From: Mobula hypostoma
Taxonomy: Eukaryota
Assembly (NCBI RefSeq): GCF_963921235.1
Contig: NC_086097.1
Location: forward strand, 106,580,001-106,644,000
Direction of reading: 5' to 3'
DNA length: 64,000 nt
In this document: one piece after another, positions 1 to 64,000 of the stretch
How the letters are laid out: each line of letters opens with the position of its first letter
How positions within the stretch are numbered: the stretch's first letter is position 1
Made by a program: the position numbers and the translations under genes
Notes under the pieces: generated by a model
The model's database searches: none
The model's input: the letters and a program-made list of their open reading frames with translations, nothing else
What the model was told of the DNA's origin: nothing

Positions 1-299
1 TATTCAAGGCAACTTTAATATCCAATTACAGATTAAAAACGTGTCCAGATTCAGCTGGTGATTGGTTCATGCTTTTCTTTCACTGTACATTCTATTATGA
101 AGAATGTAATTTGACATTTTCAGTTTTTTGGGATGTGCCAAAAGCACACCAATCTAAAGTGATGGATTGATGACCTGTGTAAGTGAAGTCAATGGAACTG
201 AATATGCAGAGATGAGTACCGCCAATAGGTAGTACTCATGATCCTGTCAAGCACTAATGAGCAAAAGTTATTGGAAGTCTGTATTTTGTGGCAGGGAGC

Positions 300-515
300 A
301 GTGTAGTGACACTCGATTGTTATATACATTAAGGACTCAGATATAAAAGCAGGAAGCATGATTAGTGAGGTTGCAGAAGACATGAAAGTTGATGGTGTTG
401 TGGACAGCAAAGAAGCTTGGCTAAGGCTTCAGCATGATACCGATCATATGGGAAGTTGGGCAATGTGTTGATAAATACAATTTAATCCCATTAAATGCAA
501 AGTGATGAATATGTA
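300..515 (+). mobile_element. Old CR1 LINE fragment (RT region)
   Basis: Translates as AEDMKVDGVVDSKEAWLRLQHD..., a decayed form of the [23 protein letters not shown] motif in the CR1 copies elsewhere in this window. Confidence 0.6.
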
Positions 516-1039
516 ATTAGTAAAATCAACAGCAGCACCAAGGAATCACAGATTATGGAAGCATTGTTGAAATTGAGAAAACAGTATTATCTGAAATATG
601 CCTTCTTGTTCTTGATCCCCCAATCATCTATTTACCCAGTTACGATCTTATAATATTAGATTCAAGGCAACTAATTAAAACAAGTCAGAAACAAAAGAAA
701 ATCTGCAGATGCTGGACAAATTAAAACAAGTGCTACCTTTATAACTTCCTGCCAATTATCAAACAATCACTTTAACACTAAAATAATTCAAAAACAAACA
801 ATCTCTGTCACTGTCACAGCTTATGTGTAAATGCACTGAAACAAAAATATTGTTAGTATTTGTTCCTTGGTGGACTCATTTGGCCAAGTTCACACAAAGA
901 AATGTTCAATTTGTTTGGCATGAAATTCAATTGCAAACTTAGAATGTGCCAATAACCAAATATGTGTCCAGATGGCAAGACCTGACAAAAGATTCAACAC
1001 TTGAATCGTTCAATTCTTAATACTTCCATCAAATATCGA

Positions 1040-1262
1040 CAGATTGCCCCCAGGTTCCGGCAGGGATCCATTCCCGTGAACTATTTGTAACCTGAACAAT
1101 TGACAAGTCGGAAATATGACCGTGAACCAAGTTCCAACCCAGCAGAAGATGGCTGCAGGCGCACAGCAGCTGACTAATCCTTCCTGCCAGTCTCCCACAT
1201 GCTCAATTGCATATACAGGCTGTGTATAAGGCAGTCATTCATAAGTTAGGAAGGACCTGCAG
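1040..1262. mobile_element. Possible old Tc1/mariner (Tigger-like) MITE remnant
   Basis: Degenerate CAG...CTG ends (cagattgccccc...ataagttaggaaggacctg); recognised by resemblance only. Confidence 0.25.
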
Positions 1263-1329
1263 TGATCTTGTTCACATTCCAAAATTAAATAGATAGTCCT
1301 AGAAAATCTTAAACCAGTTACCCTACAGG

Positions 1330-1965
1330 GCAAGTCAAACTCAAAGTAGAGCACATTGTCATATATACAAGTACATATATGCATATATCCAATGAAAAAC
1401 ATAAATTAGACATATCTTATACACAACTTTACAAGAAAGAACACAATTGGAAGAAAATTAGTCAGTTTCAGTTCAAAGTGATCAAGCTGTTGCTAAGCTG
1501 TGGTGATTAGTGTTTTGCTGTTTTGTTCAAAAACCAAATAGTTAAAGGGAAGTTGCAGTTGTTGAATCAGGTGGTGTGGGACTTGAGGCTTCTGTACCTG
1601 CTGCTAGTGGAAAAAGATAGCATGGCCAAATGGTGGGGATCTTCGATGAGGCTGTGCTTCCTGTAGATACTACTGATGATGGGAGGGGCATTCCCGTGAT
1701 ATACTGGGCAGAGTTCATGGCCTTCTGCAGCTTTTTATGATCCTGCATATTCAAATTGCTGTAGCATACCACGGTGAAACCAGTCAGGACACTTTCAATG
1801 ATAAACCTGTGGAAGTTTATTAGGAGTGTCCACTGACAAGCCAAATGTCTTTAACCTCCTAAAAAAGTAAAGAAGCTGGCACACTTTCCTTATGATTGCA
1901 TCTTTGTGCCGGGGTCAGGACAGGTCACCTGATATGTTAACTCCCAGGAATTTAAAGCTGCTGCA
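1330..1965 (-). mobile_element. Rex1/Babar-like LINE 3' fragment
   Basis: ORF 1542-1844 reads NFHRFIIESVLTGFTVVCYSN...QDHKKLQKAMNSAQYITG, the C-terminal RT region of this clade. Confidence 0.65.
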
Positions 1966-2199
1966 TCTCTCCGGCAACAGTAATAAAAAATACTCTGGAC
2001 AGCCGAAACCAGATATCACGTCAAAATTCTGTAGGAGAGGACAACTGCAGGATAACAGCAAAATCAGAATTATCCCTATCTCTCAAAGGATAACAGTAAT
2101 TCTGAGAAGAAGCATATTTATTGGAATCCAACTTTAGAAAGGTTGCCAAGTTGTTTGATAGGAGTCTGTAATGTACAAGAAAGGAAACATAAGGCAAAG

Positions 2200-2660
2200 G
2201 TCCAAAGGTTATAAATAGAGGGCTAATTAAGACTCCTTCTCACATATGCTTCAATATGCACGTTATCGATGACTTGGAGCTCACCATCCCACATGTGTGC
2301 ATCTCTCTACAACACCAGCTTTCCTGGACAGGCTACATCATACAAGCTCTGAAACAGTGACTTGACTTCGAGTTCATCACAGCAGGAAATTACCATGAGG
2401 ACAGAAGAAATAATTCAAGGATATTTGCAAAGACTCCATGTAAAATTATAATATCCTCACAAAGTTAAGGGAAATGCTGATTCTTGAGTACAGAAAGTGG
2501 AATAGCTTAGGGACGGTATTGAGAATTTTGTATCGCTGTTTTGGGAGTGCACAGAGCCGGTAAAAGGGCATCACTTCCCACACCTTCCCCATCAAGAATC
2601 CTCTATCCCAACTGAGCCAGAGTCTGTGGGCCCTTCACTGGCATATGGAAGTAAGTCAAC
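2200..2660 (+). mobile_element. Old RTE-clade LINE 3' fragment
   Basis: ttcatcacagcaggaaattaccatgaggacagaagaaataattcaaggata resembles the RTE G-R-x-GGQ-KRFKD C-terminal motif; similar to 40540-40620. Confidence 0.4.
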
Positions 2661-2699
2661 CATGATTCCACCTGGCCATTCAAGAAGAAGAAACAGAAG

Positions 2700-3010
2700 G
2701 AAATATTCAAAGCTCAAAGTAAATATATTAACACAGTACAGCTATGTCACCATATTTGAGATTTCTTTTCTTCTGGGCATACTCAGTAAATCCAAGAACC
2801 ATAACAGAATCAATGGAAGACCACACCCAACAGAGTGGACAAACAACCAATCTGCAAAAGGCAACAATGTGCAAATGCAAAAGAAAAAAAACTAACAATA
2901 TAAAATAAGCAATAAATATCAAGAACATGAGATGAAGAGTCCTTGAAAATGAGTCATAAGTTATGGGACCATTTCAATAAAGGGGCAAATGAAGTTGAGT
3001 GAAGTTATCC
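2700..3010 (-). mobile_element. Rex1/Babar-like LINE 3' UTR
   Basis: Paralogous to 14000-14300 (aataaatatcaagaacatgagatgaag shared). Confidence 0.6.
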
Positions 3011-3452
3011 TCCATCAATGTATCAATGCCACTCTTCCTTGCTTGAGACTGCTTTCAACACAGATCATTGACTGTATGTGGAACTTAGACTGTGTGTCCA
3101 GAAACTCACTGAAATTAATTAAGTTATTTGATAAATTTTATTTCGTACATGATGTGCAGCCTATTTTTTGCATTGCATTGAAAAAATGTTTTTCTATTTG
3201 TTTAATTTATAATTCAATATGACTTGAGATTTTAAACATTTTTTAATGTCACATATGTGTAAGATTCTGTTTCCTTGACGTGCAAAAGAAAAAAACAACA
3301 GTGTATGATCTGGATTAAATAAGAAGAATTTCAGAAAAATTACTCTGTTGCAATGTCTCATTGTGCTGGGCTTTCTGGCTGAAGTTAACAAATGTTCCAT
3401 CATTCTAGGGTCAAAATTATAAAGACATCCAGCATGGAAACAAGCTACTGGA

Positions 3453-6400
3453 CACACTGACCCACTCATTTACACAGCAATATCACACTGAACAACTCAT
3501 TTACACTGCAACATCACACTGAGGCGCTCATTTACACTGTAATATCACACTTTACACTGTAACATCATAATGAGCCACTCATTTACATTGTAATATCACA
3601 CTGAACCACTCATTTACACTGTAATATCACACATTACACTGTAGCATCACACTGAGGCACGCATTTACACTGTAACATCACACTGAGCCACTCATTTACA
3701 CTGTAACATCACACTTTACATTGTAACATCATAATGAGCCACTCATTTACATTGTAATATCATACTGAACCACTCATTTACACTGTAATATCACACTTTA
3801 CACTGTAACATCACACTGAGCCACTCATTTACACTGTAATATCACACTGAGCCACTCATTTACACTGTAATATCACACTGAGCCATTCACTTACACTGTA
3901 GTATCACACTTTACACTGTAACATCATAATGAACCACTCATTTACACTGTAATATCACACTGAACCACTCATTGACACTGTAACATCACACTGAGCCACT
4001 CATTTACACTGTAACATCACACTGAGCCACTCATTTATACTGTAACATCACACTGAACCACTCATTTACACTGTAATATCACACTGAGACACTCATTTAC
4101 ACTGCAATATCACACTGAGCCACTCATTTACACTGTAACATCACACTGAGACACTCATTTACACTGTAATAACACACTTTACACTGTAGCTTCACACTGA
4201 GCCACTCATTTATACTGTAATATCACACTGAACCACTCATTTACACTGTAGTATCACACTGAGCCACACATTTACACTGTAACATCACACTGAACAACTC
4301 ATTTACACTGTACTATCACACTGAGCCACACATTGACACTGTAACATCACACTGAACCACTCATTTACACTGTAGTATCACACAGAGCCACTCATTTACA
4401 CTGTAACATCACACTGAACAACTCAATTACACTGTACTATCACACTGAGCCACACATTGACACTGTAACATCACACTGAGCCACTCATTTACACTGCAAC
4501 ATCACACTGAGACACTCATTTACACTGCAATATCACACTGAGCCACTCATTTACACTGTAACATCACACTGAGACACTCATTTACACTGTAACATCACAC
4601 TGAGACACTCATTTACACTGCAATATCACACTGAGACACTCATTTACACTGCAATATCACACTGAGCCACTCATTTACACTGTAATATCATAATGAGCCA
4701 CTCATTTACACTGTAACATCATAATGAGCCACTCATTTACACTGTAACATCACACTTTACACTGTAGCTTCACACTGAGCCACTCATTTATACTGTAATA
4801 TCATAATGAGCCACTCATTTACACTGTAACATCATAATGAGCCACTCATTTACACTGTAACATCACACTTTACACTGTAACATCATAATGAGCCACTCAT
4901 TGACACTGTAACATCACACTGAGCCACTCATTGACACTGTAACATCACACTTTACACTGTAACATCATAAGGAGCCACTCATTTACACTGTAACATCACA
5001 CTGAACAACTCATTTACACTGTAATGTCACACTGAGCCACTCATTTACACTGTAACATCACACTGAACAATTCATTTACACTGTACTATCACACTGAGCC
5101 ACTCATTGACACTGTAACATCACACTGAGCCACTCATTTACACTGTAACATCACACTGAGACACTCATTTACACTGCAATATCACACTGAGCCACTCATT
5201 TACACTGTAACATCACACTGAGCCACTCATTTACACTGTAATATCACACTGAGCCACTCATTGACACTGTAACATCACACTGAGCCACTCATTTACACTG
5301 TAACATCACACTGAGACACTCATTTACACTGCAATATCACACTGAGCCACTCATTTACACTGTAAAATCACAATGAGACACTCATTTACACTGTAATATC
5401 ACACTTTACACTGTAGCTTCACACTGAGCCACTCATTTATACTGTAATATCACACTGAACCACTCATTTACACTGTAGTATCACACTGAGCCACACATTT
5501 ACACTGTAACATCACACTGAACAACTCATTTACACTGTACTATCACACTGAGCCACACATTGACACTGTAACATCACACTGAACCACTCATTTACACTGT
5601 AGTATCACACAGAGCCACTCATTTACACTGTAACATCACACTGAACAACTCATTTACACTGTACTATCACACTGAGCCACACATTGACACTGTAACATCA
5701 CACTGAGCCACTCATTTACACTGTAACATCACACTGAGACACTCATTTACACTGCAATATCACACTGAGCCACTCATTTACACTGTAACATCACACTGAC
5801 ACACTCATTTACACTGTAACATCACACTGAGCCACTCATTTACACTGTAACATCACACTGAGACACTCATTTACACTGCAATATCACACTGAGCCACTCA
5901 TTTACACTGTAACATCACACTGACACACTCATTTACACTGCAACATCACACTGAGACACTCATTTACACTGCAATACCACACTGAGCCACTCATTTACAC
6001 TGTAACATCACACTGAGACACTCATTTACACTGCAATACCACACTGAGACACTCATTTACACTGTAATATCACACTTTACACTGTAGCTTCACACTGAGC
6101 CACTCATTTATACTCTAATATCATAATGAGCCACTCATTGACACTGTAACATCACACTGAGCCACTCATTTACACTGTAACATCACACTGAGACACTCAT
6201 TTACACTGTAATAACACACTTTACACTGTAGCTTCACACTGAGCCACTCATTTATACTGTAATATCACACTGAACCACTCATTTACACTGTAGTATCACA
6301 CTGAGCCACACATTTACACTGTAACATCACACTGAACCACTCATTTACACTGTAGTATCACACAGAGCCACTCATTTACACTGTAACATCACACTGAACA

Positions 6401-9400
6401 ACTCAATTACACTGTACTATCACACTGAGCCACACATTTACACTGTAACATCACACTGAGCCACTCATTTACACTGTAACATCACACTGAGACACTCATT
6501 TACACTGCAATATCACACTGAGCCACTCATTTACACTGTAACATCACACTGACACGCTCATTTACACTGTAACATCACACTGAGACACTCATTTACACTG
6601 TAATATCACACTTTACACTGTAGCTTCACACTGAGCCACTCATTTACACTGTAACATCACACTGAGACACTCATTTACACTGCAATACCACACTGAGACA
6701 CTCATTTACACTGTAATATCACACTTTACACTGTAGCTTCACACTGAGCCACTCATTTATACTGTAATATCATAATGAGCCACTCATTTACACTGTAACA
6801 TCATAATGAGCCACTCATTTACACTGTAACATCACACTTTACACTGTAACATCATAATGAGCCACTCATTGACACTGTAACATGACACTGAGCCACTCAT
6901 TGACACTGTAACATCACACTTTACACTGTAACATCATAAGGAGCCACTCATTTACACTGTAACATCACACTGAACAACTCATTTACACTGTAATGTCACA
7001 CTGAGCCACTCATTTACACTGTAACATCACACTGAACAATTCATTTACACTGTACTATCACACTGAGCCACTCATTTACACTGTAACATCACACTGAGCC
7101 ACTCATTTACACTGTAACATCACACTGAGACACTCATTTACACTGTAATACCACACTGAGCCATTCATTTACACTGTAATATCACACTGAGACACTCATT
7201 TACACTGTAATATCACACTTTACACTCATTTACACTGTAATATCACACTTTACACTGTAGCTTCACACTGAGCCACTCATTTATACTCTAATATCATAAT
7301 GAGCCACTCATTGACACTGTAACATCACACTGAGCCACTCATTTACACTGTAACATCACACTGAGACACTCATTTACACTGTAATAACACACTTTACACT
7401 GTAGCTTCACACTGAGCCACTCATTTATACTGTAATATCACACTGAACCACTCATTTACACTGTAGTATCACACTGAGCCACACATTTACACTGTAACAT
7501 CACACTGAACCACTCATTTACACTGTAGTATCACACAGAGCCACTCATTTACACTGTAACATCACACTGAACAACTCATTTACACTGTACTATCACACTG
7601 AGCCACACATTTACACTGTAACATCACACTGAGCCACTCATTTACACTGTAACATCACACTGAGACACTCATTTACACTGCAATATCACACTGAGCCACT
7701 CATTTACACTGTAACATCACACTGACACGCTCATTTACACTGTAACATCACACTGAGACACTCATTTACACTGTAATATCACACTTTACACTGTAGCTTC
7801 ACACTGAGCCACTCATTTACACTGTAACATCACACTGAGACACTCATTTACACTGCAATACCACACTGAGACACTCATTTACACTGTAATATCACACTTT
7901 ACACTGTAGCTTCACACTGAGCCACTCATTTATACTGTAATATCATAATGAGCCACTCATTTACACTGTAACATCATAATGAGCCACTCATTTACACTGT
8001 AACATCACACTTTACACTGTAACATCATAATGAGCCACTCATTGACACTGTAACATGACACTGAGCCACTCATTGACACTGTAACATCACACTTTACACT
8101 GTAACATCATAAGGAGCCACTCATTTACACTGTAACATCACACTGAACAACTCATTTACACTGTAATGTCACACTGAGCCACTCATTTACACTGTAACAT
8201 CACACTGAACAATTCATTTACACTGTACTATCACACTGAGCCACTCATTTACACTGTAACATCACACTGAGCCACTCATTTACACTGTAACATCACACTG
8301 AGACACTCATTTACACTGTAATACCACACTGAGCCATTCATTTACACTGTAATATCACACTGAGACACTCATTTACACTGTAATATCACACTTTACACTC
8401 ATTTACACTGTAATATCACACTTTACACTGTAGCTTCACACTGAGCCACTCATTTATACTGTAATATCACACTGAACCACTCATTTACACTGTAATATCA
8501 CACTGAGCCACTCATTTACACTGTAACATCACACTGAGGCACTCATTTACACTGTAATATCACACTTCAGACTGTAGCATCACTGAGCCACTCATTTACA
8601 CTGTAACACCACACTGAGCCACTCATTTACACTGTAATATCACACTGAGCCACACATTGACACTGTAACATCACACTGAGCCACTCATTTACACTGTAAC
8701 ATCACACTGAGACACTCATTTACACTGCAATATCACACTGAGCCACTCATTTACACTGTAACATCACACTGACACACTCATTTACACTGTAACATCACAC
8801 TGAGACACTCATTTACACTGCAATACCACACTGAGCCACTCATTTACACTGTAACATCACACTGAGACACTCATTTACACTGCAATACCACACTGAGCCA
8901 CTCATTTACACTGTAACATCACACTGAGACACTCATTTACACTGCAATACCACACTGAGACACTCATTTACACTGTAATATCACACTTTACACTGTAGCT
9001 TCACACTGAGCCACTCATTTATACTGTAATATCACACTGAACCACTCATTTACACTGTAATATCACACTGAGCCACTCATTTACACTGTAACATCATAAC
9101 GAGCCACTCATTTACACTGTAACATCACACTTTACACTGTAACATCATAATGAGCCACTCATTGACACTGTAACATCACACTGAGCCACTCATTGACACT
9201 GTAACATCACACTTTACACTGTAACATCATAAGGAGCCACTCATTTACACTGTAACATCACACTGAACAACTCATTTACACTGTAATGTCACACTGAGCC
9301 ACTCATTGACACTGTAACATCACACTGAGCCACTCATTTACACTGTAAGATCACACTGAGCCACTCATTTACACTGTAACATCACAATGAGACACTCATT

Positions 9401-9875
9401 TACACTGTAACATCACACTGAGACACTCATTTACACTGTAATACCACACTGAGCCATTCATTTACACTGTAATATCACACTGAGACACTCATTTACACTG
9501 TAATATCACACTGAGACACTCATTTACACTGTAATATCACACTTTACACTGTAGCTTCACACTGAGCCACTCATTTATACTGTAATATCACACTGAACCA
9601 CTCATTTACACTGTAATATCACACTGAGCCACTCATTTACACTGTAACATCACACTGAGGCACTCATTTACACTGTAATATCACACTTCAGACTGTAGCA
9701 TCACTGAGCCACTCATTTACACTGTAACACCACACTGAGCCACTCATTTACACTGTAATATCACACTGAGCCATTCATTTACACTGTAGTATCACACTTT
9801 ACATTGTAATATCACACTGAGCCACTCATTTACACTGTAACATCACACTGAGCCACTCATTTACACTGTAGTATC
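3453..9875. repeat. Minisatellite, 31-bp unit (ATCACACTGAGCCACTCATTTACACTGTAAC) with interspersed 20-bp deletion variant
   Basis: Uninterrupted ~6.4-kb tandem array with no unique spacers; variant units recur in ordered blocks. Confidence 0.98.
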
Positions 9876-10004
9876 TTTTAATAATGCAGAAATACATACT
9901 TAAAATTTTCTAAAACCACGGCATTTAAACATTTCTTCTATTTTAGATTAATGTTTTTGTTTCAAAATAGAGATCGCTCTTTTACTTAAATTTATTGCTA
10001 TAAG

Positions 10005-10175
10005 TATCCTGTCATCCTGGAGCCTGACCATGCTTTTATATTCTAGTCCTCTCGAAATGAATGCTAACATCGCATTTGCCTTCCTTACCACCGACTCAAC
10101 CTGCAAGTTAATATTCGCACCTCTGATTTTTGAATTTTCTCCCCATTTATAAAATAGTCTACACCTTTTTCTGAT
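10005..10175 (-). mobile_element. CR1 LINE fragment
   Basis: ORF 9948-10211 contains NLQVESVVRKANAMLAFISRGLEYKS, a CR1 post-RT motif. Confidence 0.75.
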
Positions 10176-11389
10176 ATTTTCTATGTAACTGCATCTGCAA
10201 CAATTTTTCACTATCTAGTCTTCACAGCATGTAATACAGTATAAAACTTCAATTACAATGAAGTAAAACTTCCCCATATTAAAATATCCGATCATATAAA
10301 ATCCCAATGGTTCAACATTTGGCTCAATCATTTGTACACCAAGTCCTCATTATTTGCAAATGTGTAATACATCTGTCAACGCTTAATGTACAGATCGGTA
10401 TACTTTCAAGATTGGCCAGCACGGGCCAAAAGCACTTTCTAAGAATGTGGCTATGTGTGCAGCCAGAACAAGGGTCCAAGGTCTAGAATGATCTGTTTCA
10501 GCTTGTTTGCCATGATGAAGGCTACAAACTAAAAATTTATCCATGCTTTCCTTTAAACTCATCATGGCTCAGTTTCCTGATCTCTTTAAATTCATGATGT
10601 CCACTGGAATTTTCTTTTAAACGACTGCATAGCATAAAATAAGCGAATTAAAATGTGCTATAGTAATTCAAATAGCATCCAATAATCCAGAAAACCTGCT
10701 GATACAGAACCATCAAAGTCTTTTGGGTGCCAGATTATCAAATTTTACTGCCATGATATTTTGCTTCCAATTGCAAAGCTCAGCTTCCAATCTGCTCAGT
10801 GAAAGAATAAAAGAGTTGGAAATGTGTCTGAAATTACTGAACTTATTGTTGAGTCAAAAATGTTGAAGGCATATTTTAAAATACTAGGAAACTTTAAATA
10901 CATAATTAATTCCACAAATCTAGATTACCCCAAGTGCACTACTCTCTCTTACACCCTTTTGTGTTGCTTCATTGCAAAGGAAGCAGTCCTTATAGTTCCT
11001 TTGCAATGAAAGAACTGTCACAGATCCAATAGTGGGCAGATTTCTCAAGGCAGCTACTGTGAAACTATAAGTTGGAGTTCTGCTTCTGGACTTCAGCAGG
11101 GGCATAATTAGAAAATTGCTGATAAGAACCTGGAGTGCTAAACTTCCAGGCAGCCATGGAGGAAAACTTCCAAATAGCCAACCCCAGCCACCAATATTCC
11201 ACAATATTTCAGTCTGAGATTATATTTGGGTTCAGCTTCAAGCATGAACAAAAAAAATTTTGAGGAAGCAACGCTTTTTGAAAAAAATTGTTGTCCAGTG
11301 TTATTTAAACAAACAAAGAATGCTTAATCGAACAATATATTTACAGTATTACTCAAATATTACTGAAATATTAAGTACAGAACTCAGAT

Positions 11390-11990
11390 CAATCATGCTT
11401 GGGTTCTCCTGATAGGACAATCCTCTTATGCTCGGAATAAGCCAGGCGAATATCCTTGGTACTACCTCAAATACTACCACACCCTTACTCAGGTAAGGGG
11501 CCCAAAATTGTGCAGGGTATTCCAGGTAAAGGTAACAGATTTCTTATAACTAAAGAACAGGTGTTTTGCTTTTACAATAATCTGCTAGTTTCTATTATTT
11601 TAAACAACAGTTTATTTATTCATTTAATTTAATATCTTCATCTGAATTGAACTTAAATGCTCTAACTGGATCAGTTTGCAGGTTGTTAGCCCATTTCTCT
11701 AGATGACCAGAATATGTCTCTCACAGAAGGAACATTTGATTAGATGTATTCAAAACACTGCATCAGTTTGTTAGAATAAACAAGCTTAAGCTATTTCCAA
11801 TGGCTGATTGGTAACCAAGCGACATAAATTTGAAGTGGTTATCAAAAGAATCAAAGGTGACATGAAGTAACGTTTTCATGCACTACATTGTTATGATACA
11901 GAATAGAATACCTGAAAGGATATTAGAGGCAGATTACACAATGCATTCTGAGAGTATATTGATTAAATGTTTTAGAGGAAGATAGTTCAT
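11390..11990. mobile_element. Decayed CR1 fragments (11390-11530 minus; 11700-11990 plus)
   Basis: Remnants of the CR1 C-terminal motifs (YCxQFWxP; DLIxVFK...GHKFxV). Confidence 0.5.
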
Positions 11991-12109
11991 AACTCCAGGT
12001 CACAGCAGCAGGGCAAATTGGATAACTCCTCCAAGAAAAATTAGTGCATTCATGATGCATTCTACTGCTGATATTTCGCTCTCTTGTTCCACTTTGCAAT
12101 CTAATAATC

Positions 12110-12312
12110 TAATCAGGACAGATCACAAGACACTTTACAATGACCAGTTAACCTACCAACCGGTACGCCTTTGGACTGTGGGAGGAAACAGGAGCATCTG
12201 GAGCATCCATGAGGTCACAGGGAGAACATACAGACTCCTTACATGCAGCGGCAGGAATTGAACCTGGATCGCCTGTACTGTAAAGTGTTGTGCTAACCAC
12301 TACGTGCCACCC
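12110..12312 (-). mobile_element. tRNA-derived HE1/V-SINE-like element
   Basis: Minus strand has box A (tggcacgtagtggttagc), box B (ggttcaattcc) and the V-domain-like tttcctcccacagtccaaa. Confidence 0.75.
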
Positions 12313-12469
12313 CACTGCTTTCATATATTACAAGGATATTTCCATCACCTGCAGAATCTTTTGTGTTTACAAAATTAGGAGGTGATACAGATTGTGAAGA
12401 AGGTTATTGTAGATTACAAGGAGACAGTGGACCATGGGAGAAAGGGATGTAGGAGGGGCACCCTAGGAG

Positions 12470-12870
12470 AGGTTCAAAGTGCATTTATTATCGAAGTAGG
12501 TATACAATATACAACCTTGAGATTCATCACCTTACAGGCAGTCACAAAACAAAGGAACACCAAAAGAACCCATTAAAAAAAGGCCATCGAACACCCAATG
12601 CACAGAGAGAGAAAAAAATCATGCAAACAATAAAAGTAAGCAAATAGTATTCAGAGCTGAAACCTTACAAAAGGCACAAAGCCAGGCATCATTGCAGCCA
12701 AAGCAGGCCACAGCTTCAGTTTATCGTACAGCCAAGTAAACATCATGGGACCACAGACTCAAAGCCAGGCATCACTGCAGCCAGTACTGGCCATAGCCTC
12801 AGTTCAGCACGAAACTGAGTAAATATCATGGAGGAACGAGCAGAACCAAGTAGAACCAGGCAGTCCCTTG
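12470..12870 (-). mobile_element. 3' part of a non-coding LINE-tailed element (paralog of 28850-29622), with an internal ~83-bp degenerate tandem duplication
   Basis: Reverse complement matches 29380-29622; aaagccaggcatcaytgcagcca occurs twice. Confidence 0.55.
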
Positions 12871-13997
12871 ATGATGGGCAAGTGACAAGAGAAGGGGTAA
12901 AAATGGAGCCAAAACCATAATATTATGATTCACTATGATTTCTGCCTCCTTAAACATCCCAGACAAAGGCTTAGGGCTTTTCGTTGCATGGGATTCAATC
13001 AGATGAACTATGGCATGGGGAGAGATTGGTGGTGGGTACCATACACACAGGGGATTGTTAAACTCTTCCCTCTCTGTATTTTCCCTCACTTCCCTGGCTA
13101 TTATGCAGATGTTCTGTGGCTGCCATGTGGAGAGTATTTTAAGGACAGATTGCCTTCCAGTGATGAGTGAAGTAATGATGTGGTAAATCACGGTTCTTCA
13201 TGCAGTTCCAAACAAGAAATACAGATATCTTTCGAACCACACGATGCTTTGTGCATATCATTATCAGTGTGGCTTTTCTTGTATTTTTGTCTGATTTCAC
13301 AAACATTCTGGGGCATCCAATTAGACGTTAATACTAATTCCAACATGTTTAGCATACAGAAAAAAGGTGAAACCCAATTTCTAGTAACTAATTCAAGATC
13401 ATGTTAGTTACATTCATCTTTAATTACAATCACACATTTCCATCATTCCAATGCTCAGCTCAGTGGATCTTCTGTCCTTTCCTTTCAATCTCCTTTGTCT
13501 TTCATTCAACTGCTTCCATGAGCTCATCCTGAGATTTTTGAACCCAATTTTGTGGATGGTTATCTTATGGCTATCTTATTTGCTGACCATACTAAAAGCT
13601 CTGCAAAATGGGATTGTTGGTAAAAGGATACTCTTTTGCCAAGAATCCAACCAACGTTAAAATTGCTCTGTCAATTTTTATTTGAGTTTTTTTATTTATC
13701 AACATAGCACAAATGATTGACAGGCCTGCTTTCAGAATTAAAACTACAAACATAATTACAAAACAAAACATATATTAGTAATAGTCCACCCAAAATTTCT
13801 GAATTAAAATATTGCCCAAAAAGATTATTTTAACATTTGGAATTTGAGCCACACATTTGCAAACAGACTACAGAATACAGATCAACTGCAATACAAACTG
13901 AGAAAACACAGACATAAGCCACTCCAGTCACACAATGTAATTTAATCAAAATGCTGATAGTGAAGAAAAAAATCTAGAACACATTGATGCAATTTAA

Positions 13998-15780
13998 GTT
14001 TGAAGTTCAAAGAAAATGTATTATCAAAGAACATATATATCACCATATACAACCCTGAGGTTTGTTTTCTTCTGAGCATACAGAGCAAATCCAAGAAAGA
14101 TAAATGAATCAATGAAAGTCTGCACCCAACAGGATGGACAGACAACCAATGTGTAAAAGACAACATACAGTGCTAATATAAAAGACACAAAAATATGCAA
14201 TAAATATCAAGAACATGAGATGAAGGGTCCTTGAAAGAAAGTCCATAGGTTGTGGGAACAGTTCAGTATGGGACGAGTGAAGTTGAGTAAAGTTATCCAC
14301 TTTGGTCCAAAAGCCTGGAGGATAATAATTGATCCTGAACCTGGTGGTGTAGGTCCTGAGGCTCCTGTACCTCCTTCCTGATAGCAACATCAAGAAGACA
14401 GCATGTCCTGGGTGACGTGGGTCCTTGATAATGGATGCTGCTTTCTTTGACAGTGTTCTGTGTAGATATGCTCAATGATGGGGAGAACTTTACTTGTGAT
14501 GTTCTGGGTCATGTCCTCTACCTATTGTAGTATTTTCTGTTCAAAGGCATTGGTGTTTCTATACCAGGCCATTACGCCACCACTATAGATCTATGGAGGT
14601 TTGTCAAAGAATTAGGAGTCATGTTGAATCTTCACAAACTCCTAATAATGCAGAAGTGCTATTGTGCTTTCCTCGTAATCGCACTTATGTGCTGGGCCTA
14701 GGATAGGTCCTCCAAAATGATAACACTGAGGAATTTAGAGCTGCTGATCCCTTCTACCTCCAATCCCTGAAGAGTACTGGCTCATGAACTTCTGGTTTCC
14801 TCATCCTGAATTCAATAAAGAGCTCCTTGGTCTTCCTGAGGTTTATGTTCTGGCATCACACAGACTGTTTCCCTCCTATGCGCTGATTCATCACCACCTT
14901 TGATTCAGCCAATGACAACAGCTGAATCAGCAAAGACAAATTTAGCATTGGACCTGTGCTTTGCCACACAGTTAATATAGAACATAGAAATTTACAGCAT
15001 ATTACAGGCCCTTCGGCCCACAATGTTGGGATGACCATGTAACCTACTCTAGAAACTGCCTAGAATTTCCCTAGCACATAGCCCTCTATTTTTCTAAGCT
15101 ACAATTATAAGTGTAAAATGAGTAGAGCAGAGGGCTATGCACACAGCCCTGTGGTGCATCTGTGCTGATAGGGATTGTGGAAGTGATGTTGTTGACGACC
15201 TAAACTGATCAGGGTCTGCAAATTAGGAAACTGAGGATCGAGTTGTATAAGGAGGTATTGAGGCCAATGAATTGAAGCTTATTGATTAGTTTTGAGGGGA
15301 TGATTAAATTGAATGCTGAGCTACAGTTAAAAAGCATCCTGATGTATGCTGTCCAGATGTCCCAGGGTTGAGTGAAGAGCCTATGAAATGCTACCTGCTG
15401 TGGACCTGTTGTGCCAGTAGGCATATTGAGCAGATCCATGTCACTTCTCAGGCAGGAGTTGATTTGCTTCATCACCAAACTCTCAAGGCACTTTATCACT
15501 GTGCTACTGGATGATAGACGTTGAGGCAGGTTCCAACGTTCTTCATAGGCACTGGTATAATTGAAACCTGCTGGTATAATTAAGCAGATATGATTAAGTG
15601 AGAGGTTAAAGATATTGGTGAACATTCCAGCCAGTTAATCTGCACAGGTCTTTGGTACTCGGCCAAGTAACCCCATCTGGGCCGGATGGTTTTTGTGGGT
15701 TCACCCTAGAATGCTCTCACATTGGCCACAGAGACTGAAATCACAGGGTCATCAGGGGCTGTGGAAGTTTGTGACAGTCA
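13998..15780 (-). mobile_element. Rex1/Babar-like LINE, decayed RT to 3' UTR (interrupted by a CR1 tail at ~14975-15100)
   Basis: ORFs give FTNIFNLSL, KCLESLV, YIRMLF..SSAFNLIIPSKLINKL..LGL, LLSGRRYRSLRTYTTRFRINYYP. Confidence 0.8.
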
Positions 15781-15799
15781 TACGGAAGGCATGCCAGCA

Positions 15800-16642
15800 G
15801 CTCTACAACAATAGGAATTTGAGGAAACTCATTACGTCAAAGAACAATAAATAATAATAAAGGCATCCGTTAGTCTTGCGAGACCATGGATCTGCGCCTG
15901 GAAAATCTTCACTCTCCAGGGCACAGGCCTGGGCAAGGTTGTGTGGAAGACCAGCAGCTGCCCATGCTGCAAGTTTCCCCTCTCCACGACACCAATGTTG
16001 TCCAAGGGAAGGGCATTAGGACCCATACAGCTTGGCACCAGTGTTGTCGCAGATCAATGTGTGATTAAGTGCCTTGCTCAAGGACACAACACGTTCCCTC
16101 AGCTGGGGCTCAAACTCACGACCTTCAAGTCGCTAGTCCAATGCCTTAACCACTTGGCCACGTGCCCACACTATGTCAAAGAATCTTATAAATATCTACA
16201 GGAGAACATTCTGACTGGTTGCATCACAGCCTGGTATGGAGGTTTCAATGCACAGGACCTCAAGAAGCTGCAGAGAGTTATAGACTCAGCTCGTTCCATC
16301 ATGGACACAAACCTCCCCAACATTGAGGCATCTTCAACAGGCAGTGCCTCAATAAGGTGGCATCTATCACTAAGGACCCTCACCACCCAAGGTATGCCTT
16401 CTTCTCATTACTACCATTGGGAAGATGATTCAGGAGCCTAAAAACTCACACTCAATGATACAGGAACAGCTTATTCCCCTCTGAAAGGTACATGGACCAT
16501 CAACACTTCCCCATTGTTCCTTTTCTTTGCATTATTACATTTATTTTTTAAAATTATTATAAACTTACAGTAATTTTATACCTTTGCATTGTACTACTGC
16601 CACTAAACAACCGTCAGTGATAATAAATCTGATTCTGATTTT
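15800..16642 (+). mobile_element. Rex1/Babar-like LINE 3' fragment hosting the SINE above
   Basis: ENILTGCITAWYGGFNAQDLKKLQRVIDSARSI; ends aataaatctgattctgatt. Confidence 0.8.
15845..16171 (-). mobile_element. tRNA-derived SINE with target-site duplication
   Basis: Box A tggccaagtgg, box B gagtttgagcc, body gtgtccttgagcaaggcactta, (TTA)n tail; TSD taYgtcaaagaa at 15833-15844 and 16172-16183. Confidence 0.85.
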
Positions 16643-16744
16643 GAGCTCAAAATCAAACTATTATAAAGCACATCCATATTTCTTGAGCATCTAATGCCAT
16701 AAATAGACTACGTATATTTTTTAAAAATCCTATCAAATTAATAT

Positions 16745-17745
16745 ATTGGTGTCAACATCCATAGATCCCTAAAATTGCCGCGCAAGGTGATAGGGTTGCT
16801 AGGGCTCTTATCCCTCCTGCCATCTGGCAAAAGGCACCAAAGTATTTGGGCTCTCATGACCAGACTATGTAACAGTTTCTTCTCCCAAGCCATCAGACTC
16901 CTCAATACCCAAAGCCTGGACTGACACCAACCTACTGCCTTCTACTGTGTCTATTGTCTTGTTTATAATTTATTGTAATACCTGAACTGCTTTGTGCACT
17001 TTATGCAGTCCTAGGTAGGTCTGTAGTCTAGTGTAGTTTTTGTATTGTTTCATGTAGCACCATGGTCCTGAAAAATGTTGTCTCGTTTCTACTATGTACT
17101 GTATCAACAGTTATGGTCAAAATGACAATAAAAAGTGACTTGACTTGACTTGAAGACGTGGTGTGTTGGCGTTCATTAGTTGGGGGATTGAGTTCAAAAG
17201 CCATGAGGTAATATTGCAGCTCTGTATAACCCTGGTTAGATAACACTTGAAATATTATGTTCAGTTCCGGTTACCTCATTATAGAAATTTTGTGGAGGCT
17301 TTAAAGAATATGCAGAGGAGAATTTTCGGGACGATGCCTGGACCAGAAAGGTACGGGTTATAAAGATAGGTTGAGTAAGCTCGGGCTTTTTTCTTTGGAG
17401 CGACGTTGGATGAGAGATGACTTGATAGAGGTGTATAAGATGATAAGAAACATAGATAGAGTGGATAGTCAGAGACATTTTCCAAGGGTGAAACTGGATA
17501 ATACAAGGGAGCATAATTTTAAGATGATTGGAGTAAAGTACAGGGGGTTGTCAGAAATCGGTTCTTCACACAGAGAGTGTTGGGTGCGTGGAAAGCCCAG
17601 CTAGGAAAGGTTTTAGAGCCAAATATATTAGGGGAATTTAAGAAACTCTTAGATAAGCATGTGGATGATAGGAAAATGAAAGCTCTGTAGGGGAGAAGAG
17701 TTAGATTGACCTTAGAATAGATTAAAACTTCAGCACAACACAACA
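16745..17745 (+). mobile_element. CR1 3' fragment interrupted by a Rex1/Babar-like 3' fragment (16802-17152, tail (GACTT)n)
   Basis: LGLFSLERRWMRDDLIEVYKMIRNIDRVD; CR1 homology resumes after the (gactt)n tail. Confidence 0.75.
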
Positions 17746-18057
17746 TTCAGCAGTTTTTAGATCTCTACCTGCACAGAATTCTAGAGAATTACAAAATTTT
17801 ATGTTTTCTGGAATTAAAAGATTGACAAGAAGCCTGGTTTCTCCAGTACACAAACAATGCCACGTGATGCAAGCTTACAGTGCACAATGCAATCCTCGCG
17901 GATTTGATTTGATGCAAATTACGTATTTTACTGAATATTTCAATATTTCAATATACATGTGACAAATAAAGCTAATTTCCTCACTGATGGTAATAATGAG
18001 ATAATGATGGTTCTTAATAGAAGATGCTGCCTTCTTAAAGCATCTCCTCTTGAAGAT

Positions 18058-18457
18058 AGAACATACATATAACATAGAAATCTACAGCACATTACAGGCC
18101 CTGTAGCCCACAATGTTGTGCCAACCATGTAAGATACACTAGAAGCGGCTTAGAATTTCCCTCCACATGGCCTTCTATTTTTCAAAGCTCCATGTATCTG
18201 AGAGTTTCTTAAAAGACCCTGTTGTATTTGCCTCTACTACCGTCGCTGGCAGTGCATTCCAGGTACCCACCACTCTCTGTGTGAAAAACTTACCTCTGTA
18301 CCTACTTCCAAGCACCTTAGAACTATGCCCCCTAAGCCATTTAAGCCCTGGGCAAAACCTCTGACTATTCACATGATCAATGCCTCTTATCATCTTATAC
18401 ACCTCTATCAGGTCACCTCTCATCCTCCGTCACTCCAAGGAGAAAAGGCCAAGTTCA
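18058..18457 (-). mobile_element. CR1 3' fragment
   Basis: MRGDLIEVYKMIRGIDHV...FFTQRVVGTWNALP, with a (TTCTATG)-type tail. Confidence 0.85.
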
Positions 18458-18750
18458 GAGACAGCACAATTGTGACAGAAGCAATTGGCAAAAATTAATC
18501 ATATGTTATGTTTTTTGGGGAGAGACTTTCTCTGTACTTCCTATATCATTAAGCCAAGAAACCGAAGTTTACTAGTAAGGTTGGGATAATGTACATACGG
18601 ATTGCATGTTTTATTTTTGCAGTTGAAATAGGTGCAAGGTAATGGTTCTCACATTACCTAACTAACTCCCAGAGAGATTATCAATACATTGATGCTTAAG
18701 CTCAAAACATTATCTTCCGGTTTCTTACCTAAGACAGGAACCGTATAGAT

Positions 18751-18830
18751 CAGTGGTTCCCAAACTGGGGTCCATGGACCCCACAGTTAATGGCAGGGGT
18801 CCATGGAATAAAAAAGGTTGGGAACCCCTG
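18751..18830. mobile_element. 80-bp hAT-type MITE
   Basis: TIRs CAGTGGTTCCCAA / TTGGGAACCCCTG; flanking 8-mers gtatagat / gaataaat (6/8 match) fit a decayed 8-bp TSD. Confidence 0.7.
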
Positions 18831-19031
18831 GAATAAATGATGTGAATCCCTAAACAACACGGTAATCCATTGTCCCAAGTCAGTGCAAAACCAGTGCTTA
18901 TATCCTCATTTATGTCAATCTATGCTGCAACTTAGCAACACAAAGTGAACAATAAAATTACTTTTACGGTTCTAAGCACTTACATATTCATAACACATAT
19001 TGATAAATTATTTTTACAATTATACATAAAA

Positions 19032-19482
19032 CAACTTTACTTTATTGTAGCCAAACAATTGATACTAGAGCATACAATCATCACAGCGATATTTGATTCT
19101 GCACTTCACGCTCCCTGGATTACAACTCGATAGTAAATATTAAAAATTTAAATTATAAATCATAAATAGAAAATAGAAAAGGGAAAATAAGGTAGTGCAA
19201 AAAAAAACCGAGAGGCAGGTCTGGATATTTGGAGGGTACGGCCCAGATCCGGGTCAGGATCCGTACAGCAGTCTTATCACAGTTGGAAAGAAGCTGTTCC
19301 CAAATCTGGCCGTACGAGTCTTCAAGCTCCTGAGCCTTCTCCCCAAAGGAAGAGGGACGAAAAGTGTGTTGGCTGTGTGGGCCGTGTCCTTGATTATCCT
19401 GGCAGCACTGCTCCGACAGCGTGCGGTGTAAAGTGAATCCAAGGACGGAAGATTGGTTTGTGTGATATGCTGCGCTGTGTTC
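19032..19482 (-). mobile_element. Rex1/Babar-like LINE 3' fragment (second subfamily)
   Basis: SLYTARCRSSAARIIKDTAHTANTLFVPLPLGRRLRSLKTRTARFGNSFFPTVIRLL; its 3' end recurs in the opposite orientation at ~28215-28333. Confidence 0.8.
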
Positions 19483-20254
19483 TTGACTTAACTTGACTTA
19501 ATATTTAGCTTTTCTAGTCGATCATGCTCCAAAACACTCAGCACAAAATCTCATAGACTTGGCAGCAACAAACTGATGATATAAATGAAGAGGGCTTTTT
19601 GCTGCAGAACTCAGGGGTCTGTGGCATCTCTCAGAGGACACTCAGCAGCCCTGATAAATGTCCCAATGTGAGCAGATGTAGCTCAGATAACACAAAGGCA
19701 CTCTATCCCCGTCTGTTTGCTTTGCACCAATTCTATAAAAGCTGCAACGTTTTGCTATGGCTCTCTCTCTGTTCATAGCTCACTTCCCCTCAAAAAAATC
19801 ATCACTAATTATAAAGTTATTGTCATGTAGTCTTTAACTAATAGGTTAGTTTTCTTGAATTTAAACCAGGAGGCACTGATGTGGAATTTCACAATTGAGA
19901 AAGAAATGTCAACCTTTTTTTATATGAGAGCGATGAACTTTTTCCCGGATGCTATTATGAAGCTGTAGTGAACAAAATGCATCGTTTATAACCTGAAGCG
20001 CCACTATTATCTACTGGCCAGACGCTTGTTTTCAAAAACATAAAGACCTTTTTTCTCACTGTAACTAAAGCTCATTGTGAATCTCAATCTACCTTTTCAT
20101 TTCTGAAAGAATGCTGACACTCTTGCAGACAAAGTTCCCAGGCAATCACACAAGTGTTCTTATATATCAAAATGGTATGTATTTTGTGGCTTAAATATAT
20201 CACATTTTTAGTACATTCACTGTATACAGATATACTGTGATTTTACCCACAGAG

Positions 20255-20572
20255 CTACCGCTCACTGGATGATTTTTGCTTTTCGCACCATTCTCTGTAA
20301 GCACTAGACTACTGTGTGTGAAAATCTCAGGGGATCAGCAGTCTCTGTGATACTCAAACTTCTCAACCTGGCACCAAAAATCATTCCACGGTCAAAGTCA
20401 CTTTGAACACTTTTCTTTCCCATTCTGATGTTTTGTCTGAACAACAACTGAACCTCTTGACCATGTCTGCATGTTTTATGCATTGAGTTGCTGTTACATG
20501 ATTGGCTGATTAGATAATAGCACTAACGGGCAGATGTACAGCTGTATCTAATAAAGTGGCTATTAAGTGTGC
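20255..20572 (-). mobile_element. Tc1-like DNA transposon end fragment
   Basis: Ends tatctaataaagtggctattaagtgt; body resembles widespread fish Tc1-like elements (recognition, not a search). Confidence 0.55.
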
Positions 20573-21499
20573 ATGTGTGTAACTCAATATTTTCTCAACA
20601 ATGTAATACCACAGCATAAATAATCTTCAGAAATTATTAGAACACCAAATTGATAGCAGTGTATGCCCATTTCTCAGTTTCAGTTACTGTTGTGGCAATG
20701 ACTCCATAAGCAAAATATGTAAGAGCCATATTTCTTCTGTACTTTTAAAGTTGTTAATCTAAAGCACGGTGGGATTCTGACCTGCTATCAAAGGAAAGCT
20801 CAGAGGAACCAAGAAGTATCTGAGTATAGATGATCATTGTCTTTGGGCAAGAAATGGTGATTAAATATATTCAAAATAATGTTATTAAGGAATCTTTAAT
20901 CTAAACCTTAGCAAAAGCAGTTTTCAATTTCAGCCAGATTTTTCACATTTGTCAGAGTAGTTAATATTAAGGGTAGATTTTCAACTTGACACTTGTGTGT
21001 AAAACTGGCATTGCATATCAGCCATCTGTTCTAGAAACCACTCAATTTTCATATCTATTCATTTCTAAGGAATATAAAATCATCTTGTTTTGATAATAAG
21101 CCTTTGAATCACATTGCCAAGTTACATCAGTGCACTATGCTGAATTTCTTCTGCTTTGTATTTGAAATTGGGTGCCCAAGGACAAGATAGTCGCAGATGA
21201 AGAAGGCTTATTCCCTTTTCTTGGTTCATCAAACCAGACAAATCTTAAAGCAGTGCTTCATCCAGAAGATTAGTCTACACACTGATTGCTCTATGTATAA
21301 AAACATATTTCCGACTAATATTTAAATAATTATTGATTTAAATGTTTGTATTTCTACTTTGTTTAACAGCTTAAAGTTGTATAATTTTCCAAGGATTAAT
21401 TTTTCTTCAATCATTACCAAACACATCTTAAGCTGCAAGTTCACTTTTTAGCTGCTTCTTTTCCATATTTTTATAGTTTTTATCATAATTCAGCCTTCT

Positions 21500-21695
21500 A
21501 TGGAATTCATTGCTAAGAGGGAGGTGAATGCCAAGGCATTAGGTGTATTTAAGGCAGAGACTGATAGGTTCTTGATTGGTAAACAGTGAAAGGTTATGGG
21601 AAGAAGTAGGGAGAATATGGTTGAAAAGAAGACAGCCATGATTGAATAGCAAAATAGACACAATGGGCCAAATGGCCTAATTCTGCTTTGAACAT
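21500..21695 (+). mobile_element. CR1 3' end fragment
   Basis: tatggaattcattgc...gtatttaaggcagagactgataggttcttgatt...aaatggcctaattctgct. Confidence 0.65.
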
Positions 21696-21926
21696 TGAAC
21701 ATTGTCGTACTACTGATAGATCTCATAACTCATCTCGACACTACATTCATCATACTTGTTGAAAATCTGGACAAAATACTGGGCAATGTATAACATTGAT
21801 GTTATTATCCCTTTATTGCCTCCTTGGATATGTACAAAGTCTTACATTAAAACATCATTGACAAATTGGCATTTTTGCATTAGCACTAGCAGATCAGCGA
21901 TTTTGACACGGTCCTGACAATTATTT

Positions 21927-22200
21927 GGGACAGCACGGTAGTGTAGTGGTTAGCACAACACTTTACAGTATGAGCAACCAGGGTTTAATTCCTGATGCTG
22001 CCTGTAAGGAGATTGAAACTTCTCTTCGACTGCATGGCTTTCCTTTGGGTGCTCCAGTTTCCTCCCACAGTCCAAAGACATTAGTAAAATTGTCCTTTGA
22101 TTAGGCTAGGATTAAATCGAGGGAGTTGTTGGGCGGCATAGCTCAAAGGGCTAGAAGGGCCTCATCAACACTATATCTCATTAAATATAACTAATACATA
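21927..22200 (+). mobile_element. HE1/V-SINE-like element
   Basis: gggacagcacggtagtgtagtggttagc (box A), gggtttaattcc (box B), gggtgctccagtttcctcccacagtccaaaga. Confidence 0.8.
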
Positions 22201-22689
22201 AATGGCATTTATGCAGTGACAGTATGCAATATGATTAATGATAAAACTGTGTATGGACTAAGGAAAGTAGCTCTATTGCTTTACCCAGTATGGTTATATG
22301 TTAATCAGGTTAGTGTAAGCACTTTAATACCCGTAACACACCACTGAGTTGAGGTCTCACACACTGCAAGTTTTTCATTAAGTACCCTGTGACTGACATC
22401 CTTAACTTTGCTATGTCATTGCTTTTCCACATGGGCTAGTGCTCTATAATTCACAACACTGCAACTCAATTGCCATGCATACTCCAGACTGTACTCTAAT
22501 TACACAATGCTAATGCTTTGCATTGAATTCCTTGTAAATAAAAAAATTACTAGTTAAAACATTGGGAAATTTGGGGAAATTCAATATAAAACAGCACATG
22601 TGTTTTTGATTCTGAAAATACAGATCTTTTTTTAAATTTATTTTTATTTATTCATTGAGATACAGTGGGGAGTTGGTCCTTCTGGTGCT

Positions 22690-22822
22690 TGGAAGAACCC
22701 AGAAGAAACACATATGCTGTCATGGGGAGAACATACAAACTCCTTACAGGCAGTGGCAGGAATTGAACCTGGTCCCTGGTACTGTAAAATGTTGTGTGAA
22801 CCACTATGCCACTGTGCCACCC
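22690..22822 (-). mobile_element. HE1/V-SINE-like 5' fragment
   Basis: Minus strand gggtggcacagtggcatagtgg...ggttcaattcctgcc. Confidence 0.65.
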
Positions 22823-23114
22823 GGTTTTTTAGCTGATAAAAATGATTGCCTGGAGAAATGGGTCAAAATTTATTTTCTGATTACTTTAAAAAAACAGCAT
22901 CTAAAATGTGATTCTTCAGTGGTGCTAGAAATTCTGTGAATCCTGTAGAATTTTCTCTACTTCTGCAGAAGTATGACCTAAAATGTGATCAGATCTTCAC
23001 ACAAGTCCTAAAACTAGAGAAAGAGAACCCAAGTAAATAAATAACACAAAAAATTATACCTGTTCATTTATTTATTGAGGAAAACGATCCAATATTACAT
23101 GCATGTGTTGCTTA

Positions 23115-23448
23115 CGGTAAATGGTACAGCAATAACTTCAACCAAACAATTCAGGTAACTGTTGATCAGTCCTGAACATCAGCTTAGAGGAATTTTAGGG
23201 CATTCCTCCATACAAAACTGTTTCAACTCTGGGATGTTGGTGGGCTTTCTTGCATGAACTGCTTGCTTCAGGACCTTTCACATTTCTATAGGATTAAGGT
23301 CAGGGCTTTGACTCAGCCATTCCAAAATATGAATTTTCTTCTTTTTAAACCATTCTGTTGTTGATTTACTCCTGTCTTTTGGATCATTATCTTGTTGCAT
23401 CATCCAACTTCTATTAAGCTTCAGGTGACAGACCGCTACCTTGACATT
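23115..23448 (-). pseudogene. Tc1 transposase, C-terminal catalytic part
   Basis: WMMQQDNDPK...EWLSQSPDLNPIE (DD34E-region motifs). Confidence 0.9.
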
Positions 23449-25535
23449 AGAACCATAGAACATTACAGCACAGAAACAGGCCTTTTGGCCCTTCTTGGCT
23501 GTGCTGAACCATTTTTCTGCCTAGTCCCACTGGCCTGCACCTGGACCATATCCCTCCATACACCTCTCATCCATGTACCTGTCCAAGTTTTTCTTAATTG
23601 TTAAAACTGAGTCTGCATTTACCACTTCATCTGGCAGCTCATTCCACACCTTACCACTCTCTGTGTGAAGAAGTCCCCCACTAATGTTCCCTTCAAACGT
23701 TTCCCCCTTCACCCTTAACCCATGTCCTCTTTTTTTTTTCTCCCCTAGCCTCAGTGGAAAAAGCCTGCTCGCATTCACTCTATCTATACCCATCATAATT
23801 TTATATACCTCTATCAAATCTCCCCTCATTCTTCTAAGCTCCAGGGAATAAAGTCCCAACCTATTCAACCTTTCTCTGTAACTCAGTTTCTCCAGTCCCG
23901 GCAATATCCTTGTAAACCTTCTCTGCACTCTTTCAACCTTATTGTAATTTCCTTCCTGTAATTTGGTGACCAAAATTGAACACAATACTCCAAATTCAGC
24001 CTCACCAATGCCTTATACAACCTCACCATAACATTCCAACTCTTATACTCAATACTTTGATTTATAAAGGCCAATGTACCAAAAGCTCTCTTTACGACCC
24101 TATCTACCTGTGACGCCACTTTTAGGGAATTTTGTATCTGTATTCCCAGATCCCTCTGCACTCCTCAGTGCCCTACCATTTACCTTGTATGTTCTACCTT
24201 GATTTGTCCTTCCAAAGTGCAATACCTCACACTTGTCTGTATTAAACCCCATCTGCCATTTTTCAGCCCATTTTTCCAGCTAGTCCAAATCCCTCTGCAA
24301 GCTTTGAAAACCTTCCTTACTGTCCACTACACCTCCAATCTTTGTATCATCAGCAAATTTGCTGATCCAATTTACCACATTATCATCCAGATCACTGATA
24401 TAGATGACAAATAACAATGGACCCAGCACTGATCCCTGTGGCACACCACTAGTCACAAGCCTCCACTCAGAGAAGCAATACTCCACTACCACTCTCTGGC
24501 TTCTTCCATTGAACCAATGTCTAATCCAATTTCCTACCTCTCCACGCACCTAGCGACTGAATCCTCTGAACTAACCTCCCATGCGGGACCTTGTCAAAGG
24601 CCTTACTGAAGTCCATGTAGACAACATCCATTGCCTTCCCATCATCCACTTTCCTGGTAACCTCCTCGAAAAACTCTAATAGATTGGTCAAACATGACCT
24701 ACCATGCACAAAGCCATGTTGACTCTCCCTAATAAGTCCCTGTCTATCCAAATACTTGTAGATCTTTTAGTACTCCTTCCAATAATTTACCTACTTCCGA
24801 CGTCAAACTTACCGGCCTATAATTTCCCAGATTACTTTCAGAGCCTTTTTAAAATAATGGAACAACATGAGCTATCCTTTAATCCTACAGCACCTCACCC
24901 GTAGATACCAACATTTTAAATATATCTGCCAGGGTCCCTGCAATTTCAACACTAGTCTCCTTCAAGGTCCGAGGGAATACCCTGTCAGGTCCTGGGGATT
25001 TATCTACTCTGATTTGCCTCAAGAGAGCAAGCACCTCCTCCTCTTCAATCTGTACAGGTTCCATGACCTCACTACTTGTTTGCTTTATTTCCATAGACTC
25101 CATGCCAGTTTCCTTAATAAATACAGATGCAAAAAAAAATTTAAGATCTCCCCCATTTCTTTTGGTTCCATACATAGCCGACCACTCTGATCTTCAAGAG
25201 GACCAATTTTATCCCTTACTCTTAATATACCTGTAGAAGCTCTTTGGACTATTCTTCACCTCGACTGCCAAAGCAACCTCATGTCTTCTTTTAGCCCTCC
25301 TGATTTCTTTCTTAAGTACTTTTTTTGCACTTTTTATACTCCTCAAGTACCTTATTTGCTCCCTGTTTCTTATACATGTCATATATCTCTCTCTTCTTCT
25401 TTATCAGAGTTCCAATATCCCTTGAGAACCAAGGTTCCTTATTCTTATTCACTTTGCCTTTAATCCTGACAGAAACATACAAACTCTGCACTCTCAAAAT
25501 TTCTCCTTTGAAGGCCTCCCACTTACCAATCACAT
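23449..25535 (-). mobile_element. 5'-truncated CR1 LINE (same family as 43069-46517), several frameshifts and deletions
   Basis: [32 protein letters not shown]; 3' tail agaaccatagaa on the + strand. Confidence 0.95.
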
Positions 25536-25539
25536 TCTT

Positions 25540-26160
25540 GATATTTGTTCCCTCAACAACTGCAAGCCGTCCAGGCCCTGAGGCAGCAAAGCAGCCCCAA
25601 ACTGTGATGCTTCACAGTTGGGATGAGGATTTGGTGTTGGTGTGCAGTACCTTTTTTCCTCCAAACATAGCAATGTGCATTTTTGCCAAAAAGTTCAACT
25701 TTTGCTCTCATTTGTCCATAGAATATTGTCCAAGAAGAACATCCAGGTGGTCTTTTACAAACTCGAGATGTGCAATAATTTTTTTTTTTGGAGAGCAATC
25801 CTTTCCTCCATGATGTACTTCCATGAACACCATTCTTATTCAGTGTTTTTCTTATAATGCACACATGAACAGAGACTTTAGCAAGTTCTTGAGATTTCTG
25901 CAGGTATTTTGCTGTTACCCTCGAGATTTTTTTCACCTCCTTTGGCAGTGCACATTGTGTTCTTGGTGTGACCTTACAGGATGCCCACTCTTAGGAAGAG
26001 TAGCAACAGTACTGAGTTCCTTCCATTTCTTGACAATCTCTCTTACTGTGGACTGATGAACACTCAGGTCTTTAGAAATGCTTTTGTAGCCTTTTCTAGC
26101 TCCATGCATCTCTACAATCCTTCTCTTAAGGTCCTCTGGAAGTTGTTTTGATCCAGGCAT
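25540..26160 (-). pseudogene. Tc1 transposase, N-terminal and central part (frameshifted)
   Basis: MPGSKQLPEDLKRRIVEMH..KGYKSISKDLSVHQSTVREIVKKWK (paired-like HTH); KVELFGKNAHCYVWRKKG...PTVKH. Confidence 0.9.
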
Positions 26161-26957
26161 AGTGCACATAAACAATCTTTCTTGAGAAGAGCAGGCTCTG
26201 TCAGTAATCTGACTATCTATGTCTTTTTTATAGGGCAGGGCACCTGTCCAACCCACATCTCCAATCTCATCTCAGTGATTGGAATACCTGACTCCAAATA
26301 GCTTTTGTAGAAGGCATTACCCCAGAGGTTCACATACTTTTTCCAACAAATACATGTAATATTGGATAATTTTTCTCAATAAATAAATGAACAGAAAAGA
26401 AACAAAAAGAAATGTTTTTTGTGTGTTTAATTATGTTCTCTTTATCTAGTTTTAGGACTTATGTGAAGATCTGATCACATTTTAGGTCATACTTATGCAG
26501 AAATAGAGAAAATTCGACAGTGTTCACAAACTTTCTAGCACTACTGTAATGTCTTTTTCTCTTTGTTTGGGATTCCTCAGCTGTTTTAGTATAAACAGTG
26601 AAGTCATACTGAGACCATTTCAGTGATCGTGATCTGTTAGAGCACAACTTAATTTTTCCATCACCCCAAAATAAGCATGCATCATTTTTTCTGCACATTA
26701 ATGGAATTGTATCAGATAGCAAGGTGATGTGATTTTGATTTCTTTGTCTTTCCTTGTAACCTCCAAGAATTGCTGCAGCTCTTAATTTCGGCTATTTTAT
26801 CCGAGTCTTACAGTAATGCCTTTCCTCCACAGCAATCATAACTATAAAACTAACTGTCAAGCTCTTCTATTTCAACAATAGTAAAAAAACTGGACTATTT
26901 TTGATTATTCATATTTCTATTAAAATCATTTACCTTCCATCCTTCAAAAGGTGAATT

Positions 26958-27266
26958 AGCTATGGTAGTATAGCAGTTAGCAAGACATTACTATAGCTCA
27001 GGATGTTCCGGAGCTCGGAGTTCAGTTCCAGTGCTGCCTGTAGGGAGCCTGACTGTCCCCCCAAGAAATGCGTGGGTTTTCCCCGGGTGCTCCAGTTTCC
27101 TCCCGCAGTCCAAAGACATACCGGGTAGGTTAATTGATCTTTGTAAATTGTCCTGTGATTAGGTTAGGGCTAATCGGGTTTGCTGGGGCTGCTAGAACGG
27201 TGTGGCTTGAAGGGCCAGAAGGCCCTACTCTGTGCTCTATCACTAAATAAACAAATAAATAAATAA
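26958..27266 (+). mobile_element. HE1/V-SINE-like element with (AAAT)n tail
   Basis: gcgtgggttttccccgggtgctccagtttcctcccgcagtccaaaga; ends cactaaataaacaaataaataaat. Confidence 0.8.
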
Positions 27267-28849
27267 TCAATATGGCTCAATGGTTGGTATTTTACTGACA
27301 GCATTAATGCATTTGTACCCAATTAATTTATAAATCTTGAACTTTCAAGGGACATAGCACAGTGCACAGATATCCCTCAGCTGACTGGAGTTATCTCTAA
27401 TACTCTGTGCTGTATTGTTAAATAAAATAAACTATTTCATACCTGTAACGCACAATGGAAGTACAAGTATATAGCTTCTCATCAGTTCAAGCACAGGGTT
27501 TAGGAAAACACAGTGTAGTCAAGGACAGTGGCACGATACTTTCAAAATGGATAAATAATATTAACACTGAGATTTCAAGTAAATACTTAGTGTGGATAAT
27601 GCCATCAACAGCAGGAGCATGATTGGCAGAGGTACCCCTGAACTTCAAAATCCAAGTCTTCTCATCATCACTGGATCAGTTTTCATATAAATAACAAAAT
27701 ACAAAACCTACCCAAACTATGTGAATACCACACAAGTCTGTTTGAAATATGTGCAACTAAACAGTGGCAGTTTATCACTGGTGAAACTTAATTGCCAAAA
27801 AACAATAAAATTACACCAGAGCATCATTAGGATCAGAAAAATTCAGCTATAACTTGTTTCTCATCTTTATCAGCTGCAAAGGTTTGCCAGTATTTGGAAT
27901 AATCATGTAATTTTTTAAATAAAGTTATTTTTTCCCCATGAATCTAGCATTTTAAGGATAATTTCTCCACTCATCTACTTATTCTCACTTTCTCTCAAGC
28001 ATTATTATATAAATAAGATATATCACTGCCAGCTACCAACACCACACTACACAGTAAATGTGAGGACGAATAATGCACTTGCATTTAAATTAGAAGCACA
28101 GGTATAAATGCAGCACTGCAGTTATGACAAAACACTAATTAAAGCCTTGGCCTTGAAATACCATCATACTGAGCATGATTTTTTAAGTGGCATAGGTTTT
28201 GAAAGCCATGTAAAATCAACTGCAAATTGTGATTGGTAAATTATAGCGCATAGCGCAAAGCGCAGAATCAAATATCACTGTGATGATTATATGTTCTAGT
28301 ATCAATTGTTTGGCGACAATAAAGTATAAAGTACCTTGTGCGCATGAAAATATTTGAATACATGGTTCTATATAGATTAAGCAGAAAGTATGCAGTGGGC
28401 AAGAGCAATCTTTATTCAATCTTCAAGCGCCACCCCATCTGTCATTTTAACCTCACTGCCAGTCTTGCCCGTGTTGTCATTAACCTCCTCTACTTTTATA
28501 AAGTTTTACAAAAATAACAGTATCTCATCTTCTAGCATTGCAATCTTTTGAAATTGTTATTGAATTGTATTTACAGATAAAGGCTCCCATTTACATCTCC
28601 TAGACTCACAGACAAGAATCCAGGTTTTTATTCTTTTTCTATTATCATACTCTTTTACCTTGCACTTGTTTAACATCTAATTTCTATTGCCTTTCATGCT
28701 TACCTAGAGCATCCCTTTGGTTCTTCTTTCCTCTTTCCAATTTCTCTCCCATATGTTTAACTTCTTCATAATTCTAATGGAAGGTCATTGTTCTGAGAAA
28801 CTTCACTGTTACCCTCTCCATGGTTGCTAACTGACCTTCTGAAGCAGCA

Positions 28850-29622
28850 GGGTTTAAGATGGCGCTGGTGATGGCAGTGACTACTTATCGGCGGCATAAA
28901 AGCAAAACAAAGAAAACTACTTATTAATAACACTTTACTAACAATGATCAATGCTAACAATGGAGTGGCAAGCAGTGCCACAGGCGCAGGTGAGAAATGG
29001 TCAAGGAAAGTGGAGGCGCAGGGAAGGCATGGTCAAGGCAAGCGGAGGTAGAGACGGGGTCGAAGCAGTTGTGGCATCCTCAAAGTCCTGATATCTAATC
29101 GATTTAGGTGTCAGGCCGAATTGGAAAGGTCAGTAAGGGCCAAATCGTGGCAGTGGGGTTCAGGCCCCAGAGCAGACTGAGAGTGAGGAACAAACCAATG
29201 TTTGGATGATTTAAGTGCTGGGACAGATTGAAAAGGCCAGGGTATCAGGACCAGAGACAAGATGAAGGCCAGTTCTGCTCCGTGACATTTCCTCAGCTTC
29301 GTGCTCAACTGAGATTGTGGCCTGCTCCGAATGCAGTGATGCCTGGCATGGCATCTGTGGTCTCACAACGTTTACTCGGCTTTGCAATGAACTGAGGCTG
29401 TGGCCCGCTCCAACCAGAGTGATGTCTTTCATAAAACTTTAGTTCTGACACTATTTGTTTATTTTTATTGTTTGCACTATTTGTTTTTCTTTTCTCTCTC
29501 TGTGCATTGGGTGTTTGACAGTCTTTTTTAATGGGTTCTTTTGAGGTTTCTTTGCTTAGTGGCAGCCTGTAAGGACATGAATCTTTGATACGTACTTTGA
29601 TAATAAAGGTACTTTGAACTTT
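28850..29622 (+). mobile_element. Non-coding LINE-tailed element nested in an old Penelope-like terminal repeat
   Basis: Starts AAGATGGCG and ends taataaaggtactttgaacttt like the Rex1/Babar-like 3' ends here; host sequence resumes at ctgagcattcc. Confidence 0.5.
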
Positions 29623-29829
29623 ACTGAGCATTCCTAGCAATTTCTGACTTTATTTCAGAAATTTCCTGCACTATTGATCACAAGGGTAAGTTGCATATTT
29701 ATGGATCAACTTGATCAGAAAGTGGATTCTTGTCTATGAGTCTAGAAGATGTAAATGGGAAAAATAGAGATTTTATCTGTAAATACAATAGGCAAATATT
29801 GTAACGGTGAAAATTAGTAATCACTGAAA

Positions 29830-30065
29830 ATTACTTGGTTCAATGCCAATTCCAAAAGATGTAATGCTGGAAGATGGGATTCTGTTACTTAAACTTATGT
29901 AAAACTTCATCAAAAGTACAGGAGGTTGAAGACAGTCAGGCAAGATTGGGAGTGAGATTAAAGTGACAGATGATCAGAAGTGTGGGGTTAAGCCTGAGGA
30001 TTGAATGGAGCTGTTTGACAAAATAGTCGTCCAATCTGCATTTAGTTTCCGGGATGGAGATCATA
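29830..30065 (-). mobile_element. Old Penelope-like element fragment (GIY-YIG endonuclease region)
   Basis: ETKCRLDDYFVKQLHSI...IICHFNLTP, a decayed form of GETxRxLxxRFxEH...VAxHFNS. Confidence 0.55.
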
Positions 30066-33000
30066 AGCACAAATCTGCATGATGGTATCGAAGACATAAA
30101 CAGGACAGAAAATGGAGCAACGGGGTTATTACACAAAGTGGGGGGATGAAAGAGTGATTGATGTATTTGTGGGAGATGATGACTTTGAGCCTGTTCCAGA
30201 AAAAAAGTAATTTCAGGAAAAGGGAGAGAGCCAAATATCCATTATTTGAAAGTGAAAGAAGGGCGAAAATTGTCAGCAAAGCAGATAACGTGTTCCACAT
30301 CAGGACAAAAGCAGGTATCAAAATCAATATATGAGAAAATAGTGAGAGCGGGTCTGAAAGGGACTGAAATAAGTAATGTTTAAGAATCTCACAAAGAGAC
30401 AGGTACAGCATGGAAATTCTCACATTAGCACTTAGCATTGGAGAAAGTGAATGAAGTTTAAGTGTTCAATATGAGGACAAGGAGGGTGGTTGTGGAGAGT
30501 AGTTGCTTTTCCAATTAAGAAGGATGTGAAGAGCCTCAAGCCATTGAGTTTGGCTGTGGAGATGAAGCCCACAATTATTTCAAATTTCTTAGATTTCGGG
30601 TCAATCCAGCAGCAATGTTAAAGGAAGGCCTTTTATGGTCTGGTTATGAGGATTTTCTTCCTCGTGTCCTTGAGGACCACTTCACAGTATGAAACCTCAG
30701 ACAGATAGTTGGTCACTGCTGAAATGCAACTGGATGCTTGTCACCATTCAAACTAGAACGATGAGAGATCATGAGCACTTGGCCATGGTCATCTCTATCA
30801 ACATGAAATATCACCATTTTCCCTTGATAGTATTACTGTTGTCCTTGCCCCAGACAGTGACATCCAAAGGATTTACCAATGTCCAGAAACTGACATGAAG
30901 CATTTAACTTGTTTGGCAGCACATCCAGATAAAGTGCATTTTCTATAGTAAGGGACACAACTCCTGACCTTGAAAGAATTTCAATCATTTACAAGATACA
31001 ATTCAGGTCTGCAGAAGATGTTCTCATCAGCTGCAAAGACACTGAGGAATGTTTTCTACTTAACCTCTGTGTGTACAGCCCCAAAGATAGTAACGAAGAT
31101 TTAACTCATTCAGGACATAGCAGTCCTTTCAATTGCTAACTTCATTAACCATTTTGAACCTGCAGTTTGTACATTGTAGAAATAGCTTGGAAACAACTTG
31201 TCAACACTGCTCCACCACATTGAAAAGTCTTCATATGCACTGCCTAGGAACACCAGGTTATGAATCTGTGATGACCCAAAAATTATACACCATCCTGCAC
31301 TAAAGTATATTTTCTCACAATTAAATAAAGAGCCAAAATAATCACAATTTAATCAGAATATAACTAATATTGTTCAACGGTCTTAAAACATATTTAATAG
31401 TCCAATGAAAATCACATTGTCTGAGAGAAAGGAGTTAAAGAGAATGGTGGAACAGAGGGATGAGGGGAGGAAGAGGAAGGGGAGAGAGAGTGAGAAAGAG
31501 GGAGAATGAGACTATAAAACAGAAAGAGTGAAAGATGCTTATGAAATCAGAGAGGGAAGAGAGAGGGATGAGGAGTGGAGAAAAACAGACAAGGAAAGAA
31601 AAGAATGTAAAGAAAAAACATGCTGTTATGAAGCTGGAGAGTGCACAGTGAATCAAGCAGAGGAGCTATCCTAATTTTATATCCAGAAGAGGTTGCCTTT
31701 CACCGCATGTTCTGCTTTCTCCTGATACCTCTTCTTTGGTGATCCCCTTTACCCCATTCTAGCTCTCTCCATCTGTTTCCTACCCCTTCTCTGCCTTTCT
31801 TCTCATTCTCCTTTTGTCTCTCTCTCCTCCTCCTCCTCAAACACAACACACATAGATTGAGTCACACTTGCTCAGTTTGTATGAGAGCTATGAACATAAT
31901 TGAGTCTGCGAGTATTGTAATAGAGCCAGCCGCCATATCTTTGCTGACGGACTCTGCGACAAATTCTGTGCAGGTTAGAAGTAAGACGGCAGATGTAGAG
32001 TAGTAAACATCACAAGTGTTTCAGTGTTCATAGTCATCAGCCTTTGTGTATAGGTTCTTATTCAATATCTTCATTAAAGTGTACTGCACTGGAGCAAACT
32101 TGGTGTATGATCTTCCCTTCAAAGGTCTAACGTACAAGCTCTCCTTCTTCCACGCCACTGCTGCATGTCTTGTGGCTCACTGTGCGCAGACTGAATTTCT
32201 AATTTACCCACCAGTGTGTACAAACTCCCAAGATCTAAGCCAGTGAATGGGATGAGGAGATTGTCCATTATCTACTTCTGAGTATGAAGGTTTATTCACC
32301 AAACCTCTGCAGCAGGCATTTCCAAGGTACCCAAATGTTTAGTCATTGTGAGACAAATAGTTGAAGGCAGAAGGGAGTAAAGATTGAGGGATTATAAATA
32401 TGATAGGACGCTAAAAGGAGTACAATAATTTCACCTTCAACTATTTCTGAACGTGTGCTATCTTTGCATGTGTTGTGTGTTTACCATCGAGCATTAAGGG
32501 TATCTGTCCAGCTATTTGCCCCTTCAACCTGAAATCTGAGGTTAGTTGAAGCACCATGCTACAATGAAGCAGAAAATGCTGGAAACACTCAAGAGATCCT
32601 TACTCTGTTTCAACTTCCACAGATGCTGCCTGACATGCTGACAGCTCCAGAGTGTCAGGCAGCATCTTATAGAAGTTGAAACAGAGTTAAGGATTCATGT
32701 CTGAAACATTCCATCAGAATCTAAGTCTGCTGTCTGATTTTTTTTGGCATTTTCTGTTTTCATTTCAGATTTCCAGGATCTGCAGTATTTCTTGTTTTTC
32801 ATACTAGCTGTTCTGTCTGTGCTACATACCTTGTCAAAATTCACTTGGGATGCAGAATAACTTCAGTCAGCCATCATGTCTCATTTAAAGATGCAGGCAT
32901 GCCACTGTCTGGTGCACGGGACACTTGAAATAACTTGTGCTAATAAAAAATAAATTACAAAGCACACTGCTCACCACACAAATGCTTGAATAAGATGTGT

Positions 33001-33084
33001 ACATAACCTTAAGCAAACCATGCTGACGTAGGTGTAGAGCCCCTTACAATGTCACTTTTTGATCAGCAACTGAAATTCTAAGCT

Positions 33085-33470
33085 CAGAATCAGGGTTGAT
33101 CATATGTCATGAAATTTGTTGTTACACAGCAGCTGTACATTGCAATACATAATAATAAAAGCTTTGGATTGCAGTAAATTTATAAATATATATAGACAGA
33201 TAGAATATAGATCAGAGAATTGAGTGTGAGTCATCTTAACTATTTTGCATATTCTGTTTTCTGGCAATTTATATATAAAATAGTTAAATTAAATAAGTAG
33301 TGCAAAAGAAGTAGTGAGATAGTGTTCATGGGTTCAATGCCCATTCTGAAATCTGATGGCAGAGGGGAATAAGCCGTTCCTAAATCATTGAGTGTCTGTC
33401 TTCAGGCTTCTATACCTCCTTTCTGATGGCAGTAATGAGAAGAGGGCATGTCCTGGGTGATGGGGAACTT
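33085..33470 (-). mobile_element. Rex1/Babar-like LINE 3' fragment, followed by a CR1 3' tail (33490-33640, +)
   Basis: (TCAGAA)-type tail; paralogous to 62564-63000. Confidence 0.65.
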
Positions 33471-34929
33471 TTTCTGTAATGTTTTCTAATTAGGGTGGTT
33501 GTTTGGACAGGTATATGGAGCTCAGAAAAATAGAGGGCTATGGGTAACCCTAGGTAATTTCTCAGGTAAGAACATGTTCGGCACAGCTTTGTTGTCTGAA
33601 GGGCCTGCATTGTGCTGTAGGTTTTTTATGTTTCTATGTTCCTAAAATTTACTTAAATTTTCTCATACTGCACCACATATCTAGAAAATTAACCAACAGC
33701 ATACAAAATTTCAGATATTTTGTTAGTGTGCTGACATGCAGTAAATATTCCCATTTCTATGCACTGGGCAAAAATATCCAATTTTATCAAGCTTACATAA
33801 ATCCTTATTTATATAGAAACCAGCCAGTAATATCTACATACAATTTTATGTTCTTTATGAAAATAAAATTTATAAAAAAACCTGTCATTGTGAATGGAGA
33901 TCATCTTTGCAGGCAAATATTTGGATAACTTAGTTACATCTTTAGCAAGTATTTTTAACCAGATATCATAGATGCACACAATTGGATTTGAATTTTACCA
34001 TAAATAAATGCTGTCCCAAAAATTGGAATGACAGACTAACCTATAATGCAGAGAGTGTTCTTCCCGAAAACAGTATAATTCAATCATGTATTCTCTGGAA
34101 ATGGCTAACCTTAGGGAGTTTATGTGCATCTATCTATATCACTGTCAAATGAAGACAAATAGTTTAGAAAGACACATGTTACTGATTAGACTGAGCATTT
34201 GTCACAATTACAGCATAGATGGTTCCTATGCAGTACAATGCATTAATTAGAAAGACTTAAATAATAATGTAATAATTAAGATGAGAAAAATGCTGCACTG
34301 TCACACTGCATTTTACAAACAAATAAGGCTCAGTTATTCCACAGGGAACTGTTATTAAACCTTCTGAATTTGGGACTGACACAGTATCAAGAGGGAGCAA
34401 AGATAGTTTCGGTCTGTGTCCAGTAATGCTTTTTCTAGTCTCGTATCCTAAATGTAAAGCACTGCATTGCACAGTATTGCTAACTCTCAATGTGATGGCT
34501 ATAAAACATTAACAAAAGTATATAAATCAAAGAAACAAAATTTAATATGCATTGTATCTGGTTCTGCATTACATTTAACTTTGTAAGGAACATAATATTC
34601 TTTGAAGGAAAATGGAAATCTGTTTGACATTCATCGAGTTATCATGCATGAGGAAATACAGCAGAGTCTGAAATTATTGCAGACCACTGGCAATTTTAAT
34701 AAATTGAATGGAATCACAATTATTTGTAATCTATGTTGAATTTAATTGATTGTAAAGGAAGGCAATGGGGTTTATAATAGAGAGTCTGCTTTGTTAAGTG
34801 TAACGACGGAAATAAAATAGAAAAATGGAGGTTGGATTTTCCAAAGTTTTGGCTGAAATCTCTTGAAAATTTCACCTTTCTTTCTATTAAAGTTAAGGTG
34901 ACACTATTACAATTCGAGGTATTCTATGT

Positions 34930-35098
34930 GTGTGTTTCTTCCCACAGTCCAAAGACGTTCCAGGTAGGTTAATTGGTCATTGTAAATTATCCTGTGATCA
35001 GGTTAGGGTTAATTGCTTTAATCAGGGGTTGCTGGGGGCTGCATTACTTGAAGAGCCAGAAGGACCTATTCTGCACTGTATCACTAAATAAATAAATA
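34930..35098 (+). mobile_element. HE1/V-SINE-like 3' half
   Basis: Paralogous to 27090-27266. Confidence 0.75.
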
Positions 35099-38000
35099 TA
35101 AGCCTTATCGTTTCACAGGAATAATTTACATCAGAAACAAAATATACTGATCAATTGCTGAATGGAAATCAAATTAAAAATAATTAGCAGAAAACAGAAT
35201 ATGTAAAACAGTTAAGATGACTTTCACACTCAATTCTCTGATCTATATTTTTGGGGGGAAGACTTTGTTCTATGACAACAACTTAATTCAGTTTACGTGT
35301 CAGGGCAGCAAAGCTAAAAAAATAGTGGATTAAAAATATTGGTGTACAAAAATGCAACTATCAAGAATTTCAGTTGTAGGCTCCTGCTGCATTTCCAATT
35401 CCATTCAAACCCCCGATGCCTGAGAAGACACAATTTTCAGAGCAGAAAGTATGTCATCTATATCATATGAGGCATCAGGAGCCAGGGAGATCAGATCAGG
35501 AAGGCTGGTAGGTTTGTAAGATCACAGGTGGGGTCCTACATCAGAGGAATCAGAAGGTATGGGGGATCTTAGGTTTGGGGAAATCAGACCTGTGTGTTAT
35601 AGGGTGGGACTAAGACTGGAAAATTGTCAAGAAATGATGGGGCATTCATGGAAAATGGTTGTCGGTGCCACGTAGGGAGGTTACAGGGCCAAACTTAGTA
35701 TTGCTGCGCTAAAGCATGGTTGTCCTAGGAGCAATCTATGATGGTCACTCCTAGGATAAACCAAGTTAATTCCCTGAAATATTCCAAAAGGTTGCAGTAC
35801 AGGGTTGGTGTCAACACACATGGAAACTGATTGGACATCTGAATCAGTTACACGGTGGTGACTTACACTAGGAAGCACCTGTCAAATTTTTGAGTCACAC
35901 AAAAAAAGGCAGAAAATACTTGTTCTTTTCTTTGTAGGATAATAGATCTTCATCTGTATAATTCTTCAAAATATAACATTAGACAATTAAATTTATGGAT
36001 CAGTATTTCAAAATCCTGTTTCTCAGGCAATATGGTTATTAACCCATGGAAGAGACTGCTTCACAACTCCTGCTCTGTTTTTATTCCTCAACCAAATTAT
36101 TAATTGACTTTTCTCGTCCTGCTCAACAACGTAATGTTTAATTTATATAACAGGAAAAAGTGTTTTACAGCCTTATATAGCAAAGAGCATATTGTGTCAT
36201 TACTAAAATTATTTATTCATTTTTATCATCAATGTAAACTTACAATATACTCCCCAAAATTAGCCCTGACAGTTTTCAATTAGTAACAACTAACTTGGAT
36301 ATTATAATATTCACTAATAAAAACACAGTATGGGTTGCGCAGTTTAAAAAAAACAAGATGGCGTTACCATATTGATGCACTGTATCTGACCAATTAAAGT
36401 TTGTGTCTGGGATTACATCAATGGCAGCTTTGCTTATGCTTTGTGTTTCCTTGCAAACAAGTTTCCCTAAATTCCCTGTGCCAGCTCCTGCAGCCTCTGT
36501 GGATGGGGAAATTATGTATTTGCTTCATATACTGTAGATATTTCTAATCAAACATGGGATTATAGAATGCTAACAGCACAATAAGAAACCATTCAGCCCT
36601 TTGAGTTTTTGCCAGCTCTTAGTGAGAACAGTGCAGCAAGTCTTAATGCCAACTAGTAACATAACCACTTCTTCCCTGGAACTATTATAGTGATTGTTTC
36701 CTGCACCTCTGTGCCAAGGTGCTGACACGTGCTGTCAATAGGTGCAATCTAACAGAACTTTCAGTGTTACATACTGCAGGTATGACTCAGGATTTTCTCT
36801 CATGGTGTGTAATAGCTTCCCAATCCTCCTGACTATGCTATTATCTTGCTCCTAAATGTCCCTTATTCTAAACTGCATGGGGTATAACAATGATAATTTC
36901 CTTATAGTAACCATGTGTCAGAAAACTCACCACCTGTTTTTATGTGTTTGACGAATGTAAATAAATTTAATAAATAGACATTTAACAAAATACAAATTCG
37001 GGCAACTTGCAGAGTATACCCAAAAGTACCAAGCATGACTTCACCATCAGAACATACTTTAGATGTCAAATTCATACAAACAAACCATTACACTGGAGCG
37101 AGATTCTTTTCCCTACGAAAAAAGTCAAAACCCCTGCATAACAATAACAGGGAAAAATCAGAACATTTTCAGCAGAAAGATGAGCCATTTCAAAATCCTT
37201 GTGTCCTATCAGACAAATTAAAGCAAATCAAGCATGAAATGAAGCAGAAGAGCCCTGAGATAACGGTCCTCTAAGTCGTTTACAGATTAGGATATGGAGG
37301 TGCATCTGGTCTTTGACTGCGGAGGCGGGCAGCTCCTCATTCAAAATTCAGCCTGTGCTTGCGATTTACCTTCGCTCCCATAAGAGAAGTTAAATCTACA
37401 TCTGCAAATGTTGTTAGCTGACAACATTCAAACAGTATTAAACTGTTAGGTGCTCTTTACCATCTGCTTGCTAATAAAAGACCACATTTTTCTGCACAAT
37501 TAATCCAATTATGTTAAGTGATTCTCCAAAACCTTTACATATTTCACGATAGGCAGAGGAGATATTTATATTACAGATGCACCTGAGAGAAAGACATTGC
37601 AAAACATTCACACATTTATTTTTTCAGTAACATATAGTATGTAAAAATTATTTGGCTTCTTAAATTTGCGAGATAAACATCTGAGTTTTCCTACTCATGT
37701 TAATTTTAATGTCAAGATTAAAACCCTCAGAAATCTTAAAAATGTTTTGAACAAGGACTTCTCTTTAATATGAATGCCTTGATTCATTGGTACAGTATTA
37801 GACCCACACTTCAATCACTCAAGCAACTAATTGTCTGACTAGATTATTTATTTTTATTCATTCCTGAGAAATGAACATTGCTGACAAGTCTACACTTGAT
37901 CCACACTTGTAACAGCCCTTCAGAAGGTATTGTGCTGCCTTCGTAAATATCTTTGTAAAGTTACGCAAGGAGTTTTAGGACTTTGACCTGACGGTGATGC

Positions 38001-39439
38001 AGAAACAGCATTGCATTTACAAGTCAAGGTGCTATGAAATTAAAAGGATAGAAGTGGAAGTGTTTGCTGGGCCAGTCCTTGTAGATGGAAGAGGTTAAAT
38101 GATTAGGAAAACCTGCTGCAGGAATGTTACAATGCTGCACACTCCATTCACATCAAATTAAGCCAATTACTGCAAATCAATTTACCTCAAAAAATAAAGG
38201 TTGTGATGCAAGATGTCACAGACATTGCTATTAGACACCACGTACTTAAATTCTGTCATTTTCACCAGGAACATTCAGGTACAGGCCTTTGTGCAAACTT
38301 AACTCAAACATGGTCAAAATGAAATACACCAGTGATGTGACCATGACTGTCTTTGATGCTGGTCTTGCCTAAGCTTCACTCTGTGTGGCATTGAGGAAGT
38401 GTTGGAAAATTTTATCATTGGCTAGAATCATGCCTAGTAAAAAGAAGTTTGCTAAATTGTTGGGGGGCAATTAATTCAGGAGCAGAACACCGCTGCATGA
38501 GTTTCTCAGGACACAGTCATCAGCACATAAGAAATGGAAAGAGGAGAAGGCTATTTGACCATTCAGATCTGCTCCATCATTCATTAAGCATCTCCAACAA
38601 TTTTTAGACAATTTCCCATATCCCATAATTCCCTTAATGTCCATAAATATAATGACCTTTGCTTTCGGTGAACTCTACGACTGAGCCTGACAAGGTAGGG
38701 AATTGTAAAGATCGCCACCCTAAAAAAGAATAATTTTTACCCCTCTAAGTCCCTGGCACAGCCATCCACAGCCGTTCATGAATGATCTTCCCTCAAAGGT
38801 ATGGTCTGAAATGACTGAGTTTATTGTTGACTGAATATGGTGCACTCCAATCATAGTTCCTCAAATAATAAAATAAGTCTCTGCCTGCATGTTCTGAATT
38901 CAAGCTCAGGGTCATATAGGAAGTCACACTCTACCCACACAAATGCCAAGTGTCCAACAACCTCTCCTTGTTATATAGAGATATTAGCTCTACAAATCCT
39001 CCTTAAACATCATACTGCAAATCACTATGTACGAGAATTTTAACTGAACCAGTGACATAAATATAATGGCTCCAAGGGGAGGTCTGGTACCTTTTCACAA
39101 ATTTTTCCTCTGCTGACTGTCCTCAGCCTTTCTTCCAGGCACAAGTACAAACCTCAACAATCTTTCACTTTATAACTTAAATGCCAATCTTTATACTAGA
39201 AAATGCTAGTTGAAGTATTCTTTAGTGTCATAGCCAGTAAGTTTTTGGGGTCTACAGTCTTTGCTGTAAACACTGTAGGGACTCAGCTGTTTCTGGAACA
39301 GATTTTTTCCAGCAACATTTACATAAATGATCTACAGAATTGGTTAGAATTGCTGCAAAAATATCAATGCCTAAAGTCTCAAGGACAATTAAAAGATTTT
39401 TTTTAAAGATTGTTATCTCAGAGACAACCTGACAATTCT

Positions 39440-40800
39440 CAATAGGAATCTTAAAGTGTCAACAATATCTGGCCTGCCTTGAAGTGTACCGTAATCAGCA
39501 CCTGCTAAAATAACCTAGGCTTCTCTGTCAGACACACCAGGATTCATCTGACATGAATGCTCAAAAAATGCAGAAGTTAATTAGACACATATGCATGAAA
39601 TTCTTGGATTGTGCATTCCACAACACTGCATCAGAGGAAAAACAGAAGTTCTACAGGCACTAGAGGGCCAAGTTGATAAAAAAAATGATCTAAAGAACAG
39701 ATTGTGGACGTAAGGAATGTTGAATATAGCAAGAAACCAAAAATCCACATATGATTGAATTCCTCAGTGTCATTGAAACCTTCTACCCAAGGACCCACCC
39801 TGCTGGGAGCCGAGGTCAGAGTCAGGCTGATCATAAACAGAGAGGAGTCAGGATCTGCTGAAAGGTTCAATCCAAACTCCTCAACCAAGTCTCTGGCTTT
39901 GATGAAAACATCCTCAATTCTAACAAACTATCCAGTTCACTTTCCCCATCACCTCAGAACAATGAGTTTGAAAAGGCCAACTAAAAAAAAAACCAAGCTA
40001 CTGGAGCTGATATCACCTGGTTAATTCTTAAACTTGGCTAAGAGGAAATTCAATCACAAGTTGGCAGCCTTATTTTTCTCATCTAGGAAAAGATGTGCAA
40101 AGGGATCTTGAAAATGCTATAATTACAAACCATCTCAGAGAAAGGAGAAATGTCCTGTTGCAGTAATTACAGGGAGATCTCCCTGTTGTCTGCCACAGAA
40201 ATGTTATTGAAAGAGTCCTCATCAATCACTGCTATTAATGACTGAAGAGGCTGGGAATAAGTTCATGTTCTACTGGACAGCAGTGATCCTGACTTTCTTG
40301 TATTCTTTTGAGACATGGACTCCTTACTGCAGACATCCCAAAGCCCTGGATGCATTAAAAATTGCTGTCTGCACAAAATTCTCCAAATTCACTCAGATGA
40401 GAAGTGAACTGATCAGCATCGTCTTCTGAGACAACATTCCAGCATCAAAGTTCTAATTATACCTAGGCAACTTTCAAGCAAATCACATCACATTTTCCTA
40501 ACAACAGACTCCTGAAACAGGCTCTCTAATTCTGAGCTCCATCACTGCGAGAAATTACAAGACAGAGACACTGCTTCAAGGATATTCTCAAAGACTGCTT
40601 GAAAATGGCACAACATCCTTATTAACTCCTGAGAATCCCTCAAAACAGAGAACCACCCAGAATAACAATGCGAATATGTTTGTCAGGAGTATGCAAAATC
40701 AGAGGCACACCATCTCTGATCCTACCCTTCCTCCCTATTACGCACCTTCTTCTCCACCTGTGGCAGAGACTGTAAATCTCATAATGGCCTCATTAGTCCC
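39440..40800 (+). mobile_element. Highly decayed RTE-clade LINE
   Basis: FYWTAVILTFLYSFETWTPYCRHPKALD (RTE YxAVVxxxLLYGxETW motif); aattacagggagatctccctgttgtct is NYRGISLLS-like. Confidence 0.6.
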
Positions 40801-40875
40801 TTCACAAACTAGAGAAATGGAATGGAAGCAGATCATTCCCAACCTATGAAATTGTCCACAAAAGATACACAACTA

Positions 40876-40876
<1 letters not shown>

Positions 40877-40911
<35 letters not shown>
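40877..40911. repeat. (CA)n microsatellite
   Basis: Pure CA run. Confidence 0.98.
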
Positions 40912-40915
<4 letters not shown>

Positions 40916-43148
40916 AAGTAGGCAAATTATGCTTCTTGGGCACTTTTGTTTCAAAGTTGCATCCATAATGAACTAAAGTTGTTCACAGTATTTTAAAAAG
41001 ACTGCGTTGACCTCTATCAGGAAACTAAACATAAGAACAATTTGAAATTTGAAGAAATATTTCTGGAACAACGTAAGTGATGTGCTCATCTACATGAATG
41101 TAAAGTTATTCAAGAAAAGGTCAAAAATAAAATTCAATTAAAAATGCTAAGTAAAACGGCAACATTATGAATGATTGAAATTAGATTGTTATATTTTTAA
41201 ATCAGCTTAAAAACAACTCTGAAAGAAAACTAATATGGAACCAGATATTTTAAAATGGAAATAAAATTGGCTAAATAACAGGTTTGATGGACACTCCAGC
41301 TACTGTTCTTATTCAGCTATCCATTTTGATTCTGAACCATAAGTTTTGGCTTTGTCACAGAAGTTTGAACAGTTAGCAGATTTTTAGTTGTATTTGTAAT
41401 CTTCAAAAGATTTTTCCCACAATGCTATTCAATGATAAATATTAATATTAATAGTATCAAGGATATATACACATTTGCATCTCTCATGTAACCTCTGAAA
41501 ATTTGTTTTTAAAAGGTTCAATACATGATAGCCCAATTGCATCAGTCAGAATGAAGCAGGTCTATAAAATTATAAATGAACACATTCCCCCCACCCCACT
41601 CTACCCCTTCAGGATCAGGGTCTTTATGATGAGTTTCTTCAAACCACAACAAAAAAGGAAAAAAGCAACATTTAAATTCCTCTCACAATCCAGAATTTAC
41701 TTAACGACTGACTGCGCCTTGTGATAAACCAAATGATGATCCAGCAACATGTCTTTATCCATGGTTTGGTTAATTAAAGCCTGCTTGTTTGTTGAAAAGA
41801 TGATTAATATGCCAATGAAAATTGCATAATTGAATACAACAAACTCACGGAATCATAAAAGCGCATGTGTTTTTCCCCTTATGCTTAAGCTCAGAATTCA
41901 TTCTTCTGAAATGTGGGTTATTCTAAATTATGTCCCTGCAAAAAAAATCTAAAAAATGGTTTGTGCCACCATTTTGCAGTGATTTGCACAAACAACAGTA
42001 GTGTTATCAAAAGAATGGTTGAGTTATGAGGGAGATTGAAGCAATCTTATTCTGCTGTTAGAGATACTCAGGCATTTGTAAGTGACCTTGATCTGAAAGG
42101 GCTTGGAAAAAAAACAGCAGTAATAAGCAAAGACAAAAAAAAAATCAAGTCTTGGCTGGAATGAGTTTTTTTTTCCAAGTAACAATATGTATGAAACTTA
42201 AATTTGTGCAATAGTGCATCACAGAGCTACAATTTCCAATCCTATTTAGTGCATATAACTGGTGAAGATGCAGTACAAGTCGACCAATCTTTGGTTTCCC
42301 AGATAGTGTATGTTATATGCTTGGGGGTTCAATCAATGTTGCTTTGATCTCTGCTGGAACTATAATTATTTAACATTGTTACAAGGATTTCTATAATCCA
42401 TCCTACCATTAAATCCCTTTTACACCCTCATCTTCTGAAGCATAATCTGCATCTATACGCTTGGTTTGTCTGTTTAACTTGTTTCATCAGTCACCTCCTT
42501 CCCAGAACACCCATGTTGATGTAGTTTTAATGAAACAAGGAATTGCATGTAATGAGAGGAACTCTGCAGGTTTATGCCACTGTCGAGTGAGCTGCCCTCA
42601 ATTTTTGTTCTTCAAAATTAATAAGTTCATCCACCTCTAATTCAGTCATGATTTTGGAGTACAATGATCACAAGTAACAACGCATGTTTAACATTAAATC
42701 ATAGTTAGAAATATTAAGTTTGTTTTACCAAGAATCATAATATTTTGACCTATTGAGCAGTATAAAGGCAAAAATAGACTGTCATCCCGTGAAACATTTT
42801 CTTCAGAGCAAGACAAGTTTATTTAAAAGTATGTCTTGCTGCAGTCGTTAAAATGATTCTTTTATATCACAAAACATAAAGTTCATCACATTTTGTCCTA
42901 TTTTGTGCAATTTGATATATTGATCAGATTGTCAAATTTAGATAGTCAAAAATTGCACTAACAATATACAGTAATTCAATGAAACTGCAAAAGCAATGTA
43001 AAAGATTTACATTTGTCTGTTTAAGTCTCCAGACCCATCATTGACATTTTCTTTGTAACCACCACTTTAGAAACCATAGAAACCATAGAAACTACAGCAC
43101 AGAAACAGGCCTTTTGGCCCTTCTTAGCTGTGCCGAACCATTTTCTGC

Positions 43149-44780
43149 CTAGTCCCACTGACCTGCACACAGACCATATCCCTCCATACACCTCCCATCC
43201 ATGTATCTGTCCAATTTATTCCTAAATGTTACAAAAGAACCCGCATTTACCACCTCGTCTGGCAGCTCATTCCATACTCCCACCACTCTCTGTGTGAAGA
43301 AGCCCCCCCGAATGTTCCCTTTAAACTTTTCCCCCCTCACCCTTAACCCATGTCCTCTGGTTTTTTTCTCCCCTTGCCTCAGTGGAAAAAGCCTGCTTGC
43401 ATTCACTCTTTCTATACCCATCATAATTTTATATACCTCTATCAAATCTCCCCTCATTCTTCTACGCTCCAGGGAATAAAGTCCTAATCTATTCAACCTT
43501 TCTCTGTAACTGAGTTTCTCAAGGCCCGGCAACATCCTTGTAAACCTTCTCTGTACTCTTTCAACCTTATTTATATCCTTCCTGTAATTTGGTGACCAAA
43601 ACTGAACACAATACTCCAGATTCGACCTCACCAATGCCTTATACAACCTCATCATAACATTCCAGCTCTTATACTCAATACTTCGATTAATAAAGGCCAA
43701 TGTACCAAAAGCTCTCTTTACGATCCTATCTACCTGTGACGCCACTTTTAGGGAATTTTGTATCTGTATTCCCAGATCCCTCTGTTCCACTGCACTCCTC
43801 AGTGCCTTACCATTAACCCTGTATGTTCTACGTTGGTTTGTCCTTCCAACATGCAATACCTCACACTTGTCTATATTAAACTCCATCTGCCATTTTTCAG
43901 CCCATTTTTCCAGCTGGTCCAAGTCCCTCTGCAGGCTCTGAAAACCTTCCTCACTGTCTACTACACCTCCAATCTTTGTATCATCAGCAAACTTGCTGAT
44001 CCAATTTACCACATTATCATCCAGATCATTGATATAGATGACAAATAACAATAGACCCAGCACTGATCCCTGTCGCACACCACTAGTCACAGGCCTCCAC
44101 TTAGAGAAGCAATTCTCTACCACCACTCTCTGGCTTCTTCCATCGAGCCAATGTCTAATCCAATTTACCACCTCTCCATGTATACCTAGCCACTGAATTT
44201 TCCTAACTAACCTCCCATACGGGTCCTTGTCAAAGGCCTTACTGAAGTCCATGTAGACAATATCCACTGCCTTCCCTTCATCCACTTTCCTGGTAACCTC
44301 CTCGAAAACCTCCAACAGATTGGTCAAACATGACCTACCACGCACAAAACCATGTTGACTCTCCCTAATAAGCCCCTGTCTATCCAAATGCTTGTAGATT
44401 CTGTCTCTTAGTACTCCCTCCAATAACTTACCTACAACTGACGTTAAACTCACCGGCCTATAATTTCCCGGATTACTTTTCAATCCTTTTTTAAACAACG
44501 GAACAACATGAGCCACTCTCCAATCTTCCGGCACCTCACCCGTAGACAGCGACATTTTAAATATTTCTGCCAGGGCCCCCGCAATTTCAACACTAGTCTC
44601 CTTCAAGGTCCGAGGGAACACTCTGTCAGGTCCCGGGGATTTATCCACTTTAATTTTCCTCAAGACAGCAAGCACCTCCTCCTTTTCAATCAGTACAGTT
44701 TCCATGGTCTCACTACTTGATTCCCTCAATTCCATAGATTTCATGCCAGCTTCCTTAGTAAATACAGACGCAAAAAACCT
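43149..44780 (-). CDS. CR1 ORF2, C-terminal part: reverse transcriptase
   Basis: NYRPVSL, QHGF, DFSKAFD, GVRQGSVLG, FADD; 531 open codons in the ORF track. Confidence 0.92.
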   Translation of the reverse strand, partial: RFFASVFTKEAGMKSMELRESSSETMETVLIEKEEVLAVLRKIKVDKSPGPDRVFPRTLKETSVEIAGALAEIFKMSLSTGEVPEDWRVAHVVPLFKKGLKSNPGNYRPVSLTSVVGKLLEGVLRDRIYKHLDRQGLIRESQHGFVRGRSCLTNLLEVFEEVTRKVDEGKAVDIVYMDFSKAFDKDPYGRLVRKIQWLGIHGEVVNWIRHWLDGRSQRVVVENCFSKWRPVTSGVRQGSVLGLLLFVIYINDLDDNVVNWISKFADDTKIGGVVDSEEGFQSLQRDLDQLEKWAEKWQMEFNIDKCEVLHVGRTNQRRTYRVNGKALRSAVEQRDLGIQIQNSLKVASQVDRIVKRAFGTLAFINRSIEYKSWNVMMRLYKALVRSNLEYCVQFWSPNYRKDINKVERVQRRFTRMLPGLEKLSYRERLNRLGLYSLERRRMRGDLIEVYKIMMGIERVNASRLFPLRQGEKKTRGHGLRVRGEKFKGNIRGGFFTQRVVGVWNELPDEVVNAGSFVTFRNKLDRYMDGRCMEGYGLCAGQWD

Positions 44781-46089
44781 ATTTTAAGATCTCCCCCATT
44801 TCCTTTGGTTCCGCACAAAGCCGACCACTCTGATCTTCAAGAGGACCAATTTTATCCCTTACAATCCTTTTGCTCTTAATGTACTTGTAAAAGCTCTTTG
44901 GATTATCCTTCACTTTGACTGCCAAGGCAACCTCATGTCTTCTTTTAGCCCTCCTGATTTCTTTCTTAAGTATTTTCTTACACTTCTTATACTCCTCAAG
45001 CACCTGATTTACCCCCTGTTTCCTATACAGTTCATACAACTCCCTCTTTTTCTTTATCAGAGTTGCAATATCCCTTGAGAACCAAGGTTCCTTATTCCTA
45101 TTCAATTTGCCTTTAATCCTGACAGGAACATACAAACTCTGCACTCTGAAAATTTCCCCTTTGAAGGCTTCCCACCTACCAATCACATCTTTGCCAGAGA
45201 ACAACCTGTCCCAATCCACGCTTTTTAGATCCTTTCTCATTTCTTCAAATTTGGCCTTCTTCCAGTTCAGAACCTCAACCCTAGGACCAGATCTATCCTT
45301 GTCCATGATCAAATTGAAACTAATGGTGTTATGATCACTGGAACCAAAGTGCTCCCCTACACAGACTTCCGTCACTTGCCCTAATTCGTTACCTAACAAG
45401 AGATCCAATATTGCATCCCCTCTAGTTGGTCCCTCTATATATTGATTTAGAAAACTTTCCTGATCACATTTTACAAACTCTAAACCATCTAGACCCCTAA
45501 CAGTATGGGAATCCCAATCAATGTATGGAAAATTAAAATCCCCTACCACCACAACTTTATGTTTCCTGCAGTTGCCTGCTATCTCTCTGCAGATTTGCTC
45601 TTCCAAGTCTCGTTGCCTATTGGGTGGTCTGTAATACAATCCCACTAATGTGGCCATACCTTTCCTGTTTCTCAGCTCCACCCATAAGGACTCAGTAGAC
45701 AAGCCCTCTAATCTGTCCTGCCTGAGCACTGCTGTAATATTTTCCCTAACAAGCAATGCTACTCCCCCACCTTTCATTCCTCTGCCTCGATCACATCTGA
45801 AACATCGGAACCCTGGAATATTAAGCTGCCAGTCCTGCCCCTCCTGTAGCCAAGTTTCACTAATTGCTACAACATCATAATTCCACGTGTCAATCCACGC
45901 CCTCAACTCATCCGCCTTCCCCGCAATACTCCTAGCATTGAAATATATACACCTCAGAAGATTTTTACCACCACTCACAACCTTTCTATCGGCGGATTTG
46001 CTTAAACCTTCAATATCATTTATTTTCACCTCAGCCACACTGTCAGCTCTGGCACTCTGGTTCCCATCCCCCTGCAAATCTAGTTTAAA
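44779..46089 (-). CDS. CR1 ORF2, N-terminal part: AP-like endonuclease
   Basis: YFNARS, ISETW, YYRPP, GDFNF, ILDLLL, SDHN intact; frame ends just after a +1 insertion at 44782-44785. Confidence 0.9.
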   Translation of the reverse strand, partial: FKLDLQGDGNQSARADSVAEVKINDIEGLSKSADRKVVSGGKNLLRCIYFNARSIAGKADELRAWIDTWNYDVVAISETWLQEGQDWQLNIPGFRCFRCDRGRGMKGGGVALLVRENITAVLRQDRLEGLSTESLWVELRNRKGMATLVGLYYRPPNRQRDLEEQICREIAGNCRKHKVVVVGDFNFPYIDWDSHTVRGLDGLEFVKCDQESFLNQYIEGPTRGDAILDLLLGNELGQVTEVCVGEHFGSSDHNTISFNLIMDKDRSGPRVEVLNWKKAKFEEMRKDLKSVDWDRLFSGKDVIGRWEAFKGEIFRVQSLYVPVRIKGKLNRNKEPWFSRDIATLIKKKRELYELYRKQGVNQVLEEYKKCKKILKKEIRRAKRRHEVALAVKVKDNPKSFYKYIKSKRIVRDKIGPLEDQSGRLCAEPKEMGEILK

Positions 46090-46514
46090 GCCTCCCCAAT
46101 AGCACTAACAAACTTCCCTGAAAGGATATTGGTCCCCCTGTGGTTCAAGTGTAACCCGTCTCTCTTGTACAGGTCCCACCTGCCCCAGAAGAGGTCCCAA
46201 TGATCCTGAAATCTGAAACCCTGCCCCCTACACCAGTTCCTCAGCCACTTGTTCCTCTTCCAGAGCATCCTATTCCTACCCTCACTGGCACCTAGCACAG
46301 GTAGCAATCCTGAGATTACCACCCTCGAGGTCCTGCTTTTCAACTTCCTACCAAGCTCTCTATACTCACTGTCCAGGACCTCTTCACTCTTCCTTGCTAT
46401 GTCATTGGTACCGATGTGCACCACGACATCTGGCTGGTCACCCTCCCACTTCAGAATGTCATGCAATCGATCAGAGACATCCTTGACCCTGGCACCTGGG
46501 AGGCAACAAACCAT
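46080..46514 (-). CDS. CR1 ORF1, C-terminal SGNH/GDSL esterase domain (5'-truncated)
   Basis: CLPGA, VVVHIGTNDI, DGLHLN motifs. Confidence 0.85.
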   Translation of the reverse strand: MVCCLPGARVKDVSDRLHDILKWEGDQPDVVVHIGTNDIARKSEEVLDSEYRELGRKLKSRTSRVVISGLLPVLGASEGRNRMLWKRNKWLRNWCRGQGFRFQDHWDLFWGRWDLYKRDGLHLNHRGTNILSGKFVSAIGEALN

Positions 46515-46517
46515 CCT

Positions 46518-47420
46518 TTTCTCAGTTCTAATGGAAGGTTATCAACCTGAACCAATCATTGTTTCTCATCCATTGAAGTTGCCTGGCCTACTGGGTACTT
46601 CCAATATTGCCCGCTTTCATTTCAGGTTTCCAGTATCTGTACTTTATGATTTTTGATATTCTATATCTGAGGTACATAGGTTCAGAACAGATTTTTAAAT
46701 GCCAAGACAAATTGATGAAGTGGGGATAAGAAAATACAAAAGATAAAATCATCCAGAAATACAAGGAATAAAAACAGAGATGGTGGAAACAATCAAGCAA
46801 CATTTATAGAAAGAGAAAGCAGATAAGGTTTCAGATCAAAAACCCTTCATTACATCTGAGGAAGAAAATAACAGAGAAGGTATGGTTAAAACAAAGGTAA
46901 TGTCAGTAATAGAGTGAAATGATGAACAGACATTAGATGAACAGTTCAGCTCCTTTGTCTGTGTAATATATCGCTAACGTTGTGAAATCTGGGTGATGTT
47001 GTGAAGTCTGGGTTCTGATGAAAGGGCCTTGGGCTGAAACATCAACTGTTTATTCCTGTCCATAGGTGTTGCATGTCTTGGTGAGATCCTCCAGCATTTT
47101 GTTTGTGTTACTTAAGATTTCCAGAATTGGCAGAATCTTTTGGGTATTGACGTCCATAGTGGACCCTGCTGAACAGGTCACATTACACAAATAACAAAAA
47201 CAGGTGACAGCAATGGCATCTTTAAATGGTCAATCCCTGATACAAACAAAAAGAAAGAGCAAGTTTTCTGAAGCTGGAGAATTCAATTTTGGGTCTTGAA
47301 GATTGCAATATACCCAGGCGAAAATTAAATGAGGTGTTTTTCCTCTTGATGTTACATTGGAATAACGAACTAAAGTAGCAAGAAACCAGAAGTTCAGGTC
47401 TAACTGAGCAGTTCTGAGAA
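46518..47420. mobile_element. Cluster of old Penelope-like terminal-repeat and endonuclease remnants
   Basis: Degenerate hammerhead-type segments at ~46523-46560 (+), ~46822-46858 (-) and 47011-47047 (+); FRLGILQSSRPKIEFSSFR at ~47260-47330 (-) is homologous to FHLGSLQPDGMNIDFSNF at ~60855-60910. Confidence 0.55.
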
Positions 47421-47869
47421 CCTCTACCCTCTTCTCCCCGAAGGGTGTGGCACACTTAACCAGCATATGTTCCTCGGCTGTTTTCCAGCCCAACAGTCTG
47501 CTAACTTGTCAGCATGCTAGGTGGGAAACCTGCTGAGAAATTACTGAATCTATCCTGCCTTTAATTTCCTAAGGACACGTGAGAAAATCCAAACAACATC
47601 CTCTGGGCTATGGAAAATGTGGAAAAGATATTCTTAACGATTACACCAGGAATCGGAGGTTTTATTACGAAAGTCATGGCGGCAACAGTGCATTTTGTTA
47701 CCACCTCTGCAAAGCTTAAAAGTAAAATATTTCATTTCTTTGGTTAGATCTTTTGGGGATTCATTTAGGTTCGTCAGAGCAAAAATTTGCGAGGATAAAT
47801 TTCAAACTGTTCCAGAAGGAAAAAAGGAACTACACTAAGTGCCCACTGTATCAGATACACCTTTACAAC

Positions 47870-48407
47870 TGTGACCCTCAGGCTCGGCCAGCTCATTTTC
47901 GTCCCGGGGAAGACAACTTCTGGCCCCGCCAAACTGAGAAATCTCATTTGTGTGGATGCTGCGTCATGTGTTGCCCAGTTACAAATCCACACCATAAAAT
48001 ATCAGACAGTACACCGTATGCAATTAACTGATTGAACTTTATAAATCTTAATCTGAATATAGGGTTAGTAAAGAAAATAAAAAGAAAAAGGGCCCATTTT
48101 AAGAGAAAAGTCAAAGGTGCACGTTGGAGCTCACAAACACAGCCATTCATCAACCATCGACCTCCTCCGAGCGTCACCGTCCTTCGAACCCTCACTCCCG
48201 GTCCACTCTGTCCAGTGGTCTTTCAGCTCTCTCCACATGCGGCTTCCTTCTTCTCCTCTTGCCGACCAAAGACTGTGAAAAATCTCTCTTCCAGACTCAC
48301 AAGACAGAACAACAGCATACCAAACACCGTTATCTCTAGTCATAACCCAAACATTGCTGCTACAGAGAAACCATTACATTATCAGTGAAACCTTACAGCA
48401 TGTTACA
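47870..48407 (-). mobile_element. 3' LTR of Ty3/Gypsy retrotransposon (538 bp)
   Basis: Minus strand begins TGTAACA and ends GGTCACA; directly preceded by a polypurine tract. Confidence 0.9.
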
Positions 48408-48421
48408 CTCTTCCCCCCACC
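48408..48421 (-). promoter_or_regulatory. Polypurine tract (plus-strand primer)
   Basis: GGTGGGGGGAAGAG abutting the TG of the LTR. Confidence 0.85.
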
Positions 48422-49411
48422 AAGTTTAGTCACATCCTCATGACGTTGAGATAATTCGCCAACTCTTCTTGCAAAACACAAAGCCCAATCCAGGTGTAAC
48501 AGGCAGTGACATAGCTCCTCAACACAGTAGGGGTCACACTCTGTTCCCCTGGTGCTACGTAGGCCAAACTATCCGGTGGTCTCCTAATTCTCTGAGACCT
48601 CCGCACGCACCCTCATCCAACCCTTCAGGTTCCGACACTACTGGGGATACTTCCGGTCTACCTGGTGAGGCCTCCCCCGATCTATCATTTGCGCCCACCT
48701 GCAACTCGGAGCCCTCTGTTCCATGATCAAACCTCGCTTCCTCCCCTGCAGAGTCCCGCTGCAACCCAGGCTGCCCACAGATAGCCCGCCCCCCCCCAAC
48801 TTCACCTGTCTCAATGGGACAAGGGCCGGGAGTCTCTTCCTCAATCAATGGGGAGTTAGCGAAAAGCAGCATATACCACACATCCAGGTCCTCATCCTCT
48901 GAATCAGTATCCCTTTCAGGGATGGGGGCCAGCCTAACCTCGCCTGTTGGGGGACCGGTAGTCACTCCGCGTGTCCGAAGAATCCTCTTCCTAAGTGTAG
49001 GCTCCAAGTCGGGCTCTGGGTCTACCTGCACCTCTTGACCCAGGGGCAACAGGTGGTTCCGATGGAGAATCTTGACAGGCCCAGTCCCATCTTCTGGTTT
49101 CACACAGAAAAGTGGTAGGTTTGGCATCTAACTCTCCACCACATAGGGTGCAGCCACCCAGCGGTCAGCCAACTTATGCTTTCCAGATAGCCCCAAATTC
49201 CTTATGAAGACTCTTGTCTCCCGGCAGGAGTTACGAGAACTTCATCTTTTGATCATACCTCCTCTTATTCCCTCAATTCTGCTTGGCAGCCGCAACTCCA
49301 ACTAACTCATAAGCCCTTTTCAGCTCTCTTCTTATGTCAGACACATACTTCAGATAAGTCTTCGGTAGGAAGTTACCCCTGTCAGTCCCAAAACAAAAGT
49401 CAATGAGCAAC

Positions 49412-49883
49412 ACACATCAAAGTTGCTGGTTGAACGCAGCAGGCCAAGCAGCATCTATAGGAAGAGGCGCAGTCGACGTTTCAGGCCGAGACCCTTCGTC
49501 AGGACTAACTGAAGGAAGAGTGAGTAAGGGATTTGAAAGCTGGAGGGGGAGGGGGAGATGCAAAATGATAGGAGAAGACAGGAGGGGGAGGGATAGAGCC
49601 GAGAGCTGGACAGGTGATAGGCAAAAGGGGATACGAGAGGATCATGGGACAGGAGGTCCGGGAAGAAAGACAAGGGGTGAGGGGGTTGACCCAGAGGATG
49701 GGCAAGAGGTATATTCAGAGGGACAGAGGGAGAAAAAGGAGAGTGAGAGAAAGAATGTGACGAAGGGTCTCGGCCTGAAACGTCGACTGCGCCTCTTCCT
49801 ATAGATGCTGCTTGGCCTGCTGCGTTCAACCAGCAACTTTGATTTGTGTTGCTTGAATTTCCAGCATCTGCAGAATTCCTGTT
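49412..49883 (-). mobile_element. Short Penelope-like insertion with an inverted terminal segment, inside the Gypsy integrase
   Basis: Homologous to 60379-60760; flanked by direct repeat gtcaatgagcaac (49399-49411, 49884-49896); 96-bp inverted arms. Confidence 0.88.
49471..49506 (-). ncRNA. Minimal type I hammerhead ribozyme (Penelope-associated)
   Basis: AGTC-CTGACGA-A-GGGT(CTCG)GCCT-GAAAC-GTC-GACT: core CUGANGA and GAAA, GUC cleavage triplet, stem I AGTC/GACT, palindromic ACGT in place of stem III. Confidence 0.75.
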
Positions 49884-52800
49884 GTCAATGAGCAACCTCG
49901 CTTTGTGCCCAAACATCAGATAATATGGCGAGTACCCAGTAGCTTCATTTCGTGTACAGTTGTAACTGTGAACCAGATGCCCAATATGTTGACTCTACTT
50001 GCTCTTCTTGCTGATCTCCAGGGTTCCAAGCATGTCTAGCAAGGTCCGATTAAACCTCTCTGGCTGGGAATCACTCAGCGGGTGATAGGGCATGGTCCTC
50101 GACTTCTCGACTCCAAGCATGCCCAGCAACTCATGGATGAGTCTGCTCCCGAATTCCCATCCCTGATCGCTATGTATTCATCTGCAGAGGCCATAATAAA
50201 CAAAATACTTCTCCCATAACACTTTTGCTGCTGTAGACGCCCTCTAGTCCTTGGTAGGAAAAGCATGAGCAAATCTGGCGTAGTGGTCTGTGATGACCGA
50301 GACATTCGCCGTGTTGCTGGCATTGGGTTCTATTGCCAGGTAATCCATACACACCAGGTCCAGAGGCCCCGCACTCTGCAGGTGGGAGAAGGGAGCTGCC
50401 CGCCTAGGCAGTGTCTTCCGCCGTATGTATCGAATGCACGACTTGCAGTATTCTTCAACCTTTGACTTCACCCGGAGCCAGTAGAACCGATCTCTGAGCA
50501 ATCCATCGGTCCTTTCCACCCCCAAATGTCCAGAATCATCATGAAGTGACTTCAACGCATTCCTCCGATACTTCTCCAGCAGAACCAGCTGGCAATGCCG
50601 AGGTCGGTCTGGGGGTGACATGACCCGGTATAAGATCTGGTTCTTCAACTCCAACCAAGGTCATTCTCGCAGTAATGGAGGTACCGACGCATGTTTTGCC
50701 TTCTCCGCCTGAGCCCTGTCTCCCTTTTCAACCACCACCCAAATGGTACCAATGCCCAGATCATCTCACTGAGCAGCTGCCACTTCCCCAGAACTCAATT
50801 CCGGCAGCTGATTGGTCTTCACAGCAGTCAGGTTACAATAAACTTGGGGGATGTTGTCATCAGGTGCCCCCAATTGGTCCACCACTCGATCCTGCCCCTC
50901 CTTTTCCTCTGCCTTCACGGTAATGGCAAACTGACTCATGGCCTTCACCCCCATGGCAGGAATGCTCTCCCACTCCTCGTCCCTGTCCAGTCCCTCATGC
51001 CCTCATTGGGAAAAAGCATCCTCATCAATGTTCCGGCTTCCCGGTCGGTATTTCAGCCTGAAATCATAGACAGACATCGCTGCCAACCACTGATGGCCTG
51101 TAGCATCCAGTTTTGCCGAGGTCAGGATATAAGTCAGAGGGTTGTTGTCCGTCCTTACCTCAAACTTGGCCCCGTAGAGGTAGTCACTCAGCTTATCCAC
51201 CACCGCCCATCTTAACGCCAGAAATTCCAACTTGTGTGTGGGATAGTTTTTCTCGGAGGGTGACAGACTCTGGCTGACAAACGCAACGTGTCTCAACCCG
51301 GTTCCCTGATCCTGATACAAGATGCCCCCCAAGCCTTCCCGACTGGCATCACTGTGAAGTGCATATGGCAATCGGGGGTTCACAAAAGCCAGCACCGGCA
51401 CTTGGGTCAGCAGCTCCTTCAACAACTGAAAGGCTTCTTCACAGTTTACATCCCACCTCAGTCCAAAGGGCTCCGACGGGTTAAGATACTCTCCACCCTC
51501 CTGTCCCTTTCTCCTCCTCATTTTCTTCCCCAAGGGAGGGTAACCACACAGAAGCTGATTCAACAGGCGACTCACTTTCACATAGCCCTTCACGAACCTC
51601 CGATAGTAACCACAGAACCCAAGGAATGAGCGCAGTGCGCTCACAGTCTGGGGTCTTGGCAAAGTGGAAACCACCTCTATCTTAGTTGGATCTGTAGCTA
51701 CTCCATTTCGTGAGACTATGTGCCCAACATAGCTAACAGATGTCTTGTAGAACTGGCACTTGTCCAGGGAAAGTTTTAACCCTTCAGCTTTCAGGCAGCC
51801 CAGCACCTTCAGCAGCCTCACTTCGTGCTCTTCCGAGGTGGATCCAAATACTATGAGGTCATTCAGATACACCAATACCTCAAGCAAATTCATATCCCCC
51901 ACCATCCTCTCCATGACTCATTAGGAGGTTGCAGGAGCTCCCGATATACCCTGGGGCATCCTTTCGAACTGGAAGAATCCCGGGGACATATAAATGCCAT
52001 CTTCTCTTTGTCAGCCTCACTCATAGCGACCTGGTAGTATCAACTCCTCAAATCCAGTACACTGAACCACTTCGCACCAGTCAAACAGGCCAGTGCGTCT
52101 TTGCTCCTCGGGTCCGTGTACTGGTCAGGGACGGTACGCCTATTCACAATCCTATAGTCCACACACATCCATACATTTCCATTCTTCTTCCAGGCCACTA
52201 CTATTGGGGATGCATAGGGGCTTTGGGACTCAGTGATGATCCCAGCTTCCTTCAACTTACACAAATGCTGCCGCATATCTTCCACGTCTGCAGGGGCCAG
52301 TCACCGTGACCTCTCTCTAAACGGGGTGTCCTTGGTCACCTGGATAGCATGACCAGTGCCCTTGCAACAACCCACATCAAACTCGTCAGTGGAAAAGACA
52401 CCTTCCAGCTTCAACATCTTCTCTACCAACCTCCTTTTCCACACCGCAGGCACCGGTGAGTCCCCAAAGTTGAATGACTCTGCTGTCAACTTTCCCCCCT
52501 TTTCCAATAGTTTCTCCCCAGCTTGTCTCACAGGGAAACTAGACATTACTGTCACCGGAAACAGGTGCGCCAGGGGCATCCCCCGCTTGAAGGTGACCTC
52601 TCTCTTCGTAGTGTCCCTAACAATCGCAGCCATACTGCTTGCCTGTACAATTGAGGGCTTCTGCAGCTCGGGCCTCACCAGTACCCCAGCAGGATATCCT
52701 GACTCCCCCTCAAGGTCTTCCGGTCTTCCAGAGCATCCACTGAGGGCCTCCCCCTCAGGCACTCTGGAAAATTTGGGGGTCCGCATCACTCTTGCTACTT

Positions 52801-53620
52801 ACCCGGGCTGGACCACCAGTGGCTTCGACTGGGTGAACCACACAGTCTCTCGTTTGAATTCGGTATCCGGCCCAATGCAGCCACGCACTTCCTCAAAAGC
52901 AGCACAGAACACCCGGTGCACAGAAAATGTCCCCAGAAAGATCTCGCCAGCCTTCTCCTTGCAGGCCCCCGTGAGTCTCCTCACAAGAGGGGTGCTGGTT
53001 CCCACCAGAAATGAAATGCCACCCTTCTCAACCGGGTCCAGACAAACCAGCACTAAGGTATCAAGGACCTCAGACACTCCCACATCAGCCTCCGAGAACT
53101 CCAGCTTCATGACAAATAACCATCATCTGGATAATCACCAGCACTGAGACACCAGATCTCCAGTGCCCTGAATGGTGTCAAATGTAGATGCTTCAGATAC
53201 CGGTTGTAAAACGAACAGTACAACAACGTGACCTCAGACCCAGTGTTGAGTATGGCTTTAGCATAAATACCCTATTTTCATAGCGACACACTGGAGCATG
53301 GTTCCTCTAAGCCTTCAGGAATAGGGTCTTTCACTTGCGAGGGTTCCTTGGTGCATTGCTGGGAATGTGTTCCCCCAGAGACTCCAGGCCATGCCCCCAC
53401 TGGATCTCCTCTAAGTTTCCTGACACCTCTCCTTGCTTAGGCACCCGGGGGCTCACTCTCCGAGGGGCTTCCTGCCACTCACATTCCCACCTGAGGTGGC
53501 CCTCTTCACCACAATTATAGCAGATGATACCGGCCGCCCTCCTTCTCACGGAACACCAGCCACCCGCAGCCCTCGGTGTAGTCCGTCCCCTTGGGGCGTC
53601 ATCCTCTCTACCCGTCCTAT

Positions 53621-53824
53621 CTTTACTATCGCTATATTCAGATTAAGATTTATAAAGCTCAATCAGTTAATTATATATGATCTACTGTCTGCTATTTTGC
53701 AGTGTGGATTTGTAACTGGGCAACACATCACGCAGCATCCGCACAAACGAGATTTCTCAGTTTGGCGGGGCCAGGAGTGGTCTTCCCCTAGACGAACACG
53801 TGCTGGCCGAGCCTGAGGGTCACA
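53621..53824 (+). mobile_element. 3' portion of the same Gypsy LTR, in inverted orientation
   Basis: Reverse complement of 47870-48073 with ~22 differences in ~204 bp (manual count); ends GGTCACA. Confidence 0.9.
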
Positions 53825-53828
53825 ATTG

Positions 53829-53846
53829 TGGGGGCTCATCTGGGAT
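53829..53846 (+). promoter_or_regulatory. Primer-binding site complementary to the tRNA-Pro 3' end
   Basis: TGGGGGCTCATCTGGGAT, 16/18 match to the MLV-type Pro PBS TGGGGGCTCGTCCGGGAT (both changes at CpG), 4 nt after the LTR end. Confidence 0.85.
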
Positions 53847-53969
53847 TGATTCCATTGGGTGCTGTGTGATTGCCCTGAGCATTGAACCAGTGGTCATAAC
53901 CCAGGGAGGGGGGGGAGGGAACGTCGACTCAGACCATGAGAGTCCTGCGTCGGGCATTGGTTCACAGAT

Positions 53970-54130
53970 TGGAAGTCTGTGTGGGGTGCCACTCCTCACA
54001 CAGACACTAGGGCAATGTGTGGTTAAGCACCTTGCTCAAGGACACAAACATGCTGCCACAGCTGAGGCTCGAACTAGCGACCTTCAGATCACTAGACAAA
54101 TGCCTTAAACAATTGGCCATGTGCCCAACA
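53970..54130 (-). mobile_element. tRNA-derived SINE, 5' portion (related to 15845-16171)
   Basis: tgggcacatggccaattg...tagttcgagcc...gtgtccttgagcaaggtgcttaacc. Confidence 0.75.
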
Positions 54131-54352
54131 CAAGGCAGTACCTAACAAAGTGGACACTTCAGTGTATGATAGGAAATTCAAATGTCGTGCCCAGTTTGGA
54201 TACCACACAATTGTCATGGGAAATGGAATTTACATCTTTGCCAGGCACATTTGGACAAGGTGCGATATTTGTTAGTCACATACATGGAACATCTACATGG
54301 AAGTAGGCAGAGTGGGAAGATTATGGAATCAGTTAGCCAGGAACACTGACAT

Positions 54353-57300
54353 ATCATAGAACATAGAATATAGAACATAGAAAAGTACAGCACAGTACAG
54401 GCCCTTCGGCCCACAGTGTTGTGCTAACCCTTAAAACCTGCCTCCCATATAACCCCCCACCTTAAATTCCTCCATATACCTGTCGAGTAATCTCTTCAAT
54501 TTCACTAGTATATTTGCCTCCACCACTGACTCAGGCAGTGCATTCCACGCACCAACCACTCTCTGAGTAAAAAACCGTCCTCTAATATCCCCCTTGAACT
54601 TCCCACCCCTTACCTTAAAGCCCTGTCCTCTTGTACTGAGCAGTGGTGCTCTGGGGAAGAGGCACTGGCTATCCACTCTATCTATTCCTCTTAATAGCTT
54701 GTATACCCTAATCATGTCTCCTTCTCTCCAAAGAATAAAGCCCCAGCTCCCTTAATCTCCCTTAATCTCTGATCGTAATGCATACTCTCTAAACCAGGCA
54801 GAATCCTGGTAAATCTCCTCTGTACCCTTTCCAATGCATCCATATCCTTCCTATAGTGAGGCGACCAGAACTGGACACAGTACTCCAAGTGTGGCCTAAC
54901 CAGAGTTTTACAGAGCTGCATCATTACCTCACAACTCTTAAACTCTATCCCTCAATTTATGAGAGCTAACACCCATAAGCTTTCTTAACTACCCTATCTA
55001 CCTGTGAGGCAACTTTCAGGGATCTGTGGACATGTATTCCCAGATCCCTCTGCTCCTCCACACTACCAAGTATCCTGCCATTTACTTTGTACTCTGCCTT
55101 GGAGTTTGTCCTTCCAAAGTGTATCACCTCACACTTCTCCAGGTAGACCTCCATCTGCCACTTCTCAGCCCACTTCTGCATCTTATCAATGTCTCTCTGC
55201 AATCTTCGACAATCCACTACACTATCCACAACACTACCAACCTTTGTGTCATCTGCAAACTTGCCAACCCACCCTTCTACCCCCACATCCAGGTTGTTAA
55301 TAAAAATCACGAAAAGTAGAGGTCCCACAACCGATCCTAGTGGGACACCACTAGTCACAACCCTCCAATCCAAATGTACTCTTTCCACCACGACCCTCTA
55401 CCTTCTGCAGGCAAGCCAATTCTGAATCCACCTGGCCAAACTTCTCTGGATCCCATGCCTTCTGACTTTCTGAATAAGCCTACCATGTGGAACCTTGTCA
55501 AATGACTTACTAAAATCCATGTAGATCACATCCACTGCACTACCCTCACCTATATGCCTGGTCACCTCTTCAAGGAACTCTATCAGGCTTGTTAGACACA
55601 ATCTGCCCTTCATAAAGCCATGCTGACTGTCCCAGATCAGACCATGATTCTCTAAATGCCCATAGATCCAAGAACCTTTTCCAACAGCTTTCCTACCACA
55701 GACATAAGGTTCACTGGTCTATAATTACCCGGACTATCCCTGCTACGTTTTTTCAACAAAGGGACAACATTCGCCTCCCTCTAATCCTCCGGTATCATTC
55801 CCGTGGACAACAAGGACATAAAGATCCTAGCCAGAGGCTCAGCAATCTCTTCCCTCGCCTCATGGAGCAGCCTGGGGAATATTCCGTCAGACCCCGGGGA
55901 CTTAATCATCCTAACATATTTTAACAACTCCAACACCTCCTCTCCCTTAATATCAACATTCTACAAAACATCAACCTCACTCATATTGTCCTCACCGTCA
56001 TCAAGTTCCCTCTCATCGGTGAATACCGAAGAGAAGTATTCATTGAGGACCTCGCTCACTTCCACAGCCTCCAGGCACATCTTCCCACTTTTATCTCTAA
56101 TTGATCCTACCTTCACTCCTGTCATCCTTTTGTTCTTCACATAATTGAAGAATGCCTTGGGGTTTTCCTTTACCCTACTCACCAATGCCTTCTCATGCCC
56201 CCTTCTTGCTCTCCTCAGCCACTTCTTAAGCTCCTTTCTTGCTACTCTATATTCCTCAATAGACCCATCTGATCCTTACTTCCTAAACCTCATGCATGCT
56301 GCCTTCTTCCACCCGACTAGATTTTCACCTCACTTGTCACACATGGCTCCTTCACCCTACCATTCTTTATCTTCCTCACCAAGACAAATTTATCTCTAAC
56401 ATCCTGCACGAGATCCCTAAACATCGACCACATGTCCCTGCAAAAACATCATCCCAATTCACACCTGCAAGTTCTAGCGTTATAGCCTCATAATTTGCCA
56501 TTCCCCAATTAAACATTTCTCTGTCCTGATTCTATCCTTTTCCATGATAATGCTAAAGGCCAGGGAGCAGTGGTCACTGTCCCCCAGATGCTCACCCACT
56601 GAGAGATCTGTGACCTGACCCAGTTCGTTACCTAATACTAGATCTAATATGGCATTCCCCCTAGTTAGCCTGTTAACATACTGTGACAGGAATCCGTCCT
56701 GGACACACTTAACAAACGTTGCCCCGTCTAAACCATTGGAACTAATCAGGTGCCAATCAATATTTGAGAAGTTAAAGTCACCCATGATAACAACCCTGTT
56801 ATTTTTGCACCTTTCCAAAATCTGCCTCCCAATCTGCTCCTCAGTATCTCTCCTGCTACCAGGGGACGTACAGAATATTCCCAATAGAGTAACTGCTCCC
56901 TTCCTGTTCCTAATTTCCACCCATACTGAATCAAAGGAGGATCCTGCTATATTACCCACCTTTTCTGCAGCTGTAATAGTATCCCTGACCAGTAATGCCC
57001 TCCCCTTCCCCCCCCCATCCCTTTTAAAGCACTGAAATCCAGGAATATTGAGAATCCATTCCTGCCCTGGTGCCAGCCAAGTCTCTGTAATGGCCACATA
57101 TGTATCCAAGCTCTCAGTTCATCATCTTTGTTCCTGATGCTTCTTGCATTGAAGTACTCGCACTTTAGCCCTTCTACCTTGCTACCTTTACACCCTTTAT
57201 TCTGCTTCTCTTTCCTCAAAGCCTCTCTATATGTCAGATCTGGCTTTACTCCATGAACTTCTTCAACTGCTCTATCGCTCCAGCTCCCATCCCCCTTGCA

Positions 57301-58410
57301 AATTAGTTTAAACCCTCCTGAACCATGCTAACAAACCTACCTGCAAGGATATTGCTCCCCCTCGAGTTCAGGTGCAACCCATCCAATCTGTACAGGTCAT
57401 AACTTCCCGAGAAGAGATCCCAATGATTCAAAAATCTAAAACCCTGCCTCCTGCACCAACTCCTCAGCCACGCATCCAACTGCCACTTCCTCCAATTCTT
57501 ATCATCACTGTCACGTAGCACTGGTAGCAATCCTGAGAACACCACCCTTGAGGTCCTGTTCTTCAGCCTTCTGCCTAGTTCCCGAAACTCACACTTCAGG
57601 ACCTCATCCCTCTTCCTGCCTATGTTGTTGGTACCAACATGTATCATTGTTTCTGGTTGTTTTCCCTCTCATACCAGGATATCGTGCACCCGGTCAGAAA
57701 CATCCCGGACCCTAGCACCCGGGAGGCAACAAATCATGCGGGTGTCCTTCTCACGTCCACAAAATCTCCTGTCTGCTCCCCTGACTATAGGGTCCCTAAT
57801 GACGGCAGCTCTCCTCTTCTCCATTCCACCCTTCTGCACCACAGGGTCAGACTCACCATGGCTCACCCCGGTCGGTCATCCCTGCCAACAGTATCCAGGA
57901 CAGTTACCTATTATTCAGGGGAATGGCTACAGGGGTGCTCTGCACTACCTGTCTACTCACCTTCGCTTTCCCCCCTCTGACTGTCACCCAACGACCTGCT
58001 TCCAGCAGTCTAACTGTGACTACATCCCTGAAGCTCTCATCTGTGACTGTCTCATTCTCCCTTATGAGTTGAAGGTCATCCAGCTTCTGCTCCAGATTCC
58101 TTACACAGTCTTCCATATCGACCAGCCACATGCACTTCTGGCAGATGTGACTCTGCGGGAGAGGGGAGTTCCCCCAAGACTGCCACATTTCACATAAGAG
58201 GCACATCACCGTCTCAGGAGGAATTGTAAAGCCTAAGTGGGAGCAAGCTCGTCCTCCGCCTCTTCTCGGCGAAGCCTGTCGAGTCAAAGCCTCAAAGCTC
58301 CACTCCTTCACTGGCCGCTCCGCTTGAGCTGCCCCTCTATTTATTTGTTTGAGCTTTTCAAACTGCTTAGTCACCTAACCTCGATTGCCCAATCAGCTAC
58401 TTTCGGCTGA
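54353..58410 (-). mobile_element. Near-full-length decayed CR1 LINE (second family)
   Basis: 5' UTR, ORF1, APE (YFNARS, ITETW, GDFNF, SDH), RT (DFSKSFDKVPH, FADD) and (TTCTATR)n tail; many frameshifts. Confidence 0.95.
57303..58210 (-). pseudogene. CR1 ORF1 (zinc finger, coiled coil, SGNH esterase), disrupted
   Basis: CLLCEMW...HICQKC; LEQKLDDLQLIRE; AAVIRDPIVRG (decayed GDS), HVGTNNI, DGLHLN. Confidence 0.85.
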
Positions 58411-59204
58411 GGAGCTCAACAGTGGAGGTTATAACCTCTTAAGCATATAAAGTTGAATATATTTTCAGTAAAAATGATTCCTGCACCACCTCCCCAACCC
58501 CTCGCCACCTGAACCACTGGATAAACTTTAGCTTCTAGGCAATTACTCATTACCATTGCAATATTGAGATTTTGGTAACTTCCAAAGTTGTGTCAAATGG
58601 CTCACATACAAAGAATGGTATAGTAGATACAACAAATGGTGTAGAGGGAATATCATGTTACCTTTCTTTGGTTCTTGACTGAATAACTGCAGTCACAATC
58701 TTACTGATGGCTATGTCCACTTCTTCTATCTTGTATCTTTTTCGAGCCCTGGCAACACTTTGGTAAATTTCTTCTACTCTACCTTTCACCCTATGATGCA
58801 GTGACCAGATTGCATGTAGTACTCAAGATGAGGCCTAATTGATATTTCAAACAGCAATGATCAAATTTCCCTGTTTTTATATTTATGCCTTAGCCAACAA
58901 ACTCAAGTGCCCTGTAACGTGTAATTAACTAACTTATCTATATATTCTGCTATCTTTGCAGATCTGGGATTGGTGATCCTGGGTCTATTCTCCTATCATT
59001 GTCTAAGAATCACAAACTTTCTAGTCCTCTCTGGAGCCTTCCCATGATGAAGAGAATGCTATGATAAGGGCTGATCTGATTTTGTTAATTCAGCCAAGTG
59101 ACCGTGATCCTTGCTGTGCCTGACATCATCCGCCAAATTCAAAGAATATTTTCAACAGAGGTTACTGAAATCCAATTATCAGTGGACACCCTTACCAATA
59201 TTCA

Positions 59205-59329
59205 CTTCCATAATTCAGGGTGATTTGTTCAATTGTAAAACCTGCTGAAATCCCTGAAGCTCTCATCTTCCATAATTCAGGGTGATTTGTTCAATTGTAA
59301 AACCTGCTGAAATCCCTGAAGCTCTCATC
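59205..59329. repeat. Perfect 62-bp tandem duplication
   Basis: cttccataattcagggtgatttg...ccctgaagctctcat present twice, at 59205 and 59267. Confidence 0.95.
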
Positions 59330-60378
59330 ACGTAACACAAATTCGGCCACATTGCAACTTCTCTGGTCTCCATAACTCAGGCATTCATGGTTAAGCTCAC
59401 TAACCAGTATAGTCACACAATCAGAGAAAATCATACTGATTATTTAATTTCCTTTTAATGGAAATGAGTCCTTAACACCATACTTGAAATTTCCCTCACA
59501 AAAGCCCAGATAACAGTCATTCACAATTATTCTAATCGGAAACAAAACCTACGATGTAATTATTCTGATTTCAATTAAGTACATCACCCAATCAACATTT
59601 TCATATCGTTGTGACACTAGTTGATATATAGGAACTGTTCACTGGATCTACTTAAAACTTTGTTAATCTTAACCACTGTGTTTTCTAAAAATTAAATGCA
59701 TTACTTTTCACATAGTAGATTCCATTTCACTAGCAGCAGGGGAACAGTTCATGTGACACAACATGCATGCTCTTTTTAACAATAAATCAAAATCATCACC
59801 TTGTTCTTCAGTTTCCCATGCTCTGAATCTTTTGCTTTGAATATTTATCTGATTTCCCTTCTGTCTTGTTCTCTGCCTCAAAAACTACCTGTGATAAAAT
59901 GGTCAACGCTGAAGAAAACCCTGTATATATTCCTGGTAACATTTTCTCACACTCCTGCAATTCTTTTCTTTTTTATTTTTAAGTGATTATTTTAAATTTA
60001 AGAGAAAAATAAGGGAACAGCAAAATACTTGTAACTCAGAAAAACATAGTACTTTTGAGTTAAGGTTGCAAATGGTGCTGCTTTGCCCTTCAACATCAGG
60101 ACGTCTGGACCTCATTTTCACAGGCTGGCACTTGCGTTTGTAGGGTCTCTTAAGTTCTATTCACACAGTGTCTGAGGATTCATTTATGGTGGAACTCACC
60201 TAGTCATCTCTCTGCACTGCAGAAATTTTGGCTAGGGCAAATGAGAGGGAGGTGTGGAATAAGGGAAGAGTGTGGGAGGCCAGTGGTGTTGTTATTAATA
60301 TGCTTGGTGGCACATGAAGGACGATTATGGAATGGGGGAGAGAGTGGGAGAGGACAACTGGGTTAAGGTATATACACG

Positions 60379-60740
60379 CAAACATGAGGAAATCTGCAGA
60401 TGCTGGAATTTCAAGCAACACACATAAAAATTGCTGGTGAACTCAGCAGGCCAGGCAGCATCTATAGGAAGAAGTACAGTCGACGTTTCAGGCCGAGACC
60501 CTTTGTCAGGACTAACTGAAAGAAGAGATGGTAAGAGATTTGAAAGTGGGATGGGGAGGGGGAGATCTGAAATGATAGGAGAAGACAGGAGGGGGAAGGG
60601 ATGGAGCTGAGGGCTGGAAAGTTGATTGGCAAAGGGGAATGAGAGGATCATGGGACAGGAGGCCTAAGGAGAAAGAAAGGAGGAGGGGCGAAGCCCAGAG
60701 GTTGGGCAAGGAGTATAGTGAGAGGGATAGAGGGAGGAAA

Positions 60741-60794
<54 letters not shown>

Positions 60795-61040
60795 AATTTA
60801 AAAATAAATAAATAAATAATGGATAGGGTACGAAGGGGAGGTGGGGCAATAACTGAAATTAGAGAAGTCAATGTTCATGCCATCAGGTTGGAGGCTACCC
60901 AGATGGAATATAGGGTGCTGTTCCTCCAACCTGAGGGTGGCTTCATCTTGACAGTAGAGGCCGTGGATAGACATATCAGAATGGGAATGGGACGTGGAAT
61001 TAAAATGTGTGGCCACTGGGAGATCCTGCTTTCTCTGGCG
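60379..61040 (-). mobile_element. Penelope-like element 3' fragment: GIY-YIG C-terminus plus terminal repeat
   Basis: ATHFNSTSHSHSDMSIHGL..EATLRLEEQHPIFHLGSLQPDGMNIDFSNF; hammerhead-like motif at 60478-60513; internal (GA)n at 60743-60790. Confidence 0.88.
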
Positions 61041-61417
61041 GTTAGAGCCTCAAGTTCCCAACCTATACTGGTCCGCTCACATAAAGGCTGCTCTGCTTTG
61101 ACCCTGCTTTACTTTTATTTGCTCCTGCTAATGAATCATGAATCGATTGGTCTGTCGCTAATGCCTAGTTTGTAATTACTTTAAATGTTTAGGTTGTAAT
61201 TACTTCACTTCCATTTTTGTGCCCCCCGTTGTTCATAAACACAAACTTCCAGTGTCCATTTGAGTTTATTTGTCTACATTCTCTTTTTCAGTAAATGATC
61301 TGTTCAAATTCTTCTCAATTATCCACAGCCAATTTATCTGTACATTTCCAATTAAGGTAGTTTTTGCTTTTCTTCTCTAGTAATTTTTCTTCATGCTATT
61401 TTCATTTCCTCCAAGAA

Positions 61418-61723
61418 AACCACAATCTTCTTGTGGTTTGGAGACTTGCGTACCTCGATAACCCAGACAGCTATGTTGGCTGGAGTTAGGGCCTTGTGCT
61501 TTGGCTCTTGGTAGGGTCACCCATGCCAAACAGGTCAAAGGGTAGAGACCAGACTGAGAATGGTCCAGCAGTCCACCAGGTTTGGGGTTCAGCTCAGGAC
61601 TAACAACCCTGACTGCTCAATAAAAATGTTACAGAAACAACAATGAAGAATTATTCTATACAGACAAAGATGGAGGATCTTCATTGCTGCCCTAAACACC
61701 AGTGGCGTTATGGGCAGTAAGTA
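61418..61723 (+). mobile_element. Short bipartite RTE-derived non-autonomous element
   Basis: 5' part (agctatgttggctgg...tggtagggtcacccatgccaaacaggtc...accagact) resembles RTE 5' UTRs; 3' part reads RQRWRIFIAALNTSGVMGSK plus a taagta tail. Confidence 0.55.
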
Positions 61724-62563
61724 TTTTCTTATAAAAGGAATATTTAAAATTTGCGATGAAAGCCTCTGTTATGTACTTACTAACACTGATGAGTTCCTGA
61801 GACAAATCCCATTCAGTGGCTCCTTGAAATAAAAACTTGCATGATGTCTGTGTATGAGCTGATAAGTAACATTCATACAAATGGCATCTTTATCAATGAA
61901 GGTCAGGCAATCTGCCTGAGATATTCAAAGATGTTAAATCCGTTGCTGGTGAATATTTACAACAATCAAAAAGTCTAGTACCTTCGCCTTGAGACCCGAT
62001 GAAGGGTATTGGTCCAAAATATTGATGGTTTATTCCTCTCCACAGATGCACTTTGACAAGTTGAGTTTGTTGTTCATTCTGTTTGGTACCTTCAAAGGCA
62101 TTGCAGCCACTAAATTTTCTGTCATCCTCACATTCAATCAATTGGTTGATTATTTCTTTCTTCCCACTTATGCTGCATGACCTACTGAGTTTCTCTAGAA
62201 TATTGTTTGTTGCTCACCTTTAACCAAAATCTCAGCTGGATCAGCCAAATAAATATGCTTCAGAGGCACAAGTGAACAGGTTAGAGGCTTCTATCCTGCA
62301 GCAGGATGTTTATCCTGATTATCAACAGCCTTTCTGCTAATCTACATAACAAGAAAGAAGTCGAAGTCTACTTGACACCATTCAGGCAAAGAAGACTACT
62401 AGACTGTAGAGTATATAATCTACAAAAACATTATAGCAATTTTCAAGACTTCTTCAAAAGTAGCTTCCAAACCTGCAAACTTACAACCTTTAGGCCACAA
62501 ACTATCTCTAACCAGTAAATAAATTATTGCTCTCTCTAAGTCACTAGTTCTAAATTCTGGAAC

Positions 62564-63000
62564 TCAGAATCAGAATCAGGTTTACTATCACCGGCACGTG
62601 TCGTGAAATTTGTTAACTTAGCAGCAGCAGTTCAATGGAATACATAACATAGAAGAAGAAGAAGAAAAAAACAATAATAATAATAATAAATAAGTCAATC
62701 AATTACAATATACAGTGTGTATATTGAATAGATTAAAATCATGCAAAAAAACAGGAATAATATACATTAAAAAAGTGAGGTAGTGTTCAGGGGTTCAAAG
62801 CCCATTTTGGATGGCAGAGGGGAAGAAGCTGTTCCTGAATCGCTGAGTGTGTGCCTTCAGGCTGATGGTAACAATGAGAAAAGGACATGCCCAGGGTGCT
62901 GGAGGTCCTTAATAATGGAAGTTGCCTTTCTGAGGCACTGCTTCTTGGAGCTGTCCTGGGTATTTTGCAGGCTAGTACCCAAGATGGCACAGGAGTATCT
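62564..63000 (-). mobile_element. Rex1/Babar-like LINE 3' fragment
   Basis: (TCAGAA)2 tail; gaagaagctgttcctgaatcgctgagtg; paralogous to 33085-33470. Confidence 0.7.
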
Positions 63001-64000
63001 TCATCACAAGGTCTGTAGCTGTTCAAGAAGGTAATTCACGAGTTCCTTCTCAAGGCAAAAAGGTTGTACATCAAAGCTGTCCATGCCTATGACACCACAT
63101 CCCATAAATTAAGAAAGTAACCGGTTGCACAGGTCCACTGGTGTGTAGCCTTCAGTTACAACCATAATGAGGAGATGCAGTCTGTGGATGGTGCAAGGAA
63201 TGGAGACTTAATGGAGGAGGACCAGGTCTGGTTAGGATGGTTCACTTACGATGCACAATAGATGTCCATACCTGTCTGTAAATGTGGCCAACATTGCACT
63301 GAAAATACAAGTGCAATGTTCTCTATTTCAACTCACCATACACATGGAGGGTATAGAACAAGTTTGGCATTTTATCTGAACCAAATAATAGGTATCTGAT
63401 CACACTTAGCAATCAGGTTTGTGCTTCTCTGCTTTTGCACTGAATACAAAAACAGTATTACTTGAAAAACTGTTTAAATCATATTGCACAATATCTCTTT
63501 ATCCTTTACAATTAATTCTAATTACAAATTGGGCTACATTTCGCTTTTCGCTTTCATCAAGCAAGGTTCTTTTATAGTCTTTCTGATACGGTGCCTGTTG
63601 CCCCAATGTGGGATGCTGTTTTATCAGGTAACAGTATGAAATGGGTGTAAAATATGTCAGGTCACCACTGCCATCTGCATTTGGTGGTAGTCCGCTGCAA
63701 TTTTCTTAAGGTGTATCCAACTCAAAGCAGTGAAAGGTCAGTGCCATCTGTGGTGCAGCTTATGCACTTGTCTCCTTTTGGATCATCCCAGTTATCATCC
63801 TGTACTTCTTTGCATTTGGATCAAGCAGTCTTTCTATTGTTGGGTGCTCTGGTTACTAGCACCTGTGATGGACTGCCTGTCATCCCTTGGTTTTGGTATT
63901 GCATTGTGAATATGATCGTGATCACTTGGCTATCTTCAGATATCCCTTGGCCTCCTTGACAGTCAATACTCTCACTTTTTAATATTCTTCAAGGTGAAGT

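Follow-up and report, generated by a model that had tools for sequence, protein, structure and literature searches.

How is the second open reading frame of a CR1 retrotransposon translated when it overlaps the end of the first one and offers no start codon nearby? The question is raised by a CR1 copy in the 64-kb window, that is, the whole stretch of 64,000 nucleotides analysed here. ORF1 of this copy ends on the minus strand with GCT TTA AAC TAG and thus contains the heptamer TTTAAAC. The sequence-only reading of the window had proposed that ribosomes shift at this heptamer and make an ORF1(esterase)-APE-RT fusion. The comparative data support this proposal by the fixation of synonymous sites, by the constant -1 frame and by the kept spacer, and we estimate a probability of about 0.78 that programmed -1 frameshifting joins CR1 ORF1 and ORF2 as a fusion. 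The features of the window are collected in Table 1.

Table 1. Retroelements of the window and parts of the CR1 junction
Feature	Position	Strand	Remark
ORF1 3' part, SGNH/GDSL esterase	46080..46517	-	Pfam PF13472, E 3e-12
ORF2, APE endonuclease and reverse transcriptase	43149..46089	-	Pfam PF03372, PF00078
Short 3' UTR with tandem 9-nt repeat tail	43068..43148	-	read from sequence
Slippery heptamer U_UUA_AAC	46089-46083	-	X_XXY_YYZ phase, read in 0 frame
ORF1 stop	46080..46082	-	TAG in window copy; TAA or TAG in relatives
G-tract GGGGGATGGG, GGGGG-NN-GGG	46063..46072	-	begins 10 nt past heptamer; candidate stimulator (putative)
AUG-free linker, heptamer to endonuclease motif YFNARS	45946..46082	-	-1 frame
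Second CR1 junction, divergent family	57286..57312	-	GGT TTA AAC TAA, 10-nt spacer, GGGGGATGGG
CR1 copy, nearly full-length, broken	54449-58374	-	includes ORF1 zinc-finger/coiled-coil part
CR1 copy, 5'-truncated, without junction	23521-25539	-	window
Decayed LTR-type (Gypsy-like) retroelement	48555-53147	-	RT and RNase H matches 51006-51917; integrase-like ORF pieces near 49450-50180

The element is an esterase-type CR1, as it has an SGNH esterase in ORF1 (PF13472 above the cut-off), APE and RT in ORF2, and a tail of short repeats (tandem 9-nt units at 43092-43068) without poly(A). The available parts of PMC13343379 and PMC3905857 describe the canonical vertebrate CR1 with the same esterase ORF1, APE-RT ORF2, short 3' UTR with repeat tail and frequent 5' truncation. 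The window copy belongs to a young CR1 family, its best 40 matches being 98-100% identical, but it is dead. It is 5'-truncated at about 46517, the point where 24 of 29 sister copies cease to resemble it, and one extra base near 44785, compared with 28 of 29 sister copies, breaks its ORF2. Named homologs come from rays, skates and sharks.

At the junction itself the sequence-only reading was accurate in several respects. The heptamer stands in X_XXY_YYZ phase right before the stop, the G-tract starts 10 nt after it behind the spacer TAGATTTGCA, and the first AUG of ORF2, placed about 100 codons on, is codon 104 (45777), past the endonuclease motifs YFNARS (codon 48) and ISETW (codon 75). The -1 frame has no stop between 46104 and 44779, and a TAG closes it five codons before the heptamer. 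It does run open into the endonuclease, as had been described, but the Phe/Leu-Lys given for the slip has to be replaced by Leu-Asn, since tandem slippage would yield Leu-Asn, after which the product follows the -1 frame. The description of ORF2 as AUG-less holds for the family of the window copy, where the first Met is codon 104 in 29 of 30 copies and codon 67 in one, but some bird and ray CR1 families carry an AUG at the junction; at the position of the bird-type ATG the window copy has an in-frame TTG. The one other junction in the window belongs to a CR1 which shares only 65% protein identity in ORF1 and about 51-56% in the endonuclease with the first; heptamer and spacing are the same and the stop is TAA. 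In the window by itself, the frequency of the 10-mer does not exceed chance (7 matches at one mismatch or fewer versus 6.3 expected), so the case rests on conservation.

For the analysis of conservation we grouped the sequences by hand into 24 lineages (16 from the own genome, one sturgeon-type and seven bird-type metagenome loci), as automatic clustering was over-split by truncated copies. Synonymous sites were compared in the 19 lineages with a readable ORF1 end. The residue before the Leu varies (A, G, S, T, C, D, H) while its codon always ends in T. Among the four-fold degenerate codons at this position the third base is T in 14 of 14, against a background of 152/687 (22%), and among 32 four-fold columns this is the sole one with 100%; the other 31 reach at most 88%. 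The Leu codon is TTA in 18 of the 19 lineages (background 22/205, 11%) and the Asn codon is AAC in all 19 (31/79, 39%). We note that the lineages are related and that their representatives were preferentially copies with the exact heptamer, so these are not independent trials. Free variation of the heptamer at synonymous sites, which the sequence-only reading had set against its own proposal, is not what is found: the heptamer is fixed, down to the third base of the codon before Leu, and is conserved more strongly than coding requires. The 10-nt spacer is kept as well, both in the genome pattern count and in 23 hand-picked lineage representatives, which have G at +11 to +15 in 21-23 cases and at +18 to +20 in 19-21.

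Genome-wide the pattern TTTAAACTAR-N7-GGGGG has 22,141 matches and its reversed control has 8. With a non-T first heptamer base the same pattern occurs 1,418 times, and with TGA as the ORF1 stop 198 times, scattered. The listed places of both variants spread across many families, as expected for decay after insertion, bar one repeat (ATTAAACTAAGGGA). This recurring repeat was considered as a non-U counter-example and rejected, since 8 of 8 examined copies are not CR1 junctions. The G_GGA_AAC variant is not enriched in the own genome (17 matches, 61 in the control). Because such counts select on the motif, we resampled with anchors independent of it. Of 19,502 places that match the upstream DGLHLN codons, the first 90 contain the exact heptamer in 74 cases, one mismatch in 10 and more in 6; 61 of the exact heptamers are in phase with the anchor and 13 are offset by intervening indels. 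Thirty loci chosen by the endonuclease motif, a set overlapping the former in part, gave 20 exact heptamers, 4 with one mismatch and 6 without junction (the last two counts by eye). All sampled copies come from the start of one contig.

The frame was analysed at 94 junctions, namely 84 sampled copies within one mismatch, the two window copies and the eight metagenome loci. An endonuclease motif is recognisable at 63 of them, with no match at 31. ORF2 lies in the -1 frame at 49 of the 63, in 40 of these without a stop, and is off frame at 14, of which 13 contain stops. Thus intact relatives do not have ORF2 in other frames, a finding that would have spoken against frameshifting; every lineage with an intact linker uses -1. 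The in-frame linkers have 14 different lengths (99-324 nt) and no Met common to them, and those of the main copies in the four largest own-genome families lack Met altogether. As the length changes only by threes and the linker is open from the heptamer, it is most simply translated from there. In most copies the -1 frame is closed 1-5 codons upstream of the heptamer, so F-K-L cannot owe its conservation to being the first residues of an ORF2 that is initiated on its own.

The junction is also kept in 8 of 8 CR1-type metagenome loci showing it (7 bird-type, 1 sturgeon-type). On the protein level, LN is the end of 29 of the 31 fish-type ORF1 proteins that were aligned (39 found) and of 95 of the 120 listed bird-type ones (252 found), and among the named ORF1s with this end are those of turtle, snake, monitor lizard, chimaera and coelacanth. 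Of 23 matches among the consensus sequences in the supplement of PMC13343379, 17 are junction-like by reading, 2 fall within 5' regions and 4 within L2/Rex1 cells; the search covered the first 400 letters per consensus and selected on the motif, so it shows range only. The 17 junction-like cells come from alligator, crocodile, bowfin, bullfrog, chimaera, coelacanth, rays, sharks and one halosaur. We conclude that the junction signal is real, family-wide and very old.

More distant esterase ORF1s were clustered at 50% identity. Of 150 representatives 115 reach the esterase end, and 54 of these end in LN, 10 in GN and 3 in KN, the dipeptides expected, at protein level only, of U_UUA_AAC, G_GGA_AAC and A_AAA_AAC. 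In total 69 of the 115 end in a dipeptide able to spell X_XXY_YYZ, compared with 5% for internal dipeptides; 46 of the 61 non-LN proteins have no slippery-compatible end. One clade of 26 in the esterase tree (quick method) mixes GN, KN, LN and FF-x ends, which hints at block changes of the heptamer. Ends in QGN, PGN, SKN or FF-x are seen in P0204, P0206, P0208, P0219, P0245, P0261, P0290, P0228, P0246 and relatives, and for these we predict G_GGA_AAC, A_AAA_AAC or U_UUU_UUY. DNA for the GN- and KN-ending ORF1s was not found in viral contigs, in plasmids or by a longer-protein search; genome contigs gave bacterial esterases only and the protein atlas only generic eukaryotic esterase clusters. 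The database also holds ORF1-ORF2 fusion proteins (P0016, P0026, P0028). They look like indel copies and were not counted as support. Furthermore, the gene models P0007, P0026 and P0039, which bear the names of host genes (ribosomal protein S24, hydroxyacid oxidase 2 and BRMS1-like isoforms), contain CR1 ORF1 sequence and are probably annotation artefacts or exonised copies.

The junction has the heptamer in phase and downstream an open -1 ORF without a conserved start, although some families do have an AUG, and in this it resembles programmed -1 frameshift sites. It does not fit the structure-stimulated class. The sequence-only reading had seen no convincing downstream pseudoknot, and the wider search agrees: the 23 representatives share no conserved local structure (folding z -2.5 to +2.2, below -2 in 2 of 23, with and without G-quadruplex terms), and no stem-loop or pseudoknot was found 5-9 nt downstream, where there are too few C for conserved stems (pseudoknots being judged without explicit folding). 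In 16 lineages, a duplex scan reaching as far as 3 kb downstream and 400 nt upstream gave no common long-range partner for the G-tract. The arterivirus PRRSV offers another model. Its nsp2 -2/-1 frameshift is stimulated by nsp1beta/PCBP on a C-rich linear motif, which functions at a 10-nt spacer (range 9-11), according to the available part of PMC4937337. CR1 shares the two short homopolymer patches and the spacer; it differs from PRRSV as its patches are G-rich, its heptamer is another one and it presents a candidate motif alone, whereas the trans-acting factor is known for PRRSV. Natural G-quadruplex stimulators were not then known, as stated in the available part of a 2016 review. We tentatively suggest, at a little short of even odds, that ribosomes might pause at the junction by slow termination together with a protein bound to the G-tract, and not at a stem-loop or pseudoknot. 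In several consensus cells of the PMC13343379 supplement (bowfin, bullfrog, coelacanth, a halosaur, two dogfish families) the G-tract is missing or differently spaced. Two dogfish CR1 5' regions in the same supplement (rows 891 and 896) read GTGAG, a polypyrimidine stretch, TAG and then TTTAAACTA, a pattern that resembles a small intron upstream of ORF1.

The alternative with most in its favour is termination-reinitiation as in L1 and SART1, in which a separate ORF2p would start from an AUG or near-cognate codon and the motif would hold the 40S subunit. Both precedents (PMC5972666, available part) share with CR1 the bicistronic LINE RNA and a low ORF2 output. An in-frame ATG is found four codons past the Phe codon of the heptamer in 4 of 7 bird-type loci, one own-genome family (L032 and similar, G000:C1:183223-183244) even has TAATG at the ORF1 stop, with an in-frame AUG that shares bases with the stop as in SART1 and with the heptamer kept, and other families have TTG, GTG or ACG at the equivalent codon. 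In still other lineages, however, this codon is TGG, TGC, TCG or AGT, so that a start at or near the stop is not conserved. The stop is TAA or TAG and not TGA (22,141 versus 198), though TGA would provide an in-frame CTG without a cost to either frame. Reinitiation gives no reason to expect an in-phase X_XXY_YYZ heptamer before the stop, or a -1 frame that is constant from the heptamer on. The ORFs of CR1 overlap at the heptamer, whereas those of L1 are separated by a 63-nt spacer; both L1 and SART1 yield a separate ORF2p. Reinitiation is in our view unlikely. Still less probable is a use of both routes, in which ancestral frameshifting is supplemented by reinitiation in the AUG lineages, or the fusion is made and then cut. 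The heptamer is indeed retained alongside the AUG in L092, L093, L094 and L100, and the linker is long, variable and charged, but the element encodes no protease (in the Pfam search, esterase, APE and RT were the only domains). The motif might also be kept for a role outside translation (internal promoter, signal for splicing or RNA processing, RNA protein site) or act by polymerase slippage; in favour of this are TTTAAACTA in the two dogfish 5' regions and the fact that G-runs are common RNA-protein sites. It is similarly improbable, since it leaves the codon phase unexplained, TAA families have no AG and thus no fixed splice acceptor, and three-base runs are too short for slippage. The assembled contigs of four runs (one on record as RNA, the RNA status being mostly guessed) are a weak test, in which no indel or intron-like joint was seen.

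We suggest that frameshifting at the CR1 junction would proceed as follows. A minority of ribosomes would slip one base back at U_UUA_AAC, and tRNA-Leu and tRNA-Asn could re-pair on UUU and AAA. Most ribosomes would end at the adjacent UAG or UAA, and this might fix the ratio of ORF1p to fusion as in Gag/Gag-Pol. In this way the endonuclease/reverse transcriptase would extend the esterase ORF1 protein at its C-terminus. A stop right after the heptamer is also found in RSV gag-pol. U_UUA_AAC is among the most shift-prone heptamers (PMC5009743, available part). It is the heptamer of IBV, and in coronavirus ORF1a/1b as in retroviral gag-pol a structural ORF is followed by a polymerase ORF in the -1 frame; CR1 differs from these viruses by having no stem-loop or pseudoknot 5-9 nt downstream, by being a non-LTR element without protease and by the directly adjacent stop (PMC5009743, same part). 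A point against the fusion is that CR1 lineages without ORF1 exist (PMC13343379, available part), so ORF2p is able to work without the esterase.

A report on CR1 frameshifting was not found in the literature searched, and key older CR1 and LINE papers fall outside that search. Where ORFs overlap, early LINE papers often proposed frameshifting, so it is plausible that the idea has been mentioned in passing for CR1 before. The word frameshift is absent from the main text of PMC13343379 and PMC3905857, which does not describe the junction signal, and CR1 is unmentioned in the searched part of PMC5009743. Whereas -1 frameshifting is known from viruses, the CR1 junction signal would be a case from a LINE.

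The related L2-like esterase elements L098, L121, L101, L104 and L128 (also L105, L108 and L122) have no heptamer at the ORF1 end. In L098, L121, L101 and L104 the endonuclease follows in the ORF1 frame after a single TGA, 72-90 codons on and without a stop; L098 and L121 have no Met in between, and L128 is similar but has one stop. The base after the TGA is C in 7 of the 8 elements. The arrangement resembles UGA readthrough, by which the same fusion would arise. It is a speculative and on balance rather doubtful generalisation that CR1, which dominates among the LINEs of most vertebrates, produces a Gag-Pol-like RT fusion by structure-free -1 frameshifting with an adjacent stop and a protein-bound G-tract, that invertebrate-type relatives swap heptamers and that the sister esterase L2 elements reach the fusion by UGA readthrough.

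Translation of LINE ORF2 is currently modelled on L1 reinitiation, which yields free ORF2p. If frameshifting operates in CR1, the enzyme would instead be tethered at a fixed ratio to a self-associating, lipid-binding ORF1 protein, as in retroviruses. ORF2 annotations starting at an internal AUG would then be wrong, and attempts to drive CR1 from a start in ORF2 only might fail for lack of the fusion. Finally, the CR1 junction would be a natural and very old -1 signal without RNA structure, with the G-tract as a possible stimulator.

What the first reader, a model, noticed from the sequence alone, without database searches (positions are those of the whole stretch)
57286..57312. A second, divergent CR1 family conserves the same slippery site, stop and G-rich motif
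Seen: ORF1 ends GGT TTA AAC TAA (heptamer 57312-57306). The -1 frame reads KLICKGDGSWSDRAVEEVHG...EGLKCEYFNARS with no stop and no AUG before the endonuclease. GGGGGATGGG again begins exactly 10 nt after the heptamer (spacer TAATTTGCAA versus TAGATTTGCA). The downstream linker is not alignable between the two families, yet heptamer, phase, spacer length and G-motif are identical. Inference: RNA-level constraint, supporting the frameshift model. Caveat: the G-motif also encodes G-D-G, so it could be a protein-level constraint.
Basis: partly seen in the sequence, partly recalled or inferred. Interest (0 to 1): 0.7.

Follow-up and report, generated by a model that had tools for sequence, protein, structure and literature searches.

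The report
Frameshift signal in CR1 jumping genes
Two dead copies of a common vertebrate jumping gene (the CR1 LINE) keep a virus-like ribosome-slipping signal where their two genes meet, and relatives from sharks to crocodiles keep it too, which suggests that these elements make their copying enzyme as an extension of their first protein.

Summary
Two decayed CR1 LINE copies in a cartilaginous-fish genome end their esterase ORF1 with U_UUA_AAC-stop. The -1 frame runs into the endonuclease without an AUG, and GGGGGAUGGG starts 10 nt after the heptamer. Two copies alone prove little (22/27 identical against 75% upstream). Wider data are stronger. In a vertebrate CR1 clade of ORF1 proteins the last two residues are Leu (34/35) and Asn (33/35). 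The residue before them can always have a U-ending codon (0/39 Q/E/K/M/W). Deeper relatives end Q-G-N or S-K-N, fitting G_GGA_AAC and A_AAA_AAC. A sturgeon-type contig and published crocodilian, shark and chimaera consensuses carry the heptamer, a stop and a G-run at +11. G-D-G and its AUG vary. No local RNA structure was found. Best reading: programmed -1 frameshifting gives an ORF1p-ORF2p fusion (about 0.75), and the G-run may be a linear stimulator. The main rival is stop-start reinitiation: 3 of 19 consensuses have UAAUG, and some ray families have a linker Met. Nothing was tested experimentally. Ten literature searches found no CR1 frameshift. This scan noted similar junctions earlier in another LINE and in Penelope-like elements.

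The parts
57907..58188 (-). Copy B: ORF1 N-terminal part (Cys-motif/coiled-coil region), broken
   Evidence: tblastn with homologue P0002, residues 1-69, 36% identity
57303..57872 (-). Copy B: ORF1 SGNH/GDSL esterase part, ending E-G-L-N-stop; internal stops upstream of 57668
   Evidence: Pfam PF13472 E 3e-10; tblastn 62% to P0002; sequence
57306..57312 (-). Copy B: slippery heptamer T TTA AAC (U_UUA_AAC)
   Evidence: sequence
57296..57305 (-). Copy B: ORF1 stop TAA and 10-nt spacer
   Evidence: sequence
57286..57295 (-). Copy B: G-rich motif GGGGGATGGG, candidate stimulator
   Evidence: sequence; conserved position in relatives; role inferred
57151..57285 (-). Copy B: family-specific, purine-rich, AUG-free linker in the ORF2 frame
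   Evidence: the same linker occurs in protein P0225
54473..57150 (-). Copy B: ORF2 (APE endonuclease + RT), broken into several frames; inactive copy
   Evidence: Pfam PF03372/PF14529; tblastn pieces in three frames
54355..54382 (-). Copy B: short tandem 3' tail typical of CR1
   Evidence: sequence read directly; 'typical of CR1' is recalled
46080..46523 (-). Copy A: 5'-truncated ORF1 esterase ending E-A-L-N-stop
   Evidence: PF13472 E 3e-12; tblastn
46063..46089 (-). Copy A: heptamer, TAG, 10-nt spacer, GGGGGATGGG
43152..46062 (-). Copy A: linker + APE + RT, one frame break near 44780
   Evidence: PF03372 E 2e-18, PF00078 E 9e-30; ORF list

Best explanation
The junction is the programmed -1 ribosomal frameshift site of esterase-type (canonical vertebrate) CR1 LINEs. 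Ribosomes translate ORF1 to U_UUA_AAC. Most terminate at the adjacent stop. A fraction slips back one base with tRNA-Leu and tRNA-Asn re-pairing in tandem and goes on into the linker, endonuclease and RT. This gives an ORF1p-ORF2p fusion (…L-N-L-I-C-K-G-D-G… for copy B), like Gag-Pol but with no encoded protease, and it would set a low ORF2p:ORF1p ratio. The adjacent stop and the G-run at +11 are the probable stimulators, the G-run as a linear or protein-bound element rather than a local hairpin. Shown: sequence, phase, open frame, no usable AUG in three junctions read in full, conservation and covariation. Inferred: slippage, the fusion product and the role of the G-run. Both copies in the window are dead relics.
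For: (1) U_UUA_AAC, G_GGA_AAC and A_AAA_AAC are named among the most shift-prone heptamers (PMC5009743 passage). (2) Of 203 proteins, 158 reach the end of the ORF1 profile; 95 end L-N, 10 G-N and 3 K-N. Before L-N a residue with only A/G-ending codons (Q,E,K,M,W) occurs in 1 of 95, and in 0 of 39 after collapsing similar tails; the background at -4 to -10 is 17-18%. Before G-N stands Q in 8 of 9. (3) In the 35-row vertebrate CR1 clade, L is 34/35 and N 33/35, while the nine residues before them have top frequencies of 0.26-0.57. L-N, G-N and K-N ends interchange within supported subclades of the deeper group. (4) The L2-type esterase clade (7 rows, 100/100) has no L-N end, and the solved ZfL2-1 esterase 4C1B stops about two positions short of it. 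(5) TTA is 16/109 Leu codons and AAC 12/50 Asn codons in copy A, yet T TTA AAC-stop was present in A, B, L001 and 8 of 9 consensus rows found without using the heptamer. (6) L001 (44% aa identity; the near-identical cluster is named from Acipenser) has the heptamer, TAG, a 10-nt spacer, a G6 run and an open AUG-free -1 frame. (7) In three DNA runs, 320, 352 and 316 contigs match copy A only from the first heptamer base inward and are unlike it upstream. (8) Among 19 consensus junctions the stop is TAG 11, TAA 6, TGA 1, absent 1; 15 have a run of at least 4 G within 13 nt and 6 have GGGGG after exactly 10 nt. (9) The PRRSV protein-bound stimulator sits 11 nt 3' of its shift site, a similar spacing.
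Against: No translation data. No stable local structure 3' of the site: z-scores -1.0 to +1.2 in nine folds, no Rfam match, and no long-range partner at a shared position. 3 of 19 consensus rows have TAATG with an in-frame AUG. Five named ray ORF2 predictions have a Met 23-76 residues ahead of NAR, one at the G-run position (P0205); these are biased by needing a start codon. The terminal Leu is in register with the hydrophobic face of the last helix, so part of its conservation may be structural. Helix positions -5 and -6 also lack Q/E/K/M/W in some counts, so the binomial p is too optimistic, and the rows are related. The G-N/K-N heptamers are inferred from protein; their DNA was not seen. 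13 of 19 consensus rows do not show the exact 10-nt spacing and 4 lack the G-run; many of these rows are indel-ridden. One low-quality gecko consensus lacks the full heptamer.
Confidence: 0.75

Rival explanations
1. Termination-reinitiation: ribosomes stop at the end of ORF1 and restart ORF2 at an overlapping AUG or a near-cognate codon, as in SART1 (UAAUG) and, AUG-independently, in L1. The conserved block would be the reinitiation signal.
For: TAATG in ScyCan_CR1-1a, SquAca_CR1-6c and -17a puts an AUG in the ORF2 frame across the stop. Near-cognate ATT (B) and TTG (A) lie at codons 4-5. The mechanism is in print for SART1 and L1. Some ray families have a linker Met.
Against: The codon overlapping the stop varies freely in the other rows (ATT, GAT, GAA, GGT, AGC, GTT, GTG, AGT). 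Reinitiation does not predict an in-phase X_XXY_YYZ heptamer, the ban on A/G-only codons before L-N, or the switch to Q-G-N and S-K-N. The two routes could coexist in TAATG families.
Confidence: 0.14
2. Protein-level constraint: L-N is needed at the ORF1p C-terminus and G-x-G at the ORF2p N-terminus; the nucleotide match follows from shared ancestry and G-rich codon use.
For: The terminal Leu lies on the hydrophobic face of helix 292-310. The Gly at codon 7 is kept in all nine clean junctions. CR1 sense strands are G-rich; third-position G is 390/1124.
Against: The rare codons TTA and AAC are kept; L2-type esterases fold without these residues; G or K replace L in deeper families; the last residue has pLDDT 44. 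The residue before the G-run codon is Q, K, P, R or L, always G-ending; Gly is always GGG (28/92 of Gly codons in copy A); G-D-G becomes G-E-G, G-G-E, G-A-G or G-G-G. This reading also leaves ORF2 without a way to be translated.
Confidence: 0.05
3. A DNA- or pre-mRNA-level signal: an internal TATA-like promoter (TTTAAA) or a splice acceptor that yields an ORF2-only message.
For: TTTAAA is TATA-like and CTAG resembles an acceptor in TAG families (sequence; resemblance recalled). Not tested with reads: the runs laid were contigs, which cannot show starts or splices.
Against: TAA and TGA families lack the AG. An ORF2-only RNA of A, B or L001 would first meet an AUG inside the endonuclease. Neither signal explains phase or the G-N/K-N switches.
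Confidence: 0.04

Closest known systems
Canonical vertebrate CR1 LINEs with esterase ORF1 (type IVB of PMC4120745; PMC13343379)
   Same: Cys-motif/coiled-coil + SGNH esterase ORF1, APE + RT ORF2, cartilaginous-fish hosts; the published consensuses carry the same junction
   Different: The passages searched in these papers do not mention a frameshift, slippery site or ORF overlap (0 hits)
-1 frameshifting of retroviral/LTR gag-pol and coronavirus ORF1a/1b (IBV U_UUA_AAC)
   Same: Same heptamer class and phase; catalytic enzyme made as a C-terminal extension of the first protein (inferred here)
   Different: Non-LTR element; stop directly after the heptamer; no hairpin or pseudoknot found; no encoded protease to cut the fusion
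PRRSV nsp1beta/PCBP-stimulated frameshift (CCCANCUCC 11 nt 3' of the site; PMC5009743)
   Same: Short linear motif about 10-11 nt downstream in place of an RNA structure
   Different: The motif here is G-rich; no binding protein is known; -1 only is needed
Dictyostelium TRE5-A and TRE3-A
   Same: APE-type non-LTR elements stated to require a -1 frameshift for ORF2 (PMC5911963 figure legend)
   Different: Other clade, unrelated ORF1; their shift sites were not examined here
SART1 (UAAUG stop-start) and human L1 ORF2 reinitiation
   Same: Bicistronic LINE RNA; 3 of 19 CR1 consensuses have UAAUG
   Different: Separate ORF2p; no slippery heptamer is described in the passages read

Membership tests
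Canonical CR1 LINE, esterase type | ORF1 with SGNH/GDSL esterase | tested here: met
   PF13472 above cut-off in both copies; profile match to 4C1B E 3e-40
Canonical CR1 LINE, esterase type | ORF2 with APE endonuclease then RT | tested here: met
   PF03372/PF14529 in A and B, PF00078 in A; B by tblastn
Canonical CR1 LINE, esterase type | RT-based placement in the CR1 clade | not tested
   No RT tree was built; assignment rests on the ORF1 tree and likeness to rows labelled CR1
Programmed -1 ribosomal frameshift site | X_XXY_YYZ heptamer in phase at an ORF overlap | tested here: met
Programmed -1 ribosomal frameshift site | Downstream ORF open in the -1 frame and lacking its own start | tested here: inconclusive
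   Met in A, B and L001; not met in 3 of 19 consensus rows and five named ray predictions
Programmed -1 ribosomal frameshift site | Site conserved beyond protein need | tested here: met
Programmed -1 ribosomal frameshift site | 3' stem-loop or pseudoknot 5-9 nt downstream | tested here: not met
   z-scores -1.0 to +1.2; no Rfam hit. The folding program does not model pseudoknots; a linear G-run stands there instead
Programmed -1 ribosomal frameshift site | Measured transframe product | not testable with these tools
   needs a reporter, ribosome profiling or mass spectrometry
SART1-type stop-start reinitiation | Overlapping UAAUG | tested here: not met
   absent in A, B, L001 and 16 of 19 consensus rows; present in 3

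The most novel reading that the evidence does not exclude
All esterase-type vertebrate CR1 LINEs, and a deeper group of relatives that swap among U_UUA_AAC, G_GGA_AAC and A_AAA_AAC, make their reverse transcriptase only as an uncleaved ORF1p-ORF2p fusion. The slip is driven not by a folded RNA but by a linear G-run at +11, bound by a protein (a host G-tract binder or ORF1p itself, giving feedback) or forming a quadruplex. PMC5009743 (2016) says no natural quadruplex stimulator was then known.
Probability: 0.35. Interest if true: 0.9.

Novelty: new variant of a known kind. Interest (0 to 1): 0.75.

Why it matters
How LINEs translate ORF2 from a bicistronic RNA is an open question; the reviews read offer reinitiation (L1, SART1). 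CR1 is the dominant retrotransposon group of most vertebrates (PMC13343379 abstract). A Gag-Pol-like frameshift would mean that CR1 ORF2p has been annotated with the wrong N-terminus, is tethered to an ORF1p of a type reported to dimerise and bind lipids (ZfL2-1; PMC3905857), and is dosed by slippage. The 27-nt signal can be tested at once in a reporter. A structure-free G-run stimulator would be a new type of eukaryotic frameshift element.

Tried and rejected
No whole genome is held for this window, so genome-wide copy alignments were not possible. Viral contigs: no relative by protein or by motif. Plasmids: no match. Metagenome scan: 15 loci, only L001 a true CR1 relative; L002, L005, L010 and L018 were inspected and lack the junction, and the other ten were not read. 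Genome contigs: 4 prokaryotic SGNH-like loci, not used. The variant table from laid contigs shows no row in 46032-46106 among the 40 rows printed, but 121 rows were not shown, so it is inconclusive; depth peaks at the junction but also elsewhere; the single RNA-labelled run gave only 12 contigs. Local folding, Rfam and a duplex scan for a long-range partner of the G-run gave nothing consistent. The AUG in GGGGGATGGG was rejected as the ORF2 start: wrong frame, and absent in L001 and CroPor_CR1-3a. Supplements of PMC4120745 held no junction sequence in the 16,992 characters available. P0029 (Hypanus) and P0031 show ORF1 joined in frame to F-K-L; these were read as copies with an upstream indel, not as evidence of a natural fusion. 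A four-tract quadruplex is not evident: A and B have only two clear G-tracts.
Full report
What is there. The window is vertebrate DNA; the closest named ORF1 homologues come from rays and sharks. It holds two CR1 LINE copies on the minus strand that include the ORF1/ORF2 junction. Copy B (about 58190-54355) is the subject of the finding and is broken in both ORFs. Copy A (46523-43070) is 5'-truncated and has one frame break in ORF2. ORF1 ends in an SGNH esterase; ORF2 has APE and RT domains. Both end ORF1 with T TTA AAC and a stop, followed by GGGGGATGGG after a 10-nt spacer. The -1 frame is closed by a stop 5 codons upstream and holds no ATG until after the NARS motif that opens the endonuclease: first Met at codon 105 in A and 72 in B, NARS at 51 and 55.

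Is it more than chance? The pair alone is modest evidence. A and B are 75% identical over ORF1 and 22/27 over the block. The striking part is that identity holds through the G-motif and then falls to 7-10 of 30. 7 of 675 long reading-frame ends in the window have a canonical heptamer in phase before the stop.

Protein evidence, not selected on the motif. I pooled 56 homologues with the best 150 of 8858 profile hits, 203 distinct proteins. 158 reach the end of the esterase profile: 95 end L-N, 10 G-N, 3 K-N and 50 otherwise. A U_UUA_AAC site needs the codon before Leu to end in U. Residues that cannot do so (Q, E, K, M, W) precede L-N in 1 of 95 proteins and 0 of 39 after collapsing similar tails, against 17-18% at positions -4 to -10. 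Before G-N stands Gln in 8 of 9, as CAG GGA AAC would need; K-N ends follow Ser or Gly. On a tree of 90 of the 155 rows that cover the domain, built without the terminal residues, a vertebrate CR1 group of 35 rows (support 89/93) has Leu in 34 and Asn in 33 at the homologous positions. That is as high as the D-G-x-H box, while the nine preceding residues vary freely. Named members come from snake, lizards, turtles, frog, coelacanth, sturgeon and cartilaginous fish. In a deeper, mostly unnamed group, L-N, G-N and K-N ends interchange within supported subclades (S-G-N beside S-K-N; F-L-N beside Q-G-N). A seven-row L2-type clade (100/100) has none, and the solved ZfL2-1 esterase ends about two positions short of L-N. 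These three endings match three of the four heptamers that PMC5009743 lists as most shift-prone. Limits: the rows are related; other helix positions also avoid Q/E/K/M/W; the Leu lies on the hydrophobic helix face in the model (helix 292-310, last residue pLDDT 44); and the DNA of the G-N and K-N families was not seen.

DNA evidence. L001, found by protein similarity (44%), has T TTA AAC TAG, a 10-nt spacer, six G and an open -1 frame whose first Met follows NARS. In the supplement of PMC13343379, where only the first 400 letters of each consensus are readable, 19 of 44 places with TTTAAACT lie at an ORF1/ORF2 junction. They come from crocodilians, a lizard, a frog, coelacanth, bowfin, a halosaur, chimaera, sharks and rays. 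The stop is TAG in 11, TAA in 6, TGA in 1 and absent in 1. Six rows have GGGGG after exactly 10 nt, nine more have a run of at least four G at 3-13 nt, and four lack it; many rows carry consensus indels. These 19 were selected on the heptamer. Searches on upstream or downstream coding motifs instead (21 of 29 places seen; 6 of 6) showed nine junctions, eight with the heptamer and stop; the exception is a low-quality gecko row. TTA and AAC are minority codons in copy A (16/109, 12/50). Laying contigs of three DNA runs on copy A at 80% likeness, 320, 352 and 316 contigs begin to match exactly at the first heptamer base. Their unlike upstream part reads as a different ORF1 end. The block is thus shared by other families whose flanks have diverged.

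The G-motif. In the nine clean junctions (A, B, L001 and six consensus rows) the run spans three ORF2-frame codons. The first encodes Q, K, P, R or L and always ends in G; the second is always GGG; the third is GAT, GAG or GGA. Proteins read through the site show G-A-G and G-G-G. So G-D-G and the embedded AUG are dispensable and the G-run is what persists, though a G-rich strand makes this moderate evidence. Nine folds gave z-scores from -1.0 to +1.2, Rfam gave nothing, and the best duplex partners lie at different places in each element. The spacing resembles the protein-bound PRRSV stimulator 11 nt 3' of its site. A protein-bound or quadruplex-like stimulator is inference only.

Against. Three shark consensuses have TAATG, an in-frame AUG overlapping the stop as in SART1. 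Of 16 ORF2 homologues, five named ray predictions start at a Met 23-76 residues before NAR, one at the G-run position; the starts scatter and such predictions need a start codon. Reinitiation may therefore operate in some families or beside slippage. No expression or translation data were obtained.

Mechanism. Most likely (0.75) a tandem -1 slip on U_UUA_AAC, favoured by the adjacent stop and the G-run, yields a minority ORF1p-ORF2p fusion; the majority product is ORF1p ending L-N. Rivals: stop-start reinitiation (0.14), protein constraint (0.05), promoter or splice signal (0.04).

Literature. Ten searches found no paper describing a CR1 frameshift. I read passages only, of PMC5009743 (first 300,000 of 449,034 characters held; CR1 not mentioned), PMC13343379 (plus parts of its supplement), PMC4120745, PMC3905857, PMC3708506, PMC2881922, PMC5911963, PMC5006619, PMC11835228, PMC6609765 and bioRxiv 10.64898/2026.09.24.754024. 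PMC5911963 states that Dictyostelium TRE5-A and TRE3-A need a -1 frameshift, so frameshifting in a non-LTR element has precedent. The library lacks most subscription papers; the 1997 chicken and turtle CR1 papers (recalled, not seen) may have remarked on the overlap, and the cut parts of the supplement may bear on the counts. Earlier notes of this scan report similar junctions in another LINE and in Penelope-like elements of this genome; I treat them as leads only.

Verdict. It is a new variant of a known mechanism, apparently undescribed for CR1, and directly testable. Interest 0.75.

Noticed in passing
window 3453-9875: Long tandem array with a 31-nt unit (also 62 and 93), 75-83% matches, strong GC skew
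   Followed up: partly
window 47865-53829: Decayed LTR retrotransposon on the minus strand: RT, RNase H and integrase zinc-finger pieces; 210-nt inverted match 47865-48074 versus 53620-53829 at 89%, unexplained
   Followed up: partly
window 25553-26271 minus: Tc1/Sleeping Beauty-like transposase remnant (PF25787)
   Followed up: partly
window 23451-25535 minus: 5'-truncated CR1 copy 89% identical to copy A, lacking the junction
   Followed up: partly
proteins P0124, P0134, P0172, P0179, P0187, P0203; P0107, P0120, P0158; P0162, P0195: Deeper esterase ORF1s with an internal K-N followed by a short tail, or ending F-F-x or E-N; compatible with A_AAA_AAC, U_UUU_UUY and G_GAA_AAC shift sites, DNA not seen
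   Followed up: no
proteins P0019, P0209: Cartilaginous-fish-type CR1 proteins filed under bacterial names (Pseudomonas aeruginosa, Carnobacterium) on 3-4 kb contigs, probably contamination
   Followed up: no
window 59205-59329: Exact 63-nt tandem duplication
   Followed up: no
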